Source of the DNA: a virus
DNA length: 64,000 nucleotides
Reading direction: 5' to 3' (one strand)
IMG/VR virus record: IMGVR_UViG_3300032516_000004
Span: 96,001 to 160,000 of that record
Part shown: positions 1 through 64,000 of the stretch, piece after piece
How positions within the stretch are numbered: the first letter of the stretch is position 1
Layout of the letters: the number at the start of each line of letters is the position of its first letter
Program-made: the position numbers and the translations under genes
The notes under the pieces: generated by a model
Seen by the model: the letters and a program-made list of their open reading frames with translations, nothing else
Told to the model about the DNA's origin: nothing
Database searches by the model: none

Positions 1-2
1 GA

Positions 3-833
3 AGACATTCAGATGATCAGGGAGTTAATCCTGTAGTGTTATTAGATGCGGACCGTGAATTCACCAGGCCATTTAATGGGTGGGTGATGCCTACTAGTAT
101 GTATACTACCAAGGCATTGATGTCTGGCCGATTAATGCAGCAGGGCACCATATTAGCTCGAGGTCGTGAGCGCCAGGGAAATTTAGCGGGGTGTTCTAGT
201 CGCACGATGATCCGGCGCACTGAAGACGCCGATGTGGTGGTTCAACCAAGATACATACGTCTAGACCCAAACAAGATGCTGGTTGAGGCCACCTGTACAA
301 CCACAGATGCTATTGACGCTTTTACGGCAGCGGAAGATATGTATAGATCAAAGGGGGGTCAACTCCCCGGCTGCAAATTCTTGCATAAGAAATATATTTC
401 TTCTGCTCATAGAACATGTTTGGTAATTCAAATTGCCAATGCCTATTGTAGTAAATCAGATGTAAAAGAGGTTCCAGCGAAGCACAAACGCCATAGTTGG
501 ATACGCAAGTCGAGTGATCCCCACCCTCGCCGTCCAATCGAGAAGGCCGGGGATTCTCTTCGGCAACTGCCGAACTCGTATACTACGTGGAAGACTGGCG
601 CATTTGTGAAATCGGTGGATTGGGGTGACATTCATGTGCCAGAAAATGTCCTACAATCAATGATGCGGTATTTACAGGACATCACACATGATCCGGACTG
701 TGCCGAATTGATCATGTTGAAAACTGGTGCAACAGCCATAAAATCTGTCTATATGGCAGAACCTCGTGGTTGGAAAACTAGAACTTACGGTGTCACCCCC
801 TGCTTGACCGGTCGGGAAATCTATTTTTCTTGA
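3..833 (+). CDS. Hypothetical protein, 5'-truncated by the window edge
   Basis: The frame of the 36..833 ORF is open back to position 3. No motif recognised. Confidence 0.6.
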   Translation, partial: RHSDDQGVNPVVLLDADREFTRPFNGWVMPTSMYTTKALMSGRLMQQGTILARGRERQGNLAGCSSRTMIRRTEDADVVVQPRYIRLDPNKMLVEATCTTTDAIDAFTAAEDMYRSKGGQLPGCKFLHKKYISSAHRTCLVIQIANAYCSKSDVKEVPAKHKRHSWIRKSSDPHPRRPIEKAGDSLRQLPNSYTTWKTGAFVKSVDWGDIHVPENVLQSMMRYLQDITHDPDCAELIMLKTGATAIKSVYMAEPRGWKTRTYGVTPCLTGREIYFS

Positions 834-903
834 TCTGTTGGGAAAATGAACGTAATGAGATTGGGCGGTTTAAAATGAAGGTATGACATTAAATGATATA
901 GAA

Positions 904-1191
904 TTAAGATCTTTCTTCCTTTTTCTCCATTCTTCGTAGTCGTCTTTTCATGTTATGTAAATATTTAATACAGGCTTTACATTGTTTAACTTGACTTGCA
1001 TCTTGAATATTAATAATTCTAGTTTTTCTACACGTCGTGATAGCGCCGTCTGTTGCGCATTTAATTACACAGATTACACCCTTACTTATTAGGATATCAT
1101 CTTTCCCACATAAAATTTTAGTGCCAGGCGGGATTTTCTCTATTGATCCGGGCACTATATATGGATATTTGGTGTAGATGTTGTTATACAT
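904..1191 (-). CDS. Small Cys-rich (Zn-ribbon-like) protein, paralogue of the neighbouring gene
   Basis: KYPYIVPGSIEKI...IKC...CRKTRIINIQDASQVKQCKAC; overlaps the 1184..1705 ORF. Confidence 0.6.
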   Translation of the reverse strand: MYNNIYTKYPYIVPGSIEKIPPGTKILCGKDDILISKGVICVIKCATDGAITTCRKTRIINIQDASQVKQCKACIKYLHNMKRRLRRMEKKEERS

Positions 1192-1705
1192 TTTTCTTAT
1201 GTTTTAGAAATGTTTTTAAGTATTCTCGCTTTTTTGCTTTCCTACATTCTTCACAGAATTTTACAGACCATGCATCCTGAATTTTTATGTCTCGAGTGTT
1301 TTTACACTTTGGTGTTTGACATTTAATTTTACATCTAGTGGCACTCGCTGTACTAGTCTTTATTGTTTTTACTCGTGTTTTCCCGTCTACTTTAAATACC
1401 TTTTCTTTTACACTTTTATTGGTGCTTTGAACTTTATAAATAGATCCAGGAATAACGTGTTTATATTTTTTGTATAAGTCGAAGTATTCATTTTTTTCTT
1501 CACTATTGATTATTTGTAGGGCTGTTCCAATAGGAGTGTTTGGTTCGTGGGTTTCTTTTAGATACTTTACTTCTTCAGCATGTAATTTTACCTTGTTTCC
1601 TGTATAGTGGCTAGTTACTGTAACGGATCCGTCTTGATGTAATAGCTCGGCACGGCACAAGTGCCCCCTTTTAGAATGATACCATTTTCCTACATCGATT
1701 GACAT
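1184..1705 (-). CDS. Cys-rich (Zn-ribbon-like) protein
   Basis: KYKHVIPGSIYKV...IKCQTPKCKNTRDIKIQDAWSVKFCEEC; GGAGG SD upstream on the minus strand. Confidence 0.7.
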   Translation of the reverse strand: MSIDVGKWYHSKRGHLCRAELLHQDGSVTVTSHYTGNKVKLHAEEVKYLKETHEPNTPIGTALQIINSEEKNEYFDLYKKYKHVIPGSIYKVQSTNKSVKEKVFKVDGKTRVKTIKTSTASATRCKIKCQTPKCKNTRDIKIQDAWSVKFCEECRKAKKREYLKTFLKHKKNV

Positions 1706-1772
1706 ATACTACCTCCTACAATAGTAAATGTGCATGATACGTGCCATCATAAATATAGTCATCAGAGGTTTC

Positions 1773-1781
1773 TGGTATAAT
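1773..1781 (+). promoter_or_regulatory. Candidate extended -10 promoter (TGgTATAAT) in the divergent intergenic region
   Basis: Perfect TGn-TATAAT upstream of the + strand block; no good -35. Confidence 0.4.
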
Positions 1782-1828
1782 ATTGTTTGGCATGGGACCT
1801 GCAACGATCAATTGGTAGGAGGTGCGCT

Positions 1829-2098
1829 ATGTTGATTGTAGGTTCTTTGCTAATGTTTGGTATTGGCTGGTGGATGCATGGTTTATATGGGGATAATAGA
1901 TGTAGAGCTTATAAGAAGAGGATGAAGGAAGTTTTAACCTTTAGTGACACGATGAGAGACATGAATGAAATTTTAACTAAGAAATTGAAGAGGTTGGAAG
2001 GTATGGGGCATGTGGAAGATGAAAATAGCCTTGAATGTAAAATTGATAACGGAATATTGAACGCAATTGTGAATATGCAATCGCGTTCGGTACACTAG
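1829..2098 (+). CDS. Membrane-anchored hypothetical protein
   Basis: AGGAGG SD at 1817-1822 before ATG 1829; N-terminal hydrophobic segment then a coiled region. Confidence 0.65.
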   Translation: MLIVGSLLMFGIGWWMHGLYGDNRCRAYKKRMKEVLTFSDTMRDMNEILTKKLKRLEGMGHVEDENSLECKIDNGILNAIVNMQSRSVH

Positions 2099-2115
2099 AC
2101 AAAATAGGCCCATTT

Positions 2116-2514
2116 ATGTTAGTAATGCGTTTTCCACATTTTCCGAAAGTAACCATGCGAGCGTTATGTGCTTCTGGAATGAATCGTAATGAGGTTAACA
2201 ACCTGATTTATATGTTTTTGAGATATGGATTTAAGTTTGATGGGGAGTATCACGCTGAGCCAGAGAATCGAGAGATTGCGGAAATTATGACTACGGTTGG
2301 TGAGCCAGCTTCCAGATTGAAATTAATTGATGAAACGGTTAAATTTGTAATTAATAATCATGGATTAGAATATTTAGAAAAGTATAATACCAATTTGAGT
2401 GAAGTTATTACCAAATTGGGGACAATCTATAACGAGTTTTTGATGTTACCATACAATTTACGTAATGATTTGGGAGAGGATGTTGATGCAAATGATTTTC
2501 TTGATAAAAATTAA
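2116..2514 (+). CDS. Hypothetical protein
   Basis: 132-aa ORF in the operon. Confidence 0.6.
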   Translation: MLVMRFPHFPKVTMRALCASGMNRNEVNNLIYMFLRYGFKFDGEYHAEPENREIAEIMTTVGEPASRLKLIDETVKFVINNHGLEYLEKYNTNLSEVITKLGTIYNEFLMLPYNLRNDLGEDVDANDFLDKN

Positions 2515-2520
2515 GAGTGG

Positions 2521-3498
2521 GTGCCAGGCAGGCGCGCACCTGGATACGCTTGGTCCTCCGAACAAGTGTTCCTGGCACCCCTATTTATGCAATCGGAGAA
2601 CAACATGCTTTCGGAGGATAAAATGTGGGTTGACAATGCGATAGCTAATGAACTTTTATTGGCGGCACGTAAGGGTAAACGTATTCAAGATTTTATGGAT
2701 GCTGTCTCCGGGATTGAAGGATATAAGTTAGATAATCATGATCGTCAGGGCCATATTCGAAGTAGTTTTGCTAAAGAGTTAATTTCAGAACAATTTCTGC
2801 TTTATTTTGATGACATTATTGCAATGTTTTGGTGGGGTGTATTTGAGCAGTTAGATAAAGCTAAGTTGTACGGTGAGATTGTTGAGATAAAAGCCCCCGG
2901 TCTAAAGAGAGAATATAGGCCGACAAGTAATAACCCAATCCATTTTCTTAGATATCATGGGAAGATGGCGGTCAGAAATTACATCACATCATTATATCGA
3001 AAGAATTTGGAGTATGGATGTCCGACATGTGGACGACGCGCCTCCGTAAAGAATAATAAGGTTTGTACAAAATGTGGCGACATCATGATTACTGTTTATA
3101 AATATGTTGAAGAAGATGGGTCAATTGCTGCTGAAGATCAATATTCAAAATTAGATGATTTTGACATGTTTACTAAAGCTCGTAAATTATTGTTTGAATT
3201 TGCAGAAACTGTTCTTGGCAGTGGCACTAGAGCATATCAAATAATGCAGATTCTAATAAATCCAGATGCGTCCAAGGAAATGTGTGCGTCATGTAATTTA
3301 TGTGATTGCACAACTTTTGACATTAACATATGCACAAACTATAATGCTAACATCGGTAAATATCTAAATATCAACAAGACCATGTGTGCGAATAAGATGC
3401 GTAGGATTAGATATGGTTTAATTAAATGGTTAGAGGGGCAAACGTCTGATGAAGCGCAATACCTACTTCAGATAATTCCAGCCAGATTCAAGTGTTAA
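2521..3498 (+). CDS. Sigma-70-like transcription factor with Zn-ribbon insertion (start uncertain, possibly 2587-2626)
   Basis: Region-2-like DDIIAMFWWGVFEQLDK and FLRYHGKMAVRNYI; CPTC..CTKC insert; region-4-like HTH IGKYLNINKTMCANKMRRIR. Confidence 0.45.
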   Translation: MPGRRAPGYAWSSEQVFLAPLFMQSENNMLSEDKMWVDNAIANELLLAARKGKRIQDFMDAVSGIEGYKLDNHDRQGHIRSSFAKELISEQFLLYFDDIIAMFWWGVFEQLDKAKLYGEIVEIKAPGLKREYRPTSNNPIHFLRYHGKMAVRNYITSLYRKNLEYGCPTCGRRASVKNNKVCTKCGDIMITVYKYVEEDGSIAAEDQYSKLDDFDMFTKARKLLFEFAETVLGSGTRAYQIMQILINPDASKEMCASCNLCDCTTFDINICTNYNANIGKYLNINKTMCANKMRRIRYGLIKWLEGQTSDEAQYLLQIIPARFKC

Positions 3499-3516
3499 AA
3501 TAATTGACGGTAGACA

Positions 3517-3846
3517 TTGTTGTATTATATTTTAGGATGTATGAGCAGTCAGTGTAAAGTGGTGTTTGAGCGCGGCAGGTTCTTCATAGAAACAGGAACG
3601 GCTAGGGGGTTTGGGGTATTTTATACCCATAACTATGGAATAGTTAAATATATTCCATTCTTTATGTTAAAGAAAATTGAAAGTTTAATTAATGAAAATA
3701 ATAAGGAGGCTGCTGTTGCTTTGTGGTTTCACGCTTGTGAAATAGCAGATAGAGTTCCCAGGATATTGTTTAAAAGATTAGTGTGTGTTTTTCTTCATGC
3801 TATCGCCATAGCCAGTCTGTGTATCTTCTTTTACTTTCTTCGTTAA
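3517..3846 (+). CDS. Hypothetical protein with C-terminal transmembrane segment
   Basis: Hydrophobic C-terminus LVCVFLHAIAIASLCIFFYFLR. Confidence 0.55.
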   Translation: MLYYILGCMSSQCKVVFERGRFFIETGTARGFGVFYTHNYGIVKYIPFFMLKKIESLINENNKEAAVALWFHACEIADRVPRILFKRLVCVFLHAIAIASLCIFFYFLR

Positions 3847-3859
3847 TTGCCACTCTTAG

Positions 3860-8278
<4,419 letters not shown>

Positions 8279-8288
8279 TAGGTAAAAT

Positions 8289-11162
8289 ATGGCAGATCCT
8301 AATATCTTTGGTAGTGTTATACTTGATTCAGTATCAACTGATCCAAGTTCCTCGGAAGATGGGGAGATGTGGTATAATTCTAGTCAGAGTAGATTTAAGA
8401 GAAAACGTGGTGGTGCCATTAAAGAATCTGCCGACACCGATGATGTTACTGATAGAGCAGTTGCTGTGTCGGGTAATGATACTACACCAGGCAGCATAGA
8501 AGCTAAAGTTGTTGCTGGCACAGCTGTTTCATTAGCTACTTTAAATGAAGGTGCAGACGAGACAAGGCAGATATCTGTTTCATTTGGTGCTACAGGATCT
8601 ACAGCATGTGTAGGTAATGATTCGCGGTTGAGTGATAATCGAACAGACAGCAACGCCATCCATAAGGCAACTTCTGGTGAGATTGCGGGTATGACTGAGA
8701 AAGGCACGCCAGTCGGTGCTGACCTGATTGTCATTGAGGATAGTGCGGCCAGTAACGCCAAGAAAAAGGTTCAGATTAGTAATTTGCCGAGTAGTAGCTC
8801 CGATACGAACGCAATCCATAAAAATGCCGCCAACGAAATCAGTACCATTACTGAGAAGACCACAATGGCAGATGCCGATCTGTTCATTCTTGAGGACAGC
8901 GCGGCAAGTGGGGTTAAGAAAAAAGTCCAGTTTGCCAATCTCAAGGGTACAGCATCGGCGGCGGGCGCTAAGGACAACATACAGTTCCGGGGGAGTCAAG
9001 CAGGGTCATTCGCGTCCGATGACTTATTCAAATGGGATGCTGTTGGCCATTACCTGATTGTCGGACCTACAAACCCAAGTCTAAACGGCATTCTGGAGTA
9101 TCTCGAAAAGAACCTGAATACCTACATCCAGGTTTGCCTCACGAACGTGAGTGGTGCGCCTCAGGCATCTACTGACGTTTGTGTTGGCAATGATCTCAGC
9201 ACAGATTTGAATTATTATGGTGATTTTGGGATCAATAGCTCGGGTAATACAGATCCGGCATATCCTCTCCTGTTGACCAACGACGTCTATCTCTACTGCA
9301 TGGATGGCCAGTTTGTCCTGGGCACGGGAACAGCCAACAAGGACGTGGTATTCCATAGTGGTGGTTTTGCGCTTGCCAACGAGCGACTACGAATCACTGG
9401 TGCTGGTAGCGTTGATATTAGTAGTGCATTCTCACTGAGGGGCGCTATCACTCCAACGTCTATTGGAGCCAACCAAAACAACTACGATCCTACAGGGCTG
9501 TCGACCGCCACATTCTTGCGCCTATCATCCAGCGGCTCATACAACATCACGGGATTGGCGGGTGGTACATCGGGTCGTGTCGTTATTATTCACAACATTG
9601 GGGCCAACAACCTAACCTTGAAGGATGAGAGCGCATCTAGCACGGCAGCAAATAGATTTGCCCTACCAAGCACCGATGATTTTGTGCTTTGGCCTGATCA
9701 GACCGTGATTCTCCACTATGATGCCACAACTACAAGATGGCGTGTCATCGGGTGTTCTCGCACACCCTATGGAAATCAGGCGAACACGATTTGCCAAGGC
9801 AATGATTCTCGATTGTCTGATTCTCGTGCCCCCACAGGTACGGCAAGCGGTGATCTGGCTGATACATACCCTAGTCCTACGGTTGCAAAAGCCAGCAAGT
9901 CATTTGCTTTGACCGGTGGCATTGCTCCTGCTTCCATCGGTGCAGACCAAAACGATTACAGCCCAACAGGCTTGGCCGATGCTACTTCGATTCGTCTGAC
10001 TGCCAGTGGTGCATACAACATCACGGGACTTGCCGGTGGTGTTGGTGGCAGGATGATGATCCTGCACAACGCCAGTGCGTTCAAACTCACGATTGTTAAT
10101 GAAAGTTCTGCCAGTACAGCAGCCAACAGATTCCTGCACACGTCAGCACAGAATCTCGTGCTGAACCCAGACCAGAACTGTGAGTTACAGTATTGTGGCG
10201 TATGCTCTCGCTGGCGAGTTACTGGAGCTTCGCGTGCCCCTTATGGCACAACTGTGGATTCAATTTGCCAGGGTAACGATTCCAGACTTTCAGATGCTCG
10301 TACACCAACTAGCCACGCATCGTCACATAACGCGGGTGGTGGTGATGCACTTGCCATTGACGCAGCGGCAGGTACGGGTTCTCTACGAACGCTCGGTACT
10401 GCGGCAACAGCGGCGTGCGCTGGTAATGATTCGCGGTTGAGCGACTCTCGTACACCTACCAGCCATGCGTCGTCGCATAATGCGGGTGGCGGTGATGCGC
10501 TTGCTATTGACGCGGCGGCAGGCACAGGTTCTCTCAGAACACTTGGTACTGGGGCAACAGCGGCATGTGCTGGTAACGACTCGCGGTTGAGTGATTCTCG
10601 TGCACCCACCAGCCACGCGACCAGTCATAAGAGCGCGGGTGGTGACAGCATCAAATTAGATGAGCTGGCCGCACCTACAGACGTTACAACACTCAATGCC
10701 ACCACAGGACAGCACGGTCTCTTGCCGAAGCTCGGTGGTGGGACAGCCAACTTCCTGCGAGCAGATGGTGCATGGGCTGCACCTTCGAGCAGTGGTGTTG
10801 TCCCCAGTGAAGCTACGGCAACCGGCACAACGACTACGACCTCGGCTACAGACGTGCAGATGGACAGCATGACCCTGACGCCAGGTGCTGGGACGTATCT
10901 GGTGATGTTCAGTACATCGGCCGCACATTCAGACGCGGCGGGCGCACTTTACGTGTCGATCTATGCCAACAGCGTACAAGTCGCGGCATCAGAGCGACGT
11001 AGAACAGCCGCCGATTTGAAACAGATCGGCATGGTGGTGCCGCTAGCAACCCAAGCGGTCGTGACGGTTTCAGCCGCACAAGTCATTGAAGTAAAATGGC
11101 GCACAAGCGTGGCAACCGCCACCGCATACCAACGGACCATGACGTTGCTCAAGATTGGGTAG
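8289..11162 (+). CDS. Tail-fibre/virion structural protein with internal repeated modules
   Basis: Duplicated ~115-aa module (SIGA.QN.Y.PTGL..AT..RL..SG.YNITGLAGG...RWRV.G.SR.PYG), duplicated NAIHK...EDSAAS..KKKVQ module, five GNDSRLSD motifs; Ala/Ser/Thr/Gly rich. Confidence 0.75.
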   Translation: MADPNIFGSVILDSVSTDPSSSEDGEMWYNSSQSRFKRKRGGAIKESADTDDVTDRAVAVSGNDTTPGSIEAKVVAGTAVSLATLNEGADETRQISVSFGATGSTACVGNDSRLSDNRTDSNAIHKATSGEIAGMTEKGTPVGADLIVIEDSAASNAKKKVQISNLPSSSSDTNAIHKNAANEISTITEKTTMADADLFILEDSAASGVKKKVQFANLKGTASAAGAKDNIQFRGSQAGSFASDDLFKWDAVGHYLIVGPTNPSLNGILEYLEKNLNTYIQVCLTNVSGAPQASTDVCVGNDLSTDLNYYGDFGINSSGNTDPAYPLLLTNDVYLYCMDGQFVLGTGTANKDVVFHSGGFALANERLRITGAGSVDISSAFSLRGAITPTSIGANQNNYDPTGLSTATFLRLSSSGSYNITGLAGGTSGRVVIIHNIGANNLTLKDESASSTAANRFALPSTDDFVLWPDQTVILHYDATTTRWRVIGCSRTPYGNQANTICQGNDSRLSDSRAPTGTASGDLADTYPSPTVAKASKSFALTGGIAPASIGADQNDYSPTGLADATSIRLTASGAYNITGLAGGVGGRMMILHNASAFKLTIVNESSASTAANRFLHTSAQNLVLNPDQNCELQYCGVCSRWRVTGASRAPYGTTVDSICQGNDSRLSDARTPTSHASSHNAGGGDALAIDAAAGTGSLRTLGTAATAACAGNDSRLSDSRTPTSHASSHNAGGGDALAIDAAAGTGSLRTLGTGATAACAGNDSRLSDSRAPTSHATSHKSAGGDSIKLDELAAPTDVTTLNATTGQHGLLPKLGGGTANFLRADGAWAAPSSSGVVPSEATATGTTTTTSATDVQMDSMTLTPGAGTYLVMFSTSAAHSDAAGALYVSIYANSVQVAASERRRTAADLKQIGMVVPLATQAVVTVSAAQVIEVKWRTSVATATAYQRTMTLLKIG
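10272..10620 (+). repeat. 150-nt (50-aa) coding tandem repeat, 2 full copies plus a partial third
   Basis: Units start at 10272, 10422 and 10572 (GNDSRLSD.RTPTSHASSHNAGGGDALAIDAAAGTGSLRTLGT.ATAACA). Confidence 0.9.
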
Positions 11163-11172
11163 GAGATTCGAT

Positions 11173-12144
11173 ATGGTGGCCACAAAATACATATACTCGA
11201 TTCAAACAGATTTCCCGAATCACAAGGTCGACAGCACGACGCTGACAACCGAGATCGGACTGTCTGCCATCACGGTCGCGTTGGATCATATTGATACTGC
11301 TGGAGATAACTGCGACATCTGGTTCAAAGCCGCATTGTCCGGTGGCGAAGAGACCATGTTGAATGGAGTTGTGGCCGTGCATCAGGGCATTGCGCCAAGT
11401 CCAGGGATATCCCTGGTTCAGTTGTCTTCTCCGAAGATGACCGACAACAAGCCCTTCTTTACCCCAGACATGTTCCCTGCAGGCACTATCGCGGTGTTTG
11501 CCGATTGCGCCGATAACGCTACAACGGGTGTCCGTTGGGCCGGAGATCGGTTTCAAGTCTCTGCTAATTCCGAAGGTGACACTGTTTTTGAAGCTCAGTT
11601 CATCGATTTATTGTATCTGGTCGGCGGCGATATGGTGCGAAAGAACGGGACTATTGGAGACTACGCAAAACACAAAATCTATTGTCCAGCTACGGCAGGC
11701 ACCGAGAATGTGGGTGCGGGAGATTTCGACAAGTTCCAAGTAGCCACAAGCTGCAATATGTACGTCTACGTCTCGACAGGAGATGGTGACTGGGACTTGA
11801 ACCTGACTGAGAAACTGAACGCCAACGTGAATTTCACCAAGGCTGTTCCAGTGCCATGTGTTCCAGGGACTGGCTGGTTTGATTACAATCCTACGACCGA
11901 CACGCTGGTTGTGAACCCAGACCATGCTGGTAGTTACAATCTGTTCGATTTCGACGTGTATTTGCCGCCACACCTTCCGGTGCTGGGCCTGCTAGGTGAC
12001 GGTACTAGAGACTTGAGGCCATTTGCTGCGAGTCCGAAAGCGTTACTGCCCCATTGGATTCACGAGGTCACTGTTCACCACGGCACCGGCACGCATCAGT
12101 TGGATGTGACGTGGACCCTAATTGTAGGAAGGTATCCATTCTGA
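11173..12144 (+). CDS. Hypothetical, probably virion-associated protein
   Basis: AGGAG SD at 11161-11165, ATG 11173; follows the fibre gene; beta-rich composition. Confidence 0.65.
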   Translation: MVATKYIYSIQTDFPNHKVDSTTLTTEIGLSAITVALDHIDTAGDNCDIWFKAALSGGEETMLNGVVAVHQGIAPSPGISLVQLSSPKMTDNKPFFTPDMFPAGTIAVFADCADNATTGVRWAGDRFQVSANSEGDTVFEAQFIDLLYLVGGDMVRKNGTIGDYAKHKIYCPATAGTENVGAGDFDKFQVATSCNMYVYVSTGDGDWDLNLTEKLNANVNFTKAVPVPCVPGTGWFDYNPTTDTLVVNPDHAGSYNLFDFDVYLPPHLPVLGLLGDGTRDLRPFAASPKALLPHWIHEVTVHHGTGTHQLDVTWTLIVGRYPF

Positions 12145-12449
12145 TGAACCGATTCATAGGCAAGACAGGTTACTCGTTCTTGGATGTGTGGACACTACCG
12201 CATCTGGGGTTCTGGGTGTTTATTGGCTCATCCCTGTGGGCCTTGGGCGCAAATCGTTGGTGGGCGTTGCTGGGTTGTATGGTTGCTGCGTATGGCTGGG
12301 AAGCCTTTGAGCATTTCATCGCGTTCAAGCGCTGGCCAGATCGATGGAAGAAACCCGAGAGCTGGTGGAATAGTTTGATCTCGGACCCGTTGACCACGGT
12401 AACCGGTGTCTTGGGCATCTATTGGCTGCTCGACAAGTTTGCTATATAA
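12144..12449 (+). CDS. Small integral membrane protein
   Basis: TGATG overlap with the upstream gene; 2-3 hydrophobic segments (LPHLGFWVFIGSSLW, WWALLGCMVAAYGWE). Confidence 0.7.
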   Translation: MNRFIGKTGYSFLDVWTLPHLGFWVFIGSSLWALGANRWWALLGCMVAAYGWEAFEHFIAFKRWPDRWKKPESWWNSLISDPLTTVTGVLGIYWLLDKFAI

Positions 12450-12460
12450 AGAGGTGGTAA

Positions 12461-12979
12461 GTGGTTCGGCTAGTTTTTACTGCTACTCATAAGATTATTC
12501 CACGACTGATTCGTGCCATTACTAAAAGTGATGTGAGTCACGGCATGATCCAATTTACGTCTAGTTTATGGCCCGAGGATTTAATTGTTGAAGCCACTTT
12601 TCCAAAAGCACATTTAACACCGGTTCACATAGCTAGACATGATGTGGTTTGTGAATTTACTTGTAATTTTGATACAACCGACTCATTTAAAGTTGTTAAT
12701 AATTTAATTGGACAATGGTTTGATGTTCGTGGGCTATTAATTGTTGGTTGGATTAGAATATTATGGATGTTATTTCGTCGTAGAATTAAAGTATGGCATA
12801 CTAGCACAGGTCAACAATTTTGTACAGAATTGGTGGCACGTTTCGTTATAGCAGGAAAGATTCATGGTACTGGCGCACAATTGCCGGATGTTGAAGCATG
12901 GAATCCAGAACGTATACGGCCAGATCATCTTAAGAAATATTGTTTAGAACACCCTAATTTATTCTCACGCATAACATGA
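12461..12979 (+). CDS. Permuted papain-like (YiiX/NlpC-P60-type) amidase
   Basis: Early His (SDVSHGMI), IVEA motif and late FCTELVA Cys: the order typical of circularly permuted papain-like enzymes. Confidence 0.55.
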   Translation: MVRLVFTATHKIIPRLIRAITKSDVSHGMIQFTSSLWPEDLIVEATFPKAHLTPVHIARHDVVCEFTCNFDTTDSFKVVNNLIGQWFDVRGLLIVGWIRILWMLFRRRIKVWHTSTGQQFCTELVARFVIAGKIHGTGAQLPDVEAWNPERIRPDHLKKYCLEHPNLFSRIT

Positions 12980-13068
12980 CTCGTGATGCTGTTATTGCCG
13001 CTGTTCTCTTATTGTTGTTGGTAGTGGCGGCAATATGGGACATATTATCTCATAATAATAAATCTTAG
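12976..13068 (+). CDS. 30-aa single-pass membrane peptide
   Basis: ATGA overlap; MTRDAVIAAVLLLLLVVAAIWDILSHNNKS. Confidence 0.45.
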   Translation: MTRDAVIAAVLLLLLVVAAIWDILSHNNKS

Positions 13069-13091
13069 TATCTTAAGCAATATACTTAGAT

Positions 13092-15170
13092 ATGAACATC
13101 GCTATTGTTGACAAGTTTCACGATAATCACAATGCGTTTTCTCGACAAATTAAACTTCCAGACCACAACATAGAATATCTTAACAGTCTTTTCGATTTAG
13201 GTAAATACGATTTAGTTCATTTTGATTGGTGTGACGACCTGGCGGTTGCAGGCGTTAGAGTGTTAGAATCTTATAAATCGAGACCCCGAATAACTATCAG
13301 ATTGCATGCTTATGAAGCCCATGAAGATTGGATTAAGCGACTTAATTGGAAAGTTGTTGACGCCTTAATTTTTGTAAGTGAACACTATCGTGAAATTTTT
13401 AATAAGCATGTAACGATGGATAAAACCAAGCAACATGTTATTCATCATGGAATTGATCTTAATCGATATAAACTGGCAGAACATCCAGGTACAGATATTC
13501 TTTATGTGGGGTCCCTTAATTTCAAGAAGGGGCCACAATTATTAGCCCAAGCAGCCATAGCTTTACCAAACCATCAATTTCGTGTTTATGGTGATATACA
13601 GTGTGATCGATCACAAATTTACTTCGATCATTTGGCGTTATCAAATCTTGGATTTTCCGCACACAGTGAACATATTGAACAAATAATGCAACAACCCAAC
13701 TATCGATATATACTTAGCACATCTTTGGGGGAATCTTTTCACTTAGCGGTGGCTGAGGGGATGGCCTGTGGTCTAAAACCATTGGTTCATGATTGGTATG
13801 GTGCAAATAAATTATGGCCTTATACTTGGAGAGCTATATCTTCCTTGGTGGATATTGTTGAATCTTATACAGATGATACCCCTAAAAGTTGTAGACAGTG
13901 GATTGAAGATCATTACAGCGCCACAACACAAGCTGTTAAACTTAATAATACTATTCTCGGAGACGTCATGACTAGAAAACACAAGTCTAAGTCCGGTGTT
14001 TTGGCTAAAATAGATTGTGGGTCTCTAGCCATTTGCATGATTACTAAAGATAATTTCAAAGGGGTAGAACGGGCTGTTCGTAGTTGTGCTAAATATTTGG
14101 ATGCTCTTTATGTAGCGGTGGATGATCGAGATACTGATGATACGGTTAATAAAGTTAAGGGTTTAACGAAAGAACTGAAATTACGTGGACAGGTTACATC
14201 GTTTAAGGCCCCGGATCCTTGGGATTTTAGTTATGCGCGTAATATTGCTCATTCGATGAATGACTGTATGTGGGCTTTAGTATTAGATGATGATGAATAT
14301 GTATTACATCCAGAAGAAATCCCTGAATTGTTAGAGAATTGTAAAGATAAAGATGTCGTGGATGTTACGTGTGGTATGGGGGTTGATAAATATGGGAATG
14401 TATCTCATGCCTGGAAATTTTCTCGATTTATGAAGAATAAAGTTCGATGGATTAATGCACGACATAATATACCCGACGCCACGACATATTCAAGTAGTAC
14501 CATTTGGACAGGTGATATTGTGGTGGTGGATGATAAATCTATACGACCAACTGATATACGCGCTGCCAGAAATGAGCAACGTGAGACTAACGTTGAGATA
14601 TTTAGAAAGAAAGTAGATCAGAATCCAAATGATACTAGATCACTTTTTTATCTAGCAACAGCACACAAAGAATCTGGAAAATATTGGGAAGCAATACTCT
14701 GGTATCAACAATATCTTAAAACTGGTGGGTGGGATGAAGAGCGTTGGCAGGCGTATTATGATATGGCAGAATGTCAGATTAACCTTCGTCGATACACAGA
14801 AGCTAGAGAAAGTTTGTATAACGCCATTAAGGAAAAATATGATAGGGCAGAGGCATTCATACTAATGGGTGACGTTTTTTATGAGTGTGAAAGTTTTTAT
14901 GATGCTATGATATGGTATGAACTCGGCTGTGCGTTACCATACCCGCACGACGCACGATTATTTATTCAACGCAGCATCTATGATTGGGAAAGGTACGATA
15001 AGTTGTCAATGGCTCATCACCACCTAGAAAATTGGTCTAGAGCAATCGAAAATGCTAAAAAGGCATTAGAAAAAGTACCGGGTGATGATCGTATAAATAA
15101 AAACGTTCAATTATGGACAGAACACTTAGTTAAGGAGTCTACCGATGCCACCGAAGAGAAAGATGTCTAA
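13092..15170 (+). CDS. Glycosyltransferase fusion: GT4-like + GT2-like + TPR repeats
   Basis: GT-B signature (HHGIDL, YVGSLNFKKG, ESFHLAVAEGMACG); GT-A part (ICMITKD, DFSYARN, VLDDDE DxD-like); TPR helices (RSLFYLATAHKESGKYWEAILWYQQYL). Confidence 0.85.
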   Translation: MNIAIVDKFHDNHNAFSRQIKLPDHNIEYLNSLFDLGKYDLVHFDWCDDLAVAGVRVLESYKSRPRITIRLHAYEAHEDWIKRLNWKVVDALIFVSEHYREIFNKHVTMDKTKQHVIHHGIDLNRYKLAEHPGTDILYVGSLNFKKGPQLLAQAAIALPNHQFRVYGDIQCDRSQIYFDHLALSNLGFSAHSEHIEQIMQQPNYRYILSTSLGESFHLAVAEGMACGLKPLVHDWYGANKLWPYTWRAISSLVDIVESYTDDTPKSCRQWIEDHYSATTQAVKLNNTILGDVMTRKHKSKSGVLAKIDCGSLAICMITKDNFKGVERAVRSCAKYLDALYVAVDDRDTDDTVNKVKGLTKELKLRGQVTSFKAPDPWDFSYARNIAHSMNDCMWALVLDDDEYVLHPEEIPELLENCKDKDVVDVTCGMGVDKYGNVSHAWKFSRFMKNKVRWINARHNIPDATTYSSSTIWTGDIVVVDDKSIRPTDIRAARNEQRETNVEIFRKKVDQNPNDTRSLFYLATAHKESGKYWEAILWYQQYLKTGGWDEERWQAYYDMAECQINLRRYTEARESLYNAIKEKYDRAEAFILMGDVFYECESFYDAMIWYELGCALPYPHDARLFIQRSIYDWERYDKLSMAHHHLENWSRAIENAKKALEKVPGDDRINKNVQLWTEHLVKESTDATEEKDV

Positions 15171-15429
15171 ACACGACGACCCTAACAGTGAGTTAGTGTT
15201 TCGCAATTGGTCTAAAGAGCTTGATGAACTTATTGGTACACTTCCAAAAGGCGTAGAGTGTGTCGCTATTGGTTGTGGAAATAAATCGTCCAACCGTGGT
15301 GCATTTTTGTGTGTTGAATGTGGTAAGAAATACCTGGATTCATATAAGAATGTTGTTAGTGTCACAGAAATTGCTAGAGCACAGTTTGGTTGGATCATGC
15401 ACAATGTGCTTGCTCAAGATCCAGAGTAG
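15145..15429 (+). CDS. Hypothetical Cys-containing protein
   Basis: 94-aa ORF overlapping the end of the GT gene. Confidence 0.55.
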   Translation: MPPKRKMSKHDDPNSELVFRNWSKELDELIGTLPKGVECVAIGCGNKSSNRGAFLCVECGKKYLDSYKNVVSVTEIARAQFGWIMHNVLAQDPE

Positions 15430-15960
15430 ATGCCTACCAGTCATTGGCAGCAGTTAAATGAAATTGTTGGTTTAATTATATCGATTAAACCTAAATCCAT
15501 ATTAGACATAGGTGTTGGGTTTGGTAAGTATGGCATGCTGGCTCGAGAGTATCTTGAGCTATGGGATGGAAGAAATATTTATAATGAGTGGAAAGTTAAA
15601 ATAGATGGAATAGAGGTTTTCTCGCAGTATAAGAACCCAATATATGATTATATATATAACAACATTTATTTTGGTAATGCTTCTGAAATTGTGTCGTTAT
15701 TAGGAAATAAGTATGATTTAGCACTCATGATTGATGTGATAGAACATTTTGATAAAGATGTTGGATTACAATTAATAAAAGACTGTTTGAATATATCAAA
15801 CAATGTTATCGTATCGACCCCCTTATCTGTTACAGATCAAAAGTCTGCTTTTAATAATCAGCATGAGACACACAGGTCGTCGTTTGTAGCTGGTGATTTT
15901 CCAAACTGTAAAACAGTTGTCCCAAATTCAAAATCGCTAATTTGTGTTCTGAGCTGTTAA
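15430..15960 (+). CDS. Class I SAM-dependent methyltransferase
   Basis: ILDIGVGFGKYG motif I, IDGIE motif II, YDLALMIDVIEHF. Confidence 0.85.
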   Translation: MPTSHWQQLNEIVGLIISIKPKSILDIGVGFGKYGMLAREYLELWDGRNIYNEWKVKIDGIEVFSQYKNPIYDYIYNNIYFGNASEIVSLLGNKYDLALMIDVIEHFDKDVGLQLIKDCLNISNNVIVSTPLSVTDQKSAFNNQHETHRSSFVAGDFPNCKTVVPNSKSLICVLSC

Positions 15961-16097
15961 AACCGAACACCATTTCGTAGCACAAATTTGTGTTCTTTCC
16001 ACGCATTTTAAATAATGTACACCTGTACATGGTTGTTGGTATTGGGTTAATTACTAAGACTAACTTTAATATTGAATATTCTTGGTAAGAGATAAAA

Positions 16098-16226
16098 ATG
16101 ACGTTTAAGAAAACAAGTAAGGGTATCACGATGGGCGTTATTGAACAGCCAAAACCAGTTCAAGAGTCCACCGTTGAAGTACAGCAGCCAAATAAAGATA
16201 AGCTTGAAGAGAAAAATAAAAAATGA
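16098..16226 (+). CDS. 42-aa hypothetical protein coupled to the head protease gene
   Basis: MTFKKTSKG...; its stop overlaps the next ATG (ATGA at 16223-16226). Confidence 0.45.
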   Translation: MTFKKTSKGITMGVIEQPKPVQESTVEVQQPNKDKLEEKNKK

Positions 16227-18877
16227 GTTCTAAAGGTTTTATTAAGACGGCCTCCGTCTCCACAATAGCGGTTGCTATTAGTGATGGTAAAATTTTTCAG
16301 AAGTCCGCTGCATACAAAGACGAACAGGGCAGCGCATATCTAAGCGGCTCACGTACAATTGATATTAAAGCGGCTCTGGATATTGTGGCCTCTGAATATA
16401 ATATCTCGCCAAATCCAGAAGATTACGTATTTGAAGCAATTCGTGGTAACACTGCTAACATTCCTAATGAAAATCATGACGCATTTCATAAGAATGAATT
16501 ATTGCGATTCGATCACCGATTGGGCAAGCAAGTTTATCGTACGTATGAGCTTAAGCCACACCATGTACAACATCGAGCAAGTGACCCTAAGGCCGCTCGT
16601 GGCTTTATTGTTGATGCCCACTATAACGACTCAGCAGGGCCACTAGATGAGTGTCCTAATTGTGGTCATAAGACCGCTAGCAAAGAGGGCCGTGATCAAA
16701 GCGGTATTCATTGTGCTAGCTGTGGGTCTGTGGTTAAAGACGAATATGTAGAACTTCTCATAGCCATTGATAAGACTAAAGACCCCACATTTGCCCAGGG
16801 TGTAATGAGTGGTGTTCTTAAGCATGGATCGATGGGATGCAGTTGTCTTCGTACTCGTTGCAATGTTTGTGGTAAAGTCGCGTATACTAGAAGTGAGTTT
16901 TGTGGACATATTGCTCGCGGTAAGGGCAAAGAATATGACGAATCAGAACCTGGTTTTAATCCGATAGCTTTTGTTGTAAAAGGGTCGAAGGATAAGCGAG
17001 CTAGTAAACCCAAAAAGATAGCTAAGTCATTTGAGTGGTGTGAGGGTGTAATTTACGACGAATTTAGTCGTGTTCATGATCCAGCAGATCCTAAAGCAGA
17101 GCAGTATGAGATTCTTAAACTCACGGCTAAGGTAGCTGAACTTGAACATACTGATAAATTACGAAACGAATCAGAAATTCTTACTCTTCAGGCTAGAGTA
17201 GCTGAACTTGAGCGAAAGTTGGGTGAGAAATTGAATAAGATAGCACAAGTAGTTCCTCCGGTAGATCCTATGATGGCTCCCCCGGTGGATCCCATGATGG
17301 CTCCTCCGGTGGATCCAGCAGCGGCTCCTTCCAGTGTTCTTCCCTCTTCAGCTGCTGGACAACCACCGGTTGTTATTAATATTAATGCTCCTGGTGTTGG
17401 TGTTGATTCTGAGCAACCTCTTGAAGAGGTTCCAGCGCCACCTAAGATCCCTATTGAAGAAATGACCCCCGAGAGTGAAGGAATGACCCCCGCTGGACCA
17501 GGTGAAGCTTTAACGCCTGCGGCCATGGGTATTGAAGAAGAGAAGGAAGCCCCAGCCGCTCCAAAACGTGGAGCAAGTGTTGATAGGGCATTGAGAGAAA
17601 TGATTAACAATTTAGGAGGCCCATCCATGCTCCGTTTTGCACAATCTTATAAGCATATTAAGGCAGAAATTACCAGTGCTGGTAATGTTAGAATTTTTGA
17701 TTCAGAGGGAACACTCTTTGTAGTTAAACCAGATCGACTTGATTCGAACATTAAGATAGCGGCCAAGAATCCAGAAGAGCTGGCCAAGTCAGTTTTGACC
17801 ATGGTTGCTGATTTTGGTATTGGCGGCGCTATTAAACGAACCAATGCTATTGTTGGTCCACGTTTGGCTCAGGTTCTTGAGTACGCAACTGACGACATTG
17901 AGGATGAGGATCGTATCAAGACTGATTCTATTAAGGATAAAGAAGATTCTGACATGACACAGGAGCGCGCTAAGCCAGAAGATAGCGCCACTGAGGCTGG
18001 TGAGTCGGCTGATCGTCAAGAGACTCAGGAAGTTAAGGGTCTTGGTGATAATGTTCTTGTGGATCGTGAAGTTGATGTAGAGGATGAGAAACATACTCGT
18101 GAGCCTGGTAAGGATCAATGGGGTGGCTTCAATATTCTTGAGATGCAGGATGCCGACACTAAAGAGAAGCGGGAAAAGAAAGATGTTGGCAAGGATACGG
18201 TCGTGAAGAACATTCAAACAGACCATAAAGAGAAGGTAGCTGAAAAGACAGAATCTAAGAAATATGATAATCAAGTTCACGCTGCCCGCTTAGAGGGTAT
18301 TTACAAGGCACGACTGGAACGGAAGATTGCTGATTTGACCAAAGAGAAGGAAGATTTCAAAAATAATCTTGTGGCTCGAGTTACCCGTGCTATGAAGCTG
18401 GTTGCTCATCGTCAAGCGCTGAATCTTGAATATTCGCCGCTTAAGTTGGCTATGGGTGTTGCGCTTTGTAATAAGCGTGCCCTGAATGATAAAGAGTTTT
18501 ATAATCCCATGGATCAGGGGACCGCAGTTCAGTTGATTGAGGCGGCGTTCAGTGAGCCTATTATTGAGGGTGTGGATAAGGCGGCTTGGGAACACCATAT
18601 CGATTCATTGATTGAACGCGCCGCGTCTGTAATGCAGATGAACGATGAAGCGCTTATGCAGGTGGAGACTGATCTTAGAAATATTAAGACAGCCACTATT
18701 CCGTTTGATGAAGCGGTTGTTAATACGGATGGTGATTTTGAGTTGAAGCAGGCTGCTAAGCAGGGTAATTTGCAGCTTGCACCGAAGCCAGTTGATGACG
18801 CGCCAGCTATTAACAACAAGCGTGAAGCGATTCGACGTGCAGTTGGTACAACTAAAGTGGCTAGTTTAGCGAGGTAA
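16223..18877 (+). CDS. Prohead (capsid maturation) protease fused to scaffold
   Basis: NENHDAF, KPHHVQH and GSMGC..C..C...CGHI motifs of phage head proteases; acidic/coiled C-half; lies directly upstream of the decoration and capsid genes. Confidence 0.7.
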   Translation: MSSKGFIKTASVSTIAVAISDGKIFQKSAAYKDEQGSAYLSGSRTIDIKAALDIVASEYNISPNPEDYVFEAIRGNTANIPNENHDAFHKNELLRFDHRLGKQVYRTYELKPHHVQHRASDPKAARGFIVDAHYNDSAGPLDECPNCGHKTASKEGRDQSGIHCASCGSVVKDEYVELLIAIDKTKDPTFAQGVMSGVLKHGSMGCSCLRTRCNVCGKVAYTRSEFCGHIARGKGKEYDESEPGFNPIAFVVKGSKDKRASKPKKIAKSFEWCEGVIYDEFSRVHDPADPKAEQYEILKLTAKVAELEHTDKLRNESEILTLQARVAELERKLGEKLNKIAQVVPPVDPMMAPPVDPMMAPPVDPAAAPSSVLPSSAAGQPPVVININAPGVGVDSEQPLEEVPAPPKIPIEEMTPESEGMTPAGPGEALTPAAMGIEEEKEAPAAPKRGASVDRALREMINNLGGPSMLRFAQSYKHIKAEITSAGNVRIFDSEGTLFVVKPDRLDSNIKIAAKNPEELAKSVLTMVADFGIGGAIKRTNAIVGPRLAQVLEYATDDIEDEDRIKTDSIKDKEDSDMTQERAKPEDSATEAGESADRQETQEVKGLGDNVLVDREVDVEDEKHTREPGKDQWGGFNILEMQDADTKEKREKKDVGKDTVVKNIQTDHKEKVAEKTESKKYDNQVHAARLEGIYKARLERKIADLTKEKEDFKNNLVARVTRAMKLVAHRQALNLEYSPLKLAMGVALCNKRALNDKEFYNPMDQGTAVQLIEAAFSEPIIEGVDKAAWEHHIDSLIERAASVMQMNDEALMQVETDLRNIKTATIPFDEAVVNTDGDFELKQAAKQGNLQLAPKPVDDAPAINNKREAIRRAVGTTKVASLAR
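17255..17330 (+). repeat. 24-nt coding repeat (PPVDPMMA x2, PPVDPAAA)
   Basis: Seen directly in the translation and in the DNA. Confidence 0.8.
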
Positions 18878-18956
18878 GATTGCCTTCCTAGGACAAATGC
18901 ATTGTGCATGAATCTAGAGAAGGTGTTTTGGCAAACCAATTTAAAGGAGAAAAACA

Positions 18957-19754
18957 ATGGGTTCTACAGGTTTGGCCAGTCCTAGGTTAGGCGCATTTCA
19001 GAATGCCGTCTTCCCGCGAGGACTAGATTTGGGTCGGTGTGTGATTCTTCAGGATCTTGGTGTCTTCCGCGCAGCATCAGCCGCCAGTTTCGAAGCTGGT
19101 ATGTTGGTACGGCAAGACGCTACCGGTAACATTGAAAAATGTGCTGGTAAGTCAGTTCTCGGTGTGGCAAAGTGGAACAAATCTGTCGTTTTCACGGCAG
19201 CGTCGGTGGATGAGCCGATTTCGTTCCCAACCGCAACGGCAGCTGTGGCCTTGAAGCATCCAAATGTTAGCAACTTCCAATTGCGTAGTGCTGTGAGTCT
19301 TGGTGGTGTTAAGTACGTGCTCACAAACGATTACACCATTAATACGACCAATGGTATTGTTACCCGAGTGAATCCGGGTACAACACCAATTCCGCTCAGC
19401 ACAACGGTATATACAACATATACCTATGAGTTGGCTTCGGCGGATCTGGACTTCCAGGGTCGTAACTTCTGGAATTTCACGGACGATGTTACCATTCAGG
19501 ATAACAGAATTACGGTTATCACCGATGCATCAGCTCTGTTTACCTCAATGTATGACACATCTCGTGATGATTACGCGCTTACGGGTGCAGGGAAGAACCT
19601 GTACTGTGGTGGTGGCGTTACGGCAGCTCTGGCTGGTTTGTTCACGACAGACAGTGCTGAAGGTGAGTTCGTTGGACACGTTATCCAACCTCCGACAGCC
19701 GATGACCCGTTCCTCGGCGTTCGGTTGGGTGGCGATCCAGTGAAGTATGCATAA
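18957..19754 (+). CDS. Capsid decoration/head-stabilising protein
   Basis: Strong AAGGAG SD; between protease and MCP; FEAGMLVRQDA..IEKCAG and VIQPPTADDPFLGV resemble beta-tulip head proteins; biased codon use. Confidence 0.55.
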   Translation: MGSTGLASPRLGAFQNAVFPRGLDLGRCVILQDLGVFRAASAASFEAGMLVRQDATGNIEKCAGKSVLGVAKWNKSVVFTAASVDEPISFPTATAAVALKHPNVSNFQLRSAVSLGGVKYVLTNDYTINTTNGIVTRVNPGTTPIPLSTTVYTTYTYELASADLDFQGRNFWNFTDDVTIQDNRITVITDASALFTSMYDTSRDDYALTGAGKNLYCGGGVTAALAGLFTTDSAEGEFVGHVIQPPTADDPFLGVRLGGDPVKYA

Positions 19755-19764
19755 TTAACCCGGT

Positions 19765-19796
19765 GAATGGGGTGGGACATTTTGTCCCACCCCTTC
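19765..19796 (+). other. GC-rich hairpin between the decoration and MCP genes
   Basis: GGGGTGGGACA-TTT-TGTCCCACCCC: 11-bp perfect stem (19769-19793), extendable by GAA/TTC; no U-tail. Confidence 0.8.
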
Positions 19797-19834
19797 TCCC
19801 ACAAGGAAAGTTTATTAACTAGGAGGATTGGAAA

Positions 19835-21097
19835 ATGAGTGCAGTTATTAATCCGTACAAGCGTCTTGCTGCAGCCGGGGCGGCAAAGCCTACCAGCGAG
19901 CAACGTAAAATGGTTGCAAGTTCTGCCACGCCGAAGGCTGTTGAGCAACATAGGACAAAGGCGGCAGAAAACACTCATCTGGCTTCTCGTGAAGATGAGA
20001 AGGTATGGGATGAGAGTGGAACATTTAACCCCACCGCGTATGCCGGTGAGACGACCCGCGATGGTATTCGTCAAGCGGTTGGCAACACCAAGCTGTCAGA
20101 GCGTATGTTCGACAAGCGTGGTGAAGTTAACGCGTATGATGACAAGGACGCCCTGCAACAGATTGCCTACTTGCTCCAAAGTGTAACCAAGAAGGCATCT
20201 CCTGGCACCTTCTATCGTGAAGCGTCTACTGATATGCCAGCTGAGGAGCGCCGCAAGGTTCTCGCAGCCGCCATGCAGGATCCCTCGGGTGAGGGTTTCG
20301 CGATTGTTGGTCAGGAGTTGTTGCTCCCGATCAAGGACATCATCGATTACGAAGGTTGGGCTCGGAAGATCTATCGGGTTCGGCCACTCGCTCAGGGTGA
20401 GTTGTTCCGTATCGCGAAGGATGTTCGTGCAACGGCTTGGGTTGTGGGACAAGATGGTCAGTCGATTGAGAGCCGTTTGTTCGGTCGTTTCATTCAGCCG
20501 TCAGAGTTCAAAGTTACGGCATTCCCGACCGTCGACATCGAAGACATCTATCAGATGAACTATGATGTTTTGGATCGCGCTCAGGATACCGCTCGTCAAG
20601 AGATCGAGTTGGAAGAGGACAAGCGAGGCTTGGCTCTTCTAGATCGAGCTGCTTTGACCGTGAATTCGGTTACGATTTTCGCGACTCTTGGAATTTCGGC
20701 GTTTGAAGACGTTCGATACCAGGTTGAGCGGCATCGTCTGATGGTTGAGAAGTTCTTGATCAACCGTGCCGAGCTTTCTGATATCGTGAAGACCATGAGT
20801 ACTCAGGTGGATCCGGTGACCGAGCGCGAGTTGATCCTCGCCGGTTATATTGGTAACATCTTGAATGCTCAGATCATCACGGCCGCTGGTACTGGAGTTG
20901 AGGAAGTGGTACCGAGAGGGACATTCTACGCAGCCACCGGTAGTGAGTATCTTGGCGAGATGGGTGTAAGGGTGGAACTGTTTTCTGAGCCCTTCAACAT
21001 GTTTTCGCACCGTCGATTAACGAAGGGTTGGGCGTTTGGCGAGATCGTTGGGTTCGGTATTCCGAACCCACGTAGTGTCAGCAAGGGACACAAATAA
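19835..21097 (+). CDS. Major capsid protein (HK97 fold)
   Basis: AGGAGG SD; ELLLPIKDIIDYEGWARKI..., PTVDIEDIYQMNYDVLDRAQDTARQEIELEED pattern; end of the head module, followed by a terminator. Confidence 0.8.
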   Translation: MSAVINPYKRLAAAGAAKPTSEQRKMVASSATPKAVEQHRTKAAENTHLASREDEKVWDESGTFNPTAYAGETTRDGIRQAVGNTKLSERMFDKRGEVNAYDDKDALQQIAYLLQSVTKKASPGTFYREASTDMPAEERRKVLAAAMQDPSGEGFAIVGQELLLPIKDIIDYEGWARKIYRVRPLAQGELFRIAKDVRATAWVVGQDGQSIESRLFGRFIQPSEFKVTAFPTVDIEDIYQMNYDVLDRAQDTARQEIELEEDKRGLALLDRAALTVNSVTIFATLGISAFEDVRYQVERHRLMVEKFLINRAELSDIVKTMSTQVDPVTERELILAGYIGNILNAQIITAAGTGVEEVVPRGTFYAATGSEYLGEMGVRVELFSEPFNMFSHRRLTKGWAFGEIVGFGIPNPRSVSKGHK

Positions 21098-21125
21098 CGC
21101 AACGCGTTATGATTAAGTGATGATT

Positions 21126-21148
21126 TGTGGGGCGCTCGTCGCCCCACA
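21126..21148 (+). terminator. Probable intrinsic terminator after the MCP gene
   Basis: TGTGGGGCG-CTCGT-CGCCCCACA 9-bp stem followed by an AT-rich tail. Confidence 0.65.
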
Positions 21149-21199
21149 TTCATATTAAATCTTACATAATTGGTATATTTTATGCAACTATAGAATAAT

Positions 21200-22621
21200 G
21201 TGGCTCAGCGCATTGATATATCTGAAGATGCTTTAATACAAGATTGTGAAAACGGTCTTTTACAATCTGAAATGGCCCGAAAGTATAATGTGAGCAAAAC
21301 CACTATTAGTCAAAAGATTAAATTATATGGTATAAAATATACACCACGTTCTCAAAATCCAAGATATAGTGCTTTAATGTCTCAAGCATCTAATAAAATG
21401 TGGGACAATCAGGAATTACGACAACAGACTGGCAATCGAGCTAAGCAGCGCTGGGCCACAGAGCAATATCGTGAGAAGATTCAAGAAACTTACCAGAAGA
21501 CAGATTACGCGAAGCGTCAGGGTGAAATATCAAAGTTGGCGTGGCAGGATGATAAATATAGAAATCACTTAGTGTTATTATTTACATCTAATGAATTTAG
21601 AAATAAACAGCGTCAAAAATCTAATGATTGGTGGAATGATCCAAATAGAAGGCAGCAAGCTAGTAAAAGGACAAAACAAAATTGGACTAATGAAGAATTT
21701 CAACATAAGGTAGCAGTTGGTCAGAGTAAAGTTCCAAGAACAATGACCACCCCACATAGGCAGGTATGTAATTTACTTGATGCTATGGGCATAGAATATC
21801 AAACAGAGGTTCCAATAGCTAAGTATAGATTTGATATTTTGATACCTTCTCATAAGCTTTTTATTGAAACACAAGGTGATTATTGGCATGGTGAAAAGAA
21901 AAATGTAATCTGGCGAGATAGGGCTAAAGGATCATACATAGCCAACAATTTTCCGCAGTATAGGTATAAAGAATTATGGGAACATGAATGTGAGACCGAA
22001 GATTATGTTAGACATAAGCTAGAATATTGGCTTGGTGCTAAAATAAATCTTAAAGATTACAATTTTGACGATATACAAATTAAAACTGTAGATCGTGATG
22101 TGGCTAGTAAGTTTATTCGTGATTGGCACTATTTACATAAAGGCAGATTTGGTCTAGATATAGGTGGCTTTATAAGTGATCAGCTGGTTGTGTTGACTCG
22201 TTTTACGTCTGTTACTCGTCTCGAAATGGCTACAACAATAGGCTACCATCATAAAGAGGTATTGGAATTATCTAGATTATGTATCCATCCAGCATATCAG
22301 AAGAAGAATCTGGGTTCTTGGTTTTTGTCACGAGTTGAGGGTGTCATTAGACATTTAAGACCAGACATTAAGTGTTTGGTATCGTTTGCTGATATGACAT
22401 ATGGACATACGGGGGCAGTTTATAAGGCATCAAATTGGCAGTTAATATCAGAAACTAAACCAGATTATTGGTATGTGAAAGAGGATGGTTGGGTAATGCA
22501 TAAGAAAACATTATGGAATAAGGCTAAGGATGTTGGATTAACTGAAAACGATTTTGCTGCTAGATTTGGATATGTTAAAGTGTGGGGTAAAGAAAAATTT
22601 AAGTTTATTAAGAAACTGTAG
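21200..22621 (+). CDS. HTH + helical W-repeats + Vsr/DUF559-like endonuclease + Mom-like (GNAT-type) DNA-modification domain fusion (copy 1)
   Basis: EVPIAKYRFDILIP..LFIETQGDYWHG...LWEHE (PD-(D/E)xK); WHY, LELSRL, N..SWFLS, VSFAD..YGHTGAVYKASNW (Mom family). Confidence 0.75.
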   Translation: MAQRIDISEDALIQDCENGLLQSEMARKYNVSKTTISQKIKLYGIKYTPRSQNPRYSALMSQASNKMWDNQELRQQTGNRAKQRWATEQYREKIQETYQKTDYAKRQGEISKLAWQDDKYRNHLVLLFTSNEFRNKQRQKSNDWWNDPNRRQQASKRTKQNWTNEEFQHKVAVGQSKVPRTMTTPHRQVCNLLDAMGIEYQTEVPIAKYRFDILIPSHKLFIETQGDYWHGEKKNVIWRDRAKGSYIANNFPQYRYKELWEHECETEDYVRHKLEYWLGAKINLKDYNFDDIQIKTVDRDVASKFIRDWHYLHKGRFGLDIGGFISDQLVVLTRFTSVTRLEMATTIGYHHKEVLELSRLCIHPAYQKKNLGSWFLSRVEGVIRHLRPDIKCLVSFADMTYGHTGAVYKASNWQLISETKPDYWYVKEDGWVMHKKTLWNKAKDVGLTENDFAARFGYVKVWGKEKFKFIKKL

Positions 22622-22658
22622 AGGCTGACGAGGTAGAGCCTACACCCATTAAGTCTGT

Positions 22659-22874
22659 TTACTGATGTTCTACAAGCACGACACGTATATCACTAGGTAG
22701 ATTACTTGCAGAAGTTAGGTATAGCTTTGCTTTACAGTCTGGACAATGTACAATTACACCAGCGCTGTGTGACTGGCTTGCTCCCAAAGCACACTCTAAA
22801 TTTAGTATTCTTTGGTTCTGCTGCCTCAAATCTTTGAGCATCAATTCAATCGTGGCTGTTGGGTCAAGGGTCAT
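22659..22874 (-). CDS. Small Zn-ribbon protein
   Basis: Coiled segment then HCPDC; converges on the fusion gene. Confidence 0.55.
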   Translation of the reverse strand: MTLDPTATIELMLKDLRQQNQRILNLECALGASQSHSAGVIVHCPDCKAKLYLTSASNLPSDIRVVLVEHQ

Positions 22875-22976
22875 TTGTTATCCTTTTGTTTTCTCAGACA
22901 CCCATCCTCTGGGGTTAATGCTGTAGTTTTAGTATCGGGACACCCATAGTATCCACAGTATTGATTCATTGAGTAA

Positions 22977-23126
22977 TCAGTCAGAATGTTGGTTTTCATG
23001 GGCTACTTTCAAACATAAATCCAGATGATCGTCATCAACGCTGCCGTCGTCTAATGTAATGTGAAGACAACACCCCGCACAGTGTCGATCATAAATTTGA
23101 TCAACTAATTGTTTGATTTCACTCAT
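22977..23126 (-). CDS. 49-aa hypothetical protein (not in the ORF track)
   Basis: MSEIKQLVDQIYDRHCAGCCLHITLDDGSVDDDHLDLCLKVAHENQHSD, read from the sequence; TAATG junction. Confidence 0.5.
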   Translation of the reverse strand: MSEIKQLVDQIYDRHCAGCCLHITLDDGSVDDDHLDLCLKVAHENQHSD

Positions 23127-23553
23127 TAGTATGTCCCTTTAAGGAAGGTGACGGGATAGAGCATATGTTCATCAGGTCTGTTCATTGGGGGTTTCATTTG
23201 TACTAGCGCAGCCATTGCGCTAACTTTATGTAAACAATTACCGTGAAAGTTAGGTGAATCACTATGGACCGGCTTAATTCTCCAGGAAAGTTAGGTGAAT
23301 CACTATGGACCGGCTTAATTCTCCAGTAGATGTCTGTTATACCATGTGATTCAGCGAGTTTTACAATTTGTTGATACAGGGTCTCAATATCAACATTGTT
23401 ATCGCCAAAGTATATATTTTCTGGATATCTAGTCTGAACCATCAAGTATTTATCATCAATGCGTTGTATGCTCGCAATACCTTCAACCATTTTTAATATT
23501 TCACCCTGTTCTAGAGTGTGTTCACGTAGATGGTAGCTTTCAGTCGTTGTCAT
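23126..23553 (-). pseudogene. Hypothetical gene frameshifted by a 41-bp tandem duplication
   Basis: Removing one repeat copy extends the frame to TAA 23128-23126, overlapping the next ATG. Confidence 0.6.
23245..23326. repeat. Perfect 41-bp direct tandem duplication
   Basis: GAAAGTTAGGTGAATCACTATGGACCGGCTTAATTCTCCAG at 23245-23285 and 23286-23326. Confidence 0.95.
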
Positions 23554-23818
23554 CTTTTGGTTCCTCGGTAATAGCACGCTCTTGAACCACGAATTGTCTT
23601 TGATGGTTAAACATGCCATTAGCATCGAAGACAGGAGCAATTGCGGTATAGGCAGCAATTCGCATTCCACGTGGGACTTCGAACACCATCAGCTCTCTCG
23701 TGTGTTGATCTAGCATATTATCAATAGTTCGCCACCGATAAGTGGCGTCGAAACTTGACCAGTTATTGACACCGAACTTTGCCAATCGCTCTCCCACGAT
23801 ATCCATAATAGTTTTCAT
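23540..23818 (-). CDS. Hypothetical protein
   Basis: Overlap-coupled small ORF in the minus-strand block. Confidence 0.55.
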   Translation of the reverse strand: MKTIMDIVGERLAKFGVNNWSSFDATYRWRTIDNMLDQHTRELMVFEVPRGMRIAAYTAIAPVFDANGMFNHQRQFVVQERAITEEPKDDND

Positions 23819-24096
23819 GGTTGTTCTGCAATCGCCCCGATTTCGTGGATGGTTTTAATTAGACTATTAATCAAATCTTTATGTTGATCGTCGTACATTA
23901 AGTCAAGGGAGACAGTTAGCCGTACCTCGGGTGAGCAGTCCATAGCAATTGGACGTCCCCAATTCTCGGTTGTCATTTCATGGGGCTCCGCGTATCGGGG
24001 CTTTACGTCTCGTGATTGGGATAGCTTAAATGGTGTTACACAATGAATCATTGGATTCTCCTTAGATTTTTTGGTCCCAGTACATACGACCTTCAA
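23815..24096 (-). CDS. Hypothetical protein
   Basis: Overlap-coupled small ORF. Confidence 0.55.
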   Translation of the reverse strand: MKVVCTGTKKSKENPMIHCVTPFKLSQSRDVKPRYAEPHEMTTENWGRPIAMDCSPEVRLTVSLDLMYDDQHKDLINSLIKTIHEIGAIAEQP

Positions 24097-24511
24097 TAAT
24101 TTCTTGTCTTACACGCATTAGTATCTTACCCAGATGATTTTGTCCTTTGCCGCCACATACACCCCAGAACTTATCACCCCAGGTATTACCTTCGATCAAT
24201 TCTACATTACCGGTTCCTAATAGATCTAGGGTCAACGATGGGCTGTTAGCAAACTTATTACGAACCAAATATTCCATGAGCGGTATTTTGATTTTGCTGA
24301 AGTCAGCACGCATGGTGACCTGTCTACCTAGAATCCTCGCATCTCCTGGTGAATAAGTGTTTCGTATCGCCTCACTGGCCTGTGGATTAAACGTTTTGGT
24401 TGCTTGATATGCATGTTCTACAGATTTATATTCAATACCATTTAAGTATACCGGTGATTCATAAAAATTAGACAGGAATCGATAAATACCTGTGAACCTA
24501 TTAATTGCCAT
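24062..24511 (-). CDS. NADAR (YbiA-like) family protein
   Basis: FLSNFY, SVEHAYQA.K, ARILGR, LVRNKF, LLGTG..ELIEGNTWGDKFWG....GQNHLGKILMRVR. Confidence 0.9.
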   Translation of the reverse strand: MAINRFTGIYRFLSNFYESPVYLNGIEYKSVEHAYQATKTFNPQASEAIRNTYSPGDARILGRQVTMRADFSKIKIPLMEYLVRNKFANSPSLTLDLLGTGNVELIEGNTWGDKFWGVCGGKGQNHLGKILMRVRQEIIEGRMYWDQKI

Positions 24512-24555
24512 GTAGCGATATATAAATTTGATGTTCTATTAATTTATAGTTAGAC

Positions 24556-25128
24556 ATGGCGATTTGGTTTACATCGGACACACATTTCAAACACGCTAAC
24601 ATCCTTAAGTATTGTGGTCGTCCATTTGACAATATTGGGACTCATGATCAGACGCTAATTAAACGTTGGAATAATAAAGTTCAGCCAGATGATGTGGTAT
24701 ATCATTTGGGTGATTTTGCGTTTGGTAGATCAGAAGATTGGATGACGATTATTAGACAATTAAATGGTTGTATTAATCTGATCAAGGGCAACCATGATCA
24801 TAGTGATAAATTGAAGAAACTCAAGGAATTACCAGGCAAGAATCTCAATTTCTTGGGTCACTATCACGAGGTAAAGGTTGACGATGAAGAAATGGATGTT
24901 ACTCAGGTAATTGTGCTATTTCATTACCCGATTGAGTCATGGAATAAGCGACATCATGGGTCTTGGCACCTACACGGCCATACGCACAATAATCTTATGT
25001 CACCAGAGTATCAGGCTAGGCTGGATGTTAGCGTTGACAGTCACGATTATTCGCCGATTTCTTATGATGACGTGAAAACACTGATGACCCGAAAGGTATT
25101 CAAGGTAATCGATCACCACGGGTCATAG
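24556..25128 (+). CDS. Calcineurin-like metallophosphoesterase
   Basis: FTSDTHF.H, HLGDF, KGNHD, LFHYP, HLHGHTH motifs. Confidence 0.9.
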   Translation: MAIWFTSDTHFKHANILKYCGRPFDNIGTHDQTLIKRWNNKVQPDDVVYHLGDFAFGRSEDWMTIIRQLNGCINLIKGNHDHSDKLKKLKELPGKNLNFLGHYHEVKVDDEEMDVTQVIVLFHYPIESWNKRHHGSWHLHGHTHNNLMSPEYQARLDVSVDSHDYSPISYDDVKTLMTRKVFKVIDHHGS

Positions 25129-25353
25129 TGTATATTTACCAGTTTCCTGATATTGTTTTCTTAATTCTCGAATATCTTGTTCATTTAGGTAATGAATAAA
25201 AGTTTGCCATGGTTTTGGCTCTTGTCCAAATTCCCATATGAGGTTATATTTATTTCGTATGGCAAATCTTATTAACATGTGTTGTTTGTGGTTGGATAAG
25301 ACCAACACTTCAAATGTGTCGTCGTCCATAGTTATTAAGGCATTTAGGTCCAT
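25123..25353 (-). CDS. Hypothetical protein
   Basis: Small ORF; stop overlaps the end of the phosphoesterase gene. Confidence 0.5.
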   Translation of the reverse strand: MDLNALITMDDDTFEVLVLSNHKQHMLIRFAIRNKYNLIWEFGQEPKPWQTFIHYLNEQDIRELRKQYQETGKYTL

Positions 25354-25354
25354 G

Positions 25355-25960
25355 TTATTTCTTAACCGAGTTCATATAGAACCATCGATTCGGCGCATAG
25401 ATGACCCATTGTTCACCGTCCCATCGTTTGAACACGTCATCGCCGGGATTGTAGTAACAATCACCAGTTGTGGGTGATTCTGGGCATTTGTCTTCCGCTT
25501 GTAACAGCATGCCGCTTCGGTCCACAGAGTTTTCTCGATGGATCTTGATTGTTTCCCGATCGCTATTGATTAGTGCTAGAATTAATACAGAAACATGTGG
25601 GTCTTCACACGGTTTCCACATATTGTTACCTAACATGTCTTTACTTAGAAATTCACATTTAAGTTCGTAGTTCGAGGTATCATACGACTTTGGTACCCAG
25701 GCGGCTCGCCAAGTGTTTTCTTGATTTGTCCATTCCACATATTGGGGTTTCTTATCACATCTACACCCAACATCTTTACAAGTAAGTTCTTTAGCCATTG
25801 ATAGCTCCTCACAGCATTTTTGACAATCTCGATTGTCGTTTGCAATTAAATATAGGTTAATCGGCGATCCACCATTAAAGAAATGATTATTAATAGTATG
25901 GTCCAAATCTGGTAAAATGTCTTTCCAGTTTTGGAGTGACACAACAGTTACTTTATTCAT
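25355..25960 (-). CDS. Hypothetical Cys-rich protein
   Basis: Likely ATG at 25960 overlapping the end of the HNH gene; CQKC, CKDVGCRC. Confidence 0.55.
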   Translation of the reverse strand: MNKVTVVSLQNWKDILPDLDHTINNHFFNGGSPINLYLIANDNRDCQKCCEELSMAKELTCKDVGCRCDKKPQYVEWTNQENTWRAAWVPKSYDTSNYELKCEFLSKDMLGNNMWKPCEDPHVSVLILALINSDRETIKIHRENSVDRSGMLLQAEDKCPESPTTGDCYYNPGDDVFKRWDGEQWVIYAPNRWFYMNSVKK

Positions 25961-26501
25961 TTTTGGTACTCTTGGCCCTTTTGGCTGCAAGCTTGGCAGT
26001 TTCTTGTTTGTGGCACTGGCAACATAGGGTTCTATAATTGTCGAGCCCACATTCGCCACCACCTTCAATGACCGGTATAATATGGTCAGCATCCCAAATT
26101 CCATACCAGGGTCTGGATCGATACCGATGAACCGGTATTTTGAGTTCTTGGAGCTTTGTCATTAGCTTAACGTTTTTGAGAATATTGTTTTCATATTCCC
26201 AGGTGTATTGATTCTTTGGGCCGTTTTTATCTTCAAGCTTTTCTAGTTTTTTGACCAGGGCTTTGCAATCTATACCACATATGGTACAAACACCGTGGTC
26301 TCGAGCATATAACTTGGTTCTTACATATGTAGGATTTGTTTTGATTTTCCAACGATCTACACATTGATCGCCACAAAATGATCGGCGACCCACTGGTACT
26401 TCAGCGTTACATTGCCGACATAAGGCTCTATCATTGGGTCCACGAGGTAAAGCCTTGGGATTAACCCAGCCCCGCTGTCCGCTAACTCGCTGAGTGCTCA
26501 T
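25953..26501 (-). CDS. HNH endonuclease with N-terminal Zn finger
   Basis: CRQC..FCGDQC; YARDHGVCTICG; WDADHIIPVIEGGG..GLDNYRTLCCQCH. Confidence 0.9.
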   Translation of the reverse strand: MSTQRVSGQRGWVNPKALPRGPNDRALCRQCNAEVPVGRRSFCGDQCVDRWKIKTNPTYVRTKLYARDHGVCTICGIDCKALVKKLEKLEDKNGPKNQYTWEYENNILKNVKLMTKLQELKIPVHRYRSRPWYGIWDADHIIPVIEGGGECGLDNYRTLCCQCHKQETAKLAAKRAKSTKNE

Positions 26502-26770
26502 TAGATACCATATCTAAATTTTTCATTGTGGAATTTTACTTGGCACTCTCTGTCGTCTCTTTTAATTACCACACCAAATGATTCTGAGTGCCCCATCATC
26601 GACACACTATCGCCCACCTTATAGTAATGAGAGGGATCAGGTATTGAAATTACTTCGGGATACATGTCATTTAAATATTCTTCTACTTCTTTCATCCATG
26701 GTTCTATAATCTCGGTTCTTTCAAAATTCTTCATGGCCTGGTACAATAACACGTCAGCGTTTGATCTCAT
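26501..26770 (-). CDS. Hypothetical protein
   Basis: Coupled small ORF. Confidence 0.5.
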   Translation of the reverse strand: MRSNADVLLYQAMKNFERTEIIEPWMKEVEEYLNDMYPEVISIPDPSHYYKVGDSVSMMGHSESFGVVIKRDDRECQVKFHNEKFRYGI

Positions 26771-26780
26771 ATATATTCAC

Positions 26781-27203
26781 CTACTTCCACAATTTAATAT
26801 CTTCCCATTGTTGTATGGTTAAGTAGTGGACTTCAGGCGCTAATCGTCCAAATTCAAGTAGAACCCTATACACTCTTACAAACTCTGTTAGTGGTTCACC
26901 GAGGAGTTGAACATTGCCACCTTGTAAAGCATCAAAACCTTTGGGAGAATTGATAAATTTATGAAATACTTCTATATCTTCTCGTCGTTTTTCTTTGGCT
27001 AACTCTTCAATAATCTGTGTGTTAGACCAATCCCGAAGACAACGCATGGATTTTAAATCTTCAAACGATTCTTTAATACGTCCACCAACTTCAATCCCAC
27101 GTGGTGTGATTGAATATTCGGTAAACTCTGCGTTTTTGATTATTCGAGTCATAAGTTTACTCCAGCTAACGCTATCTGATAGGCTTTGTGAATTGGTGGC
27201 CAT
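26781..27203 (-). CDS. Hypothetical protein
   Basis: 140-aa ORF in the block. Confidence 0.55.
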   Translation of the reverse strand: MATNSQSLSDSVSWSKLMTRIIKNAEFTEYSITPRGIEVGGRIKESFEDLKSMRCLRDWSNTQIIEELAKEKRREDIEVFHKFINSPKGFDALQGGNVQLLGEPLTEFVRVYRVLLEFGRLAPEVHYLTIQQWEDIKLWK

Positions 27204-27622
27204 TCCAATTCTATACCAACCTGACGCATGGTCTGGGTAATATTTACCCCCATGGCTTCAGGACAGGTAGTTATTCCATATAGGGTTGGATGTGTTCTGG
27301 TAGATAAAAATAATTTGATTTCGTTTTTCAATTGTTTTCTAGCGGTTCCTTGCCAGTATAAACAGTTAACTAGTTGTCGCCATGACCAATTTGGATGCTT
27401 TTGCTTCATCTTATTAACATGTTGTTCTAAATCAAAAATATTATAAATAGCAAACACGTCATTTCTATGCGTGTCAAACATAGAATCATATACAGGCATA
27501 TGTGGCGGGCAGGTAAGTTTCCTATTAAAATTTGGGCATCCCCGTGGATGTCCTGGATATGGCGCAGTACATAACCCGATAACATTTGGCTGTAAAATTG
27601 GTTTTATGGGCATAAATGGCAT
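27149..27622 (-). CDS. DUF2284-like Cys-rich metal-binding protein
   Basis: LCTAPY...GCPNF.R..TCPPH ... TTCPEAMGVNI..T; TAATG overlap at 27622. Confidence 0.55.
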   Translation of the reverse strand: MPFMPIKPILQPNVIGLCTAPYPGHPRGCPNFNRKLTCPPHMPVYDSMFDTHRNDVFAIYNIFDLEQHVNKMKQKHPNWSWRQLVNCLYWQGTARKQLKNEIKLFLSTRTHPTLYGITTCPEAMGVNITQTMRQVGIELEWPPIHKAYQIALAGVNL

Positions 27623-27915
27623 TATGCTTTTACCACGATATGGCACCCATCTTTTAAGTGGGCGTAAGATTCTTCGCGTAGTTTCAGATGATCTTTATAA
27701 TTATTGATTGTAGCTTCTTCTTTTGTTGGCCAAAGGGCACGATACCACCAAGTCAAAGTATCAGGGTCTACATCACGACCAAACTGCATATTAGCCATAC
27801 CAAAAGACACCACGGCATCTCGAAAAGTTGTGCCATAGGCTTTTCCTGCTAGATGTACAGGACCGGGAGCATAACCACCGATGTCCTTGCTTACCCAGAT
27901 TTCGTATTCCTTCAT
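27622..27915 (-). CDS. Hypothetical protein
   Basis: Coupled small ORF. Confidence 0.55.
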   Translation of the reverse strand: MKEYEIWVSKDIGGYAPGPVHLAGKAYGTTFRDAVVSFGMANMQFGRDVDPDTLTWWYRALWPTKEEATINNYKDHLKLREESYAHLKDGCHIVVKA

Positions 27916-27958
27916 TTTTTGCTTTCTGGTTGTATAACCGGTTTTATGGGTATAAAGG

Positions 27959-28186
27959 TCATTTTAATGAGTTTCTAAACGCTTTCCATTGTTTGATCAT
28001 ATAGTTGGCAATTTCTAATCGCTCTTCAACGGTGAAGTGATAGTCTCGATCCAAACAATCATCATATCCCGCCATAATTTTATCGATACGTCTAGGATTC
28101 ATACATAACCCGATAGTATCTTCACAGGCTATAAGTTCCCGGTCAGAGCATTTAAGTTCAAAATTACCATTTTTAAGTAACTTCAT
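27959..28186 (-). CDS. Hypothetical protein
   Basis: Coupled small ORF. Confidence 0.55.
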   Translation of the reverse strand: MKLLKNGNFELKCSDRELIACEDTIGLCMNPRRIDKIMAGYDDCLDRDYHFTVEERLEIANYMIKQWKAFRNSLK

Positions 28187-28434
28187 GATTCTTCTCGTGG
28201 TGGAACTGGTGATAGTCCTTGTTCAGCTCTTCTCATACATATTCGACAGATTCCAAGCCCCGTGTTATTGCGCCAGATTGAGTAAGCGGTTCCCTGGTCT
28301 CGATTCCAACCACGTCGGCACATTGGCCATCCGGGATCACTAAAAGTACCCCGATATAGGTGGGCTCTGAACCGTTCGTCGGCCCGATAATCTCGGTCTA
28401 GACCCGGCATATATTCTTGTCCACCAATAATCAT
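28183..28434 (-). CDS. Hypothetical protein
   Basis: ATGA-coupled ORF. Confidence 0.55.
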   Translation of the reverse strand: MIIGGQEYMPGLDRDYRADERFRAHLYRGTFSDPGWPMCRRGWNRDQGTAYSIWRNNTGLGICRICMRRAEQGLSPVPPREES

Positions 28435-28682
28435 TTACTATCTATTGTGTGAATTCGTATTACAGAACCGTCGTGGCCATGTATTACTTGTGGATAACAC
28501 TTTAAGCACAACATTTTACCATCTGAACCACGATACATTCCAGTTGCTGCTATCACACCATGAACAGGACATTTAATTAAGTGTTCTAACGCATGTCCAA
28601 CAATTTCTTCCATATACCAACCAGTTACTTGGTCTTTATTAACCAATTCACCATTACGAACCACGTATTTGGTGCCCTTCAT
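28431..28682 (-). CDS. Hypothetical Zn-finger-like protein
   Basis: CPVH...CLKC; ATGA coupling. Confidence 0.55.
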   Translation of the reverse strand: MKGTKYVVRNGELVNKDQVTGWYMEEIVGHALEHLIKCPVHGVIAATGMYRGSDGKMLCLKCYPQVIHGHDGSVIRIHTIDSK

Positions 28683-28715
28683 TTTACAATGCTCTTCAGT
28701 GCTTTTGAACTGTTC

Positions 28716-28943
28716 TCATTTTGTGACCCTGGTATTTATGTATAGACCAATAATAAGCTGGTGATTTTTAAATCTTTGGTACGGCACTATCGTAGTATTT
28801 TCTGGTAGCATCCTGACCCCCAGATCATGAGACTGTGATATTAAGTGTTGAATTCCTAGTTTTGCTGCCCGCCGAATTAGAATCTCTTCAGTTGATGGGT
28901 TTTCTAATTCCTTCTTAGTCATGTTTCTATATAGTAATCTCAT
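28716..28943 (-). CDS. Hypothetical protein
   Basis: First gene of the minus-strand block, at the divergence point. Confidence 0.5.
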   Translation of the reverse strand: MRLLYRNMTKKELENPSTEEILIRRAAKLGIQHLISQSHDLGVRMLPENTTIVPYQRFKNHQLIIGLYINTRVTK

Positions 28944-28960
28944 GTGGTGCCGGTTATTAT

Positions 28961-29188
28961 ATGACGGGTATGGAACCCTTCAAACTGACCCCTGAAGAGA
29001 TTAATGAGTTTTTGTTGATAGAGGCCGATGAGCGATGGCTACGCGCTGAACATGAAAAGCTAGCATTACGTAAGCAGAATATATTTCTAAAATTATCTTT
29101 TCGTGTGAAAACAGAATTGGATAATTGGGGAGTTGATTTGTCTCGGGGCATGTGTGTTCCACCATTGCAGAACAAAAATCAAGAGTGA
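28961..29188 (+). CDS. Hypothetical coiled-coil protein
   Basis: 75-aa ORF. Confidence 0.45.
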   Translation: MTGMEPFKLTPEEINEFLLIEADERWLRAEHEKLALRKQNIFLKLSFRVKTELDNWGVDLSRGMCVPPLQNKNQE

Positions 29189-29286
29189 CCATATTTCTGT
29201 GTTTTCATGCTAATATGACTATTTGCTGGTGCCAGTTATAAATTCTTTGTTAGTACACATCATATAATCTCTACAGGAGAACAAAC

Positions 29287-31587
29287 GTGCAGCAAATGAG
29301 TGTGTCCGTGTCTGATGTAACGCTCAACATGATGAAGAAGAGGATTTTATTCAAAAAGGAAAATGGTGAACATGAAACACCATTAGATGCGTATAAAAGA
29401 GTCGCCAAATTTGTCGCTACCGGTCATCGAGTATTTACTGACGATAAAGAAGCAAAGAAATTTGAAGAGAAGACGATAGAAATGATGGGTGAGGGTAAAT
29501 TCATGCCCAACACACCCATCATAGTTAATGCTGGTTTCTCGAACGCTCAGTGCTCGGCATGTTTTATTTTGCCAACTGAAGACACATTACAGTCTATTTA
29601 TCAGACCCACTACAATCAGGGGGTAATTCAAGCGAGTGGTGGGGGTACAGGTATTTATTTGGGTAATATTCGATCTGCTGGAACCAAGGCATCACATGAT
29701 AGATTCGTCACCAAGGGACCGATTAGCTGGCTTAAGATGTTCAATGAGAATGCTAGCCATGTTGTGCAGGGAATGCGTGACGGTGCCAACATGGCAATGC
29801 TTAATATTGGACATCCAGACATAGTTGACTTTATTACATGTAAAAATTCTGGATACAAATTAATAGATGAGGAATTGGCTGAGCAATTTGAAGTTTCACT
29901 AGAAGAAGCAAAACGTATTAAGTCGATAATTGGTATTGAGAAATTTAATACCTCAGTATCTATTACAGACAAATTTATGAACGCAGTGGAGAATGATGAG
30001 GATTGGTATTTAGTAGATCCACACACCAAGAAGCGTGTGAAAAATATCAAAGCTAAAGAATTATGGGACCTTATTGTTAAGAATGCGCATCAACATGGTG
30101 AACCTGGAGTATTTTTTGTTGACACGGCTAATCGGTACAATATGTTATCTAATATAGCCAAGATGGAATGTACTAACCCTTGCGGTGAGATCAGTGGTAT
30201 TCCTAACACATCATGCACCCTAGGCCATGTAAATCTTAGCAAGTTTGTGATTGAGAATAACGTGGCATCAAAAATCAATTGGGATGGTCTTGAAGACGCG
30301 GTTCGATTTGGCACTCAATTCTTGGATGATGTGGTAGAAGTTAATCACCTACCAACTCCACAATTGGTTGAAATGAATAAGAATTCACGGCAAATTGGGC
30401 TGGGAATCATGGGGTGGGCTGACACGCTAATTAAACTTAGCACGGCATATGATTCTGACCTTGCTATAGCTAAAGCTAATGAGATTGGAAAATTTATAGA
30501 TGGGATATCTATGGATGAATGTCAACGATTAGGTAAGGACCGTGGTAACTATCCATATTTTGATGGTTCCCCAATGCAAAAGTCAGGCGTTAAACATATG
30601 CGGTGTGCTAATCGTACCACGATTGCGCCCACGGGTCAGACATCTATGTACGTTGGGTGCTCGTCGGGCATCGAGCCCATTATGTTTCCAATTATGAGGA
30701 GAGAACAAGCTGGAATGGTGCAAGTTGATTACCATCCGATCCTCATGCAGACTCTTAAAGATCGTGGTCTTGATACTCAGGAGATTAAAGATAAACTTGG
30801 TATTTTGGGGTCAGTTAGGAAGGCAGAATTCTTGCCTGAGGACATTAGGAATCTGTTCCCATCAGCTCATGATATTGATTACACGTGGCATGTCAAACAC
30901 CAGGCCACTTGGCAGCGACATATTACTTCGGCGGTATCGAAGACCATTAATTTACCGAAAGATGCTCCAGTCGATGATGTGTCGAACGCATATTTGCTGG
31001 CGTTTAAGAGTGGGTGTAAGGGGATCACCGTTTATCGAGATGGATCCAGAACCGGTCAACCACTATCTTCTATGAAAGAGACCAAGAAGCTCGTTAAATC
31101 AAAGAATAAGCGTAGTGAAGTAACACATGGTACTAATCGGAAGATCCCCTGTGGGTGTGGTAATATCATGGCCTTCATAGGCGGTCAAGATGGTAAAGTT
31201 GAAGAGATAATTGCCCGTTTGGGTCGTGGTGGGTCATGTAGTTCCGCTCAAGTTGAGGCAATTAGTAGAATGGCCTCAATAGCAATGCAACACGGCGCAA
31301 ATCCAGAATATGTTGCTAAACAGCTTGGCTCTATAAGATGTCATTTAAATGTTCTTTACAAGTCTAAATATACAGGAGATCGACCACGCACAATCACCTC
31401 ATGCAGTGACGCCATGTCGGTTGCTTTATCAGAGCACATGCTGAATGGTACCGGTAATAAATTAGAAAAAGTTGACGCCATGGCCTATCATGCAGGCGCG
31501 TGTCCAGATTGTGGTGGGCAAGTTGCTTATGAAGAAGGCTGCATTAAATGTTATTCACCATCCTGTGGATATTCTAGATGTGGATGA
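29287..31587 (+). CDS. nrdJ: Class II (adenosylcobalamin-dependent) ribonucleotide reductase
   Basis: PNTP..NAG, SACFIL, GGGTG, RDGANM, TNPCGE, SCTLGHVNL, GLGIMGWAD, TIAPTG, SSGIEP; C-terminal TSCSDA domain and CPDCG..EEGC..C Zn ribbon; no beta subunit nearby. Confidence 0.93.
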   Translation: MQQMSVSVSDVTLNMMKKRILFKKENGEHETPLDAYKRVAKFVATGHRVFTDDKEAKKFEEKTIEMMGEGKFMPNTPIIVNAGFSNAQCSACFILPTEDTLQSIYQTHYNQGVIQASGGGTGIYLGNIRSAGTKASHDRFVTKGPISWLKMFNENASHVVQGMRDGANMAMLNIGHPDIVDFITCKNSGYKLIDEELAEQFEVSLEEAKRIKSIIGIEKFNTSVSITDKFMNAVENDEDWYLVDPHTKKRVKNIKAKELWDLIVKNAHQHGEPGVFFVDTANRYNMLSNIAKMECTNPCGEISGIPNTSCTLGHVNLSKFVIENNVASKINWDGLEDAVRFGTQFLDDVVEVNHLPTPQLVEMNKNSRQIGLGIMGWADTLIKLSTAYDSDLAIAKANEIGKFIDGISMDECQRLGKDRGNYPYFDGSPMQKSGVKHMRCANRTTIAPTGQTSMYVGCSSGIEPIMFPIMRREQAGMVQVDYHPILMQTLKDRGLDTQEIKDKLGILGSVRKAEFLPEDIRNLFPSAHDIDYTWHVKHQATWQRHITSAVSKTINLPKDAPVDDVSNAYLLAFKSGCKGITVYRDGSRTGQPLSSMKETKKLVKSKNKRSEVTHGTNRKIPCGCGNIMAFIGGQDGKVEEIIARLGRGGSCSSAQVEAISRMASIAMQHGANPEYVAKQLGSIRCHLNVLYKSKYTGDRPRTITSCSDAMSVALSEHMLNGTGNKLEKVDAMAYHAGACPDCGGQVAYEEGCIKCYSPSCGYSRCG

Positions 31588-31631
31588 AATATGTGTAAAT
31601 GTATTAATGTATCGAAAAGTATACGCCAACA

Positions 31632-31661
31632 TTGACGAATATAGCCATAATATATTATAAT
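31632..31661 (+). promoter_or_regulatory. Sigma70-type promoter for the HNH gene
   Basis: TTGACG-18-TATAAT ending 7 nt before ATG 31669. Confidence 0.6.
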
Positions 31662-31668
31662 TGTTTAT

Positions 31669-32496
31669 ATGATAATGAAATGTCGTGAATGTGGTATAGA
31701 ATTTGTGGCCAATCCAATATTAAAGGGGAAACGGCGTAAACGTAAAGCATATTGTTTTAAATGCCTACCTTTACACGCAACTAGACAGGACCAATTAAAA
31801 ATAGCCAGTTTTTGTGGGAGACATTTAAATCCGATAGTTAGATGTATTATATGTAATAAGGATTTTTTAAGATCAACCAAAATTAGTAATAAAATGGTTC
31901 GTAGAATCAGATATTGTCTAAAGTGTGTTCCGGCCAATTTAAGTAATAACGATAAATATGATTTAACCATTAAATACCTACCACAATTAAACAATGAAAC
32001 TTTTAAATGTTTAAATTGTGGTAAAGAGTGTAGGGTTCATACTTATATTAATGGTAAAAGATATACGAGACGTAAATATTGCCCTGAATGTTTAACTAGA
32101 AATCAAAGCCATTATAAGTATTCTTCGTTTAATGGTAAAGAAATGATGTGTCGATATTGTGGTAAAAAATTTATATTTAAAACCAATGCGCATAATACAT
32201 CAGTAAAATGTGTGAAATGTTTTTGGAAACAAAGACTAAGTGCAATAAAGAAAAAAGCTGTTAAAGATAGGGGCGGAGAGTGTCAACTGTGTGGATATAA
32301 AAAACATAATTGCGCACTGGTGTTACATCATGTTGATCCTAGTAAGAAAGATATTAATTTTCACCATATAAATAGTTGGTCTAAGTTTAAGAAAGAAATT
32401 AAAAAATGTATCTTATTATGTTTTAACTGTCATCAGGAATTTCATAATGGCAGGATTAAGATACCTAAAAGAATCATAAAAAAGTGGATTAAATAG
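31669..32496 (+). CDS. HNH endonuclease with multiple Zn fingers
   Basis: Repeated CxxC; RGGECQLCGY..HNCALVLHHVDPSKK...CILLCFNCHQEFH. Confidence 0.9.
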   Translation: MIMKCRECGIEFVANPILKGKRRKRKAYCFKCLPLHATRQDQLKIASFCGRHLNPIVRCIICNKDFLRSTKISNKMVRRIRYCLKCVPANLSNNDKYDLTIKYLPQLNNETFKCLNCGKECRVHTYINGKRYTRRKYCPECLTRNQSHYKYSSFNGKEMMCRYCGKKFIFKTNAHNTSVKCVKCFWKQRLSAIKKKAVKDRGGECQLCGYKKHNCALVLHHVDPSKKDINFHHINSWSKFKKEIKKCILLCFNCHQEFHNGRIKIPKRIIKKWIK

Positions 32497-32499
32497 TAG

Positions 32500-32528
32500 T
32501 TGTCAGCCAGTAAATTTTGTGATACAAT
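32500..32528 (+). promoter_or_regulatory. Sigma70-type promoter for the HNH-AP2 gene
   Basis: TTGTCA-17-TACAAT with extended TG, 15 nt before ATG 32544. Confidence 0.6.
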
Positions 32529-32543
32529 TCTCGTCACAATAAG

Positions 32544-33023
32544 ATGTCACGAGAAATTGAACTTACCCGTGGTCTCACTACCGTTGTTGATGATGATGAT
32601 TATGACTGGTTGTCGGACATGGAATTTTATACACAAGTTGATGAGCGGGGCAAAACATACGCCGCCACATCAATTCTCGGAGACATTGTTTATCTTCACA
32701 GGCTTTTGACCGACACTGAAGATGGCGATGTGGTGGTAGATCATCGGAATGGTGACACTCTAGATAATCGTCGTGATAATCTTATAGTTAGTAGTTATCA
32801 AGAAAATGCGATGAACAAGTCCAAGACGAAGCATCATCGTAGTTCCAAATTCAAGGGTGTAACCAAGATGAAGAATGGGCGTTGGAAAGCCCATGTGGGG
32901 ATTGATGATCGGGATATTCATCTCGGATATTTTGATACTGAAGAAGAAGCAGCTAGGGCATATGATGAAGCTGCTAAAGATAAATTTGGTGATCGTGCGA
33001 AACTAAATTTTCCAGAAGGATAA
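32544..33023 (+). CDS. HNH-AP2 homing endonuclease
   Basis: LHRLL...VDHRNGDTLDNRRDNL; SSKFKGV..GRWKAHV...HLGYFDTEEEAARAYDEAA (AP2). Confidence 0.92.
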   Translation: MSREIELTRGLTTVVDDDDYDWLSDMEFYTQVDERGKTYAATSILGDIVYLHRLLTDTEDGDVVVDHRNGDTLDNRRDNLIVSSYQENAMNKSKTKHHRSSKFKGVTKMKNGRWKAHVGIDDRDIHLGYFDTEEEAARAYDEAAKDKFGDRAKLNFPEG

Positions 33024-33027
33024 TAGA

Positions 33028-33264
33028 ATGCGTCTTTTGATGTTTACCAGGAATGGAACTAAGAAGCTAAATACACCACCAGGATTAGATTTTCATCACA
33101 TACCGTTTGAATCAAATAGGCTGTCAGATCTTCTCGACATAGCACGGCATCGGGTTATTAACTTCCCAACATCTATTCTGCTTAATGATAGAGGGAAGAT
33201 TGTTTTACGTGTTAGGGGTATGCCTTCTAATACTATGTTGCAGCACGCGATGCAAAACCAATAA
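33028..33264 (+). CDS. Degenerate thioredoxin/glutaredoxin-like small protein (no CxxC)
   Basis: VINFPTSILLNDRGKIVLRVRG resembles the cis-Pro half of the Trx fold; near the RNR gene. Confidence 0.35.
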   Translation: MRLLMFTRNGTKKLNTPPGLDFHHIPFESNRLSDLLDIARHRVINFPTSILLNDRGKIVLRVRGMPSNTMLQHAMQNQ

Positions 33265-33323
33265 ACCCATATATATTTAGTGTTATACTGGGTTAACTAG
33301 CACTCTATTTACAGGAGAGTAAA

Positions 33324-34733
33324 ATGGTTAATAAATGTGTTGATATTGTGGTTGGATTGCAGGGTGGTTCAGAAGCAAAGGGAAAGTTAATTACTGCACT
33401 CCAGGATGTTTCATATAAAGCCATATGTCGTTCGGGCTCAACTAATGCATCTCATGGTGTTGTATTTAATGGAAATAAGATTTTCTTTCATCAATTTCCG
33501 TGTGGTTGTCTACATTTTCCTAAAGCTAAAATTATTTTAACTGGAAATGCACAAATTGATCACGAATATTTGAATAAGGAAATTCAGATTTTAAAGGATA
33601 ACAATCGTTGGCTTGATGAAAATGGTAAACCGCGATTGATTATTGATCCCAATGCCACCATTATTGATTCTGTTGATAAAATGGCTGAGAATGGTGGTCG
33701 TATGCCAGATTGCGGTGAGCTTTACTATCATCCTCGTGATTGTACGGTTCATAATCTTGCACATGATCGTCAAGCTGGTGATGAAAAGGCCTGGACTAAG
33801 GTTGCTGGTACATGTGTTGGGTGTCCCAAATTACCAGCTGATAGCGCTTGGGCTAAATTAGGTAGTACAACACACGGTGGTGGTGCTAATTCGATTAGAA
33901 AGATTACGCGTGGCACCAAAATGGCAATTATGCTTGGTCAGGAATTTGATCTGGCTAAGTATTTTAGAAGTAAACTTCCAGAAGACGCTACCAATGACGA
34001 AATTCAAGAATTTATTCTTGAGACTGTAAATAATGGACCGATTAGAGATTGGGCTCCTGCCGTTGAGGCGTCTCCAGTAAGATTTGCGTCTGACGATCAA
34101 GTAATCAAACCATTTATTGGAGACACAGTAGATATTTTAAATAGAATGATTGATCATAATGAATCAATATTACTAGAGGGAACACAAGGATCTATTTTGT
34201 CTCTACACTTTGGCCCACAAGGGAAGACCACTAGTCGAGATACCAACGCATCCAATTGGGTGATGGAGGCTGGTATTAGCCCGCTAGCAGTACGTGATAT
34301 TTATGGGGTATGTAGAACATTTCCCATTCGTGTTTTTGGTGATTCAGGGCCGATGCCTGGTACAGAGATTACTTGGGAAGAAGTCACTAAGTTTTCTGGT
34401 TCACCAGAACCAATTGTAGAGTTAACGAGTGCAACCAAGAGAAAGAGACGTGTTTCTACGTTTGGAGAAGAGTCATTTAGACGTGCATTAGATCTTAATC
34501 GCCCCACCAAATTGATGCTGTCTTTTGTGGACTATCTAAATTATGAAGATAAAGATAAGTCTTCTTGGGACAGCCTAACACAGAAAACGAGAGATTGGAT
34601 TACCGTCTTGGAAACCAAGATGGGTATTTTCTTCAATTATTTGTCAACAGGCCCAGCACCGGAGCACACTATTATTCGTAAGTCGCCTGGTGAATTGGCG
34701 GTCCAAGCTCAGATTGGGCGGCAAACCCTGTAA
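33324..34733 (+). CDS. purZ: Adenylosuccinate-synthetase family enzyme of PurZ/PurZ0 type (putative 2-amino-dAMP pathway)
   Basis: P-loop GLQGGSEAKGK with Ser in place of the catalytic Asp of PurA (GDEGKGK); NASH, GSTTHGGG, LEGTQG, TSRDT, RTFPIRV.GDSGP, LTSATKRKRRV, SFVDYL, LSTGP. Confidence 0.75.
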   Translation: MVNKCVDIVVGLQGGSEAKGKLITALQDVSYKAICRSGSTNASHGVVFNGNKIFFHQFPCGCLHFPKAKIILTGNAQIDHEYLNKEIQILKDNNRWLDENGKPRLIIDPNATIIDSVDKMAENGGRMPDCGELYYHPRDCTVHNLAHDRQAGDEKAWTKVAGTCVGCPKLPADSAWAKLGSTTHGGGANSIRKITRGTKMAIMLGQEFDLAKYFRSKLPEDATNDEIQEFILETVNNGPIRDWAPAVEASPVRFASDDQVIKPFIGDTVDILNRMIDHNESILLEGTQGSILSLHFGPQGKTTSRDTNASNWVMEAGISPLAVRDIYGVCRTFPIRVFGDSGPMPGTEITWEEVTKFSGSPEPIVELTSATKRKRRVSTFGEESFRRALDLNRPTKLMLSFVDYLNYEDKDKSSWDSLTQKTRDWITVLETKMGIFFNYLSTGPAPEHTIIRKSPGELAVQAQIGRQTL

Positions 34734-34747
34734 TCAGGAGAGAAATC

Positions 34748-34921
34748 ATGAAAAAGAAAAGTAAACGATCCGAAAGTAGTGTAACCTTAGAAATGCATGA
34801 AATTGAGTTGGAATTGTATAGATTAAAACTACATATAACTAATAAATTATATACGGAAGTAGTAAATCAAGGTAATAAAATTACAATTGAACGATACCTT
34901 GCTTTACTAGCAACACTATAG
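34748..34921 (+). CDS. 57-aa hypothetical protein
   Basis: AGGAG SD; stop overlaps the next GTG. Confidence 0.5.
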   Translation: MKKKSKRSESSVTLEMHEIELELYRLKLHITNKLYTEVVNQGNKITIERYLALLATL

Positions 34922-35373
34922 TGGACGCTAATATCTTTTTATATTTTGGTTGTGGTATTATGCTGGTCATGATACTTATGTGGCTTTATGGAAAAGTTGG
35001 ATGTACTCAAGATTGCAGTCATGCCAAGCGTTTACGAAATCGCACTCGATTTACACAAGGAGTAGTCACGATGATAGAAACCACTGAAATAGAGCGCGAG
35101 TATCTTCAACGACTGTACGCGAGCCTTCAATCTCTGGTTGAATTGCAAATAACCTCCAGGTTGGTGCATGAAGTCGAAGAATTGTCACGCAGCACATTGG
35201 TTGCGCTTAAAGCGTCTGGTGAGCTTCGCACCTTTGATGACCTTAGTGTAACAGTGGACGATATTCGTCATTACATATGCATCACTCCAGTAAAGCATCA
35301 TGACTTGGGCATCCATCTTCTCTCGGGTGATGCACGTCTCTTGAAAATGAAGGAGAACAATTATGAATCGTGA
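34921..35373 (+). CDS. Membrane-anchored hypothetical protein
   Basis: N-terminal TM segment (FLYFGCGIMLVMILMWLY). Confidence 0.55.
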   Translation: MDANIFLYFGCGIMLVMILMWLYGKVGCTQDCSHAKRLRNRTRFTQGVVTMIETTEIEREYLQRLYASLQSLVELQITSRLVHEVEELSRSTLVALKASGELRTFDDLSVTVDDIRHYICITPVKHHDLGIHLLSGDARLLKMKENNYES

Positions 35374-35514
35374 CGAACTTCTGGCAGGGCTCAAGGATAC
35401 GATAGACCGCATCCGACCGATGGGGATTGTGGTCTCATTTGTGAGGTACAGCACATAAAAGGAGTTGATATCATGACGAAGCGATGGCGAGTGGTGATGT
35501 CGTAGCCATGAGGG

Positions 35515-35721
35515 ATGCAATTGGGTGATGTAAAAATTCTTATGGGTGAAGATGAACAACATCGACCAGTACCCTGTTTTAAGATGTTCAATATTCATGA
35601 TTCTAAGGATGTAAGACTTATAGAATATGATATTTCAATCAAACATTTCATGGCGGAGTGTGAACGACTAACTGATGATGAAATTGCAATACTAGTTGCT
35701 AATATTGTACTCAATGCGTAA
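35515..35721 (+). CDS. Hypothetical protein
   Basis: 68-aa ORF. Confidence 0.45.
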   Translation: MQLGDVKILMGEDEQHRPVPCFKMFNIHDSKDVRLIEYDISIKHFMAECERLTDDEIAILVANIVLNA

Positions 35722-35938
35722 TCAAGAAGCTGAGGCAAATGCGTTTGCTATGGAATTGTTGATGCCATCTAATATGGTAAAGGAGGCTCTCAAACGATTA
35801 TATAGTCGTCATCCGGACATTATGGATGATCAAGTAATTCAGGTGTTGGCTCGGAAGTTTGCGGTCCAGGAATATCTGATGACATTACGTCTACATCAGC
35901 TGGGCGCATTCAAGGATATAAATGCCAATGTGCTCTAG
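35714..35938 (+). pseudogene. C-terminal fragment of an ImmA/IrrE (DUF955) metallopeptidase-like protein
   Basis: EAEANAFAMELLMP...LARKFAV..LMTLRL; the upstream HExxH part is absent. Confidence 0.55.
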
Positions 35939-36134
35939 CTACCAACATGTAGAAAATAAGGTTGATAAAATTAGCATGCTTGAATACGTACGGATATTGA
36001 AACAAAGCTGTGATGAGGATCCAGGTAATGAGGCATGTCATACATGTGCTCTCAGGAAAGACCATCGTAAGCTATTAATTTTCTTAGAAAAGGTATGCGT
36101 GTTATTTGAGTCTGCCATCGTGTATACCCCATAA
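35922..36134 (+). CDS. Hypothetical protein
   Basis: Small ORF with CHTC. Confidence 0.45.
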   Translation: MPMCSSYQHVENKVDKISMLEYVRILKQSCDEDPGNEACHTCALRKDHRKLLIFLEKVCVLFESAIVYTP

Positions 36135-36164
36135 ATTTGTCAGATGATTGTGTTATAGTTGGTC

Positions 36165-36434
36165 ATGCATAAGGTGACTATTAAACGAACATTTAATATT
36201 GGGAACTTTGAGTCATTGTCTCTTGAGTGGACAGGCGAACATGAAGATGTCAACAAGGCTAGATTATTGGCTAATCGACAAATATTGGAGATTGTGCAGC
36301 GGGATCTTATTAGGATTATACATTCTAGGGAAGCAGCGGGAGTTACCACTCCGATAATTTATGAAACTCAGAACCATTTATGGTATCAGTTGTCATTAGA
36401 GCTTGATGGTATTAATCAGGAACTCAATCATTAG
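36165..36434 (+). CDS. Hypothetical protein
   Basis: KRTFNIGNFESLSLE motif; operon position. Confidence 0.55.
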   Translation: MHKVTIKRTFNIGNFESLSLEWTGEHEDVNKARLLANRQILEIVQRDLIRIIHSREAAGVTTPIIYETQNHLWYQLSLELDGINQELNH

Positions 36435-36443
36435 GAGACAGCC

Positions 36444-38012
36444 ATGGCGTTTTTGCAGATTAAGCGAGACAGTATTTATTTGAGCATCGAATCTACCCCC
36501 AAGCCGATTAGACCGTTGATGTCAGAATCAAAGGGGAAGTTTGTGTATTCTATTCCGGCTTGTGTGCAGATTATCAACAACGTTAAGAAAGATCGTCGCA
36601 GATTTATGAGCCTGGACACTGATTTTTCTAGATGGCTTAAGAATAATCCAGATCCATTGTGGGATTTGCTAGATACAAAGGATAAATTTGATCGTGATGG
36701 TAAACGGCAAGATTTTGCGGTTCGCCCGCAACATATTTTACCAATATGGTCTTATATGGATAATGACGTAAAGATTGTTAAGCAGGGAAATCAATTTTAT
36801 GATGACATGGAAAAATATGATGAGGGTGGTGGTAAAGTTACCGATTGTGATTGGATGGCGTGGACAGAGGGGAGTGGTTTTTCTAAGAGATATTTCACTT
36901 CTCGTCAAGATAGGTCACAATTTACACCACTTATTGATCCTAAACTTCTAGCACAGAAAATCCAAGTGCTGATTCAGCAGGCTTTAAGTGATTTGGTTCC
37001 ATTTAAAACAGAAGATGAGATGCTTAGGTATATTTATGGTAGTGTGGTAGAAGAAGCTGCGGCGTTTCCGCATGGGGTAAATGCTCCGGCTCAGATTCCA
37101 GAGCAAACTGGTATGCCGTATAATGTTATGCCAGCGTATATGCCTGGTGGAACCCCACCAATTCAACATGGCGCTTTGCCGACTCCACAACAATGGCAAC
37201 AGCCACAGCCACAGCCACAGCCACAGCCACCACAGCAGCAACCACAACCTCCACAGCAACAATGGTCTCCTCCTGGACCCCAACAACAGATGCCTCAGCA
37301 ACAAGTGTCTCAGCAGCAATGGACCGCTCCAGTACCACAACAAGCATGGACTCCACCAGCACCACAACAAGCGTGGACTCCACCGGTACCACAACAAACT
37401 TCACAGCCACAGTGGACACCGGTACAGCAACCACCGGCACAGCAAGCACCAGTGCAGCAGCCACCGACCCAGTGGACACCCCCACAACCTCAACAGCAGT
37501 GGACACCACCTAAAGTTGATGTGCCAAATGCACCGGTTACATCTCAACCGGTATTTGCCCCACCAGCTCAACCATCTCAACAGGCACAACCAATGCAGGT
37601 TGGTGGACCGGGACAGGTCGTTGTAAGTGGTGGTAAACATGATGGTAAAACTTTGGGCTGGATTAAAGACAATGACGCTAGTTATCTCTCATTTTTAAAG
37701 GGGAACAAGAAGGAACTTGCACCGGCCATCGAAGCTCTATTGGGTGGAACCCAACTACCAACACAGACACCTAGCGCTCAACCACAGGCACAACAAGTTA
37801 ATCCAGATGCTGAGGCAGTAAGATCACAATTGGTAAAAGAGATAAACCAAAAAATCATGTCTATTCCCGAATTTCAGGGGCAGGGTGTGGTAACTGCGAT
37901 GATGCCGTTCTTACAACAAGTAATTGGCACTACCAAATTCTCTGATGCCCCAATTGATCAACTGCAGACTCTTAAGATGGCTGTTGATACTAAATTAGCT
38001 CCAAGAGCGTAA
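36444..38012 (+). CDS. Putative ssDNA-binding/recombination protein with long Gln/Pro-rich low-complexity linker
   Basis: Globular N-domain ending WTEGSGFSKRYFT (gp32-like OB pattern, weak); ~200-aa Q/P tract; GGKHDGKTLGWI..NDASYLSFL module; directly upstream of recA. Confidence 0.5.
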   Translation: MAFLQIKRDSIYLSIESTPKPIRPLMSESKGKFVYSIPACVQIINNVKKDRRRFMSLDTDFSRWLKNNPDPLWDLLDTKDKFDRDGKRQDFAVRPQHILPIWSYMDNDVKIVKQGNQFYDDMEKYDEGGGKVTDCDWMAWTEGSGFSKRYFTSRQDRSQFTPLIDPKLLAQKIQVLIQQALSDLVPFKTEDEMLRYIYGSVVEEAAAFPHGVNAPAQIPEQTGMPYNVMPAYMPGGTPPIQHGALPTPQQWQQPQPQPQPQPPQQQPQPPQQQWSPPGPQQQMPQQQVSQQQWTAPVPQQAWTPPAPQQAWTPPVPQQTSQPQWTPVQQPPAQQAPVQQPPTQWTPPQPQQQWTPPKVDVPNAPVTSQPVFAPPAQPSQQAQPMQVGGPGQVVVSGGKHDGKTLGWIKDNDASYLSFLKGNKKELAPAIEALLGGTQLPTQTPSAQPQAQQVNPDAEAVRSQLVKEINQKIMSIPEFQGQGVVTAMMPFLQQVIGTTKFSDAPIDQLQTLKMAVDTKLAPRA

Positions 38013-38016
38013 AAAT

Positions 38017-39177
38017 ATGAAGAAGAAAGATGAAAAAGTAGCCCCAACCATATCTCAAAGTGGGGATGTGAAGAAAATAAGGGATACCTTAAACACACAG
38101 CTTAAGGCCAATGTGGCCCAGGAAATAAAGGAAAAGCCAACGATTGTGTTGTCTTCTGGTATTCTATCAATGGATCTTGCTGTCAGTAATGGTGGTTTAG
38201 TTCTTGGACGAGTGATGGACATATTTGGTTGGGAGGGCACGGGTAAAACCTTGATGTGTATGACCATAGGCGGTTATATACAAAGATGTACTAAACTTGA
38301 TAAAGATGGAAAAGCTGTTAATAGAGTAGTGGCTTTCCTTGATGCAGAAGGCACGTTCTCTAGGAGTTTTGCCGCTAGTGCTGGTTTAAATACAGACGAA
38401 TTGATCCTTGTTCAGAGCACGCCTGAGAAAATTATTTCTGGTGAAGAATATTTTGATATTATGGCCACATTAATTGGTCTTGGTGCTGATTACATCATTC
38501 TTGATTCATGTCCGGCTCTTAATCCTAGTCAAGTAATGATGAATGTTACCGGTCATGGTCAAAAATCACCTATTGGTCAGCTAATGTCTAGTGGGTTAAA
38601 TAAGATCACGCCAATAGTTAATGCGAATGGACAAACATTGGTTCATTTTATTAATCAGAAACGTGGTCGGCCAATGGCTAAGCCGTGGGAAAGCTCTGAG
38701 ATAGAGACCGGTGGAAATGCATTAAAATTTTATTCGTCATATCGATTTGAGGTAGTGCACGCAGAAGATATTCATAAAAATGTGTTGGGTGCTGATGGTG
38801 TCTATCGTGAGAAGAAAGTTGGCGTAACATCAAAAGTTAGAATTATTAAGAATAAAACAGCACCAATTCCACCATATTTACCCAGTGTTAATTATCATTT
38901 TGAGTTCGATGTATATTTTGAGCCATTTAAAGATGAAACAGGAATGGAGTATCATCGTGGGGTTGATGTTGTAAAAGATTTTGTAGCCACAGGTATTCGT
39001 ACGGGTGTTATTGTTCAGAAAAGTTCATGGTTTAGTTTTGGGCCTATTAGTGCTAATGGTGAACAGGCCATGATTCTAAAGGTTAGAGATAAACCAGAAA
39101 CCATGAATGAAATCAGAGCTGAAGTGTTTGATAAGATGAATGGGAAAACTCCTAAAGTAGAGGCACAAGATGGGTAG
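38017..39177 (+). CDS. recA: RecA/UvsX-like recombinase
   Basis: SGILSMDLA..GG...GRVMDIFGWEGTGKT, FLDAEG, IILDS, HFINQ.R, TGGNALKFYSS.R, KNKTAP. Confidence 0.93.
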   Translation: MKKKDEKVAPTISQSGDVKKIRDTLNTQLKANVAQEIKEKPTIVLSSGILSMDLAVSNGGLVLGRVMDIFGWEGTGKTLMCMTIGGYIQRCTKLDKDGKAVNRVVAFLDAEGTFSRSFAASAGLNTDELILVQSTPEKIISGEEYFDIMATLIGLGADYIILDSCPALNPSQVMMNVTGHGQKSPIGQLMSSGLNKITPIVNANGQTLVHFINQKRGRPMAKPWESSEIETGGNALKFYSSYRFEVVHAEDIHKNVLGADGVYREKKVGVTSKVRIIKNKTAPIPPYLPSVNYHFEFDVYFEPFKDETGMEYHRGVDVVKDFVATGIRTGVIVQKSSWFSFGPISANGEQAMILKVRDKPETMNEIRAEVFDKMNGKTPKVEAQDG

Positions 39178-39751
39178 TAGTAGAGTACAAGTAAAGTGCC
39201 CACAGTGTGCGTGTGTTTTTCTTCCATCTCTTGAAGAGACACAATCTAGAGCAGGAGCAAGTGCGCGTAGGAAAGGACATGCTTTTGAACGTATCGTAGC
39301 TAAGAAACTTCAAACCTGGTGGAATCAAGATGGTAAATTCCAGTTCGAATTCAAAAGAACTCCGCAAAGTGGGGGCTCTAGTCTTAAACAAGGATGGGGT
39401 CTTGCTGGGGATATTGCAACTACCGCTCAAAATTGGCCATATCACGTTGAATGTAAAAATGCTCCCGGCAGTTTTGCTGGATTACATCAATTCTTGTCCG
39501 CTGAAAAATTCAAATTCTGGGAATGGTTAGAGCAGTGTGGGCGAGACAGGCCCATTAATAAGTTAATTTTAATAATTTTTAATAGATTTGATCAACCTAC
39601 CTGGTGCGCGTCACCGGAGGATAGCCTTATAGTGACCGCACTTAATGGAACTAATATTAATTATTTTAATCTAGTTAAACGTCCAAGGTATAGTATTTAT
39701 ATTTGGAAGTTAGAGGATATGTTAGCCACCTCTCCGGAGAAATGGAAATGA
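39170..39751 (+). CDS. Holliday-junction resolvase-like PD-(D/E)xK nuclease
   Basis: RRKGHAFERIVAK.L, RTPQSGG, GDI, HVECKN; N-terminal CPQC. Confidence 0.75.
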   Translation: MGSSRVQVKCPQCACVFLPSLEETQSRAGASARRKGHAFERIVAKKLQTWWNQDGKFQFEFKRTPQSGGSSLKQGWGLAGDIATTAQNWPYHVECKNAPGSFAGLHQFLSAEKFKFWEWLEQCGRDRPINKLILIIFNRFDQPTWCASPEDSLIVTALNGTNINYFNLVKRPRYSIYIWKLEDMLATSPEKWK

Positions 39752-39948
39752 ATAAACCGAATCCAAGATTTCCAATTTGGCCTAATGCAAAGTGTGGACA
39801 CTGCGGTCATGACGCATCAAAAGATCCTGAGGATCCATATCACTATAAGCTTACGTGTCCCACATGCTTTCGTGACGGTTGTGGTGGGCGTATGCCAATG
39901 GGACGAGACTGTGAGTGTCCTGAATGTGAGAATGGAGATAATGAATGA
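39748..39948 (+). CDS. Small Cys-rich protein
   Basis: CGHC, CPTC, CPEC. Confidence 0.5.
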   Translation: MNKPNPRFPIWPNAKCGHCGHDASKDPEDPYHYKLTCPTCFRDGCGGRMPMGRDCECPECENGDNE

Positions 39949-40151
39949 AAAAGTTGAATACGTATTGTGTTATGGCCGATATTGAACTTTTCGGCACTAA
40001 TATAGAGATCGAGGCTAAATCGTTGGAAGAAGCGTTGGAAGAAGCGTTGGAAAAATCCAAGGAATTAGATATTAACGATTTTATTGATATTAAGGGTCAA
40101 CATAATGACGATACGTGTCACATAACAGGTTTATGGGAAGACAGGAGATAA
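39945..40151 (+). CDS. Hypothetical protein
   Basis: EIEAKSLEEALE motif; coupled. Confidence 0.55.
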   Translation: MKKLNTYCVMADIELFGTNIEIEAKSLEEALEEALEKSKELDINDFIDIKGQHNDDTCHITGLWEDRR

Positions 40152-40152
40152 T

Positions 40153-40371
40153 ATGTCATTTCGTTGTGAACAGTGTAATGAGGCTCAGCCGCAAAGATCA
40201 AAACCTAATGTGGTGGTGACTGAATGGTATGGTGGTCATGATGGATCACGACAGATTAAGCGTGAAAAGAGGCTTTGCGACCGGTGTGCTGGTAAGGATA
40301 TTAAGTCAGTTGAGCCTGTAATTCTTACACCGCTCGATACCATTGCGGTAAAACTTGAGATTCCCGGATGA
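40153..40371 (+). CDS. Small Zn-ribbon protein
   Basis: CEQC...CDRC. Confidence 0.55.
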   Translation: MSFRCEQCNEAQPQRSKPNVVVTEWYGGHDGSRQIKREKRLCDRCAGKDIKSVEPVILTPLDTIAVKLEIPG

Positions 40372-40667
40372 TTGCTCCTAGGCCAAGTGCTTGGGCACAT
40401 GAAATAGCGACTAGCATCATCAATAAGCAGCTTGATTGGAAGCGGGATAGAACCGCTTTATTACGCGACATGACGCTGGAACTAGAAAAGGCTTACGCGG
40501 CAGGTATTGATTGTGGGACTCAAACAGAGCGAAAGAATCAAACCTCTCATTTGTTTAATGATTTAGTGCTTATGTGTAGAGCAAGTCCAGAATATAAGAA
40601 TCACCTTCAAGAACTATGTGCTCGGTACATTGCTAATGAAACTGAATGTAATGTGAGGATAGAATAA
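40368..40667 (+). CDS. Hypothetical protein
   Basis: ATGA-coupled ORF. Confidence 0.55.
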   Translation: MIAPRPSAWAHEIATSIINKQLDWKRDRTALLRDMTLELEKAYAAGIDCGTQTERKNQTSHLFNDLVLMCRASPEYKNHLQELCARYIANETECNVRIE

Positions 40668-41071
40668 TGGTCGTTTGTAATGACCCGATTACTATTACCA
40701 ATATTCTGATTAAGAAACCAGAAGAGGTTACGGCATATATTAATACTCACGTCTTGTCTCATAAAGTACCACAGTTTACACCAAATCATCCCATTAATGT
40801 AACTGATCTAGTGCCGCTTTTATCAATTTTTGCGAATAGTCATAGTTATATTACTGAATTATATAACGTGGTGTTTTGCGCCTTATATGAGCAGAAGAAA
40901 CATAAGCGTTCCAAAGACGGACAACACAGCGAGGATCAATACACGGATTTAGAGGCTAAAAAGGAAGTATTGTATCGGACTGCCCAGTCATTGGATAGGA
41001 TGTATGAAGCAGCGTCGAGAATTATGACGGGGATTGGAGCCCCTGATCCTAGACAAAGTAGACACCCATAG
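40667..41071 (+). CDS. Helical protein, possibly UvsY-like recombination mediator
   Basis: 134 aa, alpha-helical pattern, between the recA and UvsW-like genes. The assignment is positional only. Confidence 0.3.
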   Translation: MVVCNDPITITNILIKKPEEVTAYINTHVLSHKVPQFTPNHPINVTDLVPLLSIFANSHSYITELYNVVFCALYEQKKHKRSKDGQHSEDQYTDLEAKKEVLYRTAQSLDRMYEAASRIMTGIGAPDPRQSRHP

Positions 41072-41080
41072 GAGATCAAC

Positions 41081-41371
41081 ATGGCAAACATTAAAGAACG
41101 ATCATTTGGTGGTACAACCTTTAACTCTGTTAGTCCTAAGGTGCCAGTTGGTAGAGGCATTAGTAGGAATGAAGCATCGATGTATAATCTTAATCTGTCA
41201 TATGAAGGATGGTTAAGGTTAGCACAGGCCAGTCATAACGTCACCGCGTATCTCAGCGAATTCAAAGAACAGTCAAAGGCACATAAACAGGGCGTTAATT
41301 TGGTGGTGAATTTTGAGACTGGTAGAGTAGAAGCGGTTGCAGTTGGCAAGAAACAACTTAACTTGTTCTAA
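41081..41371 (+). CDS. Hypothetical protein
   Basis: AGGAG SD; TAATG coupling to the helicase gene. Confidence 0.6.
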   Translation: MANIKERSFGGTTFNSVSPKVPVGRGISRNEASMYNLNLSYEGWLRLAQASHNVTAYLSEFKEQSKAHKQGVNLVVNFETGRVEAVAVGKKQLNLF

Positions 41372-42801
41372 TGTATAACGTTGTTGTTGATTATGCGTAT
41401 TCTAGAATAGAACCAAAACTATCTTCTGAAATACTCGTAAAATTATCAAATAAACTAAGTTACTATCAAGAAGGCTATCGCTTTATGCGAGCCTTTAAAC
41501 TCAAGAAGTGGGATGGGAAGACGTACCTATTTAATATGCTGGACCAATCATTTCGTACGGGTCTTTTATGGCGGGTTTGTAGAATATTAAGTCAGGAGAA
41601 TGTGGAGCATAAAATTCATGATCTGCGGGTTAAGAAGTCAAACATTAAATATTTAGAAAATATAGATGTTGGTGTTAATCCACATGAGTTTCAACTAGAA
41701 GCCGCTAAATCTACCATTAATTGTACTCATGGGATAATCGCGTCACCTACTGGTACTGGTAAAACGGTTGCGATGGCGCTGACTGTTAAGCTTAATAACA
41801 CGCAAACATTAATTATTGAAAATAGTCGTGTATTATTAGATCAAGTCTACGAGTATTTTGATAGTATAATTCCTGGTAAAGTGGGTATTATTGGTGATGG
41901 TGATTTTGAATTAAATGATGTGGTGGTGGCCACCTACCAATCTCTAGCATCTATTCTTGGGATAGGAAGAAAACAAGAACCAAGCGATAAGGCATCATTA
42001 TTAAAAGGATGGTTAGATCAAGTTGGTCTTTTGATTGATGACGAAGTTCACGAAGCAGATACTGATAGCATGACCGGTATTTGTTCGTTAGTTAAAGCTG
42101 ATCGGTTTATCGGTACTACTGCTACCCCATATTCTTGGGCACATGCTTCTGAAAAGACCGCTAATTTACCACTCGAGCAAAATTTTGGTATTAAATGCTA
42201 TGATTCTCGAGATATCGTTGACTTTATTAAACTTGGTCTTACGGTGCCATTATATATTTTGAGACCGATTGCGCCGTCAGTAGATATATATAAAAATTAT
42301 TCACCAGAAGATAAATCTGAGGGTGAATTTAGAAATGTGATCGATGCACAAGTGATTAATAATCAAGCTCGTATAGAAATGATCGCTGAACGCACGAGAC
42401 ATTATGTTACAAATGGAATGTCAACGTATGTTTATTATAACAGGATAGCATTTGGAGAGGCGATCTGCAATGCTACTAGCAATATGGATCCAGTTATGTT
42501 ACAAGGTAGTACTTCTCGTGATAAAAGACAGAAAATATTTAAAGACTTAGAAGATAAGAAAAAGTTGCTGGTTGTATCTGACATCGGGAGTTACGGATTA
42601 AACATAAAATCTTTAAATACAATAATAGTCGGATACCCACCGAAAGATGTTCGACAAATTAAAGGTCGTGTGTGTAGAAAAGCAAACGGTAAAGAATACG
42701 GTATGGTTGAGGATTTAGTAGATTATGCGCCATATTTGTTTTATCATAGTGGTTTGCGTGCTAAACAGTACAAAAAAGACAATGACGTCATGTTAGGGTG
42801 A
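41371..42801 (+). CDS. SF2 DNA helicase (UvsW/XPB-like)
   Basis: SPTGTGKT, VATYQSL, DDEVHE, GTTATP, YGLNIKSL, QIKGRVCRK. Confidence 0.9.
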   Translation: MYNVVVDYAYSRIEPKLSSEILVKLSNKLSYYQEGYRFMRAFKLKKWDGKTYLFNMLDQSFRTGLLWRVCRILSQENVEHKIHDLRVKKSNIKYLENIDVGVNPHEFQLEAAKSTINCTHGIIASPTGTGKTVAMALTVKLNNTQTLIIENSRVLLDQVYEYFDSIIPGKVGIIGDGDFELNDVVVATYQSLASILGIGRKQEPSDKASLLKGWLDQVGLLIDDEVHEADTDSMTGICSLVKADRFIGTTATPYSWAHASEKTANLPLEQNFGIKCYDSRDIVDFIKLGLTVPLYILRPIAPSVDIYKNYSPEDKSEGEFRNVIDAQVINNQARIEMIAERTRHYVTNGMSTYVYYNRIAFGEAICNATSNMDPVMLQGSTSRDKRQKIFKDLEDKKKLLVVSDIGSYGLNIKSLNTIIVGYPPKDVRQIKGRVCRKANGKEYGMVEDLVDYAPYLFYHSGLRAKQYKKDNDVMLG

Positions 42802-42804
42802 TTT

Positions 42805-43377
42805 ATGGGTATGTACACAAGCATAATTGTTGGTGGTAAAGAGTACCAAATCAAATGTGGGTATGATGATGGCGACCGATATGGAATTGGTGATACTGTA
42901 GATTGGAAAATTTGGCCAGATCAACCAGGTGAAGGTAAATTATTGGATGGTGTGTATGATGGGTGTTGTTACCCGGATGAAGATAAGTGGGTAATTATCA
43001 AGGATCATAAAGTCTTTCGTACATTTCCTAAAGTAAATGCTGGTATTCCGGTATCGTGTGATGATTTGGAAATCGCCTACAGTATTGTTGAATACGACCG
43101 TGAATGGTGGACTGATAGGGCCTGGATACGTGAGGATATTAAAAGTGCTAGAAGTGATATCAAGTACCTTAAATGGAAATTAGAAGACAACAAAAAGACA
43201 CTAAGATTTTTAAGATCCATTGCTCGTTTACCGGAAGAACAAATTAAATCACGTCGTAAGGAATTTAATCAAAAACGTATGTCTAAAATACTGGCTAAAC
43301 CTATTATTAAAATGTTGAATTATAAGGGTTTTGTTAGAAAGATATTTAAGGTCAAGAAATTGAAGAGCGAGAAATGA
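42805..43377 (+). CDS. Hypothetical protein
   Basis: 190-aa ORF. Confidence 0.6.
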   Translation: MGMYTSIIVGGKEYQIKCGYDDGDRYGIGDTVDWKIWPDQPGEGKLLDGVYDGCCYPDEDKWVIIKDHKVFRTFPKVNAGIPVSCDDLEIAYSIVEYDREWWTDRAWIREDIKSARSDIKYLKWKLEDNKKTLRFLRSIARLPEEQIKSRRKEFNQKRMSKILAKPIIKMLNYKGFVRKIFKVKKLKSEK

Positions 43378-43532
43378 AATATCTGATATTAAGTTTTGGT
43401 TTGTTTATTTTTGCGTGTGATGACTGTTTGGAGAAATGTAAGCCGTTGTTTAGATGTGATGATGTTGATTATGGTTGCCAGTCTTTAGCAATTGACTGTA
43501 TGGTTAAATGTGAGAAAAACCATGAAAGTTAG
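43374..43532 (+). CDS. Small Cys-rich putative lipoprotein (not in the ORF track)
   Basis: MKYLILSFGLFIFACDDCLEKC...; signal peptide with FAC lipobox-like motif; ATGA coupling. Confidence 0.5.
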   Translation: MKYLILSFGLFIFACDDCLEKCKPLFRCDDVDYGCQSLAIDCMVKCEKNHES

Positions 43533-43773
43533 AGACTTAATAGATAGGTTGAATTATTTGGCTAATAATGGGTTTGGCAATGTGGATGTGGGCCTCATAT
43601 TTCACAATACTGTTCATAATATAGACCAGATTCTAGTAGGCACTAATGATGATAGTGTTGAGGATGTTGTTGGTTTGAATCCACAACAAGCAAAGGTTAT
43701 ATATATGACCCGTGACATGAAACCAACATATTTTATGTATCAAACCAATAAATGGAAGAGAATAGATGAATGA
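43522..43773 (+). CDS. Hypothetical protein
   Basis: MKVRDLIDRLN start, a common pattern among small phage proteins. Confidence 0.55.
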   Translation: MKVRDLIDRLNYLANNGFGNVDVGLIFHNTVHNIDQILVGTNDDSVEDVVGLNPQQAKVIYMTRDMKPTYFMYQTNKWKRIDE

Positions 43774-44209
43774 ATTAGAGTACAAAATGACAGGTGGTAT
43801 GATTCGACCAACCTTCCAGCACATTTATATGCAATTAGCACATGCTTTAGCCGCTAGATCTACATGTTCCCGTTTACAGGTTGGTGCTGTAATTACTAGT
43901 GTTGATTTTCGTAAAGTTCTTTCTATAGGTTATAATGGGAATGCTACAGGTTTTTCTAACAAATGCGACCGTGAAGACCCAGGTAATTGTGGTTGTCTAC
44001 ACGCAGAAGACAATGCAGTAATAAACTGTGATGCTCCTAGATTCATGGAAAAGATAGTGTTTGTGACACATATGCCGTGTGTTATGTGTGCTAAAAGACT
44101 AATAAATCTGGGTAATGTAAGGGCTGTGTATTATGCTCAAGATTATAGGGTTACTGATTCAATCGAGATGTTAGAAAAGTCTAGAATTAGCACAATAAAG
44201 TTGAAGTGA
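43766..44209 (+). CDS. dCMP deaminase
   Basis: RSTC.RLQVGAVI, GYNG, HAEDNA, PCVMCAK. Confidence 0.9.
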   Translation: MNELEYKMTGGMIRPTFQHIYMQLAHALAARSTCSRLQVGAVITSVDFRKVLSIGYNGNATGFSNKCDREDPGNCGCLHAEDNAVINCDAPRFMEKIVFVTHMPCVMCAKRLINLGNVRAVYYAQDYRVTDSIEMLEKSRISTIKLK

Positions 44210-44212
44210 GCC

Positions 44213-44602
44213 ATGGGTTTATATGACAGAATTAAAGATACGATTAACAAGCTTAAACCAACGCTGGCTGTTCAGCCTGCCCTGCGGCCTATTAAAGAAC
44301 CAATTGATATAGAAGAACCAGAAGTTCCAGAACCCATAAGAAAAGCTAGTTATATTAATGAGGCCAGCATTGTTTATGCTATTCGACAGGCGGCGCGTCA
44401 CAGGTTACTGGTGCAGGTGTATTATAATTTGGTCTGGCGGTATGTAGAGCCATATTCCATGCGCATGGGTAAATATGGTACATTATTTTATGGACACGAT
44501 CTTACAAGGAATAATACTCGTTCGTTTTATATTCATAAGATAGTGGAACTTAAGGGTACAGACATTCCATTTAATCCTAGATGGTTTATAGAAATTCAAT
44601 GA
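44213..44602 (+). CDS. WYL-domain protein
   Basis: IRQAARHRLLVQVYY...RYVEPYSM...LFYGHDLTRNNTRSFYIHKI. Confidence 0.7.
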   Translation: MGLYDRIKDTINKLKPTLAVQPALRPIKEPIDIEEPEVPEPIRKASYINEASIVYAIRQAARHRLLVQVYYNLVWRYVEPYSMRMGKYGTLFYGHDLTRNNTRSFYIHKIVELKGTDIPFNPRWFIEIQ

Positions 44603-46206
44603 AAATAGTGGACGATCAGATAAGAAAAGATTGTGCAATTGGTATGCTGGTATGTGAAATGGCCAAAAAATATGACGTTAGTATACGTAGTATTCGTATT
44701 TACATAAAAACACACAGTATTAACTATATAATGGATAAAAATAGACATAGAGCATATTTATCTACTAAATTAAAAGAAAAATGGACCGACCCCAAATTTA
44801 GAGAAAGAGCTACTAACGCCGCTATTGAGACTTGTAAAAGTAAACAATATAAAGATAATGTGTCATTAGCAACTAAAAAAGCAATGGATACTCCAGAGAT
44901 TAAAGCTAAACTGTCAAGAGCTTCAAAAGACAAATGGAATAACCCAGAATATAGAAATAATTTAATGGCATTATATTCTACTGAAGAGTATAAAAATAAA
45001 TTATCATCTATATCTATGGAAAGATGGAAAGATCCTGGTAGAAGACATAAAATATCGGTCGCTATTAAGAAAAGATGGAGCGATCTGGGGTATAGGCAAA
45101 AATCGTCAGAATCTTCAGCTATTAGACAGAACACGACAAGTCATAAATTAAAAATGTCCGATATATCTAAAGATGTATGGAAGAATCCAAACCATCGATT
45201 GAAAATGAGGAATATATGGATCAGTGATGAATATAAACAGAAAAAATCAAAAATAGCTCGAGGTCTATGGGAAGATGATGAATATAGAAACAAACTAGCG
45301 GTTGCCCAAAGAACAAATAAAAAATCGCTAACCAAACCACACAATAAGGTCATAACGATACTGGACGCATTAAATGTTCAATATGAAGTTGAGTATGTTA
45401 TTGGTCCTTGGACTTTTGATGTTTTTATACCAACACATAATATATTAATTGAGGTTCAAGGTAACTATTGGCATAGCTTTAAGGATCAGATTAGAAGAGA
45501 CAACAGCAAATTGTCTTATATATCTAAGTATTTTCCTCAGTATAAATTAAAATATATATGGGAACATGAATGTTTTACTGATAGACAAGTAGAAAGTAAA
45601 TTAAAATATTGGCTTGGCATTACTTTACAAGAAGTGAAGGAATTTAATTTTAACGATCTCGTCATAAAAACACCCAATATTAAAGAAGCAGATGACTTTC
45701 TATATAACTGGCACTATATGTATCGTGGAACACATGGTATAGATTATGGTGGGTATATTAATGGTCAATTAATAGTATTGGCTAGATTCACCTCGCCGCA
45801 TAGAAAAGAAGTCGCAACATCATTAGGGTATTCTCATAAAAATGTATTAGAACTGTCTAGGTTGTGTGTACACCCGCAATTTCAAAAGAAAAATTTGCTT
45901 AGTTGGTTTCTATCTAAAATTAAAAATCTAATTAATGTAAAAATTAAATGTCTTGTATCATTTGCTGATACTACATACGGACATACAGGAGCTGTATATA
46001 AAGCAAGTAATTGGGAATTGCATTCGATGGTAAGGCCAGACTATTATTATGTATCACCAGATGGGTGGGTAATGCATAAAAAGACCCTGTGGAATCGTGC
46101 TAGTAGTTTAAGTATGAAAGAATTAGAATATGCAAATAAAATTGGGTATATTAAAGTTTTGGGGAAAGAAAAGCTAAAATTTATATACAGATTTTATAGA
46201 GATTAA
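44599..46206 (+). CDS. HTH + helical W-repeats + Vsr/DUF559-like endonuclease + Mom-like domain fusion (copy 2)
   Basis: Same architecture as 21200..22621: EYVIGPWTFDVFIP..ILIEVQGNYWH; WHY, LELSRLC, VSFADTTYGHTGAVYKASNW; ATGA overlap at 44599. Confidence 0.75.
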   Translation: MKIVDDQIRKDCAIGMLVCEMAKKYDVSIRSIRIYIKTHSINYIMDKNRHRAYLSTKLKEKWTDPKFRERATNAAIETCKSKQYKDNVSLATKKAMDTPEIKAKLSRASKDKWNNPEYRNNLMALYSTEEYKNKLSSISMERWKDPGRRHKISVAIKKRWSDLGYRQKSSESSAIRQNTTSHKLKMSDISKDVWKNPNHRLKMRNIWISDEYKQKKSKIARGLWEDDEYRNKLAVAQRTNKKSLTKPHNKVITILDALNVQYEVEYVIGPWTFDVFIPTHNILIEVQGNYWHSFKDQIRRDNSKLSYISKYFPQYKLKYIWEHECFTDRQVESKLKYWLGITLQEVKEFNFNDLVIKTPNIKEADDFLYNWHYMYRGTHGIDYGGYINGQLIVLARFTSPHRKEVATSLGYSHKNVLELSRLCVHPQFQKKNLLSWFLSKIKNLINVKIKCLVSFADTTYGHTGAVYKASNWELHSMVRPDYYYVSPDGWVMHKKTLWNRASSLSMKELEYANKIGYIKVLGKEKLKFIYRFYRD

Positions 46207-46239
46207 CTAATTATAACTGGCATACTATAGGATAATATC

Positions 46240-46506
46240 ATGGCCGTTTTTCATGTAGATCAAAGAATACACAAATTAGTTCAACAGTATTGTAAGAACA
46301 ATGGGTTTCAAATAAAACAATGGGTAATAGCTGCCTTAGAGAAAGCAATGTACGATGGTGTTGGATATGTAGAAGGAAATATGAAGATCAATCCATCCAA
46401 GAAAATGAGATTGGACAAGGTTGTTCAGAAACAGCTGGTTGATAACACACCCGCACCATCAGACGATGATCTGTGGTTTAAGCCGCCATTTTGGGCTAAG
46501 AACTAA
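46240..46506 (+). CDS. Ribbon-helix-helix-like DNA-binding protein
   Basis: FHVDQRIHKLVQQYC..NG.QIKQWVIAALEKAM pattern. Confidence 0.45.
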   Translation: MAVFHVDQRIHKLVQQYCKNNGFQIKQWVIAALEKAMYDGVGYVEGNMKINPSKKMRLDKVVQKQLVDNTPAPSDDDLWFKPPFWAKN

Positions 46507-47297
46507 TGGGCGGCTGGTTAAACCACCCAACACTTAAGGTTGTAATGAGTCGAGAAGCACGACAGCTACGTGATGCTGTCGTGGATAAATCCATAGAGTG
46601 CGGTACTAGTGGCATGCTGCCAGCAGACATGAAAAAATTTATTGACACGTTCATGGCGGCATATAACCCAATGGTTTGGGAATGTCCTGTAATGTACGCA
46701 CATGTTTCTGAGATCTGGAATGCGTTTCTACGTATGACATCTGCCGCATATAAGGACCAACAAAAAGCGGGTCGAGAGACTAGAGGTAATGTGACGGGGA
46801 TACGCAGGAAGGACATAGATTGGCTTTCTATAATAATATCGTTTCCAGATACGTGGTGGATGTCGTCTGTTCAAGAAAAACGTAAAGGAAGTATTGCTCT
46901 GTGTAACCTTGATGGGGTTCTGAAACCATTCGAAGATATGTATCGATTATATACTAACTGGTTAATAGCTGACTTTAGCGTTAAGACCTTGTTTGGAATA
47001 TTTGATGTATCTAAGAGGTATTCTATTGAAATAGTCAAAGAGTGTATGGATGCAGTAGATAATGTTCGTAATAGGTCATTTGAATATTTAATGGCCATTA
47101 TTGATAGAGAATTTGCGGCTAGACAGATTGAAATGATGCAGAATAAAGAGTTACTAGATAAGTCGAAAGACATATTAAATGCTGTAATAGATATGGCACG
47201 TAGTAAGTCTGAACATATAGATTGGGAGTTTATTGAGAAAGACACCAGCACTATTAAAGAAAATGAAGATGAGTTTGATAAAATCAAATTAACATGA
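46506..47297 (+). CDS. Hypothetical replication-associated protein
   Basis: Coupled on both sides, directly upstream of the primase-helicase gene. Confidence 0.55.
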   Translation: MGGWLNHPTLKVVMSREARQLRDAVVDKSIECGTSGMLPADMKKFIDTFMAAYNPMVWECPVMYAHVSEIWNAFLRMTSAAYKDQQKAGRETRGNVTGIRRKDIDWLSIIISFPDTWWMSSVQEKRKGSIALCNLDGVLKPFEDMYRLYTNWLIADFSVKTLFGIFDVSKRYSIEIVKECMDAVDNVRNRSFEYLMAIIDREFAARQIEMMQNKELLDKSKDILNAVIDMARSKSEHIDWEFIEKDTSTIKENEDEFDKIKLT

Positions 47298-49936
47298 AAA
47301 AATTAGCTAATGCAACCGCCGCTAAAGAATATCTACGTGAGCGAGTTGATATATTACAGCTCATAAGAGAAGATGTCGGGGATAAAGAATGGAAACAAGA
47401 GGGTAGTGATGTATGGGTAACTACGTCACCGTTTAGAGAAGAATCACACCCATCGTTTAAGGTTAGTCTTAGGACAAAGAAATTTAAAGATTGGGGTGGT
47501 GAGCAACATAGTGGAGATATTTTCGCGTGGGTAATGCTTAATCAGTGTTATAGATTTGAAGAATCAATTATATATCTAGCTGATCGGTTTAAAATAGATA
47601 TTACTCAGTTTCTTAGAGACCCAACACCAGAAGAGGTGCAGCAATATCGATATAAACAGATTAATACCATAGCAGCTGATTTTATGCAGCAGCTTCTTAG
47701 AGAAAACGCTGTAATTCGTGATAATTATCTGTCTCGATCTGGATTTACTTGGGATCAAATTGTACCGTATCAGATAGGGTATAGCCCGACTAAAGACCTA
47801 TTAATTAGTCATGTTAGCGGCAAAATTCGTCTTACAGAAGACGATGTATATAAATTAGAATTTAATAGAGATGATGTGTTTACGGATGCTTTAGTATATC
47901 CGGTTCACAATCATTCTGGTGAGGTTGTATACTTTAGATCTCAAAAGCTGAATCCACCAGGCTCACCGCGTATTGGGTGTAGATCAACTCACCCGCTATT
48001 TGATTTAAGCATATTATATGGTTTTCATGAGGCTAAAAAGGACATTCGTAAAAATAACGGTAGATTGGTTATAGTTGAAGGAGAACGAGACGCGATTGCC
48101 CTAAGAGCAGCTGCCGTTATGGGTAGTGAACTATCTGACAAACAAATAACTGAACTTAATAAATATAAAGTCACACAGTTAGTTATCTGTTATGATGGTG
48201 ATGAGACTGGTTGGAAGAAAACGCTAAAGATGATTAGCGCCCCGCAGGATCATGGGAATATGCTGGTCCTAGTGGCGCGTCCAGATGCCGATAAAGATCC
48301 ACACGATGTGTGGAAAGAAGGTGGTGACGAAGCAGTATATAGAATGCTAAGTAAGGCGGTCTTACCTATCGAGCATTATATTACCACTACATTTGGTGAT
48401 CCTGGAACACTTAGTCTTGCTGAAAAATATAAGTTGCTTAGCACATTAAAGGAATATCTTAACCAGATTTCGGGTGTACGTCTTGATATGGTGGCTGCTT
48501 ATCTAGCCAAAATGTTAGAGAGTACGCAGGCTAGTGTTCTCGATTATGTTTCAGAAATTAAAGCGAGTTACAGTCAATTATTTAATTTAGAGGCTGAACG
48601 AACGTTAATTCATTATGTGGTCAGTAATTCGGTGTCGTATAATGCGGCTGTTGCAGCTAGTATTAGGAAGGAAGCATTTACATTATCAGGATATCAAAAA
48701 TTATTTGAAGCATGTGGTTTTGCGTATAAGAAATTTGCTGATAAGTATACAACACAGGCTGTTCTTGATGAAGCGATGGCCTACTTTGCCGCACCAGACT
48801 TACCGGTCATATTACAAACAGTCATGGAGGGTGAATACAAATACACTGAAGGCGCAGCAGTAGACATAGTTCTTGATATGTGGAGGCGTAGAAGGGCATC
48901 AGAACAGGCAAAACGACTAATATTGTCGTCGCGTGACCTAGCGGCCTCATTTGTTGAGATAGTTAATGAACATAGAAGAACATTGGTTGATGCCGTTTCT
49001 AGTAGTCGCCCACAAGCTAGAACTCCAAGAGAACTGGCCAATGAATTTTGGGATACACTTAAAGATAGACAACAAGCTGGTGGTAATTTAATAATTGGCT
49101 ATGATTTTTATTCGTTACCGTCAATTAATCTTATTCTCGGTGGCGTACAAAACGGGCACTATACTGTGGTTGCTGGCGATACAGGATCTGGTAAATCTGC
49201 TTTTGGTATGAATGCTGTGAAATGCGTTGCTATTGATGCTGGTGTGCCAACACTATGGATTGGTCAAGAGATGCAAAGCGTTGAGAATACTCAACGTCTT
49301 ATTTCGATAATGACCGGTATACACAATAGCAGGATTCAATCTGGTGGTATTACCCAAGCACAAGCAAAAATAGTTGCAGAGGCAAAAGAGAAGATTGCTA
49401 GTTCAGGGTATTATTTTGCTAAGCCACGTGATGGAACGATTGACGAAATATTAGCTATTATAGATGAATATCGATTTAAGTATGGGATCAAAGTAGTGTT
49501 TTGGGATTATATTCAACTTGTATCACAGTCGTCCTATCAAAATAAGGTGGCACGAGAACAAGTAATTGGTAATGCATCTAAGATAATTAAAAATCGAGTT
49601 ACTGAGGATATGGGGCTTGCAGCGATTATTATCGCGCAACAAAATCGCGATTTAAATAACAATGCTAAAACGACACAGCGTATTGGTGGTTCTTATCAGA
49701 TTGCACAAGATTGTGATAATTTTATTGAGATCATGACTAAAACAAAGAAACAACTGATTGAAGATGGTGCCCATAATGGTAATCGATATATAAAAGTTGG
49801 TAAACGTCGTGGGGGCATTTCTGATTACATGGTGCATGCGTTTTTGGATACTGATGAACGTAGCGCATCACTTAGATTAATAGAGATGACTAAACCGAGT
49901 GAACAGGCAGAATTATACGCTAGACTATCAACATGA
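47294..49936 (+). CDS. DnaG-type primase / DnaB-type helicase fusion
   Basis: Toprim VEGERDA...YDGDETG...DKDPHD; helicase AGDTGSGKS, GQEM, WDYIQL, AQQNR, GSYQIAQDCD. Confidence 0.9.
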   Translation: MKKLANATAAKEYLRERVDILQLIREDVGDKEWKQEGSDVWVTTSPFREESHPSFKVSLRTKKFKDWGGEQHSGDIFAWVMLNQCYRFEESIIYLADRFKIDITQFLRDPTPEEVQQYRYKQINTIAADFMQQLLRENAVIRDNYLSRSGFTWDQIVPYQIGYSPTKDLLISHVSGKIRLTEDDVYKLEFNRDDVFTDALVYPVHNHSGEVVYFRSQKLNPPGSPRIGCRSTHPLFDLSILYGFHEAKKDIRKNNGRLVIVEGERDAIALRAAAVMGSELSDKQITELNKYKVTQLVICYDGDETGWKKTLKMISAPQDHGNMLVLVARPDADKDPHDVWKEGGDEAVYRMLSKAVLPIEHYITTTFGDPGTLSLAEKYKLLSTLKEYLNQISGVRLDMVAAYLAKMLESTQASVLDYVSEIKASYSQLFNLEAERTLIHYVVSNSVSYNAAVAASIRKEAFTLSGYQKLFEACGFAYKKFADKYTTQAVLDEAMAYFAAPDLPVILQTVMEGEYKYTEGAAVDIVLDMWRRRRASEQAKRLILSSRDLAASFVEIVNEHRRTLVDAVSSSRPQARTPRELANEFWDTLKDRQQAGGNLIIGYDFYSLPSINLILGGVQNGHYTVVAGDTGSGKSAFGMNAVKCVAIDAGVPTLWIGQEMQSVENTQRLISIMTGIHNSRIQSGGITQAQAKIVAEAKEKIASSGYYFAKPRDGTIDEILAIIDEYRFKYGIKVVFWDYIQLVSQSSYQNKVAREQVIGNASKIIKNRVTEDMGLAAIIIAQQNRDLNNNAKTTQRIGGSYQIAQDCDNFIEIMTKTKKQLIEDGAHNGNRYIKVGKRRGGISDYMVHAFLDTDERSASLRLIEMTKPSEQAELYARLST

Positions 49937-50062
49937 CAATAAATGAAGCATTATTTGAGTTTTGGGATCATAAGAACATTGTGGTATTTACGTTCTTGCT
50001 CTTACTTGGTGTGACGGTTGTTGCAGCAATAATTAAAGAATATACAAAAAACGAGTAATTAA

Positions 50063-50659
50063 ATGGTGAGATATCAAAACTTATTAAAACCTCTTAGTGG
50101 TCGTTGTGTGTGGGTATTCGGTCTACCATGCTCTGGTAAGAGTACTGTAATTCAAGCACTGATCGACTCGAGTAGAGAAATTTTGGCTAGAATTAGTAGT
50201 GGTGATATAGCCCGCAGATTATCCACAACCGTAGAAACTCAACATATGGCTGAAGGTAATTTGTTTCCACACGAACAACCTTTACGTGAGGAAATATTAA
50301 ATACCATTAATAAGCGTAAAGCTTCGGGTAGCGAAATTGTATTTATTGATGGATTTCCAAGAACTCCAGAACAAGTAAAATGGTGTGCAGATAATCAGTT
50401 GGCGGGAACTATCATGGAGGGGTGCTTCGTTCAAATATTTTCTGATGGTGACACGTTGGTTACACGTGCCAAGCATCGTATGAGGGATGATCAGGATAAA
50501 TTTGAAGCGCTAATAAAAAAGATTAATACACAACAACAATTGATTTATAAGTTAGACAAAACACTGCTAGAATATGGGTTTCCGTATTATACTGTTGTAA
50601 ATCAAGACATTACATTAGCAGTTAAACAGCTAGCTAAATTTGTGGGGCTTAAGAAATGA
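50063..50659 (+). CDS. Adenylate kinase-like NMP kinase
   Basis: GLPCSGKST, ISSGDIAR, EGNLFP, FIDGFPRTPEQ. Confidence 0.85.
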   Translation: MVRYQNLLKPLSGRCVWVFGLPCSGKSTVIQALIDSSREILARISSGDIARRLSTTVETQHMAEGNLFPHEQPLREEILNTINKRKASGSEIVFIDGFPRTPEQVKWCADNQLAGTIMEGCFVQIFSDGDTLVTRAKHRMRDDQDKFEALIKKINTQQQLIYKLDKTLLEYGFPYYTVVNQDITLAVKQLAKFVGLKK

Positions 50660-50877
50660 GTCGGTTTGTTTATGGAAATGACGATAATGTCTACATTGAT
50701 CATGACGGGATCAAATTTGAGACTAAAAAGGGAGTAGATGATGAGGGGGCCATTTTATTTTCAATTAAAGGTCAGGACGTTTGGATTCCTAAGAAGCTAA
50801 TTGAAGATTATAATGATGACCTCGTGGCAGTTAAACGATGGTGGGCTGATAAGAATGGTTTTAAGGGAGACTGGTAG
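50656..50877 (+). CDS. Hypothetical protein
   Basis: VWIPKKLI motif; coupled. Confidence 0.55.
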   Translation: MSRFVYGNDDNVYIDHDGIKFETKKGVDDEGAILFSIKGQDVWIPKKLIEDYNDDLVAVKRWWADKNGFKGDW

Positions 50878-50878
50878 C

Positions 50879-51268
50879 ATGCCAAATTGTGAAAAGTGTG
50901 GTATAGATATGTTGTTAGCTCCTGGTTCAATAGCTGATTTTTATTGTCCTATTTGTAGTGTTACTAATAAAATGTCGGTTACAGTTCAAGAAACAATCGG
51001 TGCTTCTGTAAGAGATTATAGCTGCGTTTTATGTGAGTGTCAAGAAGCTAAACATGTGTTGAAACCATTAGTTGATATTGCGGACGCTTACGATGAGAAC
51101 GCATTGGATGATGAGGCTCGTAAGATTTGGGGAAAGAATGACGAGCATTACAATACAACTCCGTCAGACGACATTATTTTATATTCGGGTCGCGGTGGCA
51201 AAACGTTGTTAACACTTGGTGATTGTTTGAGGGCTAGAGAAGTATATAATAGAAAGGAAAGATTATGA
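50879..51268 (+). CDS. Hypothetical Zn-ribbon protein
   Basis: CEKC...CPIC. Confidence 0.55.
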   Translation: MPNCEKCGIDMLLAPGSIADFYCPICSVTNKMSVTVQETIGASVRDYSCVLCECQEAKHVLKPLVDIADAYDENALDDEARKIWGKNDEHYNTTPSDDIILYSGRGGKTLLTLGDCLRAREVYNRKERL

Positions 51269-51510
51269 AAATTTCATTAGGTGATACAGTAATAGATACG
51301 ATTACTGGATTTAAAGGTAGAGTTACCGGACGCGCAGAATACATTTCAGGATGCATACAATATTCTGTTACCCCACCCGTTAATAAGGATGGTGAAATGT
51401 CTGATTCTAATTGGATTGACGAACAGAGGATTGAAATTCTTGAGTCTAAACAAGTAGTGGGTAGGCCAACTGGTGGCCCACAAGCTGATGCCCCTAAAAA
51501 TGTTCGGTAG
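51265..51510 (+). CDS. Hypothetical protein
   Basis: LGDTVIDTITGFKGRVTGRAEYISGC...WIDEQR pattern, SH3-like. Confidence 0.6.
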   Translation: MKISLGDTVIDTITGFKGRVTGRAEYISGCIQYSVTPPVNKDGEMSDSNWIDEQRIEILESKQVVGRPTGGPQADAPKNVR

Positions 51511-51557
51511 TGGTTTTAAGTGTGTGCCTGATATTGAAAAGACAATAGGAAATAATT

Positions 51558-51761
51558 ATGTCATTTAAAGAAACGTATAATGATATTATATGCAATCGTA
51601 AGAAGTTGTCGATAACCATAGATGTTGTAAGTCTTATGTTTTTTATAACATTCATGTGGTATGTGTGGGTAGCCAGTTCAACGATTGAAAGATTACTTGC
51701 CTTAATTGGTATGTTTTTAGTGCTTAGGGGAAATAATTACGCACATGAAGGAAAATTTTAA
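51558..51761 (+). CDS. Small two-TM membrane protein
   Basis: Two hydrophobic segments. Confidence 0.5.
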   Translation: MSFKETYNDIICNRKKLSITIDVVSLMFFITFMWYVWVASSTIERLLALIGMFLVLRGNNYAHEGKF

Positions 51762-51825
51762 GCTTAGAATGATGAATACATAGTTGTGAGCAAACCATAG
51801 GAATTATGAAAACAGCGGTGGAATC

Positions 51826-52440
51826 ATGAGAATATATTTAGCAGGCCCCATTGATATGGTGGTAGATCGTGGTGCTGATTGGCGAGACACACTTAAGAAG
51901 AACATGAATGGAAATAAGAGTGTTGTGTTCTTTGATCCTGTAGTGCCATACCATTTTAATGGTATTACACCATCAATTTCTGCCTACATACATGACATAA
52001 ATATGTTTGCTCTATATGAGTCTGATGTGGTGGTGGCTAGAATTATGAAGGATCAGGTTTCTATAGGAACCCCCATAGAATTATATGAGGCTATTAAGAA
52101 GAATAAGCCTATTATTCTAATTACTGACATGGACACGTCGGTGTATATGAATTATATTGGCAGCAGGTCCATTAAAGTTGATAATGTTTATGACGTGGGC
52201 ACTAAAATCGTAGAACTACAAAGAACCTGTAAATGTGGTGGCATGGATGCTCCAGACGGGACGCAGCATCAATGTATCCTCAAGAAAATTGATGAAGATT
52301 CTTCACGACTCTTAAAGCAACTAGAAAAACCTGGCAGCAATTTAAGTGGAGAATTAATGAAGGACGATTATGGTAATCTGGTACCAGTAAGTTTACGAAA
52401 ACTGAAGTTCGTGGGTGATAAGAAGGAAGACGAAGAATGA
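51826..52440 (+). CDS. Nucleoside 2-deoxyribosyltransferase / nucleotide N-glycosidase family protein
   Basis: IYLAGP, FFDP, DINMFAL..SDVVVA, SIGTPIEL..A..KNKPII. Confidence 0.8.
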   Translation: MRIYLAGPIDMVVDRGADWRDTLKKNMNGNKSVVFFDPVVPYHFNGITPSISAYIHDINMFALYESDVVVARIMKDQVSIGTPIELYEAIKKNKPIILITDMDTSVYMNYIGSRSIKVDNVYDVGTKIVELQRTCKCGGMDAPDGTQHQCILKKIDEDSSRLLKQLEKPGSNLSGELMKDDYGNLVPVSLRKLKFVGDKKEDEE

Positions 52441-52949
52441 TTCCAGAACTGCAACACACACGATACTTTTTGTGTCCGTCGTGTAATCAGTATAAGTTTG
52501 AAGTAGAGCATTTGATGGGCAATAATACTTCGTTTGGGCCATGGTATTGTGAGACAGATCGTTGCGATTGTGTGGTTCGAGGTCAGGTGCAAGATGGGAA
52601 AGTTACCGTTGAACAATCAGAACGAGATGGAAATCAATACTCCACGCTATCTTTATTGAAATTTAGAGATATTTATTTAGTGGTTAAACATAGTGTAATT
52701 GGCGACCAAAATGGACATATTGATCATTGGGATTATTTCTTCCATAGTCATCAGTGTCCCAGTAATTTATTCAGAACAGTAACTCACGTATTTGATAATC
52801 AAGAGAGTGATCCACATGGAATTGTGAGGTTTGTGGCCAGTATACCAGGAACAGATACTAATCACAGTAAAATAGATGAGACATACACTACCAATGATTT
52901 GTTAGTATTATTCAAAACCAATGGGGAACTACCGCCTAGTGAGTGGTAA
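52437..52949 (+). CDS. Hypothetical Cys-rich protein
   Basis: CPSC, GPWYC..C.C, FHSHQCP. Confidence 0.55.
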   Translation: MIPELQHTRYFLCPSCNQYKFEVEHLMGNNTSFGPWYCETDRCDCVVRGQVQDGKVTVEQSERDGNQYSTLSLLKFRDIYLVVKHSVIGDQNGHIDHWDYFFHSHQCPSNLFRTVTHVFDNQESDPHGIVRFVASIPGTDTNHSKIDETYTTNDLLVLFKTNGELPPSEW

Positions 52950-53016
52950 CCTGAAAATAAAGGTGTACTTGATTGGATCGCTAATCTCCGTAGAAATTCG
53001 AAAACCAGAGAAAATA

Positions 53017-53514
53017 ATGAATAAGATTGTATTTTGGTTATTTGGTGTATTGCCACGCATTCTATTTAGAGAATTGAAAATCAAGGTAGATCCTAGATGT
53101 CCAAATAGGCAACCAATTTTGCCCCCAGCTAAACCAGGTGATGTTGGTATGGACATGGTTTGCTGGGTTGACGATATTAATTGTAAGATATCTGTTCCAC
53201 CACATAAAATGGTGAATGTACCAATAGGTGCCAGCATTAAGCTACCACCAAATACTTGGGGCTCTATTAGATCAAGATCTAGCACATTTGCCAAACGAGA
53301 ACTGTTTGTAATGGACGGCACTATAGATGAAGCGTATGTTGGCCCATTGTTCATTTACGTGTGGAACCCAGGGTCAAAAGCACATGAAATTTCAAATGGT
53401 GAACGGTTAGCTCAGTTGATAATCATGCCGAGGATTGTTCCAAAACTTAAATATGTGGATGAACTTCCTGTAACAGAACGAGCAGAAACCGGGTTTGGAT
53501 CGACAGGATATTAA
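53017..53514 (+). CDS. dut: Trimeric dUTPase (start may extend to 52921)
   Basis: PAKPGDVGMD, RSRSS, GTIDEAYVG, GERLAQL, RAETGFGSTG. Confidence 0.9.
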   Translation: MNKIVFWLFGVLPRILFRELKIKVDPRCPNRQPILPPAKPGDVGMDMVCWVDDINCKISVPPHKMVNVPIGASIKLPPNTWGSIRSRSSTFAKRELFVMDGTIDEAYVGPLFIYVWNPGSKAHEISNGERLAQLIIMPRIVPKLKYVDELPVTERAETGFGSTGY

Positions 53515-53515
53515 T

Positions 53516-53950
53516 ATGCGTAAATCACGAACACGTAAAAAGTGTAAGAGTGCAATCAAGAAACTTACTTCTGTGTTTGAGAAACCCGTTGAATCACTTT
53601 CTGAGATAGCAGTGTGGGAGATCCAAGAAGAGGAAGATAGGCGGTGTCTTGATTTATTGTGTAGAAGGGTTACCGAAATGAAAGCAAAACACGATGTAAA
53701 GGAAGGGCGATTGTTAACTACAAAAGATGTTGAAATGGTAGATCATCCGGCTCATTATGGGGGTGCCGATAATCCATATGAGGCCATCAAGGTAATTGAA
53801 GCGTGGGGTCTTGGATTTCATCTCGGGTCGGCGGTGAAGTATATTTCACGTCTCAATAAAAAGGCCGGGAATTCAGGGTTACAAGACGCCCGTAAGTGTT
53901 TGTGGTATATTAAGCGATATGTTGAACTACTTGAGAAAAAGAACGCGTGA
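53516..53950 (+). CDS. DUF3310-like protein
   Basis: VDHPAHY...EAIKVIE..GFHLGSAVKYISR..KK...QDARKCLWY. Confidence 0.8.
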   Translation: MRKSRTRKKCKSAIKKLTSVFEKPVESLSEIAVWEIQEEEDRRCLDLLCRRVTEMKAKHDVKEGRLLTTKDVEMVDHPAHYGGADNPYEAIKVIEAWGLGFHLGSAVKYISRLNKKAGNSGLQDARKCLWYIKRYVELLEKKNA

Positions 53951-54285
53951 TTGTTATTCCATTATATGATTCTACTGGTGAATATGGATATACCACCAAT
54001 TTTAATTCTACGAGTACCGGTACTGACTATATAGTTCCAATTCGTCGTGGTTCAATCTCGTGCACTTATGCGGCAGACGAGCCAAGACCAGAACCTAGTC
54101 GTGACGCCAAATGGGAGGCTTACCTAGCTAAGCGAGCCCTGTCTATTGCTGGTCAAAATAAATGTTTGGCACAACATAATGATTTTCGATATCGAGCAAA
54201 TTATACTCCGGAATGTAAACGATATTTTAGACTAGGACGTTCGCCAGCAAACACCGGAGTACAATATCGAGCAGGTAAACAATGA
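53947..54285 (+). CDS. Hypothetical protein
   Basis: Coupled ORF. Confidence 0.45.
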   Translation: MIVIPLYDSTGEYGYTTNFNSTSTGTDYIVPIRRGSISCTYAADEPRPEPSRDAKWEAYLAKRALSIAGQNKCLAQHNDFRYRANYTPECKRYFRLGRSPANTGVQYRAGKQ

Positions 54286-54587
54286 GTAGAGTTCATTATA
54301 ATATTGAATGTAATGGTGTTTTTCCAACTTTGGTTGATGAGGCCAAATGTATACGATGTAGGAAAATTAGGAATAAAAAAGTTATCCTTCAACCCCAGGA
54401 ATTCGACGTTGAAGTGGCGGGCAAAAATGGGATTCGTGTACGTGGCACAAGTTCACACGATTGTATGATTGAGTTCAAAGATGGTGACGAGTGGAAACCA
54501 TTGAAATACGTACAGAGCCTCACAATTGAATTAAACGTAGATAATCCGCTCCCTAAAATTAAAATCGGGTATATTGTGGTGTCATAA
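54282..54587 (+). CDS. Hypothetical protein
   Basis: Coupled ORF. Confidence 0.55.
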   Translation: MSRVHYNIECNGVFPTLVDEAKCIRCRKIRNKKVILQPQEFDVEVAGKNGIRVRGTSSHDCMIEFKDGDEWKPLKYVQSLTIELNVDNPLPKIKIGYIVVS

Positions 54588-54883
54588 TGAATGAACCAGT
54601 GATAGACGATGTTCCGATGAAAGAATTTCTAGAACATGTTAAGTATGTGTATCAGAATAGTATTTGTAAATATTCTGCGTCAGATAGAACTTATGAGTCT
54701 GAGTTATTTTATGTGTTGATTCCACAAATGATTAAGAGGCTGGGACAGGCGGCTGATCTTAGTTGTGTACCACGAGAAATATTACAAAGAATAGATAGGT
54801 TAGAAGCAGTAACCATGCTTATGAAATCTGGAGTTGAAGCAGCGGTTCGATCGGCTGGATTAGAATACAAGGAAACTAAGTGA
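54587..54883 (+). CDS. Hypothetical protein
   Basis: Coupled ORF. Confidence 0.55.
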   Translation: MNEPVIDDVPMKEFLEHVKYVYQNSICKYSASDRTYESELFYVLIPQMIKRLGQAADLSCVPREILQRIDRLEAVTMLMKSGVEAAVRSAGLEYKETK

Positions 54884-55107
54884 AATTTCCATTATGCTCA
54901 GAAGTGTGTTCAGATTGTAAATCTGGTAATCATATATTTCATGTCTTGAATGAGCTTGGTGACATGTGGGCGGAGAAAGTAACCATCAGTGTTGATGGTG
55001 AAACCCGTGAAGTAATAAGAATTTTTGGTCATGCAGAAGATGAATTGTGGTTTGAAGATCTACTCAAAATGGTTACATATATAATGACTAAAGATAGGGC
55101 ACCATAA
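54880..55107 (+). CDS. Hypothetical protein
   Basis: Coupled ORF. Confidence 0.5.
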   Translation: MKFPLCSEVCSDCKSGNHIFHVLNELGDMWAEKVTISVDGETREVIRIFGHAEDELWFEDLLKMVTYIMTKDRAP

Positions 55108-55237
55108 TGTTTTATCAAGAATTCGAACGTAATAGACAGGAATTTGTTAAGTATTTAGAAAAACTTCGTGAACACATATTTAGTTTAATAGAGAAGCACA
55201 ATGTGATAACAAGAGGTTTGCGTAAGGACATTAAATA

Positions 55238-55666
55238 ATGTTTACTAGAAGACCAGTTAGATGTTTACTTGAGTCAAATGGTGATATCCACGTAATATTT
55301 GATGATAATGGTGAACACTTGATTCTTGATTTATTAACTTCTGGTTTATCAGTAGGAAGACACGGTGGAACTGGTAATCCAAATGATTTCAGTGTTTATT
55401 TCAATGACAATGTGGTACCACCATTACAAGTAGGTGAAATAATATGGTGTTTTTGTATTGGATGTGGCATGGATCATTTGGGTTGGCCTGGTGAGTGTAC
55501 TTGTGGTAATAAAACATATGAAAAACTTGGAACCATGCAAGGCGCAAAATGGCGTCACATCAGGTTTGGTAATAATTTTAAACATAAAGCTGTTAATTGG
55601 ATTTGGAATAAAGCTGAATATGAAGAAGCTGTTAGAAAATTAAATAAGTTATTGTGGGGGATATAA
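55238..55666 (+). CDS. Hypothetical protein
   Basis: 142-aa ORF with C..C..C.C cluster. Confidence 0.55.
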   Translation: MFTRRPVRCLLESNGDIHVIFDDNGEHLILDLLTSGLSVGRHGGTGNPNDFSVYFNDNVVPPLQVGEIIWCFCIGCGMDHLGWPGECTCGNKTYEKLGTMQGAKWRHIRFGNNFKHKAVNWIWNKAEYEEAVRKLNKLLWGI

Positions 55667-55668
55667 TA

Positions 55669-56337
55669 ATGAAGATAGTCGCGACATCATATGTGGTTGA
55701 GGATCCAGATCACGGGACTAATGGTATGGATTTATTGCGTCGGATTGAACGTTCTGGTAGAACCTGCTATAAGAGTGAAGAGCAAAATTCTCGTATTGGC
55801 TATATGGCGGGTGGATGGGATCCCGAGAAAACCAAAAAATTTGTGAAAATGTTAATTGAACGTAGTCATGAGTCGGTGCTCGAGCATGAAAAACTTACGG
55901 TGCGTATTATATTTGACCGTGGCTGCTCGCATGAGTTAGTCAGACATCGAATTGCAAGCTTTAGTCAAGAAAGTACTCGATATTGTAATTATTCAAAGGA
56001 CAAATTTGGTAACGAAGTAACATTTATTGATCTACGACATCTTTTGAAGAATCCAAAATCCGCTGATGTGTGGCTGCGAGCACTTAAACAATCGGAAGAG
56101 AATTATTTGGAGATGTTGGATCTTGGTGAATCTCCACAGATAGCTCGATCTGTGTTAGTAAATAGTCTGAAAACGGAACTTGTAATTACAGGAAATATTA
56201 GAGAATGGCGGCTAATATTTAAACAACGTACATCAAGTGCAGCCCACCCACAGATGCGTGAAATTATGATTCCGTTACTTAAAGAATTGCAACAACGTAT
56301 TCCAATAGTCTTTGACGACATAAAAGAAAATGCCTAG
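55669..56337 (+). CDS. thyX: FAD-dependent thymidylate synthase
   Basis: HESVLEH, RGCSHELVRHRIASFSQESTRY, ARSVL, N.REWR, AHPQMR. Confidence 0.93.
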   Translation: MKIVATSYVVEDPDHGTNGMDLLRRIERSGRTCYKSEEQNSRIGYMAGGWDPEKTKKFVKMLIERSHESVLEHEKLTVRIIFDRGCSHELVRHRIASFSQESTRYCNYSKDKFGNEVTFIDLRHLLKNPKSADVWLRALKQSEENYLEMLDLGESPQIARSVLVNSLKTELVITGNIREWRLIFKQRTSSAAHPQMREIMIPLLKELQQRIPIVFDDIKENA

Positions 56338-56521
56338 ATTAATTACAATATTCTTATTTTTGGTGTCGTGTGCGGCACCAAATCAAAATCAAGGAGTCTG
56401 TCTTTATGGTGACTTTATCCCCTATTATGAATTGGTGGGGCCGGTCCAAGATCCTATTAAAGAAGTGATGCAGAGGGCTGAAGTAATTAAATGTGTTGAC
56501 GGGAAGATCTCGCAGAAGTAA
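56330..56521 (+). CDS. Small putative lipoprotein
   Basis: MPRLITIFLFLVSCAA: signal peptide with LVSC lipobox. Confidence 0.55.
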   Translation: MPRLITIFLFLVSCAAPNQNQGVCLYGDFIPYYELVGPVQDPIKEVMQRAEVIKCVDGKISQK

Positions 56522-56524
56522 AAT

Positions 56525-56713
56525 ATGATTTCCATGCCAATTACGGCTGACATATTATTAGCATTACTCGCAAAAATAGTGGCAAGATATCCTAACGCAG
56601 AAGTCAAGTCTGTCATTATATGGCCTAATCACTGGCTTATGTTTGTGGTTAATAATGAAATAGTCGCTAAATTATGCGTTGAAACTGGCGAGATAAAATG
56701 GTCCGTAAAATAA
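56525..56713 (+). CDS. Hypothetical protein
   Basis: 62-aa ORF. Confidence 0.4.
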   Translation: MISMPITADILLALLAKIVARYPNAEVKSVIIWPNHWLMFVVNNEIVAKLCVETGEIKWSVK

Positions 56714-57054
56714 CATTGACCAAACAACAATTTAAATTGGCCCGTCGTTTACGAGGTCGAGTTAGCAGTCAAATAAGACGTATCACCAAAGGTAAATGTA
56801 AAGCTGGCTCTGCGGTTAGTGACCTCGGGTGCTCTCTTAAGTTTCTCAAAGAATACCTCGAAAAACAATTCCAACCTGGCATGATTTGGGAAAACCATGG
56901 TTTATATGGATGGCATATAGATCATATTAAACCATTAGTCGATTTTGATCTTACTGACAGAGAGCAATTCTTACAGGCTTGCCACTATACAAACTTGCAG
57001 CCATTGTGGGCCAAGGATAACACGAGTAAGTGGATTCGACATGTCAAAAAATAA
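56698..57054 (+). CDS. HNH-like endonuclease
   Basis: GMIWENHG..WHIDHIKPL..FDL...CHYTNLQPLWAKDN. Confidence 0.8.
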   Translation: MVRKITLTKQQFKLARRLRGRVSSQIRRITKGKCKAGSAVSDLGCSLKFLKEYLEKQFQPGMIWENHGLYGWHIDHIKPLVDFDLTDREQFLQACHYTNLQPLWAKDNTSKWIRHVKK

Positions 57055-57811
57055 TAAACAAAAATGTAACAGTTGTAGATATCTTGAAAAATGTTTTGCG
57101 CCTAGTGCGTCCCCACGAAATGTAACTCTCAATATACTTGCTTGTCGTATAAGAAACTCGATTGACAAAGAAGCTAGTTCAAAGTTATTGTTGGATATGG
57201 TTAGACCAGGAATTGTTAGATTAATTGCTAATGCTAGGGATAGGGTTGGTAGTGGTTATATAGATGTTGAATCACTACTGCCTGACATAGAGTCACGGGT
57301 AATAGAAAGTCTTCTCTCCGATGAGGGGTATAAGCTCGGCGAACGGAGCTACCTGTCAACGTTTTGGTTTGGAAACGACCCACGAACGGGTTGGATCAAG
57401 AAGTGGATACTATGGGGATTTTCTAAGGATCAAAGATTTTATAAACGTCATACACTATTTGGTGTGAACCCAAAATCGGATTCAGAAGAAGAAATATCTG
57501 AAGCAGACAGATCTGCGATTTGTGATTTCGAAACTAGTCAGCATGTTGAACCAGATGAATCATGCGCCGATGCCATTAACGCTATTAAAAATATTATTGA
57601 TGATGGCATTAGTCTTAATACTAATGAATATCGAGTGATATCATTTTGCATGGCACACGCTAACGAATCTAATAAAGCTAGATTAATAGATGGTACCCAT
57701 ACATATTTAGCTGAGGTTATGGGTGTGTCCAGGCCAAGAATTACACACTTATTTTTTATCTCTAAAGAGAAATTAAAACAAGAGGCTATAAATCGAGGAA
57801 TACAAATATGA
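57041..57811 (+). CDS. Sigma-70-like transcription factor
   Basis: N-terminal CNSC..C; C-terminal region-4 pattern LNTNEYRVI...LAEVMGVSRPRITHL...KEKLK. Confidence 0.5.
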   Translation: MSKNNKQKCNSCRYLEKCFAPSASPRNVTLNILACRIRNSIDKEASSKLLLDMVRPGIVRLIANARDRVGSGYIDVESLLPDIESRVIESLLSDEGYKLGERSYLSTFWFGNDPRTGWIKKWILWGFSKDQRFYKRHTLFGVNPKSDSEEEISEADRSAICDFETSQHVEPDESCADAINAIKNIIDDGISLNTNEYRVISFCMAHANESNKARLIDGTHTYLAEVMGVSRPRITHLFFISKEKLKQEAINRGIQI

Positions 57812-57931
57812 TTCATTCATTGCTTTGCCCGCATTGTATCATGGTTGCACTGGTGATTGGTATTCCATTGATTTCTAGTATTATACAAAGACTACATTAT
57901 AGACATAAATGTAAATGTAAAGGAGAAAAAC

Positions 57932-58567
57932 ATGAGAGGGAGTGCGGTCAACAACACCAAGGTTAATGCTAATCAAAAAATAGTTCCATGTTCTGTATGT
58001 AATGAGCCGGTATTAGTTGGAAAATTTGACAAAAAGGATCAAAAATGTGAAAAGTGTAAGAATATTCCTAAGGGACGAAATACAGCGGTAAGGAAGTTAC
58101 CATCAAAGCCAGTAGTAAAATTACCATCTAAACCAAGTTCATTTGCAGTCGCGCTTGGTGAGCTGGCTGTAAAATTAGGGTTTGAGATTAACGAGAAAAG
58201 GTTATGGAAGAAGAAATATGCTATAGATGGTGGGGGTGTTGCTACCGTACATATTATGATAGATATGGGGCTTTCTGGTCAAGAGCCACGAATTGGGTAT
58301 TTTAGTTTAACGGTACAGCGGGCTGTTGGTATTAATGATAACTTTAGAAAATTTATGCCGCCCGACGCAGCGTCTGATTGTGAACTTTTAGCGTCAGAAC
58401 TGGGCGGGGTAGAAATACAAAAACCACAAATTGGCCAAGAAAAGTGTGATCAGTGTGGTATTTTAACTGATCAATTTGGGGTAAAGGGAAATAAAGTTTT
58501 GTGTATACGAAAAGGTGGATGTTTCAAAAAAGCATTTACTAGTGGGGGAGCGGAATCCGTTGAATAA
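57932..58567 (+). CDS. Hypothetical protein with terminal Zn fingers
   Basis: AAGGAG SD; CSVC..CEKC and CDQC..C..C. Confidence 0.6.
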   Translation: MRGSAVNNTKVNANQKIVPCSVCNEPVLVGKFDKKDQKCEKCKNIPKGRNTAVRKLPSKPVVKLPSKPSSFAVALGELAVKLGFEINEKRLWKKKYAIDGGGVATVHIMIDMGLSGQEPRIGYFSLTVQRAVGINDNFRKFMPPDAASDCELLASELGGVEIQKPQIGQEKCDQCGILTDQFGVKGNKVLCIRKGGCFKKAFTSGGAESVE

Positions 58568-58646
58568 ATATACGTTGTAGTGATGTGAATTATAAGTTTG
58601 TATTGGAGATCATATGCACTATCAATGCTGTAGATCACTTTAGAAA

Positions 58647-61600
58647 ATGTCCGTAATATTTACGTCTGGTGAACCACAAATGTGGTTAAAAACTTGCGGG
58701 TGTCAAAATCCAGCAATTTATTGGAGCAGTGATTTTAATGCCAGAATTTGCGGTAATTGTGGTATGGTAATTATGGAAAAGCAGGGCGAAGAAGTCAAAA
58801 TTGATTTTGTGCACTTGGTTGTTCATACCCACCTAAGTTTTCTGAAGGCAACATGCAAAATTGAGGATTTAATTAATAAAGCCAAAGAATATGGTATGTC
58901 AGCTTTGGCCAAGACAGAATTAGGAAATTTATGTGGCGCACCGTCTTTTGTAAAAGAATGTAAAGAAGCTGGTATTAAACCTATTTTAGGTACCACATTT
59001 AATACAAAAATTGGTGAAATATTTCATCCTATTACTATTATAGCCACTAATCATGCGGGGTATAAGAATTTAGTGCGTCTTAATACGTTAGCATGGCAAA
59101 TTAGGTTTGGTAAGGAACACGGTCCGTCAATACAAATAAATGATATTATTAGTTCAGATGGCTTAATAGCCATTATTGGAGTAGAGCAATCTGGCCTGGG
59201 ATTCGAATCACTTGTTACCATGTTGGCGGGTAAGATACAGCCGACATTAGCAGCTACCTGGTACAACCAACAAGATAATGATAATTTAGCAATATTAAGA
59301 GTGGTGGCTGATAAGCTACATTTACCAGTTGTTGCCACTAATAATGTACGATATGTAAATCAGTCGGATCATGACGCATATAAAATAGCACTTAAAATAG
59401 GACACTACGATTATTTACTTCAAGATCCTGAATATTATTTTAAATCACCTGCTGAGATGGCCCAACTACCATTTGATGAAGAGTGGTATCGAAATACAAT
59501 TCGCATAGCTGATTCGGTACAAGATTATCAGATCATCAACAAGGAATTTATTGTACCAACCTTTAAGGATCAGAACGGTGAGTGGGGAATAGAAGAGTCA
59601 TTTGGAAAATTACAAATAGAAACCTGGAACGGGTTGGCTGCAAAAGGCTTAATTGATAAGCCAGAGTACATTAAGAGACTCGAGTATGAGCTTGACGTAA
59701 TTAAGAGAAAGAAATTTGCTAGTTACTTTCTAATCATTGCTGAGATTGTTGATTATATTAAATCCAGAGGTTGGCTATCTCCTTTTGGCAGGGGATCTTC
59801 TTGCGGAAGTATGATTTGTTATTGTCTTGATATTATAGCCATAGACCCTATTAAGTGGAGCATACCATTTGAACGATTTATTAATGAAGGTCGTATTGAT
59901 TTACCAGACATTGATACCGATATCACACAAGAAGGTCGCGGCGACGTATTAAAACATATTGCTGAAGTACATGGACATGATCGTGTGGCACAGATCGCTA
60001 CTTTTCAGACCATGGGTCTTAAGGCATCGATTGATAATGTAGGTAGAGCATTAGATGTTGCGTTTGTACAAAATAGAGAGCTACGCAATAAAATTCCTGA
60101 AGAGGTCGAAGAAATTGATGATCTATCAGACGATGTGAAGAAGGAACTCAATACAGTTAAGGGGTGGGCTGACAACGCTAAGTCTCTGTCTGGTATAACG
60201 AAGAATTTTGGTGTACACGCTGCTGGTATCGCAATCGCCAATAATCCAATAGGTGATTTGGTGCCACTATTGCCTGAGATTGATGGTGTTCAGGGTGTTC
60301 AATATGATATGAAAGACCTAGAAATACTTGGTCTATTAAAACTTGATATGTTAGGTTTGCGAAATCTTGATGTTATTCAAAATACCTTAGCCATAATTAA
60401 ACAGGTTCATAATGTAGACATTGATGTTCATAATCTTCCGTTAGATGATAATCAAACATATGATATGATATCTACTGGAGATTATGTTTCAGTATTCCAG
60501 CTTGATTCGCCGGGTTACAGGAAATTAGCTCGTCAACTTAAACCAGATAAATACGAACACATCATGGCCTTGAATGCCCTGTTCCGTCCAGGGCCACTTG
60601 GTGGTGGTATGACAGATGAATATGTTGAGAGAAGACATGGACGTAAACCTTCTGAGAGCATGCATCCATGGTTAGATGAAGATTTATCAACAACTTATCA
60701 GCTTATTGTATTCCAGGAGCAACTGTTGGCTTTAGCAAAGAAAATTGCTGGTTTTAATGGTGTTGAAGCAGATAAATTTAGACATGCCGTAGGTAAAAAG
60801 TCACAGGTAGAATTTGATAGGGCCATGTCTAAATTTAAAGACGGCGCTTTGAATAGAGAAGGTCTAATCCCTCCACCTGGATGTGGTAAATCTCTTGAGG
60901 CTTGGGTGGATGATCTTATAAAGAAAATATCCGGTCATGCACGTTACAGTTGGAACCGAGGGCACTGCCTGGATGGAAGCTCGTTAGTGTTAACATGTGG
61001 TCGTGGGTTGGTTCCAATTAAATATATAAATATCGGAGAAGAGGTTTGGTCAATTAGAGAGAAGACTGGAGATATTTTTAGAAATAGAGTTATGAATGTT
61101 ATTAACAATGGTAGGCGCGATACTGTGCGTGTTAGATCCAGCGATGGTAGAGAGCTTGTGACCACATCTAATCATAGGTATTTTACCTCCAAACAACAGT
61201 ATAAACACGCGTCTGAGCTGAACTATACTGATAGCCTGAAGATGCTTGATAAGGGGATTTTTAGAAGACATTTCAACATCTTTGTGACATCTATTACAAA
61301 CCGTAACAAGGTTCCATTCGTCGTCAGCCTTTACAATTTCATATGGTATAATGTGGTGAAGGCTAAGTCTTTTTTTGGTTCCACAAAAGACGCACATACA
61401 CCAATCTCGTTCAAGAAGTTTATATCTAAGAGATCTGCTAATTTTCCTAGTTTTTCGTATTTTAATACCAGATCGTCCATCTCTGAAGAACTTATAAATA
61501 CTTCTGGGATTAATAAAGATCTTTCTTTCAGCCAGTCTCCTAGAGATTGCAATTTGGCTTTTGTACCCCATACTTCTTATTTCAAGGATTGCCTTTCTTA

Positions 61601-63266
61601 CTTTTGGCGTAATTGCATAAACGCGGTTACCACTCAGACCACACTCTTTGATAAATCTGGAGAGGGCAGCGGGGCTAGCTTTAAATGGAAGTTCCTCAAG
61701 TATATTCTTGCTGCCAAATCCCTGTGCGTGCAGCTTCCTAATCAACTTTTCATGTTTATAATAGGGGTTCCGTTTTCTATTGCATATGATGCAGAGGCTA
61801 TTGTTTTTGGCCGTTCTGTGAACCGTAATCTTTTTACGGCAGTCACCGCATCTGATACTCTTTGTATTCTTGGACCTGTTAAGACATCTGGGGCAATGAT
61901 AGATAGGGATATTATTAGGAGTGACGAAGATATTGGAACATTTAACACAGACTACTTCAATCTCTTTCATATAAAACCTCTGGAACAAAAGGATATTACC
62001 GACGTTACTTTTAATTCTATCACACCAGAATCAAATCGTGAAGTCTGGGATCTTACCATGGAACAAGACCCAAACTTTATAGCTAATGGTTTTGTAGTTC
62101 ATAATTCAGCGGGTTACGGAATGATTACGTATGTTACTGCATATCTTGAGACCCACTATCCGGCTGAGTATTATACTACTCTTTTAGATTCAACTGATAA
62201 AGCTGACAAGATCACTACATTAATGCGTGGTATTATGCATAAAAATTATGCGGTAGTTCCACCCGATGTAAATGAGTCTGGTGTAGGGTATGCCACTAAC
62301 AATAATGTTATTTACATGGGGCTTGGTTCGGTAAGAAATGTTGGCAATTCAGCGGGTGAGATTGTTGAAGAACGTGATCGAAATGGTAAGTTTGGGTCAT
62401 TTATTGAGTTTTGTCAACGTTTGTCGTCTGTTAATAAAACAGCAAAAATAAATTTGATAAAAGCCGGTGCATTTAAGTGGGATAAATCACTATGTGATCG
62501 AGATAAAGCCGATAATATTGACGTTATTAATAAGGCCGTTAGACGTAAGAACAAAAAATTTGATGGCACTAAAGTAGCGCCCATTGAGATAGCCACTGAA
62601 TGTTACATTACGGGTATCGATTTCACCGATATTCAACGGCAGCAGAATGAACGAGAAGTACTAAATTCATTTATTACTGGTCATCCAGCGGCAGTTTATC
62701 AACGTCTTGCCCCGTATTTGGAAAGAGCAGACTCTCATGTTGTGTGCCCGTCCATGATTAAGGACTGTCAAGTTGGAGAAACGGTATTGTTGGTTGGCAT
62801 GGTTGACACAATAAATAAGAAATTCATTACTAAAGAAGGAAGGAATCAGGGTAATCCTTATTTAGTGGTACATATTAGTGATGAACGCGATTCAACAATG
62901 ACTAATATATGGTATCCAATGTGTAATGATATGGAAAAAATATTAGTACCTGGACAAGTTGGTATGTTTGAGTGTATAACTAGGGCAGATAAATTTAGAG
63001 AAGGTAGAATATCGTTGTCAGTTAAACATGCTGTTATGTTAACTCATGGTTTACCAATACAAGGAATTTTTGTAAATAACGGTCATGCTCCAGAGGCCGT
63101 GTTAGCTAAAATAGGTGGCATGCTAAATCAGATTATCGATGTTGGTAATAAAAAATATGCCTCTATACGAGGTAGAATAACTGTAAATCCAGATGTTCTT
63201 GAAAATGCAGCTCACGAATTTGATGGTGTTAAATTTTTAATCTGTATGGAGGCGTCAGATGGCTAA
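58647..63266 (+). CDS. dnaE: DNA polymerase III alpha subunit (family C), intein-containing
   Basis: PHP domain (FVHLVVHT), RGSSCGS..Y.L.I, PDIDTD, HAAG, LKLD.LGLRNL, VFQLDS, RPGP, YQEQ-like FQEQ, YP.EY, PPDVN.S, C-terminal OB fold. Confidence 0.95.
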   Translation: MSVIFTSGEPQMWLKTCGCQNPAIYWSSDFNARICGNCGMVIMEKQGEEVKIDFVHLVVHTHLSFLKATCKIEDLINKAKEYGMSALAKTELGNLCGAPSFVKECKEAGIKPILGTTFNTKIGEIFHPITIIATNHAGYKNLVRLNTLAWQIRFGKEHGPSIQINDIISSDGLIAIIGVEQSGLGFESLVTMLAGKIQPTLAATWYNQQDNDNLAILRVVADKLHLPVVATNNVRYVNQSDHDAYKIALKIGHYDYLLQDPEYYFKSPAEMAQLPFDEEWYRNTIRIADSVQDYQIINKEFIVPTFKDQNGEWGIEESFGKLQIETWNGLAAKGLIDKPEYIKRLEYELDVIKRKKFASYFLIIAEIVDYIKSRGWLSPFGRGSSCGSMICYCLDIIAIDPIKWSIPFERFINEGRIDLPDIDTDITQEGRGDVLKHIAEVHGHDRVAQIATFQTMGLKASIDNVGRALDVAFVQNRELRNKIPEEVEEIDDLSDDVKKELNTVKGWADNAKSLSGITKNFGVHAAGIAIANNPIGDLVPLLPEIDGVQGVQYDMKDLEILGLLKLDMLGLRNLDVIQNTLAIIKQVHNVDIDVHNLPLDDNQTYDMISTGDYVSVFQLDSPGYRKLARQLKPDKYEHIMALNALFRPGPLGGGMTDEYVERRHGRKPSESMHPWLDEDLSTTYQLIVFQEQLLALAKKIAGFNGVEADKFRHAVGKKSQVEFDRAMSKFKDGALNREGLIPPPGCGKSLEAWVDDLIKKISGHARYSWNRGHCLDGSSLVLTCGRGLVPIKYINIGEEVWSIREKTGDIFRNRVMNVINNGRRDTVRVRSSDGRELVTTSNHRYFTSKQQYKHASELNYTDSLKMLDKGIFRRHFNIFVTSITNRNKVPFVVSLYNFIWYNVVKAKSFFGSTKDAHTPISFKKFISKRSANFPSFSYFNTRSSISEELINTSGINKDLSFSQSPRDCNLAFVPHTSYFKDCLSYFWRNCINAVTTQTTLFDKSGEGSGASFKWKFLKYILAAKSLCVQLPNQLFMFIIGVPFSIAYDAEAIVFGRSVNRNLFTAVTASDTLCILGPVKTSGAMIDRDIIRSDEDIGTFNTDYFNLFHIKPLEQKDITDVTFNSITPESNREVWDLTMEQDPNFIANGFVVHNSAGYGMITYVTAYLETHYPAEYYTTLLDSTDKADKITTLMRGIMHKNYAVVPPDVNESGVGYATNNNVIYMGLGSVRNVGNSAGEIVEERDRNGKFGSFIEFCQRLSSVNKTAKINLIKAGAFKWDKSLCDRDKADNIDVINKAVRRKNKKFDGTKVAPIEIATECYITGIDFTDIQRQQNEREVLNSFITGHPAAVYQRLAPYLERADSHVVCPSMIKDCQVGETVLLVGMVDTINKKFITKEGRNQGNPYLVVHISDERDSTMTNIWYPMCNDMEKILVPGQVGMFECITRADKFREGRISLSVKHAVMLTHGLPIQGIFVNNGHAPEAVLAKIGGMLNQIIDVGNKKYASIRGRITVNPDVLENAAHEFDGVKFLICMEASDG
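61050..61970 (-). CDS. HNH endonuclease encoded antisense inside the DnaE intein
   Basis: N-terminal CxxC fingers (CVKC, CPRC, CGDC, CIIC); RKISRSLRYKLLERDWCMCVFCG...LSLHHIIPY...EWNLVTVCNRCH; GAGG SD 6 nt before ATG 61970. Confidence 0.88.
   Translation of the reverse strand: MKEIEVVCVKCSNIFVTPNNIPIYHCPRCLNRSKNTKSIRCGDCRKKITVHRTAKNNSLCIICNRKRNPYYKHEKLIRKLHAQGFGSKNILEELPFKASPAALSRFIKECGLSGNRVYAITPKVRKAILEIRSMGYKSQIAISRRLAERKIFINPRSIYKFFRDGRSGIKIRKTRKISRSLRYKLLERDWCMCVFCGTKKRLSLHHIIPYEIVKADDEWNLVTVCNRCHKDVEMSSKNPLIKHLQAISIVQLRRVFILLFGGKIPMIRCGHKLSTIAGSNTHSIAPTIVNNIHNSISKNISSLLSN
62014..62042 (-). promoter_or_regulatory. Candidate promoter for the antisense HNH gene
   Basis: Minus strand TTCACG-17-TAGAAT with extended TG, about 43 nt upstream of ATG 61970. 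Confidence 0.45.
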
Positions 63267-63516
63267 AATATCTGATGCTGATGTTATTACTACGGTACAA
63301 CAATTGCGTCGTATGATTACCATATTTGATTCGTTTGGGTGTCCCATTAAAACATTTATGGAAGACGATGAATTAGTTAGGGTTGTTCCTGATGATTTAC
63401 CCAATAAAATAATTAACGTAAGTCGTACCATACACCATATGTTGGTTGAGTTTGAAAAACATCCAAGATATAAAATGGCGGTTAAGACCATGCTCGAATT
63501 AAAAGGAAGAGGATAG
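63259..63516 (+). CDS. Hypothetical protein
   Basis: GGAGG SD within the end of dnaE; overlap-coupled. Confidence 0.55.
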   Translation: MAKISDADVITTVQQLRRMITIFDSFGCPIKTFMEDDELVRVVPDDLPNKIINVSRTIHHMLVEFEKHPRYKMAVKTMLELKGRG

Positions 63517-63565
63517 CGATTTTGAAAATATTGCCAAATCAAAATCATTATGATATTCTTTAGGA

Positions 63566-64000
63566 ATGATTAAATGTAATAGATGTGGTATTATGAAATT
63601 ACGACGCGAACTTGTAAATAGCAAACAGCGATCAAAGGGTTATAGACCCTTATGTAAACAATGTTATAATAAACATAGACGATTAGTTTGGCGACGATAT
63701 GCTGGTTTGGTTAGGAAAGCTATTTTGAAGTATTTACAAAAACACCCGTGTGTTGATTGTGGTGAGACTAATCCAATTGCCTTAGAATTTCATCATTTGA
63801 AGAATAAAAAATATAATATAGCTCCATTAATTGGTAAAGGATGTAAACTTTCACGTATTATGAGTGAAATTGCTAAGTGTGATGTAGTTTGTGCTAACTG
63901 TCACAAGAAAAGAACTGCCAAACAACAAAATTGGTATAATATGAAAACTAAGAAGTGCTGTAATTGTAAAGAAATTAAATCAGTAAAGCTATTTAATAAG
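63566..64000 (+). CDS. HNH endonuclease, 3'-truncated by the window edge (not in the ORF track)
   Basis: MIKCNRCG...HPCVDCGETNPIALEFHHL...EIAKCDVVCANCHKKRT; frame open to the window end. Confidence 0.85.
   Translation, partial: MIKCNRCGIMKLRRELVNSKQRSKGYRPLCKQCYNKHRRLVWRRYAGLVRKAILKYLQKHPCVDCGETNPIALEFHHLKNKKYNIAPLIGKGCKLSRIMSEIAKCDVVCANCHKKRTAKQQNWYNMKTKKCCNCKEIKSVKLFNK

What the first reader, a model, noticed from the sequence alone, without database searches (positions are those of the whole stretch)
21200..22621. Endonuclease-Mom fusion (copy 1): a single-chain cut-and-protect element?
Seen: N-terminal HTH, about 6 helical repeats (S..W.d..yR.k, like the DNA-binding repeats of homing endonucleases), a Vsr/DUF559-type nuclease and a complete Mom-like domain, inserted right after the capsid terminator. 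Established: Mu Mom converts adenine to N6-(1-acetamido)adenine and blocks restriction. Inference: a nuclease fused to a base-hypermodifying enzyme could act as a compact restriction-modification-like or selfish element that marks its own genome and cuts unmarked competitors.
Basis: partly seen in the sequence, partly recalled or inferred. Interest (0 to 1): 0.7.

Follow-up and report, generated by a model that had tools for sequence, protein, structure and literature searches.

The report
Homing endonuclease with intact Mom domain
This gene is a mobile "homing" nuclease of an uncultured phage, fused to a well-preserved relative of phage Mu's DNA-modifying enzyme Mom; the fusion and the cut-and-protect idea are already in print, so it is a new member of a known kind whose Mom half has never been tested.

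Summary
ORF 21200-22621 (473 aa) has an N-terminal HTH, about 8 short helices with a W-containing repeat, a Vsr/I-Bth0305I-type (EDxHD) nuclease and a complete Mom-type GNAT domain. It sits 100 bp after the capsid gene, behind a GC-rich hairpin. A 40%-identical paralogue lies at 44599-46206.

Both behave as free-standing homing endonuclease genes. Copy 2 fills a spacer that is 55 bp in a complete relative, and two complete relatives have no copy. Other family members sit beside capsid, sheath, polymerase or RecA genes.

The family is large: 332 clusters at 50% identity. In cultured phages its relatives are annotated "Hef-like homing endonuclease".

The architecture and the "momylation protects, nuclease attacks" idea were published by Iyer et al. 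2021 (PMC7824862). This scan has noted the fusion before in at least 58 other genomes.

What I add: this subfamily keeps every residue shared by stand-alone Mom enzymes, and the Mom domain is the most conserved part (59% between the two copies). The seven cultured-phage Hef-like proteins I aligned have lost several of these residues.

Best reading: a mobile homing endonuclease whose Mom domain is probably still an active, locally acting adenine modifier. That activity is untested. Verdict: new member of a known kind, modest interest.

The parts
19835..21097 (+). Major capsid gene (context). In this phage clade, synteny ends exactly at its stop codon.
   Evidence: phrog_2522 major head protein, E=3.4e-59. 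55-92% aa identity to 32 viral contigs. Synteny with relatives ends at 21097.
21126..21148 (+). GC-rich hairpin (terminator-like) between the capsid gene and the endonuclease gene.
   Evidence: 9-bp stem with 7 GC pairs and a 5-nt loop, followed by a weak T-run.
21200..22621 (+). Copy 1: free-standing homing endonuclease gene, 473 aa, GTG start, no obvious Shine-Dalgarno sequence.
21200..21343 (+). Residues 1-48: helix-turn-helix domain.
   Evidence: Helices 9-17, 22-28 and 33-43, pLDDT about 96. Weak Pfam HTH_3/HTH_28 hits. HTH families are recorded on homologues.
21344..21733 (+). Residues 49-178: array of about 8 short helices with a W-containing repeat; presumed DNA-binding array. It is the least conserved part (24% identity between the two copies).
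   Evidence: Repeat count scales with N-terminal length across the family.
21734..22045 (+). Residues 179-282: Vsr-fold (EDxHD-type) nuclease domain. Catalytic equivalents are D212, Q225, H230 and D240. E223, K243 and the W260-E-H-E263 motif are also conserved.
   Evidence: 3r3p E=3.7e-5. Z 12.9 to 3r3p and 12.3 to Vsr 1cw0. D212, H230 and D240 are invariant in 120 homologues. Residue mapping uses PMC3239194.
22046..22618 (+). Residues 283-473: Mom-type GNAT domain, including the helix-turn-helix-like insertion (helices 435-444 and 449-456).
   Evidence: PF25680 E=7e-26. 8bv8 Z 17.1. H310, Y311, R359, N370, S373, D398, H403, Y408 and H434 are conserved at 88-100% in 120 homologues and match the stand-alone Mom consensus.
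44599..46206 (+). Copy 2: paralogous homing endonuclease gene. It is 535 aa from the ATG at 44599, which overlaps the upstream TGA stop, or 541 aa from the ATG at 44581.
   Evidence: 40% identity to copy 1 over the full length. PF25680 E=9e-20. Start/stop overlap seen. It is inserted in a spacer that is 55 bp in relative G001.
44213..44602 (+). Conserved upstream neighbour of copy 2 (129 aa, unknown function).
   Evidence: 49% identity to the G001 homologue and 38% to the G002 homologue, in the same gene order.
46240..46508 (+). Conserved downstream neighbour of copy 2 (88 aa), followed by ORF263 and the primase-helicase gene.
   Evidence: In G001 the homologue lies 55 bp after the ORF129 homologue. 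Primase-helicase assignment.

Best explanation
Both genes are free-standing homing endonuclease genes of the Hef-like branch of the Vsr-fold (EDxHD, I-Bth0305I-type) family.

Inferred mechanism: the HTH and the variable helical-repeat array bind a long site in a conserved neighbouring region. For copy 1 that would be the capsid gene end; for copy 2 the ORF129/primase region. The nuclease, probably as a dimer as in I-Bth0305I, cuts phage genomes that lack the gene. Recombinational repair during co-infection then copies the gene in.

The C-terminal Mom-type GNAT domain is an integral, strongly selected part of the enzyme. In this subfamily it is most likely still catalytic: an acyl- or aminoacyl-transferase acting on an adenine in DNA, as Mu Mom does with Gly-tRNA(Gly). 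Tethered to the same DNA-binding array, it would act locally and mark the element's own target site so that the carrier genome is spared. Virion DNA would arrive already marked.

Shown here: domain identities, conservation of catalytic residues, and the insertion/absence pattern. Inferred: cleavage, the target sites, the modification and its protective role.

My confidence that these are mobile homing endonuclease genes is about 0.85-0.9. The 0.45 given is for the whole statement, including an active and protective Mom domain.
For: Mobility:
- Copy 2 occupies an intergenic spacer that is 55 bp in the complete relative G001, with gene order conserved on both sides.
- Two complete relatives (166 and 160.7 kb) have no family member.
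- Of the roughly 20 related capsid loci that extend past the capsid gene, only three carry a member there (L016 and L017, which share one phage sequence, and a weak partial match in L018).
- An ENA phage has two members in tandem after its capsid homologue.
- Other members sit between sheath and tube, after DNA polymerase, or next to RecA or gp23.
- Several metagenomic phage contigs carry two or more paralogues.

Nuclease:
- Sequence and fold match the experimentally characterised I-Bth0305I (PMC3239194).
- D212, H230 and D240 are invariant in 120 homologues.

Mom domain:
- Top structural hit is Mu Mom, above all other GNATs.
- H, Y, R, N, S, D, H, Y and H at the positions of Mu Mom H58, Y59, R111, N121, S124, D149, (R154), Y159 and H183 are 88-100% conserved in 120 sequences that are only about 31-53% identical to copy 1. 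They are identical to four stand-alone Mom-like proteins apart from one position in one of them (Zartrosa has A at N121).
- Residues at these positions are needed for Mu Mom activity (PMC13219725).
- It is the most conserved domain between the two paralogues: 59% identity against 46% for the nuclease and 24% for the repeats.
- This Mom subfamily occurs almost only as the C-terminal part of 400-750 aa fusion proteins.
Against: - No modification or cleavage data exist for any member with an intact Mom domain.
- I-Bth0305I works without any GNAT domain.
- The seven cultured-phage Hef-like proteins aligned have lost Y59, the N121 loop, S124 and H154, and sometimes D149. Homing therefore does not seem to need Mom catalysis, and the fold may have another role.
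- A diffusible enzyme would also modify the competitor's site, so protection needs a kinetic or pre-marking argument.
- From memory, not checked here because the paper is not held: Sandegren et al. 2005 reported that Hef also cuts its own phage's DNA in vitro.
- The first glutamate of the EDxHD motif is H186 here (family: Q 64%, H 24%, E 9%).
- The GTG start without a visible ribosome-binding site suggests low expression.
Confidence: 0.45

Rival explanations
1. It is the same mobile homing endonuclease, but the Mom-like domain is not an enzyme here. It serves as a DNA-binding, base-flipping or dimerisation module that helps the nuclease recognise or clamp its site. The conserved 'catalytic' residues are kept because they hold a flipped adenine or shape the DNA cleft.
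For: The seven cultured-phage Hef-like proteins aligned keep the fold, R111, Y159, G156 and mostly H183 of the DNA-binding insertion, while losing Y59, the N121-S124 loop and H154 (hhalign probability 98.7% across nuclease plus Mom-like region). The fold is therefore useful without Mom chemistry. Mu Mom is itself a dimer that binds double-stranded DNA through a helix-turn-helix-like insertion (PMC13219725), and this insertion is conserved here.
Against: Near-total invariance of nine Mom active-site positions over 120 diverged sequences, identical to the free-standing enzymes, is more than a binding role usually demands. The degenerate relatives show what relaxed selection on catalysis looks like, and this subfamily does not look like that. 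The Mom domain is more conserved than the nuclease.
Confidence: 0.3
2. It is a single-chain restriction-modification-like weapon rather than a homing element, as proposed for jumbo phages by Iyer et al. 2021. The Mom domain modifies the phage genome broadly against host restriction or against its own nuclease. The nuclease degrades host DNA or superinfecting phage DNA.
For: This is the published prediction for the same architecture (PMC7824862). Mu Mom gives broad restriction resistance. The active-site residues are intact.
Against: The long, highly variable sequence-specific N-terminal array (24% identity between paralogues) and the two divergent paralogues per genome fit site-specific homing better than bulk modification or degradation. 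The genes are missing from complete close relatives and are inserted in spacers between conserved genes. The nearest characterised nucleases, I-Bth0305I and Hef, are site-specific homing enzymes.
Confidence: 0.15
3. It is a decaying or domesticated remnant: the gene no longer moves or cuts and is simply carried along.
For: No close orthologue (over 53% identity) exists among 5.8 billion proteins. The start is GTG with no clear ribosome-binding site.
Against: Both ORFs are full-length with every conserved catalytic residue of both domains intact. The AlphaFold2 model is confident throughout.
Confidence: 0.05

Closest known systems
Mom-nuclease fusions of jumbo phages (Iyer, Anantharaman, Krishnan, Burroughs, Aravind 2021, Viruses 13:63, PMC7824862)
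   Same: Same architecture: a Mom-family GNAT fused to a restriction-fold endonuclease. Same proposed logic: momylation protects, the nuclease attacks. Their example phage PA5oct encodes proteins that align with this one over the nuclease and Mom-like regions.
   Different: That description is a computational prediction, made for jumbo phages and framed as restriction-like rather than homing. The one PA5oct protein I aligned lacks Y59, the N121 loop and H154, whereas the window's two copies keep the full Mom residue set. The window's phage is 178 kb, below the usual jumbo cut-off.
Hef (phage U5) and 'Hef-like' free-standing homing endonucleases of T4-like, ViI-like, Campylobacter, Vibrio, Pseudomonas and Bacillus phages
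   Same: Nuclease plus Mom-like region aligns at hhalign probability 98.7%, E=2.3e-16. Tblastn hits cover residues about 175-462. Both are free-standing genes placed between conserved genes such as gp23|gp24, uvsX|gp41 and sheath|tube. Hef is reported to cleave nrdB next to its own locus (PMC2988022).
   Different: Identity is only 21-27%. The cultured-phage proteins have a degenerate Mom-like domain, and JC221's gets no Pfam hit. Their N-terminal modules differ. The U5 Hef sequence itself was not available, so the link to the prototype rests on database annotation.
I-Bth0305I, prototype of the EDxHD homing endonuclease family (PDB 3r3p; Taylor et al. 2011, PMC3239194)
   Same: N-terminal HTH-type DNA-binding region followed by a Vsr-fold nuclease. 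Catalytic D196, H213 and D222 correspond to D212, H230 and D240. Fold match Z 12.9 with 29% identity.
   Different: I-Bth0305I is intron-encoded, 266 aa, and ends after the nuclease with no GNAT domain. Its E170 corresponds to H186 here, and its NUMOD motifs are not detected here.
Phage Mu Mom (PDB 8bv8; PMC13219725, PMC7261163)
   Same: GNAT fold with the Mom-specific helix-turn-helix-like insertion. H58, Y59, R111, N121, S124, D149, Y159 and H183 are all conserved.
   Different: Mu Mom is a stand-alone 231/241-aa dimer under elaborate regulation and modifies about 15% of adenines. Here the domain is a C-terminal module of a site-specific nuclease. Mu R151 is T here, although that position also varies in other stand-alone Mom-like proteins. 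The donor substrate is unknown.

Membership tests
EDxHD (I-Bth0305I-type) homing endonucleases | Vsr-like nuclease fold | tested here: met
   3r3p_B Z 12.9, rmsd 3.0, 96 of 98 residues aligned; Vsr 1cw0 Z 12.3. phmmer to 3r3p E=3.7e-5.
EDxHD (I-Bth0305I-type) homing endonucleases | Composite catalytic motif E-D-x-H-D (I-Bth0305I E170, D196, N208, H213, D222) | tested here: inconclusive
   D212, Q225, H230 and D240 are present, and D, H and D are invariant in 120 homologues. The first position is H186 (family: Q 64%, H 24%, E 9%). Taylor et al. call E170 only a possible participant.
EDxHD (I-Bth0305I-type) homing endonucleases | N-terminal DNA-binding region preceding the nuclease (NUMOD/HTH) | tested here: inconclusive
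   The HTH and a helical repeat array precede the nuclease, but no NUMOD family matched at E<=1.
EDxHD (I-Bth0305I-type) homing endonucleases | Site-specific cleavage next to the gene's own insertion site, and homing | not testable with these tools
   Needs a cleavage assay. Only the population signature (presence/absence, spacer insertion) could be shown.
Free-standing homing endonuclease genes (as a class) | Sporadic presence among close relatives, with insertion in intergenic spacers between conserved genes | tested here: met
   Copy 2 sits in a spacer that is 55 bp in G001. No copy in complete relatives G001 and G002. Copy 1's site is occupied in only three of the roughly 20 related capsid loci that extend past the capsid gene (L016 and L017, one phage sequence, plus a weak partial match in L018).
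Hef-like homing endonucleases | Homology to annotated Hef-like proteins over nuclease plus C-terminal domain | tested here: met
   hhalign probability 98.7%, E=2.3e-16, 260 columns, against Shigella phage vB_SdyM_006. Tblastn to VP-1, JC221, PA5oct, Internexus and Campylobacter phages.
Hef-like homing endonucleases | Homology to the prototype Hef of phage U5 | not tested
   The U5 sequence and the 2005 paper are not held. The link rests on the annotation of intermediates.
Mom family (Pfam PF25680) | Profile match above the curated cut-off | tested here: met
   91.6 bits against a cut-off of 27.1 (copy 1) and 71.6 bits (copy 2). phrog_1384 E=1.7e-27.
Mom family (Pfam PF25680) | GNAT fold with the Mom-specific helix-turn-helix-like insertion | tested here: met
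   8bv8 Z 17.1, 156 residues aligned over model residues 286-473. Foldseek alignment spans 201 columns against the 202-residue chain. Helices 435-444 and 449-456.
Mom family (Pfam PF25680) | Residues needed for Mu Mom activity (H58, Y59, R111, S124, D149, R151, Y159) | tested here: met
   All are present except R151, which is T400. That position is N, G, E or V in four stand-alone Mom-like proteins, so it is Mu-specific. Family-wide conservation is 88-100%.
Mom family (Pfam PF25680) | Post-replicative N6-adenine modification of double-stranded DNA using Gly-tRNA(Gly) | not testable with these tools
   Needs LC-MS or SMRT analysis of DNA exposed to the protein.

The most novel reading that the evidence does not exclude
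The intact-Mom subfamily (the window's two copies and several hundred metagenomic clusters) would be true single-chain 'homing plus epigenetic immunity' elements. The Mom domain, steered by the same DNA-binding array, would put a bulky N6 adduct on an adenine inside the enzyme's own recognition site. Carrier genomes would then be packaged pre-immunised and only naive competitors would be cut. The seven cultured-phage Hef-like proteins aligned would be later derivatives that lost the chemistry and rely on other means. That would be the first homing endonuclease with built-in modification-based self-immunity, and a naturally site-targeted DNA hypermodifying enzyme.
Probability: 0.3. Interest if true: 0.65.

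Novelty: new member of a known kind. Interest (0 to 1): 0.3.

Why it matters
Nobody has tested what the Mom half of these very common phage genes does.

If it is active, the proteins would be naturally programmable, site-directed adenine-hypermodifying enzymes. They would also show a new way for a selfish nuclease to spare its carrier.

The practical result here is a guide for choosing test proteins. Members like this one keep the full Mom residue set. The seven cultured-phage Hef-like proteins I aligned, including one from PA5oct (a phage described in print as encoding momylating enzymes), have lost several residues that Mu Mom needs.

As a genome annotation, the locus is otherwise ordinary: two homing endonuclease genes in an uncultured 178-kb phage.

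Tried and rejected
- Complex prediction for a homodimer of residues 180-473 was sent four times and the machine was unreachable each time. There is no result, so dimerisation is inferred only from I-Bth0305I and Mu Mom.
- A megablast of the gene against phage records found nothing.
- The search for related loci with the primase-helicase found no relatives by peptide patterns. I reached relatives through the capsid loci instead.
- The Sandegren 2005 Hef paper is not held. What I say about Hef cutting its own DNA is from memory.
- One literature search returned only unrelated papers.
- Searches for Hef, EDxHD or Mom together found no paper linking Hef or EDxHD enzymes to Mom. The Iyer 2021 statement was found only after earlier notes of this scan said the fusion was published.
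- The short (about 200 aa) members of this Mom subfamily lie on contigs of 0.7-1.2 kb, so they say nothing about split forms.
- No near-identical phage without the gene exists in the collections (best homologue 53% identity over about 60% of the protein, about 47% near full length). Target-site polymorphism between carrier and non-carrier could therefore not be compared.
- Rfam found no intron or other RNA family in the window, so neither copy is intron-encoded.
- I first read the R151-to-T change as a possible defect. I rejected this after seeing that the position varies among stand-alone Mom-like proteins.
Full report
**Observation**

The frame 21200-22621 (+) is open and encodes 473 aa from a GTG. 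An in-frame TAG lies two codons upstream. The upstream gene (19835-21097) is the major capsid gene (phrog_2522, E=3e-59). It stops at 21097 and is followed by a 9-bp GC-rich hairpin at 21126-21148.

An AlphaFold2 model built on 61 homologues is confident (mean pLDDT 92.2). Its pTM of 0.55 means the relative placement of domains is uncertain. The model shows:
- a three-helix HTH (residues 9-43);
- eight short helices (54-177);
- an alpha/beta nuclease domain (184-278);
- a GNAT domain (293-472).

Five of the helices carry a K..W...(Y/F)(R/K)-type motif. Across homologues the number of such motifs rises with N-terminal length (r=0.86 for W count). This array therefore looks like a modular, expandable DNA-binding region, but no NUMOD profile matched it.

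**Nuclease domain**

Residues 180-278 match the catalytic domain of I-Bth0305I (PDB 3r3p) by sequence (E=3.7e-5) and by fold (Z 12.9, 96 of 98 residues, 29% identity). Vsr (1cw0, Z 12.3) and a DUF559 protein (3hrl, Z 12.2) come next.

Using the residue roles given by Taylor et al. 2011 (PMC3239194), I-Bth0305I D196, N208, H213 and D222 correspond to D212, Q225, H230 and D240. D, H and D are invariant in 120 homologues. The possible fifth residue, E170, is H186 here (family: Q 64%, H 24%, E 9%).

**Mom-like domain**

- Pfam Mom (PF25680) scores 91.6 bits against a cut-off of 27.1.
- Mu Mom (8bv8) is the best PDB hit by sequence (E=1.7e-6), by Foldseek (E=6.5e-12) and by VIA-align. VIA-align gives Z 17.1 against 14.3 for the best ordinary GNAT.
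- The Mom-specific helix-turn-helix-like insertion is present as helices 435-444 and 449-456.

The 2026 Mom paper (PMC13219725) lists residues needed for activity: H58, Y59, R111, S124, D149, R151 and Y159. All are present here (H310, Y311, R359, S373, D398, Y408) except R151, which is T400. Family-wide conservation of these positions is 88-100% over 120 sequences that are only about 31-53% identical to copy 1.

R151 turns out to be peculiar to Mu. Four stand-alone Mom-like proteins (from Enterococcus, Listeria, Vibrio and Arthrobacter phages) have N, G, E or V there. All share the G-H-x-G motif found here, where Mu has R154.

**A second copy, and mobility**

The 177,941-bp genome has exactly one paralogue, at 44599-46206 (40% identity). 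Its ATG overlaps the TGA stop of the upstream gene.

In the complete relative G001 (166 kb) the order ORF129 - ORF88 - ORF263 - primase-helicase is conserved. ORF129 and ORF88 are 55 bp apart there. In the window the same spacer holds the 1.6-kb gene.

Neither G001 nor the complete, terminally repeated G002 (160.7 kb) has any family member.

For copy 1, I recovered 32 related capsid loci:
- Three carry a family member directly after the capsid gene: L016 and L017, which share the same phage sequence (G003), and L018, which shows only a weak partial match.
- The other loci that extend past the capsid gene go, in most cases, straight into a gene whose homologue lies 52 kb away in this genome.
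- An ENA phage contig has two members in tandem after its capsid homologue.

Elsewhere, members sit in these positions:

| Phage or contig | Position |
|---|---|
| JGI 204-kb contig | between tail sheath and UDG/tail tube |
| PA5oct | between tail sheath and tail tube |
| phiR1-37 | after DNA polymerase |
| Campylobacter F357 | directly after the RecA-like gene (RNR small subunit about 1 kb downstream) |
| Shigella phage vB_SdyM_006 | between uvsX (RecA-like) and gp40/gp41 (head vertex chaperone, primase-helicase) |
| JC221 | between gp23 and gp24 |

Several metagenomic contigs carry two or more paralogues. Rfam finds no intron around either copy. This is the population signature of free-standing homing endonuclease genes.

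**Family size**

A search with the Mom-like part alone against 1.84 billion cluster representatives gave 1,621 hits at E<=0.001 and 332 at E<=1e-30. Almost all of the best 150 are the C-terminal part of 400-750 aa proteins. This Mom subfamily therefore essentially lives as a fusion.

**What is already known**

Cultured-phage relatives are annotated 'Hef-like homing endonuclease'. Hef of phage U5 is described as a unique endonuclease that cleaves nrdB (PMC2988022).

My literature searches on Hef or EDxHD did not find any mention of Mom. Notes from earlier agents of this scan said the fusion was in print, and I verified that. The scan has flagged the same fusion in at least 58 other genomes.

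**What this analysis adds**

Aligning the C-terminal domains separates two kinds of fusion.

- The window's two copies and the three metagenomic members examined match the stand-alone Mom consensus at every key position.
- All seven cultured-phage Hef-like proteins examined (PA5oct, phiR1-37 g171, Campylobacter F357, VP-1, vB_SdyM_006, JC221, Internexus) differ. Y59 is replaced by L, I or M. A 7-residue deletion removes the N121 loop. S124 is replaced by T, L, H or Y. The histidine at the R154 position is missing. In three of the seven, D149 is N or S.

Mu Mom S124A is dead and Y59A is severely impaired. These cultured-phage proteins are therefore unlikely to momylate, although they keep the fold, R111, Y159 and mostly H183. 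JC221's protein does not even reach a Pfam hit.

Between the window's two paralogues the Mom domain is the most conserved part: 59% identity, against 46% for the nuclease, 41% for the HTH and 24% for the repeats.

**Mechanism**

I commit to a free-standing homing endonuclease (about 0.85-0.9). The variable HTH and repeat array picks a long site near the gene's own locus. The Vsr-fold nuclease cuts gene-less genomes during co-infection.

For the Mom domain the evidence points two ways:
- The strict conservation of a complete Mom active site, stronger than that of the nuclease, argues for retained catalysis. Tethering to a site-specific array argues for local rather than genome-wide action, which fits self-immunity of the carrier genome.
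- The degenerate Hef-like relatives, and I-Bth0305I which lacks the domain altogether, show that homing works without Mom chemistry and that the fold has some non-catalytic use.

I put the active, protective reading at about 0.45. A purely structural role gets 0.3, a non-homing restriction-modification-like weapon or general anti-restriction function 0.15, and a remnant 0.05. None of these could be tested by computation here.

**Verdict**

The locus is a new member of a known kind. Interest is modest (0.3). The open question is what the Mom half does, and these intact members are better test objects for it than the cultured-phage Hef-like proteins.

Noticed in passing
L033:6220-6477 (IMGVR_UViG_3300042731_001429): A relative's major capsid gene is split between residues 168 and 169 by a 278-bp ORF-less group I intron (Rfam RF00028, 75.6 bits, E=5e-19). 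No family endonuclease follows that capsid gene. The capsid gene of this phage clade is therefore a repeated target of mobile elements.
   Followed up: partly
window 16200-21100 (genome 112.2-117.1 kb) versus genome 57-65 kb: The protease/scaffold - 265-aa - capsid block is translocated in this genome. In Rctr197k, G001, G002 and most other relatives it lies between homologues of genome 57-60 kb and 64.15 kb. Here it lies 8 kb upstream of the RNR gene. The right-hand breakpoint is exactly the capsid stop codon, where copy 1 sits. It may be a nuclease-associated rearrangement, and a misassembly is not excluded.
   Followed up: partly
window 25953-26501 (-): An HNH endonuclease gene (Pfam HNH, E=4e-8). 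A homologue lies about 1.3 kb downstream of the family member that follows the capsid gene in G003 (L017:10222-10713). A second kind of mobile nuclease therefore travels in the same variable region.
   Followed up: no
window 9000-12000, 19000-21000, 37000-38000: Structural genes, including the capsid gene, have 50-57% G+C against about 38% for the rest of the genome. Both endonuclease copies have the low genomic G+C.
   Followed up: no
L045:1-30 (ENA ERZ16303040, 113-kb phage contig): Two genes upstream of the 258-aa/capsid pair, this relative has a 785-aa gene with Hint/LAGLIDADG (intein) hits. This adds to the density of selfish elements around the head genes.
   Followed up: no
window 24062-24511 (-) and 24556-25128 (+): A NADAR-domain protein (E=6e-25) and a calcineurin-like phosphoesterase (phrog_547, E=1e-55) are divergently arranged in the variable region downstream of copy 1.
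   Followed up: no
window 46240-46508 (+): A conserved 88-aa ORF, below the ORF-list length cut-off I used, lies between copy 2 and ORF263. It has a homologue at the same place in G001.
   Followed up: partly

What the first reader, a model, noticed from the sequence alone, without database searches (positions are those of the whole stretch)
33324..34733. PurZ0-like synthetase: possible 2-aminoadenine (Z) genome in a large phage with a family C polymerase
Seen: GGSEAKGK with Ser16 where PurA has its catalytic Asp; GST rather than GTT; RTFPIRV; and Asp kept in SFVDYL. Established: the Asp-to-Ser change marks PurZ/PurZ0, which make the dZMP precursor from dGMP; the retained C-terminal Asp corresponds to the guanine-reading Asp of PurA and suggests GTP use as in PurZ0. 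I recall GSEAKG from the Gordonia phage PurZ0 but could not align it here. Characterised Z phages mostly pair this enzyme with a family A DpoZ. Here the replicase is DnaE-type, so this could be a new Z-incorporating replication system or a partial substitution.
Basis: partly seen in the sequence, partly recalled or inferred. Interest (0 to 1): 0.8.

Follow-up and report, generated by a model that had tools for sequence, protein, structure and literature searches.

The report
PurZ-type Z-base pathway, DnaE phage
A complete 178-kb uncultured phage whose only detectable DNA polymerase is a bacterial-type DnaE carries a new branch of the PurZ enzyme plus three helper enzymes that known phages use to replace adenine with 2-aminoadenine (Z), so it probably writes its DNA with Z, though nobody has measured its DNA.

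Summary
ORF 33324-34733 (469 aa) is an adenylosuccinate-synthetase homolog with Ser16 where PurA has its catalytic Asp, and the other quoted motifs are there too.

In a tree it falls in a strongly supported clade of Ser/Gly-type enzymes that excludes Asp-type PurA. Within that clade it forms its own long-form group. This group carries a four-cysteine insert and has lost an aromatic pocket residue. It lies inside neither the PurZ0 nor the PurZ reference clade.

The complete 177.9-kb genome also encodes:
- a DmtZ-like NDT protein with the catalytic triad intact
- a DutZ-lineage dUTPase
- a PurB adenylosuccinate lyase

This is the accessory set of PurZ0-type actinophages. DatZ, MazZ and DUF5664 are absent, and so are family A and B polymerases. 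DnaE, which carries an intein, is the only replicase found.

Five related 100-180 kb phages repeat the PurZ-like, Dut, NDT and DnaE combination.

Most likely this is a PurZ0-type dZTP pathway with dATP removed at the pool level, feeding a DnaE replisome. Enzyme activity, GTP use and Z in the DNA are all untested.

This scan reached the same reading earlier on another genome (e1-5818164).

The parts
33324..34733 (+). PurZ-type (Ser-type) adenylosuccinate-synthetase homolog, 469 aa, long-form clade
   Evidence: PF00709 E 5e-40; PHROG 1211 E 1.5e-53; tree placement; AF2 pLDDT 94.6 and Foldseek TM 0.92 to P. horikoshii PurA, 0.85 to phiVC8 PurZ, 0.78 to PurZ0
33354..33386 (+). P-loop GLQGGSEAKGK. 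Ser16 replaces PurA's catalytic Asp13. Gly14 replaces the aromatic residue (F12 in phiVC8 PurZ, W11 in E. coli PurA)
   Evidence: Alignment and residue map. Ser is invariant across 100 relatives. Position 14 is Ala or Gly throughout the long clade
33690..33848 (+). Cys-rich insert (about residues 123-175) just before the GST nucleotide-phosphate loop. It has four invariant cysteines (C130, C140, C164, C167) and is a probable metal-binding knuckle
   Evidence: Invariant columns in 16 long-clade sequences. The insert is absent from short PurA, PurZ and PurZ0. It is modelled with pLDDT 79-93. Metal binding is inferred
33912..34079 (+). Second, mostly helical insert (about residues 197-252), at the position where long bacterial PurA also has an extra subdomain
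   Evidence: Alignment; helices 210-217 and 224-236 in the model
34524..34535 (+). NTP-base pocket F401-V-D403-Y404. Asp as in PurA and PurZ0 (guanine-reading); Phe and Tyr as in ATP-type PurZ (F295, Y298)
   Evidence: Residue map. D403 is invariant in the long clade and at least 90% conserved across the 100-sequence set, as are F401 and Y404
51826..52440 (+). DmtZ-like NDT-superfamily protein (dAMP N-hydrolase / deoxyribose-5-phosphate transferase type)
   Evidence: PF15891 30.7 bits. Hit by DmtZ of Hiyaa, Archimedes, Wayne and Ghobes (E 1.4e-8 to 3e-3). Its only hit among 50,697 phage records is the Hiyaa DmtZ-DutZ fusion. Ghobes residues Tyr6, Asp12, Pro57, Asn77 and Glu103 are conserved as Y4, D10, P38, N59 and E85
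52921..53514 (+). DutZ-lineage trimeric dUTPase homolog (domain 53113-53508); the only dUTPase in the genome
   Evidence: PF00692 69 bits. Best-scoring phage hits are dUTPases of PurZ-bearing actinophages (Olihed 100 bits, Microbacterium phages 89-96) against 81 bits or less for others. Groups with DutZ references against five canonical Duts, support 94/99
53495..53950 (+). DUF3310 / PHROG 'nucleotide kinase' (T7 gp1.7-like), immediately downstream of the Dut-like gene; candidate dZMP/dGMP kinase
   Evidence: PF11753 41.8 bits; phrog_236 E 6e-20; its role in the pathway is inferred
50063..50659 (+). Adenylate-kinase-like nucleotide kinase upstream of the DmtZ-like gene
   Evidence: PF13207, PF00406
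58647..63266 (+). DnaE-type Pol III alpha with an intein; the only replicative polymerase family detected in the genome
   Evidence: PF07733 226 bits, PF17657, PHP, HHH_6 and intein PF14890; no PolA or PolB in the genome
29287..31587 (+). Class II-type ribonucleotide reductase upstream of the PurZ-like gene, separated from it by two HNH-type ORFs
   Evidence: PF02867 395 bits, TSCPD; HNH and AP2-HNH ORFs at 31669-32496 and 32544-33023; an RNR is also near the PurZ-like gene in relative G002

Best explanation
The ORF is a PurZ-type succino-2-aminodeoxyadenylate synthetase. It belongs to a previously unnamed long-form branch of the Ser-type PurA/PurZ superclade and is the entry enzyme of a largely phage-encoded dZTP pathway of the PurZ0 kind. 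The proposed route has five steps, and all of the chemistry is inferred. (1) The synthetase condenses dGMP with aspartate, probably using GTP as phosphate donor. (2) The phage's own PurB, encoded outside the window at G000:173374-174630, removes fumarate to give dZMP. (3) Phage kinases (the gp1.7-like and adenylate-kinase-like proteins) and host kinases raise dZMP to dZTP. (4) The DutZ-like dUTPase hydrolyses dATP (as well as dUTP and dGTP) to monophosphates, and the DmtZ-like NDT enzyme destroys dAMP, so adenine is excluded at the level of the nucleotide pool. (5) The DnaE replisome then incorporates Z opposite T and need not be Z-selective itself. What is shown here: homology, the diagnostic residues, clade placement, and conserved co-occurrence of the genes. 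What is inferred: substrates, phosphate donor, and Z in the DNA.
For: The catalytic Asp is replaced by Ser16, and the PurZ signature positions T368 (phiVC8 T262), W351 (W252), S181 and PIRV are all present. The protein lies in the Ser/Gly-type clade (SH-aLRT 100) that holds every PurZ and PurZ0 reference and excludes the Asp-type archaeal PurAs. None of the ~200 nearest database homologs with a readable P-loop has Asp. Five cellular genomes with a Ser-type paralog all also have a canonical PurA, so the Ser type is not the housekeeping enzyme. The same complete genome has a DmtZ-like protein with its catalytic triad, a DutZ-lineage dUTPase, and a PurB that passes the NCBIfam equivalog cut-off (398.8 against 326.2 bits). 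PurB-like genes are annotated in the PurZ0 phages Ghobes, Archimedes and Hiyaa. Five related IMG/VR phages of 103-178 kb have PurZ-like, Dut, NDT-like (adjacent or fused) and DnaE, with no PolA, PolB or DatZ. In G006 the PurB-like gene ends about 60 bp upstream of the PurZ-like gene on the same strand. DutZ and DmtZ activities on dATP and dAMP were shown experimentally for Ghobes and Wayne (PMC12884076). For GTP: D403 aligns with E. coli D333 and T442 with E. coli T415, both as in PurA and PurZ0 and unlike ATP-type PurZ.
Against: There is no biochemical or DNA-composition data for this phage or its clade. [quoted passage not shown] The NTP pocket also carries F401 and Y404, the adenine-stacking residues of ATP-type PurZ. 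The protein is not inside the PurZ0 clade. DmtZ Trp124 is not conserved (V106). The Dut tree used only five canonical references. Wayne's DutZ still prefers dUTP, so a DutZ-lineage enzyme need not remove dATP efficiently. A PurA-like plus PurB pair would also fit plain AMP synthesis. Two Mom-family genes in this genome hint that adenine-type N6 targets may exist in its DNA.
Confidence: 0.68

Rival explanations
1. An auxiliary purine-salvage pair: the Ser-type enzyme and the phage PurB convert IMP to AMP (ordinary adenylosuccinate chemistry) to boost adenine nucleotide supply during infection, and the dUTPase and NDT proteins do ordinary pool sanitation.
For: PurA followed by PurB is the canonical two-step AMP branch, and the phage PurB scores as a true PurB equivalog. 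The closest solved structure is a genuine IMP/GTP PurA from P. horikoshii. Large phages often carry nucleotide-metabolism genes; this one has RNR, ThyX and dCMP deaminase.
Against: The general-base Asp is replaced by Ser in all ~200 nearest homologs (three have Gly), and the clade excludes all Asp-type enzymes. According to the literature cited, reverting S14 to Asp in PurZ abolishes substrate selectivity. Cellular genomes with Ser-type paralogs keep a canonical PurA as well. The accessory genes are specifically of the DutZ and DmtZ lineages that destroy dATP and dAMP, which is the opposite of boosting adenine.
Confidence: 0.1
2. A PurZ-related enzyme with a shifted substrate or product. The changed base pocket (Gly14, Ser43) and the four-Cys insert beside the nucleotide loop would adapt it to a nucleotide other than dGMP, so that the phage makes a purine other than plain Z, or substitutes only partially.
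For: Gly or Ala at the F12 position and Ala or Ser at the G40 position are clade-specific. The insert lies directly before the GST loop that closes on the nucleotide phosphate. This genome alone has two Mom-family genes.
Against: All other catalytic and aspartate-loop residues match PurZ and PurZ0. The helper set is the one characterised for Z. Relatives with the same pocket lack Mom. One mid-length relative with the Cys insert keeps the aromatic residue (P0075), so the insert and the pocket change are not strictly coupled.
Confidence: 0.14
3. The pathway is of the Z type but serves something other than genome substitution, for example transient pool manipulation or anti-defence, while the DNA stays canonical.
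For: No Z-selective polymerase (DpoZ) is present, and no DatZ.
Against: According to the literature, cyanophage S-2L makes a fully Z genome without DpoZ. Pool-level removal of dATP by DutZ and DmtZ is the mechanism described for PurZ0 phages (PMC12884076). The four-gene set is conserved across diverged large phages.
Confidence: 0.08

Closest known systems
PurZ0 / DutZ / DmtZ (plus PurB-like) Z-genome system of actinophages: Gordonia phages Ghobes and Archimedes, Arthrobacter phage Wayne, Streptomyces phage Hiyaa (PDB 7VF6; PMC12884076)
   Same: Ser-type synthetase with the GSEAKG P-loop and the guanine-reading Asp retained. DutZ-lineage dUTPase. DmtZ-like NDT protein with the Tyr/Asn/Glu triad, adjacent to or fused with Dut. 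Phage-encoded PurB-like lyase. No DatZ or MazZ.
   Different: The synthetase forms a separate clade with about 130 extra residues (a four-Cys insert plus a helical insert), Gly instead of the F12 aromatic, and F/Y flanking the Asp. The polymerase is DnaE, whereas all five references tested have PolA (DpoZ-1) and no DnaE. The genome is 178 kb against 39-83 kb. There is no DUF5664. The PurZ-like gene lies about 17 kb from the Dut/NDT pair rather than in one tight cluster.
PurZ / DatZ / MazZ / DpoZ system (Vibrio phage phiVC8, Acinetobacter phage SH-Ab 15497; PDB 6FM1, 6FKO)
   Same: Ser at the catalytic Asp position; T262 and W252 equivalents; F295 and Y298 equivalents; overall short-PurA fold (TM 0.82-0.85).
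   Different: The P-loop is GSEAKG, not GSTGKG. Asp, not Asn, sits at the NTP-base position. There is no DatZ, MazZ/DUF550 or DpoZ.
Cyanophage S-2L (PurZ, DatZ and MazZ with a PrimPol-type replicase; PDB 7ODX; PMC8342488)
   Same: A precedent for a Z genome without a Z-selective family A polymerase, where adenine is excluded at the pool level.
   Different: S-2L removes dATP with DatZ, whereas this genome has only the DutZ/DmtZ route. The polymerase family also differs.
Short archaeal PurA (Pyrococcus horikoshii PH0438; PDB 5K7X, 2D7U)
   Same: Closest solved relative by sequence (E 7.5e-36) and by fold (TM 0.92). The GTP-pocket Asp and STGP motif are retained.
   Different: The archaeal enzyme has the catalytic Asp, GTT, and Gly at the T262 position. 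It has no inserts and uses IMP.

Membership tests
PurZ/PurZ0 superclade (Ser-type succino-2-aminodeoxyadenylate synthetases; PHROG 1211) | Adenylosuccinate-synthetase fold and homology | tested here: met
   PF00709 E 5e-40; PHROG 1211 E 1.5e-53; Foldseek TM 0.78-0.92 to PurA, PurZ and PurZ0 structures
PurZ/PurZ0 superclade (Ser-type succino-2-aminodeoxyadenylate synthetases; PHROG 1211) | Catalytic Asp13 of PurA replaced by Ser | tested here: met
   Ser16; invariant in 100 relatives
PurZ/PurZ0 superclade (Ser-type succino-2-aminodeoxyadenylate synthetases; PHROG 1211) | [quoted passage not shown] | tested here: met
   T368 and W351; residue list from bioRxiv 10.1101/2025.10.22.683976
PurZ/PurZ0 superclade (Ser-type succino-2-aminodeoxyadenylate synthetases; PHROG 1211) | Aromatic residue at phiVC8 F12 | tested here: not met
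   Gly14; Ala or Gly throughout the long clade; aromatic in PurA, PurZ and PurZ0 references and most cellular Ser types (one has Leu)
PurZ/PurZ0 superclade (Ser-type succino-2-aminodeoxyadenylate synthetases; PHROG 1211) | Falls in the clade with PurZ and PurZ0, apart from Asp-type PurA | tested here: met
   Clade of 85 Ser/Gly-type rows, SH-aLRT 100, with the Asp-type archaeal PurAs and E. coli PurA outside
PurZ/PurZ0 superclade (Ser-type succino-2-aminodeoxyadenylate synthetases; PHROG 1211) | Catalyses dGMP + Asp to dSMP | not testable with these tools
   Needs an enzyme assay
PurZ0 subgroup (GTP-type, actinophage clade) | Monophyly with PurZ0 references | tested here: inconclusive
   The window clade (22 rows, support 100) is separate from the PurZ0 references (support 100) in the best tree. 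The AU test does not reject holding them together (p 0.212)
PurZ0 subgroup (GTP-type, actinophage clade) | Guanine-reading Asp (E. coli D333) retained, with a PurA-like residue at E. coli T415 | tested here: met
   D403 and T442; but the flanking F401 and Y404 resemble ATP-type PurZ
PurZ0 subgroup (GTP-type, actinophage clade) | Genome encodes DutZ and usually DmtZ | tested here: met
PurZ0 subgroup (GTP-type, actinophage clade) | Paired with a DpoZ-1 family A polymerase | tested here: not met
   No PF00476 hit in the complete genome; no tblastn hit with Wayne or phiVC8 DpoZ; the five reference phages all have PolA
PurZ subgroup (ATP-type) | GSTGKG P-loop, Asn at the D333 position, DatZ and MazZ/DUF550 partners | tested here: not met
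   GSEAKG and D403; no HD, YfbR-like or PF04447 hits; the weak MazG hit was not confirmed
Canonical PurA (IMP + Asp + GTP to adenylosuccinate) | Catalytic Asp13; GTT loop; Gly at the T262 position | tested here: not met
   Ser16, Ser181, Thr368
Z-genome phage | 2-aminoadenine replaces adenine in virion DNA | not testable with these tools
   Sequence reads report Z as A; needs LC-MS, restriction resistance or nanopore signal

The most novel reading that the evidence does not exclude
The long-form clade is a third PurZ lineage whose remodelled base pocket (Gly14, Ser43) and metal-binding insert give it a different substrate or product. In this genome, the resulting 2-aminoadenine-type base might additionally be decorated after replication by the two Mom-family enzymes, giving a hypermodified diaminopurine replicated by a DnaE replisome.
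Probability: 0.08. Interest if true: 0.9.

Novelty: new variant of a known kind. Interest (0 to 1): 0.66.

Why it matters
All experimentally characterised Z-genome phages are small (about 39-83 kb among those examined here), and nearly all pair PurZ with a Z-selective family A polymerase.

If this lineage really uses Z, three things follow:
- Z genomes would extend to 100-180 kb phages replicated by a bacterial-type family C polymerase.
- Pool editing by DutZ and DmtZ would be shown to suffice without DpoZ or DatZ.
- A natural DnaE could be tested for how it handles dZTP.

The clade also supplies a structurally distinct PurZ (four-Cys insert, altered base pocket) for enzymology and for engineering Z-DNA synthesis. 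The related record G002 carries the same synthetase clade next to a UDG-PolA fusion, which shows the module moves between replication systems.

Tried and rejected
- Megablast of 20 kb around the gene against 50,697 phage records found no close relative.
- Searches for DatZ, MazZ and related helpers found nothing: Pfam HD, YfbR-like and PF04447 over the whole genome, and tblastn with phiVC8 and Bm1 DatZ, Wayne DUF5664, DMU1 and phiVC8 neighbour proteins, and Wayne and phiVC8 DpoZ.
- One weak MazG hit (12.9 bits) was not confirmed when its ORF was scanned.
- I asked whether the Mom-family genes belong to the Z module. They are absent from seven related large phages and from five reference Z phages, so I rejected the link.
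- I asked whether Hiyaa, the best DmtZ match at 83 kb, already pairs PurZ0 with DnaE. It does not: it has PolA and no DnaE.
- I considered a phage-encoded PurB as a novelty and rejected it, because PurB-like genes are already annotated in Ghobes, Archimedes and Hiyaa.
- Distances from the insert to the active site could not be measured, because model coordinates are not exposed to scripts.
- Literature searches for PurZ or 2-aminoadenine together with DnaE or Pol III returned nothing relevant. The original PurZ0 paper is not in the searchable library, so PurZ0's use of GTP rests on my own knowledge, the bioRxiv introduction and the PDB entry titles.
Full report
**1. The observation**

ORF 33324-34733 (+) encodes 469 aa and starts at an ATG with an AGGAG ribosome-binding site just upstream. 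It matches Pfam Adenylsucc_synt at E 5e-40 and PHROG 1211, the PurZ family, at E 1.5e-53.

Against PDB sequences the best hit is the short PurA of Pyrococcus horikoshii (E 7.5e-36). PurZ0 of Gordonia phage Archimedes (7VF6, 1.5e-19), phiVC8 PurZ (6FM1, 6e-18) and S-2L PurZ (7ODX, 2e-9) follow. Among 50,697 deposited phages, 197 records match. The listed hits are annotated adenylosuccinate-synthetase or PurZ genes (two as hypothetical protein), at 24-40% identity. No deposited phage is close at the DNA level.

**2. Where the protein sits**

The window is bases 96001-160000 of a 177,941-bp IMG/VR virus record that CheckV rates 100% complete.

None of the ~200 nearest homologs with a readable P-loop, drawn from two very large protein databases, has Asp at the catalytic position. 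They have Ser (196) or Gly (3).

I built a 90-sequence maximum-likelihood tree rooted on E. coli PurA. It places four Asp-type archaeal short PurAs at the base. A clade of 85 Ser/Gly-type sequences follows (SH-aLRT 100). This clade contains the PurZ0 references (Wayne, Hiyaa, Archimedes, Ghobes; support 100), the PurZ references (phiVC8, DMU1, Bm1; support 100), many cellular paralogs, and the window's own clade of 22 long-form proteins (support 100).

The window clade is inside neither reference clade. An AU test does not reject uniting it with PurZ0 (p 0.21), so its exact sister group is open.

**3. Residues**

Positions use phiVC8 numbering from the metaGPA preprint, mapped.

| Published position | Window residue | Comment |
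|---|---|---|
| phiVC8 S14 | S16 | PurZ-like |
| phiVC8 T262 | T368 | Gly in PurA |
| phiVC8 W252 | W351 | Gly or Gln in PurA |
| 'GTT' in PurA | 'GST', Ser181 | PurZ-like |
| 'P(S)TRV' in PurA | 'PIRV' | PurZ-like |
| E. coli His41, Asn38, Gln224, Arg-rich aspartate loop | retained | catalytic machinery intact |

Two pocket positions differ from every characterised enzyme:
- The aromatic F12 (W11 in E. coli) is Gly14 here, and Ala or Gly across the clade.
- Gly40 of the NAGH motif is Ser43, and Ala in most clade members.

The NTP-base pocket reads F401-V-D403-Y404. D403 aligns with E. coli D333 and is Asp in PurA and PurZ0 but Asn in ATP-type PurZ. T442 aligns with E. coli T415 and is Thr in PurA and PurZ0 but Phe, Trp or Leu in PurZ. 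F401 and Y404, however, match PurZ's adenine-stacking F295 and Y298. I read this as GTP-type with moderate confidence.

A sentence in PMC12884076 assigns ATP to PurZ0 and GTP to PurZ. That conflicts with the PDB titles (6FM1 with ATP, 7ODX with dATP) and with the preprint's introduction, so the order in that sentence is probably swapped.

**4. The inserts**

Relative to short PurA, PurZ and PurZ0, the protein has about 130 extra residues in two blocks.
- The first block (about 123-175) lies directly before the GST nucleotide-phosphate loop. It carries four cysteines that are invariant in 16 clade members (C130, C140, C164, C167) and an invariant His143. Shorter 390-aa relatives already have a Cys-rich version of it.
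- The second block (about 197-252) is helical. It sits where long bacterial PurA also has an extra subdomain.

AlphaFold2 with a 100-sequence alignment gives pLDDT 94.6 and pTM 0.91, and the insert scores 79-93. Foldseek finds only PurA-family structures: TM 0.92 to 5K7X, 0.85 to 6FKO and 0.78 to 7VF6. Metal binding is inferred, not shown.

**5. The rest of the pathway**

Whole-genome scans found no HD or YfbR-like DatZ, no DUF550/MazZ, no DUF5664, and no family A or B polymerase. A 12.9-bit MazG hit did not survive a direct scan of its ORF.

The genome has three helpers of the PurZ0 type instead.

- **DmtZ-like NDT protein (window 51826-52440).**
  - DmtZ of Hiyaa, Archimedes, Wayne and Ghobes find it (E 1.4e-8 to 3e-3).
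  - In reverse, its only hit in the whole phage collection is the Hiyaa DmtZ-DutZ fusion.
  - The experimentally defined Ghobes residues Tyr6, Asp12, Pro57, Asn77 and Glu103 are conserved here. That includes Asn77, which is Asp in most of the NDT superfamily. Trp124 is not conserved.
- **dUTPase homolog (52921-53514), the only one in the genome.**
  - Its best-scoring matches among 1,446 phage records are the dUTPases of PurZ-bearing actinophages: Olihed at 100 bits and Microbacterium phages at 89-96, against 81 or less for others.
  - With its relatives it groups with six DutZ references against five canonical dUTPases (UFboot 94, SH-aLRT 99).
- **Adenylosuccinate lyase at G000:173374-174630 (minus strand, outside the window).**
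  - It passes the NCBIfam PurB equivalog cut-off at 398.8 against 326.2 bits.
  - Papers describe this step as host-encoded, but PurB-like genes are annotated in Ghobes, Archimedes, Hiyaa and their kin. This is a shared trait, not a new one.

A T7 gp1.7-type nucleotide kinase (DUF3310, phrog_236) directly follows the Dut-like gene, and an adenylate-kinase-like protein lies 1.2 kb upstream of the NDT gene. A class II RNR, a dCMP deaminase and ThyX are also present.

**6. Conservation**

A profile scan of IMG/VR found relatives on seven large records. All seven records carry the PurZ-like gene, and none has a DatZ or PolB hit.

| Record | Size | Dut | NDT-like | DnaE | PolA |
|---|---|---|---|---|---|
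| G001 | 166 kb | yes | yes, adjacent | yes | no |
| G003 | 113 kb | yes | yes, adjacent | yes | no |
| G004 | 143 kb | yes | fused to Dut in one 297-aa ORF, as in Wayne | yes | no |
| G005 | 178 kb | yes | yes, adjacent | yes | no |
| G006 | 103 kb | yes | yes, adjacent | yes | no |
| G002 | 184 kb, terminal repeats | no | no | no | yes, as a UDG-exonuclease-PolA fusion |
| G007 | 159 kb (36% complete) | yes, with a different N-terminal region | no hit | no hit | no |

G004 and G006 also have a PurB-like gene. In G006 it ends about 60 bp upstream of the PurZ-like gene on the same strand.

G002's PurZ-like gene lies next to an RNR. UDG was one of the domains associated with dZ contigs in the metaGPA preprint.

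By contrast, all five deposited PurZ0-type phages I tested have PolA and no DnaE.

**7. Is Ser diagnostic?**

A scan of species genomes found many short Ser-type PurA-like genes in bacterial and archaeal assemblies: 70 Ser, 6 Gly and 4 Asp among 80 loci, though one of the two search patterns required Ser. In five such genomes, including complete chromosomes, a canonical full-length PurA (558-608 bits; split over two adjacent frames in one of them) is present as well. The Ser type is therefore an extra paralog and not the AMP-branch enzyme. This supports a distinct function, but the cellular role is unknown.

**8. Mechanism, rivals and verdict**

The best-supported model is a PurZ0-type, largely phage-encoded route from dGMP through dSMP and dZMP to dZTP. 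DutZ and DmtZ would remove dATP and dAMP, and the pathway would feed a DnaE replisome that need not discriminate. S-2L is the precedent for a Z genome without DpoZ.

Homology, residues and gene co-occurrence are shown. Substrates, phosphate donor and DNA composition are inferred.

Rivals are an IMP-to-AMP salvage pair, a shifted substrate or product, and pool manipulation without genome substitution. They are weighed in the rival section.

The thing is a new variant of a known kind: the PurZ0-type system in a new synthetase clade, in large phages, with a family C replicase. I found no paper in the library linking PurZ or 2-aminoadenine with DnaE. An earlier agent of this scan reached the same reading on another 178-kb genome (e1-5818164). 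I tested the claim independently here.

Noticed in passing
window 21200-22621 and 44581-46206: Two full-length paralogs (40% identity, E 4e-141) of about 470-540 aa, each with a C-terminal Mom-family domain (PF25680, 91.6 and 71.6 bits). The first has weak Vsr/REase and HTH hits at its N-terminus. Mu Mom modifies N6 of adenine in DNA. They are absent from seven related large phages and from five reference Z phages, so they are not part of the Z module. Their target in a putatively Z-substituted genome is unexplained.
   Followed up: partly
L027, L040, L046, L061, L090 and other loci L013-L092 (cellular genomes): Short Ser-type (some Gly-type) PurA-like paralogs are common in bacterial and archaeal assemblies, including complete chromosomes (Pirellulaceae SH501, Lacibacter, Dehalococcoidia). 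They occur alongside a canonical PurA. Published surveys mention only a handful of archaeal cases. Their cellular role, and whether they sit in prophages, is unknown.
   Followed up: partly
L094:1690-4245 (record G002): A related 184-kb phage with terminal repeats carries the same PurZ clade near a single 851-aa protein that fuses UDG, a 3'-5' exonuclease and family A polymerase domains. It has no Dut, NDT, DnaE or DatZ. This is a different, uncharacterised accessory context for the same synthetase.
   Followed up: partly
L176:2564-5212 (record G006): The PurB-like lyase gene and the PurZ-like gene are about 60 bp apart on the same strand, an operon-like pairing of the two consecutive pathway steps.
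   Followed up: yes
proteins P0130, P0134, P0136, P0104 and others: Many 500-570-aa proteins carry the Ser-type synthetase domain at the C-terminus behind an extra region of about 180-330 aa (P0104 has an AAA_18 kinase-type domain). These are possible kinase-synthetase fusions.
   Followed up: no
window 31669-32496 and 32544-33023: Two HNH-type ORFs (one with an AP2 domain, HNH_3) lie between the RNR gene and the PurZ-like gene. They are likely homing endonucleases and add to the mobile-element load of the replication module. The DnaE intein with an antisense HNH gene was reported earlier in this scan.
   Followed up: partly
window 52437-52949: A 170-aa ORF with no Pfam or PHROG match sits between the DmtZ-like and DutZ-like genes, which are directly adjacent or fused in relatives.
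   Followed up: partly
L150 (record G007, 62303-62695): The Dut homolog of this relative sits in a 242-aa ORF with an unrelated helical N-terminal region in place of an NDT domain. This may be another fusion partner.
   Followed up: no
window 3902-8278, 8289-11162, 13092-15170: A 1,458-aa protein with 12 collagen triple-helix repeat stretches (E 2e-166), followed by a depolymerase-like protein and a GT4-GT2-TPR glycosyltransferase.
   Followed up: no
[quoted passage not shown]: The sentence assigning ATP preference to PurZ0 and GTP to PurZ appears to have the order swapped. It conflicts with the PDB titles for phiVC8 and S-2L PurZ (ATP, dATP) and with the introduction of the metaGPA preprint.
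   Followed up: partly

Follow-up and report, generated by a model that had tools for sequence, protein, structure and literature searches.

Does the opposite strand of an intein loop hold a working nuclease gene, and do the intein and that gene behave as a single mobile element? This question is raised by a phage dnaE gene in the window analyzed here, namely, the whole 64,000-nucleotide stretch of IMG/VR virus record IMGVR_UViG_3300032516_000004 from position 96,001 to position 160,000. The gene is interrupted by an intein, the middle of which overlaps an HNH endonuclease gene read from the minus strand (Table 1). We consider it probable (roughly 75%) that the two constitute a composite selfish element, composed of a contiguous class 1 DnaE intein and a separately expressed antisense HNH homing endonuclease.

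Anatomy of the intein and the antisense HNH gene

Table 1. Features of the dnaE intein locus (positions in the window)
Feature	Position	Strand	Basis
dnaE (DNA polymerase III alpha) precursor ORF, 1,539 aa, intein containing	58647..63266	+	ORF list, Pfam
Intein, 380 aa, Cys1 to terminal His-Asn	60966..62105	+	Pfam; alignment with intein-less alleles
N-terminal splicing domain, ~residues 1 to 100, including TxxH block B	60966..61265	+	Kept in mini-inteins P0006 and P0008
Sense-frame intein loop, ~residues 101 to 335	61266..61970	+	Open; no family, no predicted fold, no conservation of its own
C-terminal splicing domain, ~residues 336 to 380, blocks F/G, His-Asn end	61971..62105	+	Invariant columns 360 to 380 of alignment A2
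Antisense HNH endonuclease gene, 306 codons plus TGA stop (61050-61052), ATG at 61968-61970	61050..61970	-	Pfam, PHROG, PDB profile, homologues
Two zinc ribbons (four CxxC pairs), HNH residues 1 to 70	61761..61970	-	Eight invariant Cys (alignment A1); AF2 beta-hairpins
Helical, probably DNA-binding (helix-turn-helix-like) region, HNH residues 71 to 180	61431..61760	-	Conserved blocks; pLDDT 70 to 85; function inferred
HNH catalytic core, residues 181 to 237 (CxxC, HH, N/D, CxxCH)	61260..61430	-	Pfam; invariant residues
Two-way coding overlap, 69-codon HNH C-terminal tail versus intein residues 30 to 98	61053..61259	-	Codon avoidance; model helices
GAGG, possible Shine-Dalgarno core, 6 nt to HNH ATG	61977..61980	-	Read from sequence; weak
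Sigma-70-like promoter candidate (TTCACG, 17-nt spacer, TAGAAT, extended TG)	62014..62042	-	Consensus scan, 9/12 matches

The DnaE ORF matched the Pfam domains PHP, DNA_pol3_alpha, DNA_pol3_finger, and HHH_6, and its Intein_splicing match (E = 5.6e-17) was split over residues 796 to 1153. The boundaries of the intein were set by alignment to three intein-less alleles (P0012 to P0014), which align without gaps across the junction and thereby identify an in-frame insertion at a conserved DnaE site; the extein of P0012 is 82% identical to that of the window. Cys1 lies at 60966, the His-Asn end at 62100 to 62105, and Ser+1 at 62106 to 62108. Alignment of nine intein homologues (A2) revealed that C1, T67, H70, H379, and N380 are invariant, while the +1 residue is Ser or Cys in the relatives. 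The first-pass annotation had reported intact splicing motifs, and all of its coordinates hold: the N-terminal nucleophile, the block B TxxH, the C-terminal His-Asn, and Ser+1 together place the intein in class 1. AF2 predicted residues 1 to 67 of the N-terminal splicing domain with a pLDDT of ~53 to 76 and a strand at residues 349 to 365 of the C-terminal splicing domain with a pLDDT of ~74. Judging from the conserved catalytic residues and the essentiality of dnaE, the intein is probably competent to splice.

The loop between the splicing domains had been described as a Ser/Phe/Ile-rich text without a LAGLIDADG or HNH motif, and this description was borne out, with 27 Phe, 27 Ser, and 19 Ile among ~236 residues and no Pfam or PHROG match, HNH included, for the sense translation of 61251 to 61991. 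The minus strand, on the other hand, is open over 61050 to 61988, and dnaE and the HNH gene share the same triplets, as 58647 and 61968 are both divisible by 3; GC and AT skew flip over 61150 to 61900. The zinc finger and HNH gene recognized here earlier was confirmed. Its product matched the Pfam HNH family (PF01844) with 33.0 bits (cutoff, 21.4) at residues 199 to 237 and many PHROG "HNH endonuclease" families, some further PHROG matches being terminase small subunit and RNA ligase families. In addition, a PDB profile search retrieved the HNH domain of IscB (E = 4.5e-6) and that of a group II intron maturase. Residues C193, C196, H205, H206, C225, C228, and H229 are invariant in the HNH alignment (A1). 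The AF2 model (pLDDT 68) combines zinc ribbon hairpins, helical domains, and a beta-beta-alpha core (strands 202 to 206 and 221 to 225, followed by a helix), and its Foldseek matches in the PDB, weak as they are (best E = 8e-3), are consistently HNH nucleases; all structure models were built on shallow alignments of 7 to 9 sequences. Homing endonucleases of the free-standing kind typically have such a modular order, with zinc ribbons, a helical region, and an HNH core.

Selection on both strands

The same layout, with both frames open, was found at nine loci, comprising the window and eight further metagenomic phage loci (L001 to L005, L007, L009, and L010; dnaE runs past the end of L009), which differ in sample and assembler. 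L009 and L010 were found via the HNH protein and were thus not preselected for an open sense frame. The antisense ORFs span 303 to 314 codons on the same triplets, and their zinc ribbon cysteines and HNH residues are invariant at all nine loci, the HNH proteins of the nine lineages being 42 to 59% identical. The homologue collection and two-strand selection check suggested by the first-pass annotation came out in favor of the antisense gene: amino acid identity over the central region was 46% in the antisense reading versus 26% in the sense reading, and nucleotide differences at antisense codon positions 1, 2, and 3 were 0.42, 0.35, and 0.63, respectively. The extein provided the mirror image, with 46% identity in sense versus 25% in antisense and differences of 0.44, 0.32, and 0.65 at sense positions 1, 2, and 3.

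Moreover, the HNH genes avoid TTA, CTA, and TCA, the codons that would read as stops in the sense frame. The window HNH gene contains none, versus 4.5% of codons in the other ORFs of the window (P ~5e-9 under the Leu and Ser codon usage of dnaE itself), and none occurs in the central 233 to 239 codons of the nine HNH genes. In the dnaE exteins of the same loci, codons of this type make up 14 to 72% of Leu and 8 to 34% of Ser. The per-locus P values for this avoidance ranged from 9e-12 to 2.5e-2, with a summed log10 P of -54.6. As controls, the HNH genes of split-intein relatives hold 12 (L075) and 15 (L077) such codons, and none of 25 free-standing phage HNH ORFs (GC <0.45) lacked them, the mean being 6 per 100 codons. 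At the level of codons and residues, these comparisons show purifying selection on the HNH protein and a sense frame kept free of stops across nine diverged loci. The evidence is unusually clean, given the mirrored codon position patterns, the absent forbidden codons, and the natural control offered by the split inteins.

The antisense gene had been placed entirely over the loop; it does cover the loop, but its last 69 codons (61053 to 61259) run into the N-terminal splicing domain. There the avoidance takes the reverse direction: sense TTA, CTA, and TCA are absent from intein residues 30 to 96 at all nine loci, whereas residues 1 to 29 carry 1 to 5 per locus (summed log10 P of -14.4 for residues 30 to 96, with ~-7 for each of the distal and proximal halves). 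The AF2 model predicts helices in the HNH tail at 240 to 261 and 285 to 304, and the proximal tail is also conserved among the split-intein relatives. In the mini-intein L073, TTA/CTA/TCA-type codons are present at residues 72 and 74. As the HNH overlap reaches into the splicing domain, the intein and the nuclease would constrain each other's evolution.

Sequences that could drive separate expression were also sought. A Shine-Dalgarno core precedes two of the nine HNH starts, compared with roughly 40% of ordinary ORFs at the same loci, and therefore the GAGG upstream of the window HNH gene is weak evidence. The sigma-70-like candidate lies inside the C-terminal splicing domain, and the consensus scan counted 6 promoter-like sites in the region against 5.8 expected in shuffled sequence; with sites at shuffle level, this candidate is not evidence of function. 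Neither the promoter scan nor the Shine-Dalgarno count supports a dedicated HNH expression signal. A TGGAAYGTTCCA-like palindrome ~18 nt upstream of the HNH ATG was weighed as an operator; a simpler explanation is that the sense frame encodes a conserved WN(V/I)P at this edge of the C-terminal splicing domain.

The strictly open sense frame at 9/9 loci might suggest that the loop is itself a functional domain, e.g., a splicing regulator, with the antisense ORF being secondary. We regard this as very unlikely. The check for a real folded domain returned neither a family nor a confident model (pLDDT 22 to 33 over intein residues 68 to 348, from a shallow alignment); the 26% sense identity is about that of the meaningless antisense reading of the extein; and codon position 1, in the sense frame, is the most variable. 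Furthermore, no selection on sense-loop hydropathy was detected, the values being the same as those of random synonymous recodings of the HNH gene (mean z of 0.18), and mini-inteins manage without the loop. The reading that the antisense ORF is a decaying, no longer expressed relic, left either by an endonuclease gene or by an in-frame HNH domain that became inverted, has an equally small chance of being right. It would fit the failure to find a conserved ribosome-binding site or promoter for the HNH gene, as well as the mini-inteins, which show that loss occurs; however, all nine lineages retain an intact ORF with invariant catalytic and zinc-binding residues, the HNH gene shows the same substitution pattern as the essential extein, and the sense strand avoids the codons that would stop the antisense tail. 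It is more improbable still, to the point of being negligible, that the layout results from an inversion misassembly or that the central region is taken out of the RNA before sense translation. The layout recurs in independent assemblies (Logan, ENA, JGI, and IMG/VR), several loci having been recovered in more than one sample, and the Rfam search matched no intron or other RNA family. RNA removal is also disfavored because a removed or bypassed region needs no stop-free sense frame, yet the avoidance is extreme.

Allele states and probable mobility of the element

Mini-inteins, partial remnants, and empty alleles were all found at the same dnaE site, and the HNH gene is lost along with the loop in the mini-inteins. 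On the extein tree, alleles with an intein, with a mini-intein, and without either are interspersed; the nine full inteins need nine state changes, and the window allele is sister (node value of 100) to the intein-less P0012. By contrast with that tree, the HNH tree and the splicing-domain tree are congruent, both uniting the window with L002 and L007 with L010, and they reject the extein grouping of the window with L004 (p-AU values of 0.0045 and 0.0069, respectively). Given the patchy alleles and the conflict of the intein and HNH trees with the extein tree, the element looks mobile as a unit, which fits the two-gene mobile element proposed by the first-pass annotation. Even the two most similar HNH sequences are separated by 0.87 substitutions per site, and thus no recent transfer was caught. 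With so sparse a sample, gain by homing and precise loss look alike on the extein tree.

From these data we infer transcription and translation of the antisense gene, protein splicing, the nuclease target, and homing, which could be connected as follows. The class 1 intein, interrupting the essential DnaE at a conserved N(K/R)(S/G)H|S motif, would be translated within the DnaE precursor and then remove itself by protein splicing. Its middle part of ~235 residues would be a passenger linker, the sequence of which is dictated by the other strand and of which only the lack of a stop is required. The minus strand would separately express a homing endonuclease of the free-standing type, its most likely activity being to nick or cut the dnaE alleles of coinfecting relatives that lack the intein; repair may then copy the whole intein-plus-HNH unit into the cut allele. 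The 69-residue HNH tail would be read antisense to the N-terminal splicing domain, with this stretch coding in both directions.

A functional HNH protein need not drive the homing of this intein, and it might instead be a phage nuclease that uses the dispensable loop as a safe seat while it, for instance, degrades the DNA of competitors or the host, acts in marker exclusion, or performs a packaging-associated task. Purifying selection indicates function but not which one, the annotations of phage HNH proteins are varied (as seen in the terminase small subunit and RNA ligase matches in PHROG), and the gene is single copy, a paralogue search of the 177,941-bp genome having found no second one. 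Nevertheless, a single tree, in conflict with that of the extein, describes both the HNH gene and the splicing domains, intein-bearing and empty alleles interleave, the HNH gene disappears with the loop in mini-inteins, and its modular architecture is that of a free-standing homing endonuclease. We therefore consider such a different role unlikely, albeit a more serious contender than the readings discussed above, and retain the composite homing element as the preferred explanation.

Comparison with known systems

The first-pass annotation knew of no described intein with this layout, but that claim does not stand: antisense ORFs of the LAGLIDADG or VSR-like type inside actinophage inteins have been reported by Gosselin, Arsenault, and Gogarten (bioRxiv 10.1101/2025.01.02.630785). 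For Synechocystis DnaX and a Chloroflexus SpoVR-like protein, this preprint refers to Gorbalenya 1998 and Gogarten 2002, and it names HNH as an in-frame type only. Those inteins and the window share an opposite-strand nuclease ORF between the splicing blocks, an open intein frame, a sense loop without a recognizable fold, and a distribution suggestive of ongoing transfer; the origin proposed for them, with a free-standing endonuclease gene invading an intein, may hold here as well, although inversion is a candidate alternative to backward invasion. Correspondingly, each of our nine loci combines an intact ORF with an open frame, the sense reading is domainless, and the intein and HNH trees are congruent. 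The differences are that the window carries an HNH nuclease with two zinc ribbons and that its host is the dnaE of uncultured ~180-kb phages. Thus, as far as its sequence tells, the element belongs to a rare architecture that is already known, as an HNH-type variant rather than another copy of it, because the nuclease is HNH and not LAGLIDADG or VSR-like/EDxHD.

Out-of-frame nucleases have also been described on the same strand. The ShiLan domain (PMC11855218) is a "hidden" HNH insertion in a phage DNA methylase, and LAGLIDADG ORFs under frame-specific purifying selection lie out of frame in cyanobacterial dnaX inteins (bioRxiv 10.64898/2026.09.14.751524). In both cases, as in the window, the nuclease ORF overlaps a stop-free insertion in the host frame, but it is read from the same strand in another frame, whereas the window uses the opposite strand, identical triplets, and a bona fide intein; ShiLan, unlike the window, has no splicing domain. 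In-frame HNH inteins likewise pair an intein with an HNH-family nuclease, but here the nuclease domain is absent from the intein frame and lies outside the intein polypeptide. The naturally split DnaE intein of cyanobacteria presumably interrupts the same host protein in the same conserved FNKSH region. Its gene halves lie at separate loci (Dassa et al. 2009, PMC2677866), in contrast to the contiguous intein of the window.

The same study (PMC2677866) described fractured genes, in which a free-standing endonuclease gene separates the two halves of a split intein; GIY-YIG and Vsr-like nucleases were found there, and gene fracturing by HNH was only predicted. The evolutionary model is the same as for the window, in which, however, the intein is contiguous and dnaE is one ORF. 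Distant relatives of the HNH protein were found in the fractured arrangement (P0121 in L075; P0134 in L077 and L078), between ORFs ending in IntN and ORFs starting with IntC. In L075 and L077 the HNH gene is antisense to the gene halves, with the IntC half of L077 in another frame, and L075 and L077/L078 contain 12 to 15 sense stops. It is conceivable, although we hold it at slightly less than even odds, that a single homologous element displays every stage of "gene breaking" at one dnaE site, from empty through mini-intein and contiguous intein with antisense HNH to fractured with split halves flanking the same HNH, with selection on both strands and with Hint N-domain and nuclease tail both functional over 69 codons. 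If so, it would offer a natural setting in which to test the origin of split inteins and would be the first case of an intein splicing domain physically coupled to its nuclease by antisense coding.

Database searches and occurrence

A word-indexed search of ~5.8 billion nonredundant protein sequences gave no match to the HNH protein, and an exhaustive HMMER search returned matches at the level of the HNH domain with no close relative, which is attributable to nested antisense ORFs not being called as genes. GenBank phages gave no match by DNA search or by tblastn with the HNH protein, and hence no cultured phage with the element, the nearest cultured-phage DnaE being ~32% identical. The metagenome scan yielded L004 and L007 again and nothing further, and the genome-collection scan gave no match. 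A search for shorter split fragments of the window intein returned only an unrelated RecA intein, while IMG/VR scans with P0121, P0150, and alignment A3 retrieved ordinary free-standing nucleases only. L011, L026, and L045 were rejected as members of the layout: their HNH genes are free-standing instead of nested, in most cases next to packaging or structural genes.

HNH would be the third nuclease family among inteins with a separate antisense homing endonuclease gene, suggesting that the layout arises generally when endonuclease genes invade inteins and is not a quirk of LAGLIDADG or VSR-like nucleases. Since gene callers overlook nested genes and the HNH protein is missing from the protein database, homing endonucleases of phage inteins are probably undercounted. 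In addition, the related split pairs, with an IntN of 98 aa and an IntC of 38 to 40 aa, may be candidate parts for trans-splicing.

Antisense HNH gene within the DnaE intein

Comparative sequence evidence supports well the view that the HNH endonuclease gene lying antisense to the DnaE intein is real, as a variant of an architecture that is known and rare. The coordinates that the first-pass annotation had proposed for the intein and the antisense gene were borne out by ORF, Pfam, and alignment checks (see the table). Pfam recognized PHP, DNA_pol3_alpha, DNA_pol3_finger, and HHH_6 domains in the DnaE ORF, together with an Intein_splicing match split across residues 796-1153. The HNH product scored 33 bits against a Pfam HNH threshold of 21.4 and matched many PHROG "HNH endonuclease" families, and in the PDB its profile matched the IscB HNH domain and that of a group II intron maturase. 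In its structural model (mean pLDDT, 68), two pairs of zinc-ribbon hairpins and helical domains accompany a beta-beta-alpha HNH core; Foldseek returned weak matches for the model, every one an HNH nuclease. GC and AT skews were both inverted across 61150-61900, as expected because the gene is on the other strand. The gene is single-copy in the 177,941-bp IMG/VR virus record carrying the window. Cleavage of a dnaE target by the HNH protein and splicing of the intein are both predicted activities.

Coordinates of dnaE, its intein, and the antisense HNH gene in the window
Feature	Position	Strand	Basis
dnaE, DNA polymerase III alpha subunit, single ORF, 1539 aa	58647-63266	+	ORF and Pfam
Intein, 380 aa, Cys1 to His-Asn, then Ser+1	60966-62105	+	alignment with intein-less relatives P0012-P0014
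HNH ORF, predicted product 306 aa, ATG at 61970	open 61988-61050	-	same triplets as dnaE; Pfam HNH
HNH tail, 69 codons antisense to intein residues 30-98, across block B	61053-61259	-	same triplets

The sense loop, between the two splicing domains, had been described as free of LAGLIDADG and HNH motifs, and this held: the sense reading opposite the HNH gene gave zero matches in Pfam or PHROG, with AlphaFold2 pLDDT values of 22-33 for the loop and up to 53-76 for the two splicing lobes. No Rfam match to an RNA family or intron was obtained at the locus. As for expression, a Shine-Dalgarno core preceded the HNH start in only 2 of 9 loci (GAGG at 61977-61980 in the window), and sigma-70-like sites around the gene did not exceed their frequency in shuffles. 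In five metagenomic phage loci (L001, L003, L004, L005, and L009), a TGGAAYGTTCCA-like palindrome precedes the HNH ATG by ∼18 nt, with a half-site in L007 and L010; it translates as WN(V/I)P on both strands and probably represents no more than the conserved border of the C-terminal splicing domain, a regulatory site being possible.

Recurrence and selection on the two strands

Searching with the DnaE intein region retrieved six more full-length relatives (L001-L005 and L007; 35-44% identity), each with the antisense ORF intact on the same triplets. Because these were found via uninterrupted DnaE protein, the set was possibly biased toward open sense frames; this was answered by an IMG/VR search with the HNH alignment as the query, which added L009 and L010, in both of which the dnaE frame was open across the HNH gene (extending past the end of the locus in L009). 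The antisense ORFs span 303-314 codons, counted from the ATG before the first CxxC, and align nearly without gaps, with eight Zn-ribbon cysteines, an HH pair, and a CxxCH motif invariant. A dedicated search for short fragments of the window's intein found none. Misassembly as the source of the layout was ruled out by the nine independent assemblies.

Selection on both strands was assessed from these homologues. Across the central 245 codons, amino acid identity was 46% antisense and 26% sense, with nucleotide differences of 0.42/0.35/0.63 at antisense codon positions 1/2/3; the extein control gave 46% sense and 25% antisense, with 0.44/0.32/0.65 at sense codon positions. The two patterns mirror each other: conservation of the HNH protein is about equal in strength to that of the essential polymerase, and conservation of the sense loop is only a by-product. 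Loop hydropathy was that expected when the HNH gene is recoded at random with synonymous codons (mean z, 0.18).

With the triplets shared, a stop in the sense frame reads as TTA, CTA, or TCA in the antisense frame. None of these occurred in the central 233-239 codons of any of the nine HNH genes, whereas in the same phages' dnaE exteins TTA plus CTA made up 14-72% of Leu codons and TCA 8-34% of Ser codons (conditional P per locus, 9e-12 to 2.5e-2; summed log10 P, -54.6). Among 48 free-standing phage HNH ORFs used as controls, five lacked such codons, all at a GC of at least 0.67; at a GC below 0.45, 0/25 lacked them (mean, 6 per 100 codons). The closest called HNH relatives, from split-intein loci in which the sense frame is under no need to stay open, contained 12 (L075) and 15 (L077). 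Since the nine genes are nearly saturated with substitutions at third codon positions, the persisting absence reflects ongoing selection, that is, the loss of phages with truncated DnaE.

Coding overlap with the splicing domain

The first-pass annotation had placed the HNH gene over the bases of the loop; opposite strand and shared triplets stood, but the ORF overruns the loop by 69 codons into the N-terminal splicing domain. In 7 of 12 inteins examined, including 6 of the 9 full-length ones, its stop lies opposite the TCA of a conserved Ser at residue 29. Sense TTA/CTA/TCA codons were absent from intein residues 30-96 in 9/9 loci, with 1-5 in residues 1-29 of each (summed log10 P for residues 30-96, -14.4, with similar contributions from the distal and proximal halves). 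In the mini-intein of L073, which has lost the HNH gene, residues 72 and 74 are encoded by codons of this set. Substitutions in the overlap were dominated by the sense strand. We read these ∼200 nt as coding in both directions, with the intein dictating the sequence and its codon choice limited to keep the nuclease tail open. The split-intein relatives, too, conserve the proximal tail, which there overlaps the IntN 3' end by 23-32 codons.

The 155-aa intein of P0007 (L072:1501-5679) has likewise lost the HNH gene, and its residues 30-96 are still without TTA/CTA/TCA (P, ∼0.002), which suggests a very recent deletion. Its extein is ∼80 aa longer than those of its relatives.

Allele states and split-intein relatives

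Alleles of several kinds occur at this dnaE site, namely, full inteins, mini-inteins without the loop (P0006 and P0008), partial remnants (P0007 and P0011), and empty alleles. In the extein tree (21 sequences), three allele states were fully interleaved, and the nine full inteins required nine state changes, gains and precise losses not being separable in this sparse sample. The sister (100*) of the window's allele was P0012, which has no intein and is 82% identical; none of the sampled alleles showed a recent transfer. The HNH and splicing-domain trees agreed with each other (window with L002; L007 with L010) and rejected the extein grouping of the window with L004 (p-AU, 0.0045 and 0.0069), indicating that the intein and antisense gene travel as one unit. 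The history of this unit differs from that of the host gene, as homing would predict.

At the window junctions (60954-60968 and 62100-62114) the insertion point is H|S, with Ser+1; it is (S/A)|C, with Cys+1, in L002, L007, L009, and P0007, whereas L004 has N|C at a point three residues before. Within one intein lineage, the point moves by 1-3 residues between relatives, apparently following where the extein offers a nucleophile.

The best match in an exhaustive protein search with the HNH protein was P0121 (30% identity), whose gene lies in a 2.4-kb contig (L075:1-2362) between two opposite-strand ORFs: one comprises the end of dnaE, an intein N-domain of ∼98 aa, and a stop, and the other begins with a 40-aa intein C-domain and runs on into the C-extein. 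L007 and L009 have their inteins at this same insertion site. P0134, a second and distinct example, was present in two samples (L077:1-1321 and L078:1-1145), with IntC in another frame and Shine-Dalgarno-like sequences upstream of both IntC and the HNH gene. In all three contigs a distant homologue of the HNH gene sits antisense, flanked by a dnaE fragment that ends in IntN and a fragment that begins with IntC. These short contigs, which cover only part of dnaE, are candidates for natural split DnaE inteins (IntN, ∼98 aa; IntC, 38-40 aa).

Relation to known systems

The layout had been thought undescribed, a claim that fails: Gosselin, Arsenault and Gogarten (bioRxiv 10.1101/2025.01.02.630785) report inteins of actinophages in which the endonuclease ORF, LAGLIDADG or VSR-like, is antisense, the sense loop is unstructured, and there are signs that invasion continues, and cite earlier antisense LAGLIDADG cases (Gorbalenya 1998; Gogarten 2002). 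The ShiLan HNH insertion (PMC11855218) and a cyanobacterial dnaX intein (bioRxiv 10.64898/2026.09.14.751524) are related but carry their ORFs out-of-frame on the same strand; across these three sources, HNH occurs solely in-frame or out-of-frame on the same strand. The split loci are "fractured genes" as understood by Dassa et al. 2009, except that their HNH gene is antisense; the nucleases in that paper were GIY-YIG and Vsr-like, with HNH no more than a prediction. What is new is an HNH-family nuclease in an antisense-in-intein architecture in the dnaE of uncultured phages that form a clade, the constraint on the overlap between the nuclease gene and the splicing domain, and the tie to fractured relatives.

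Neighborhood of dnaE

Directly upstream of dnaE, a conserved 211-aa Zn-ribbon protein without a family match is encoded at 57932-58567 (+), and genes of ∼208-235 aa without a Pfam match occupy this position in several relatives. About 300 nt downstream, an ORF at 63566-64000 (+), extending beyond the window end, shows several CxxC pairs and an HH...CxxCH pattern, which give it the look of a free-standing nuclease of the Zn-ribbon/HNH type; Pfam returned only a subthreshold match, to DUF7685 (24.9 bits; cutoff, 27). Further signs of mobile elements adjoining dnaE, in relatives, are a ThyX product of 662 aa that matches LAGLIDADG faintly (L003:1-1600), probably an intein in thyX, and an Endonuclease_7 gene directly downstream of dnaE (L005:7623-8321).

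Follow-up and report, generated by a model that had tools for sequence, protein, structure and literature searches.

The window, a stretch of 64,000 nucleotides from a 178-kb phage genome, carries the only copy of dnaE found in this genome. The gene codes for the alpha subunit of DNA polymerase III (Table 1), and its product contains the Pfam domains PHP, DNA_pol3_alpha, finger, HHH_6 and Intein_splicing. The last of these reaches 58 bits (cut-off 35.8). The intein sits at the insertion motif WNRGH/SAGYG and is followed by a serine as the +1 residue (62106-62108). In the translation, aligned with 10 relatives, all motifs of a class 1 intein are present, namely C1, T67-x-x-H70 (block B), VWDL, VVHN and the +1 Ser. 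The Ssp and Npu DnaB mini-inteins (6frg, 1mi8 and 4o1r) match the N-terminal and the C-terminal parts separately (phmmer, E 1e-8 to 9e-8), and the alignment of the C-terminal part begins at query residue 341 (nt 61971). From the intact motifs and the sole dnaE copy we infer splicing and regard the feature as a probable class 1 cis-splicing intein. AlphaFold models both Hint halves with confidence (pLDDT 76-89 for intein residues 1-96 and 72-91 for residues 340-368). Between them lies a Phe/Ser-rich linker of 238 residues with pLDDT values of 22-37 throughout.

On the opposite strand between the splicing halves lies a complete open reading frame for a putative HNH homing endonuclease, and the dnaE frame runs across it without interruption. 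The same arrangement is found in 10 other lineages. The TGA stop codon of the HNH gene (61050-61052) is the TCA codon of intein Ser29 on the plus strand. The encoded protein has a double zinc ribbon, HTH-like helices and an HNH core with the residues C193/C196, H205-H206, N220, C225/C228 and H229. Pfam HNH (PF01844) matches with 6.6e-8 and 33 bits against a cut-off of 21.4, and all 12 of 12 family members score above this cut-off. The core columns are invariant in the 12 sequences except for N220, which is Asn or Asp (Asp in several relatives). In the structural model the core reaches pLDDT 80-91, and residues 263-282 stay below 50. The top Foldseek matches are HNH domains (Cas9 HNH, McrA, Cap5 and Gme HNH) with probabilities of 0.97-0.99, all at E > 1e-3. 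The last 45 residues are poorly modelled and have no counterpart in the split-gene relatives. This tail is encoded antisense to the catalytic N domain of the intein, and the codon choice of the intein would protect it.

Candidate expression signals upstream of the HNH gene are listed in Table 1. The GAGG is not conserved in most relatives. Promoter matches in the region number 6 against 4.6 expected in shuffled sequences and thus give no evidence of function. We therefore rejected the idea that a promoter or a ribosome-binding site of the HNH gene is conserved.

Table 1. Coordinates of the features at the dnaE locus (positions in the window).
Feature	Position	Strand	Remarks
dnaE (DNA polymerase III alpha)	58647..63266	+	1539-aa precursor without internal stop
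Class-1-type intein, 380 aa	60966..62105	+	first residue Cys1 (DnaE aa 774), last residues His-Asn (aa 1152-1153)
Intein N-terminal splicing domain, residues 1-97	60966..61256	+	DnaB mini-intein alignment up to about 91-96
Sense-strand linker, intein residues 98-335	61257..61970	+	HNH body read through in antisense
Intein C-terminal splicing domain, residues 336-380	61971..62105	+	adjoins the complement of the HNH ATG, which lies next to its first codon
Putative HNH homing-endonuclease gene	61050..61970	-	306 codons plus TGA stop, codon-aligned antisense to dnaE
HNH catalytic core, aa 193-233	61272..61394	-	Pfam match at 193-231
True double-coding zone	61053..61256	both	intein residues 30-97 (+), HNH aa 238-306 (-)
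Possible ribosome-binding site GAGG	61977..61980	-	6 nt upstream of the HNH ATG, in the intein C-domain codons Pro-Leu
Sigma-70-like promoter match (TTCACG, 17 nt, TAGAAT, extended TG)	62014..62042	-	upstream of HNH, 9/12 consensus positions

Codon usage on the two strands

The positions 61986 and 58647 differ by 3 x 1113, so the dnaE and HNH frames are codon-aligned. In this register a TTA, CTA or TCA codon on the minus strand is a TAA, TAG or TGA stop on the plus strand. The initial annotation had counted the leucine codons of the HNH gene from the start methionine to the end of the HNH motif (237 codons) as CTT x10, CTG x3, CTC x2 and TTG x1, which is exact, and had seen no TCA among the serine codons, which our recount gives as 0 of 18. 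In the whole HNH open reading frame of 306 codons none of the 24 Leu and 27 Ser codons is TTA, CTA or TCA. In the genome, TTA makes up 29.5% and CTA 14.6% of the Leu codons (44% together) and TCA 24.8% of the Ser codons, as estimated from a crude call of open reading frames (ATG starts, at least 100 aa, greedy). At these frequencies 11.5 forbidden codons are expected in the 237 codons and 17 in the 306 codons, and the probability of finding none, given the amino-acid sequence, is 5.5e-7 and 4e-10, respectively. In any other gene of the 178-kb genome the longest run free of forbidden codons is at most 166 codons, and none of 17,882 sliding windows of 237 codons is free of them. Across 61053-61970 the three plus-strand frames contain 0, 13 and 41 stops and the three minus-strand frames 0, 9 and 42.

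The other endonuclease genes of the genome behave differently. The ordinary HNH gene at 63566 had been reported to use TTA for about 6 of 11 leucines; the six TTA codons are there, but the recount inside the window gives 6 of 12, and in the whole gene 11 of 19 Leu codons are TTA. The proposed comparison of codon usage with the other endonuclease genes bore out the difference, as in five of them 59 of 130 Leu and Ser codons are forbidden ones against 0 of 51 in the nested gene (Fisher 2.3e-11). A general bias against A-ending codons was considered and rejected, since in the other amino-acid families their share is 0.42 in the HNH gene and 0.41 in the exteins. The avoidance of TTA, CTA and TCA in the HNH gene is specific.

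It should be kept in mind that the lack of these three codons and the open dnaE frame are one fact in two wordings. Stop avoidance in an essential gene is by itself trivial; what goes beyond this is that the HNH gene is intact and that the avoidance is reciprocal. The latter is seen in the double-coding zone. In 8 lineages none of the 76 plus-strand Leu and Ser codons of the intein under the 3' end of the HNH gene is a forbidden one, as opposed to 29 of 57 elsewhere in the intein. Third-position divergence of the plus strand is 0.49 in this zone and 0.56-0.62 elsewhere. Plus-strand A-ending codons are generally depleted under the HNH 3' end (0.25 against 0.42), and the reciprocal signal thus partly reflects a broader constraint; after allowing for this depletion P is still about 3e-10. 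The codon constraint is reciprocal, as each strand avoids the codons that stop the other strand.

Relatives with the same arrangement and the selection on both strands

Another 10 phage lineages with a GC content of 31-53% share this contiguous DnaE intein together with its codon-aligned antisense HNH gene. The inteins are 371-388 aa long, and in each lineage none of the 303-314 HNH codons is a forbidden one, at a share of TTA and CTA among the extein Leu codons of 25-81%. For the 8 lineages tested the probabilities range from 2e-4 to 3e-20, treating the lineages as independent though they share ancestry, with synonymous sites near saturation. Among the conserved Leu and Ser columns 29 of 38 have switched between synonymous codons, and 0 of 218 codons are forbidden ones. 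An assembly artefact was rejected, as 11 independent assemblies show the same layout.

A scan of metagenomes with the 10-sequence alignment added one new lineage. The dnaE DNA and the HNH protein, run against the collection of phage records, returned nothing, and neither did a word-based protein search or a scan of viral contigs with the HNH alone. With a profile of four distant HNH proteins the viral contigs gave only generic HNH cores and the protein collection two proteins. The nested HNH gene is absent from the protein databases searched and was found only via the DNA of relatives.

In the HNH body the relatives share 46% amino-acid identity in the HNH frame versus 25% in the dnaE frame, that is, in the linker. 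Nucleotide differences at codon positions 1, 2 and 3 amount to 0.42, 0.35 and 0.64 in the HNH gene and to 0.41, 0.28 and 0.62 in the exteins. Read in the dnaE frame, the most variable codon position of the linker is the first. Such substitutions are consistent with selection on the HNH frame.

The sense-strand linker has no conserved protein sequence of its own. It could nevertheless be argued that it is a functional in-frame domain, so that two full proteins would be encoded throughout, as its length is conserved among the lineages and a WN(I/V)P motif close to its end is found again in relatives. The length conservation, however, follows from the HNH gene, and the motif is a DNA palindrome. 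The linker also finds no match in Pfam or the PDB. On the low identity in the dnaE frame, with its most variable first position, and on the low pLDDT values we reject a functional linker domain, which we hold to be highly improbable.

Could the minus-strand frame be a dead endonuclease relic, open by chance or recency, with only dnaE under selection? The missing conserved expression signals would agree with this, and the mini-inteins and the remnant intein described below show that loss of the HNH gene occurs. A relic would, however, gain TTA, CTA and TCA codons on the plus strand of the linker, where they are stops of the HNH gene, and each of the 11 lineages has 0 of them over about 305 codons. 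The Cys and His columns of the catalytic motifs are invariant, the third-position-dominated divergence and the higher identity point to the HNH frame, and the intein codons avoid truncating the HNH gene. We consider a relic improbable in the extreme.

The initial annotation had also named an inherited compositional trait as what would speak against its interpretation, should the closest homologues show the same avoidance. They do not. The closest called homologues P0001, P0014 and P0030 have 12, 15 and 21 forbidden codons at a similar GC content (32-39%), and the avoidance is thus not an inherited compositional trait. A related explanation is that an HNH gene free of TTA, CTA and TCA by chance, for example from a GC-rich donor, landed recently and that nothing but a filter on arrival has acted. 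Relatives with 49-53% GC exist in which forbidden codons are rarer (for L020 the probability of none is 2e-4), and the leucine pattern of the HNH gene (CTN 22 of 24, TTG 2) is dominated by CTN and not rich in TTG, as for a gene which never was TTA-rich. On the other hand, the other A-ending HNH codons are at the level of the genome, which means that the local composition has been taken on; 11 lineages with near-saturated synonymous sites and changed codons in most Leu and Ser columns still lack forbidden codons, and the closest homologues have 12-21 of them. A filter on arrival may explain the origin of the gene, but it cannot explain the maintenance nor the reciprocal avoidance in the intein and is contradicted as a full explanation, as which we regard it as very unlikely.

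The arrangement had been called no recent accident, and this view is sustained by the two open frames in 11 diverged lineages and the invariant Cys/His motifs. Selection on both strands is supported, the avoidance being kept in all 11 lineages and being reciprocal. The further wording that the nuclease was synonymously remodelled goes too far, as it implies the recoding of a TTA-rich free-standing ancestor. The leucine pattern fits a gene that was never rich in TTA at least as well as recoding.

Split forms, known systems and a proposed mechanism

The nearest called HNH homologues, which are 23-31% identical, are all antisense and lie between split dnaE halves; none of them is free-standing, and no free-standing close relative of the HNH gene was found. 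In the split relatives the first antisense stop terminates IntN, a separate ATG starts IntC, and the 3' end of the HNH gene overlaps IntN by 23-28 codons. From these neighbours one might suppose that the dnaE gene of the window, too, is in effect split, its halves being joined by trans-splicing as in L001-L005, and that its open frame is incidental. The 1539 codons, however, contain no stop, and there is no Met where the split forms start IntC; such breaks with a separate IntC start are confined to the distant relatives L001, L002 and L004. An incidental open frame would have a probability of about 1e-7 to 1e-10, and it recurs in the 10 other lineages. We judge this reading to have next to no likelihood.

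We suggest instead that the locus is a cis-splicing dnaE intein whose endonuclease slot is filled by a complete HNH gene on the opposite strand in codon register, a reading to which we assign a probability of roughly 0.85. As only TTA, CTA and TCA are read as stops on the other strand and all three can be replaced synonymously, this is the sole antisense register that keeps both proteins without mutual constraint on their sequences. The ribosome would read dnaE through the linker, which according to the structural model is unstructured and is the antisense of the HNH gene. The Hint halves would then fold together and splice out themselves and the linker, leaving a polymerase of 1159 aa. The HNH protein would be made separately from an antisense transcript starting in the region of the intein C domain. 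It might cut the intein-less dnaE of co-infecting relatives, and repair would copy the intein together with the HNH gene.

Horizontal movement of the HNH gene is supported by the sequence comparison. The tree of the HNH gene disagrees with that of the exteins (AU p = 0.013 and 0.0015 with the HNH data, 6e-86 and 3e-8 with the extein data), and mini-inteins and a remnant are nested among the HNH-bearing alleles.

Several known systems resemble parts of this arrangement. According to two preprints, the nuclease of the Synechocystis/cyanobacterial DnaX intein stems from an overlapping open reading frame (Gorbalenya 1998, via bioRxiv 10.1101/2025.01.02.630785; bioRxiv 10.64898/2026.09.14.751524), which one of them describes as antisense and the other as being in the +2 frame. 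As described there, the DnaX intein, like the dnaE intein, is contiguous in a replication gene and has an in-frame endonuclease region without fold, and its overlapping nuclease is under frame-dependent purifying selection. It differs in its LAGLIDADG nuclease and cellular host, whereas the phage dnaE intein has an HNH nuclease in a strictly codon-aligned antisense register. Neither the codon signature of stop complements nor the reciprocal signature in the splicing domain was found in the searched text of the two preprints. For non-canonical actinobacteriophage inteins the first preprint (bioRxiv 10.1101/2025.01.02.630785) proposes that a free-standing endonuclease invaded an intein, and it states that annotation pipelines miss such endonuclease genes. 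In this survey HNH nucleases occur in frame only, whereas the HNH of the dnaE intein is antisense. The actinobacteriophage hosts are described there as GC-rich, which makes an open antisense frame cheap; the genomes with the dnaE intein have 31-53% GC, so avoidance is costly and measurable. Unlike the inteins in that text, the dnaE intein has split-gene relatives of the same nuclease family. In canonical in-frame HNH inteins (Dalgaard et al. 1997) an HNH-type homing nuclease occupies the same slot between the splicing halves, but there it is a domain of the intein polypeptide, whereas the opposite strand of the dnaE intein codes for it as a protein on its own. Antisense intein endonucleases of the LAGLIDADG and Vsr-like types are already known, and the antisense HNH in the dnaE intein is a rarely documented variant of this established layout.

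Fractured genes are broken at an intein, and an HNH-driven fracture has been predicted (Dassa et al. 2009, PMC2677866). Like these, L001-L005 have a dnaE broken at the intein with an endonuclease gene between the split-intein halves. The published cases, however, consist of three open reading frames on the same strand with a spacer between them and a GIY-YIG or Vsr-like nuclease, whereas in L001-L005 the HNH gene is antisense and overlaps IntN. The dnaE gene of the window itself, unlike these genes, is not fractured.

As a tentative idea, which we would rate somewhat below even odds, the contiguous intein with its antisense HNH gene could be the precursor of naturally split dnaE genes. Every Leu or Ser codon of the HNH gene is one synonymous mutation away from a stop in dnaE. 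One silent change in the HNH gene together with a start for IntC would yield a trans-splicing pair; the constraint would then be gone and TTA, CTA and TCA would flood in, as in L001-L005 (12-21). In the HNH trees the contiguous and the split forms appear as separate clades or as a polytomy, and the exteins of the split forms have very long branches. If true, gene fracture and the origin of split inteins would have a concrete route that runs one way, unlike the published model in which invasion breaks the gene at once.

In summary, the locus is an unusually clean natural case in which the two strands code for one protein each, and the constraint is quantifiable both ways. Since the genomes are AT-rich, TTA, CTA and TCA would, without this constraint, be the codons used most often for Leu and Ser. 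As the nested gene escaped the protein databases searched, the layout is probably under-counted in phage annotation. The intein family is also a source of new candidate split inteins for use in protein engineering. One nuclease and intein family occurs at the same dnaE site in contiguous, split, remnant and mini forms, and these four forms at one site make it possible to test, on real sequences, models of how split inteins arise and of the homing cycle.

The dnaE intein and its antisense HNH gene

The virus record holding the window has a length of 177,941 bp and a single dnaE gene. Its intein aligns to the Ssp and Npu DnaB mini-inteins in two separate parts, an N part (residues 1 to ~96) and a C part (from nucleotide 61971); the 238 residues between them have no match in the same comparison. 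AlphaFold models both Hint halves confidently (pLDDT 76-89 and 72-91), and the entire linker between them has pLDDT 22-37. Homologous inteins occupy three points within four codons of one DnaE motif (WN/C, GH/C, and GHS/C or GHA/C, with the insertion point at the slash and Ser or Cys as +1 residue accordingly), as seen at window positions 60954-60968 and at the same site in the relatives' loci L016, L020, L021, L023 and L001.

Features of the dnaE locus, in window numbering
Feature	Position	Strand	Description
dnaE	58647..63266	+	1539 aa; PHP, pol III alpha, finger and HHH_6 domains, Intein_splicing match
Intein	Cys1 at 60966 to His-Asn at 62105	+	+1 residue Ser
HNH ORF	61970..61050	-	306 aa; HNH match over the Pfam cut-off

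The ATG of the HNH gene is complementary to the intein codon immediately preceding the C domain, and its stop codon TGA to intein Ser29 (TCA). Over the gene both GC and AT skew are inverted. The protein carries four CxxC pairs in its N-terminal part as well as HTH-like helices. Its core is modelled confidently (pLDDT 80-91) and the nearest structural neighbours are HNH nucleases, with matches that are not significant by E-value. In six of eight relatives (L015-L022) a 12-bp palindrome, TGGAAYRTTCCA, which encodes W-N-(I/V)-P on either strand, precedes the HNH ATG by about 15-25 nt and might serve in regulating the antisense gene. The window has only a half site, GTTCCAG, at 61983-61989. The first half of the palindrome, TGGAAY, also fits the codons for Trp-Asn in the WN motif that immediately precedes the intein insertion point.

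Further nuclease genes lie nearby. A small HNH-like ORF with the motif HIDHIKPL is found at 56698-57054, 1.6 kb upstream of dnaE, so that endonuclease genes flank dnaE on either side. The downstream HNH gene (window 63566-64000, continuing to 64366 in genome coordinates), which the initial annotation used for comparison, has an internal tandem duplication of two near-identical units, each with CxxC pairs, a EFHHLKNKKYNIA stretch and a CHKKRTAKQQNWY ending; its sole Pfam match, DUF7685, is sub-threshold. Signs of mobile nucleases also adjoin dnaE in relatives (L017:1-100; L018:6123-6821), one having a ThyX of 662 aa that gives a faint LAGLIDADG match and possibly holds another intein, and the other a gene for endonuclease VII immediately following dnaE.

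Avoidance of forbidden codons

Because dnaE and HNH are codon-aligned, a minus-strand TTA, CTA or TCA is a plus-strand TAA, TAG or TGA. The codon counts of the initial annotation are exact (Leu: CTT 10, CTG 3, CTC 2, TTG 1; no TCA among 18 Ser). Over all 306 codons none of the 24 Leu and none of the 27 Ser codons is forbidden, where genome usage (44% of Leu, 25% of Ser) predicts about 17; the probability of this by chance is 4e-10, or 5.5e-7 for the 237 codons counted initially. The longest run free of these codons in any other gene of the genome is 166 codons, and in five further endonuclease genes of this phage they make up 59 of the 130 Leu and Ser codons (Fisher 2.3e-11). The avoidance is specific: for ten other amino-acid families, A-ending codons have a share of 42% in HNH, against 41% in the exteins. 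Of the frames across HNH, only the two that are codon-aligned are open, and the remaining ones contain 9-42 stops.

Searching with the intein-plus-linker part of DnaE retrieved full-length DnaE proteins of 1510-1587 aa with the linker covered, besides forms with a shorter intein. From the DNA of these proteins, two IMG/VR contigs and one metagenome contig we obtained ten further lineages (GC 31-53%). In all ten dnaE is uninterrupted, and antisense to it, in codon register, lies an ORF of 303-314 codons that shares 42-59% identity with the window HNH and that no gene caller had annotated. None of these ORFs contains a forbidden codon, although TTA and CTA make up 25-81% of Leu in their exteins (P per lineage 2e-4 to 3e-20 in the eight for which it was computed). 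At Leu/Ser columns common to at least four lineages, 29 of 38 use more than one synonymous codon and none of the 218 codons is forbidden. At one locus (L046:2696-8572) the dnaE-strand open stretch is 1959 aa, about 400 aa beyond the other relatives; the extra length may be a second intein or a fused neighbour gene.

When 1.8 billion representative proteins were searched in full with HMMER for HNH homologues, only remote matches appeared (best E = 2e-10), mostly confined to the HNH core. Three of them, P0001, P0014 and P0030, align from the HTH region through a common C-terminal motif, and each is antisense and flanked by two genes on its own contig. The order in L004 is a DnaE N part ending in IntN, the antisense HNH, and a second gene that starts at an ATG of its own and encodes IntC and then the DnaE C part. 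In these three loci dnaE is split ("fractured") at practically the position occupied by the window intein. Their HNH genes keep the codon-aligned register and overlap IntN with the 3′ end. It had been considered that the closest homologues might share the avoidance as an inherited compositional trait; they do not, having 12, 15 and 21 forbidden codons although their GC content is similar. In the split locus L001, IntN and IntC are still in one reading frame, and the complement of the HNH ATG is 24 codons from block F, as in the window; both agree with an origin from a contiguous form, although a coincidence is possible (1 in 3 for the frame).

Probable selection on both frames

Over the HNH body the amino-acid sequences are 46% identical when read in the HNH frame and 25% identical when read in that of dnaE, and nucleotide differences at HNH codon positions 1, 2 and 3 (0.42, 0.35, 0.64) resemble the pattern of the exteins (0.41, 0.28, 0.62). 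Together with the AlphaFold models, this indicates that the linker must only stay open and that HNH is the conserved protein.

Past its motif the HNH ORF runs for 69 more codons, antisense across intein residues 97 down to 30. The first 24 residues of this extension correspond to the C-terminal motif seen in the split-gene relatives, the last 45 to nothing in them. Beneath the extension none of 76 plus-strand Leu and Ser codons in eight lineages is forbidden, compared with 29 of 57 in the remainder of the intein. Here plus-strand third-position divergence is 0.49, against 0.56-0.62 elsewhere, and A-ending codons are generally depleted (0.25 versus 0.42), consistent with constraint from HNH first positions. 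With this depletion allowed for, the computed probability of the absence is still ~3e-10. The intein thus appears recoded for the nuclease, as the nuclease for the polymerase. Conservation of the HNH frame and this reciprocal signature uphold the proposal of selection on both strands; that HNH was synonymously remodelled, as also proposed, goes beyond these data.

Mobility and origin

The window groups with L016 in the HNH tree but with L021 in the extein tree, and for each data set the alternative groupings fail the AU test. Mini-inteins (P0156, P0163, L023) and a remnant form (P0162) are nested among HNH-bearing alleles. L023 has retained about 24 linker residues that align to the sequence antisense to the 3′ part of HNH, which suggests that it arose by deletion. 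The tree conflict, the nested mini and remnant forms and the sliding insertion point are as one would expect for an active homing element.

The trees give no order for contiguous and split forms. Going from split to contiguous would require the removal of 12-21 stops without selectable intermediates, whereas the reverse would take one silent mutation and a start for IntC. This unequal difficulty leads us to favour the contiguous form as the earlier one. It possibly originated in a genome of higher GC content, where keeping the antisense frame open costs little.

Published fractured genes consist of three ORFs on one strand with GIY-YIG or Vsr-like nucleases (PMC2677866), whereas the HNH of the split dnaE relatives is antisense. 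Our literature search turned up no account of an antisense HNH within an intein. Preprints describe an antisense or out-of-frame endonuclease ORF in the cyanobacterial DnaX intein (bioRxiv 10.1101/2025.01.02.630785; 10.64898/2026.09.14.751524) and antisense LAGLIDADG or Vsr-like genes in actinophage inteins (bioRxiv 10.1101/2025.01.02.630785). Antisense and out-of-frame intein endonucleases are already known.
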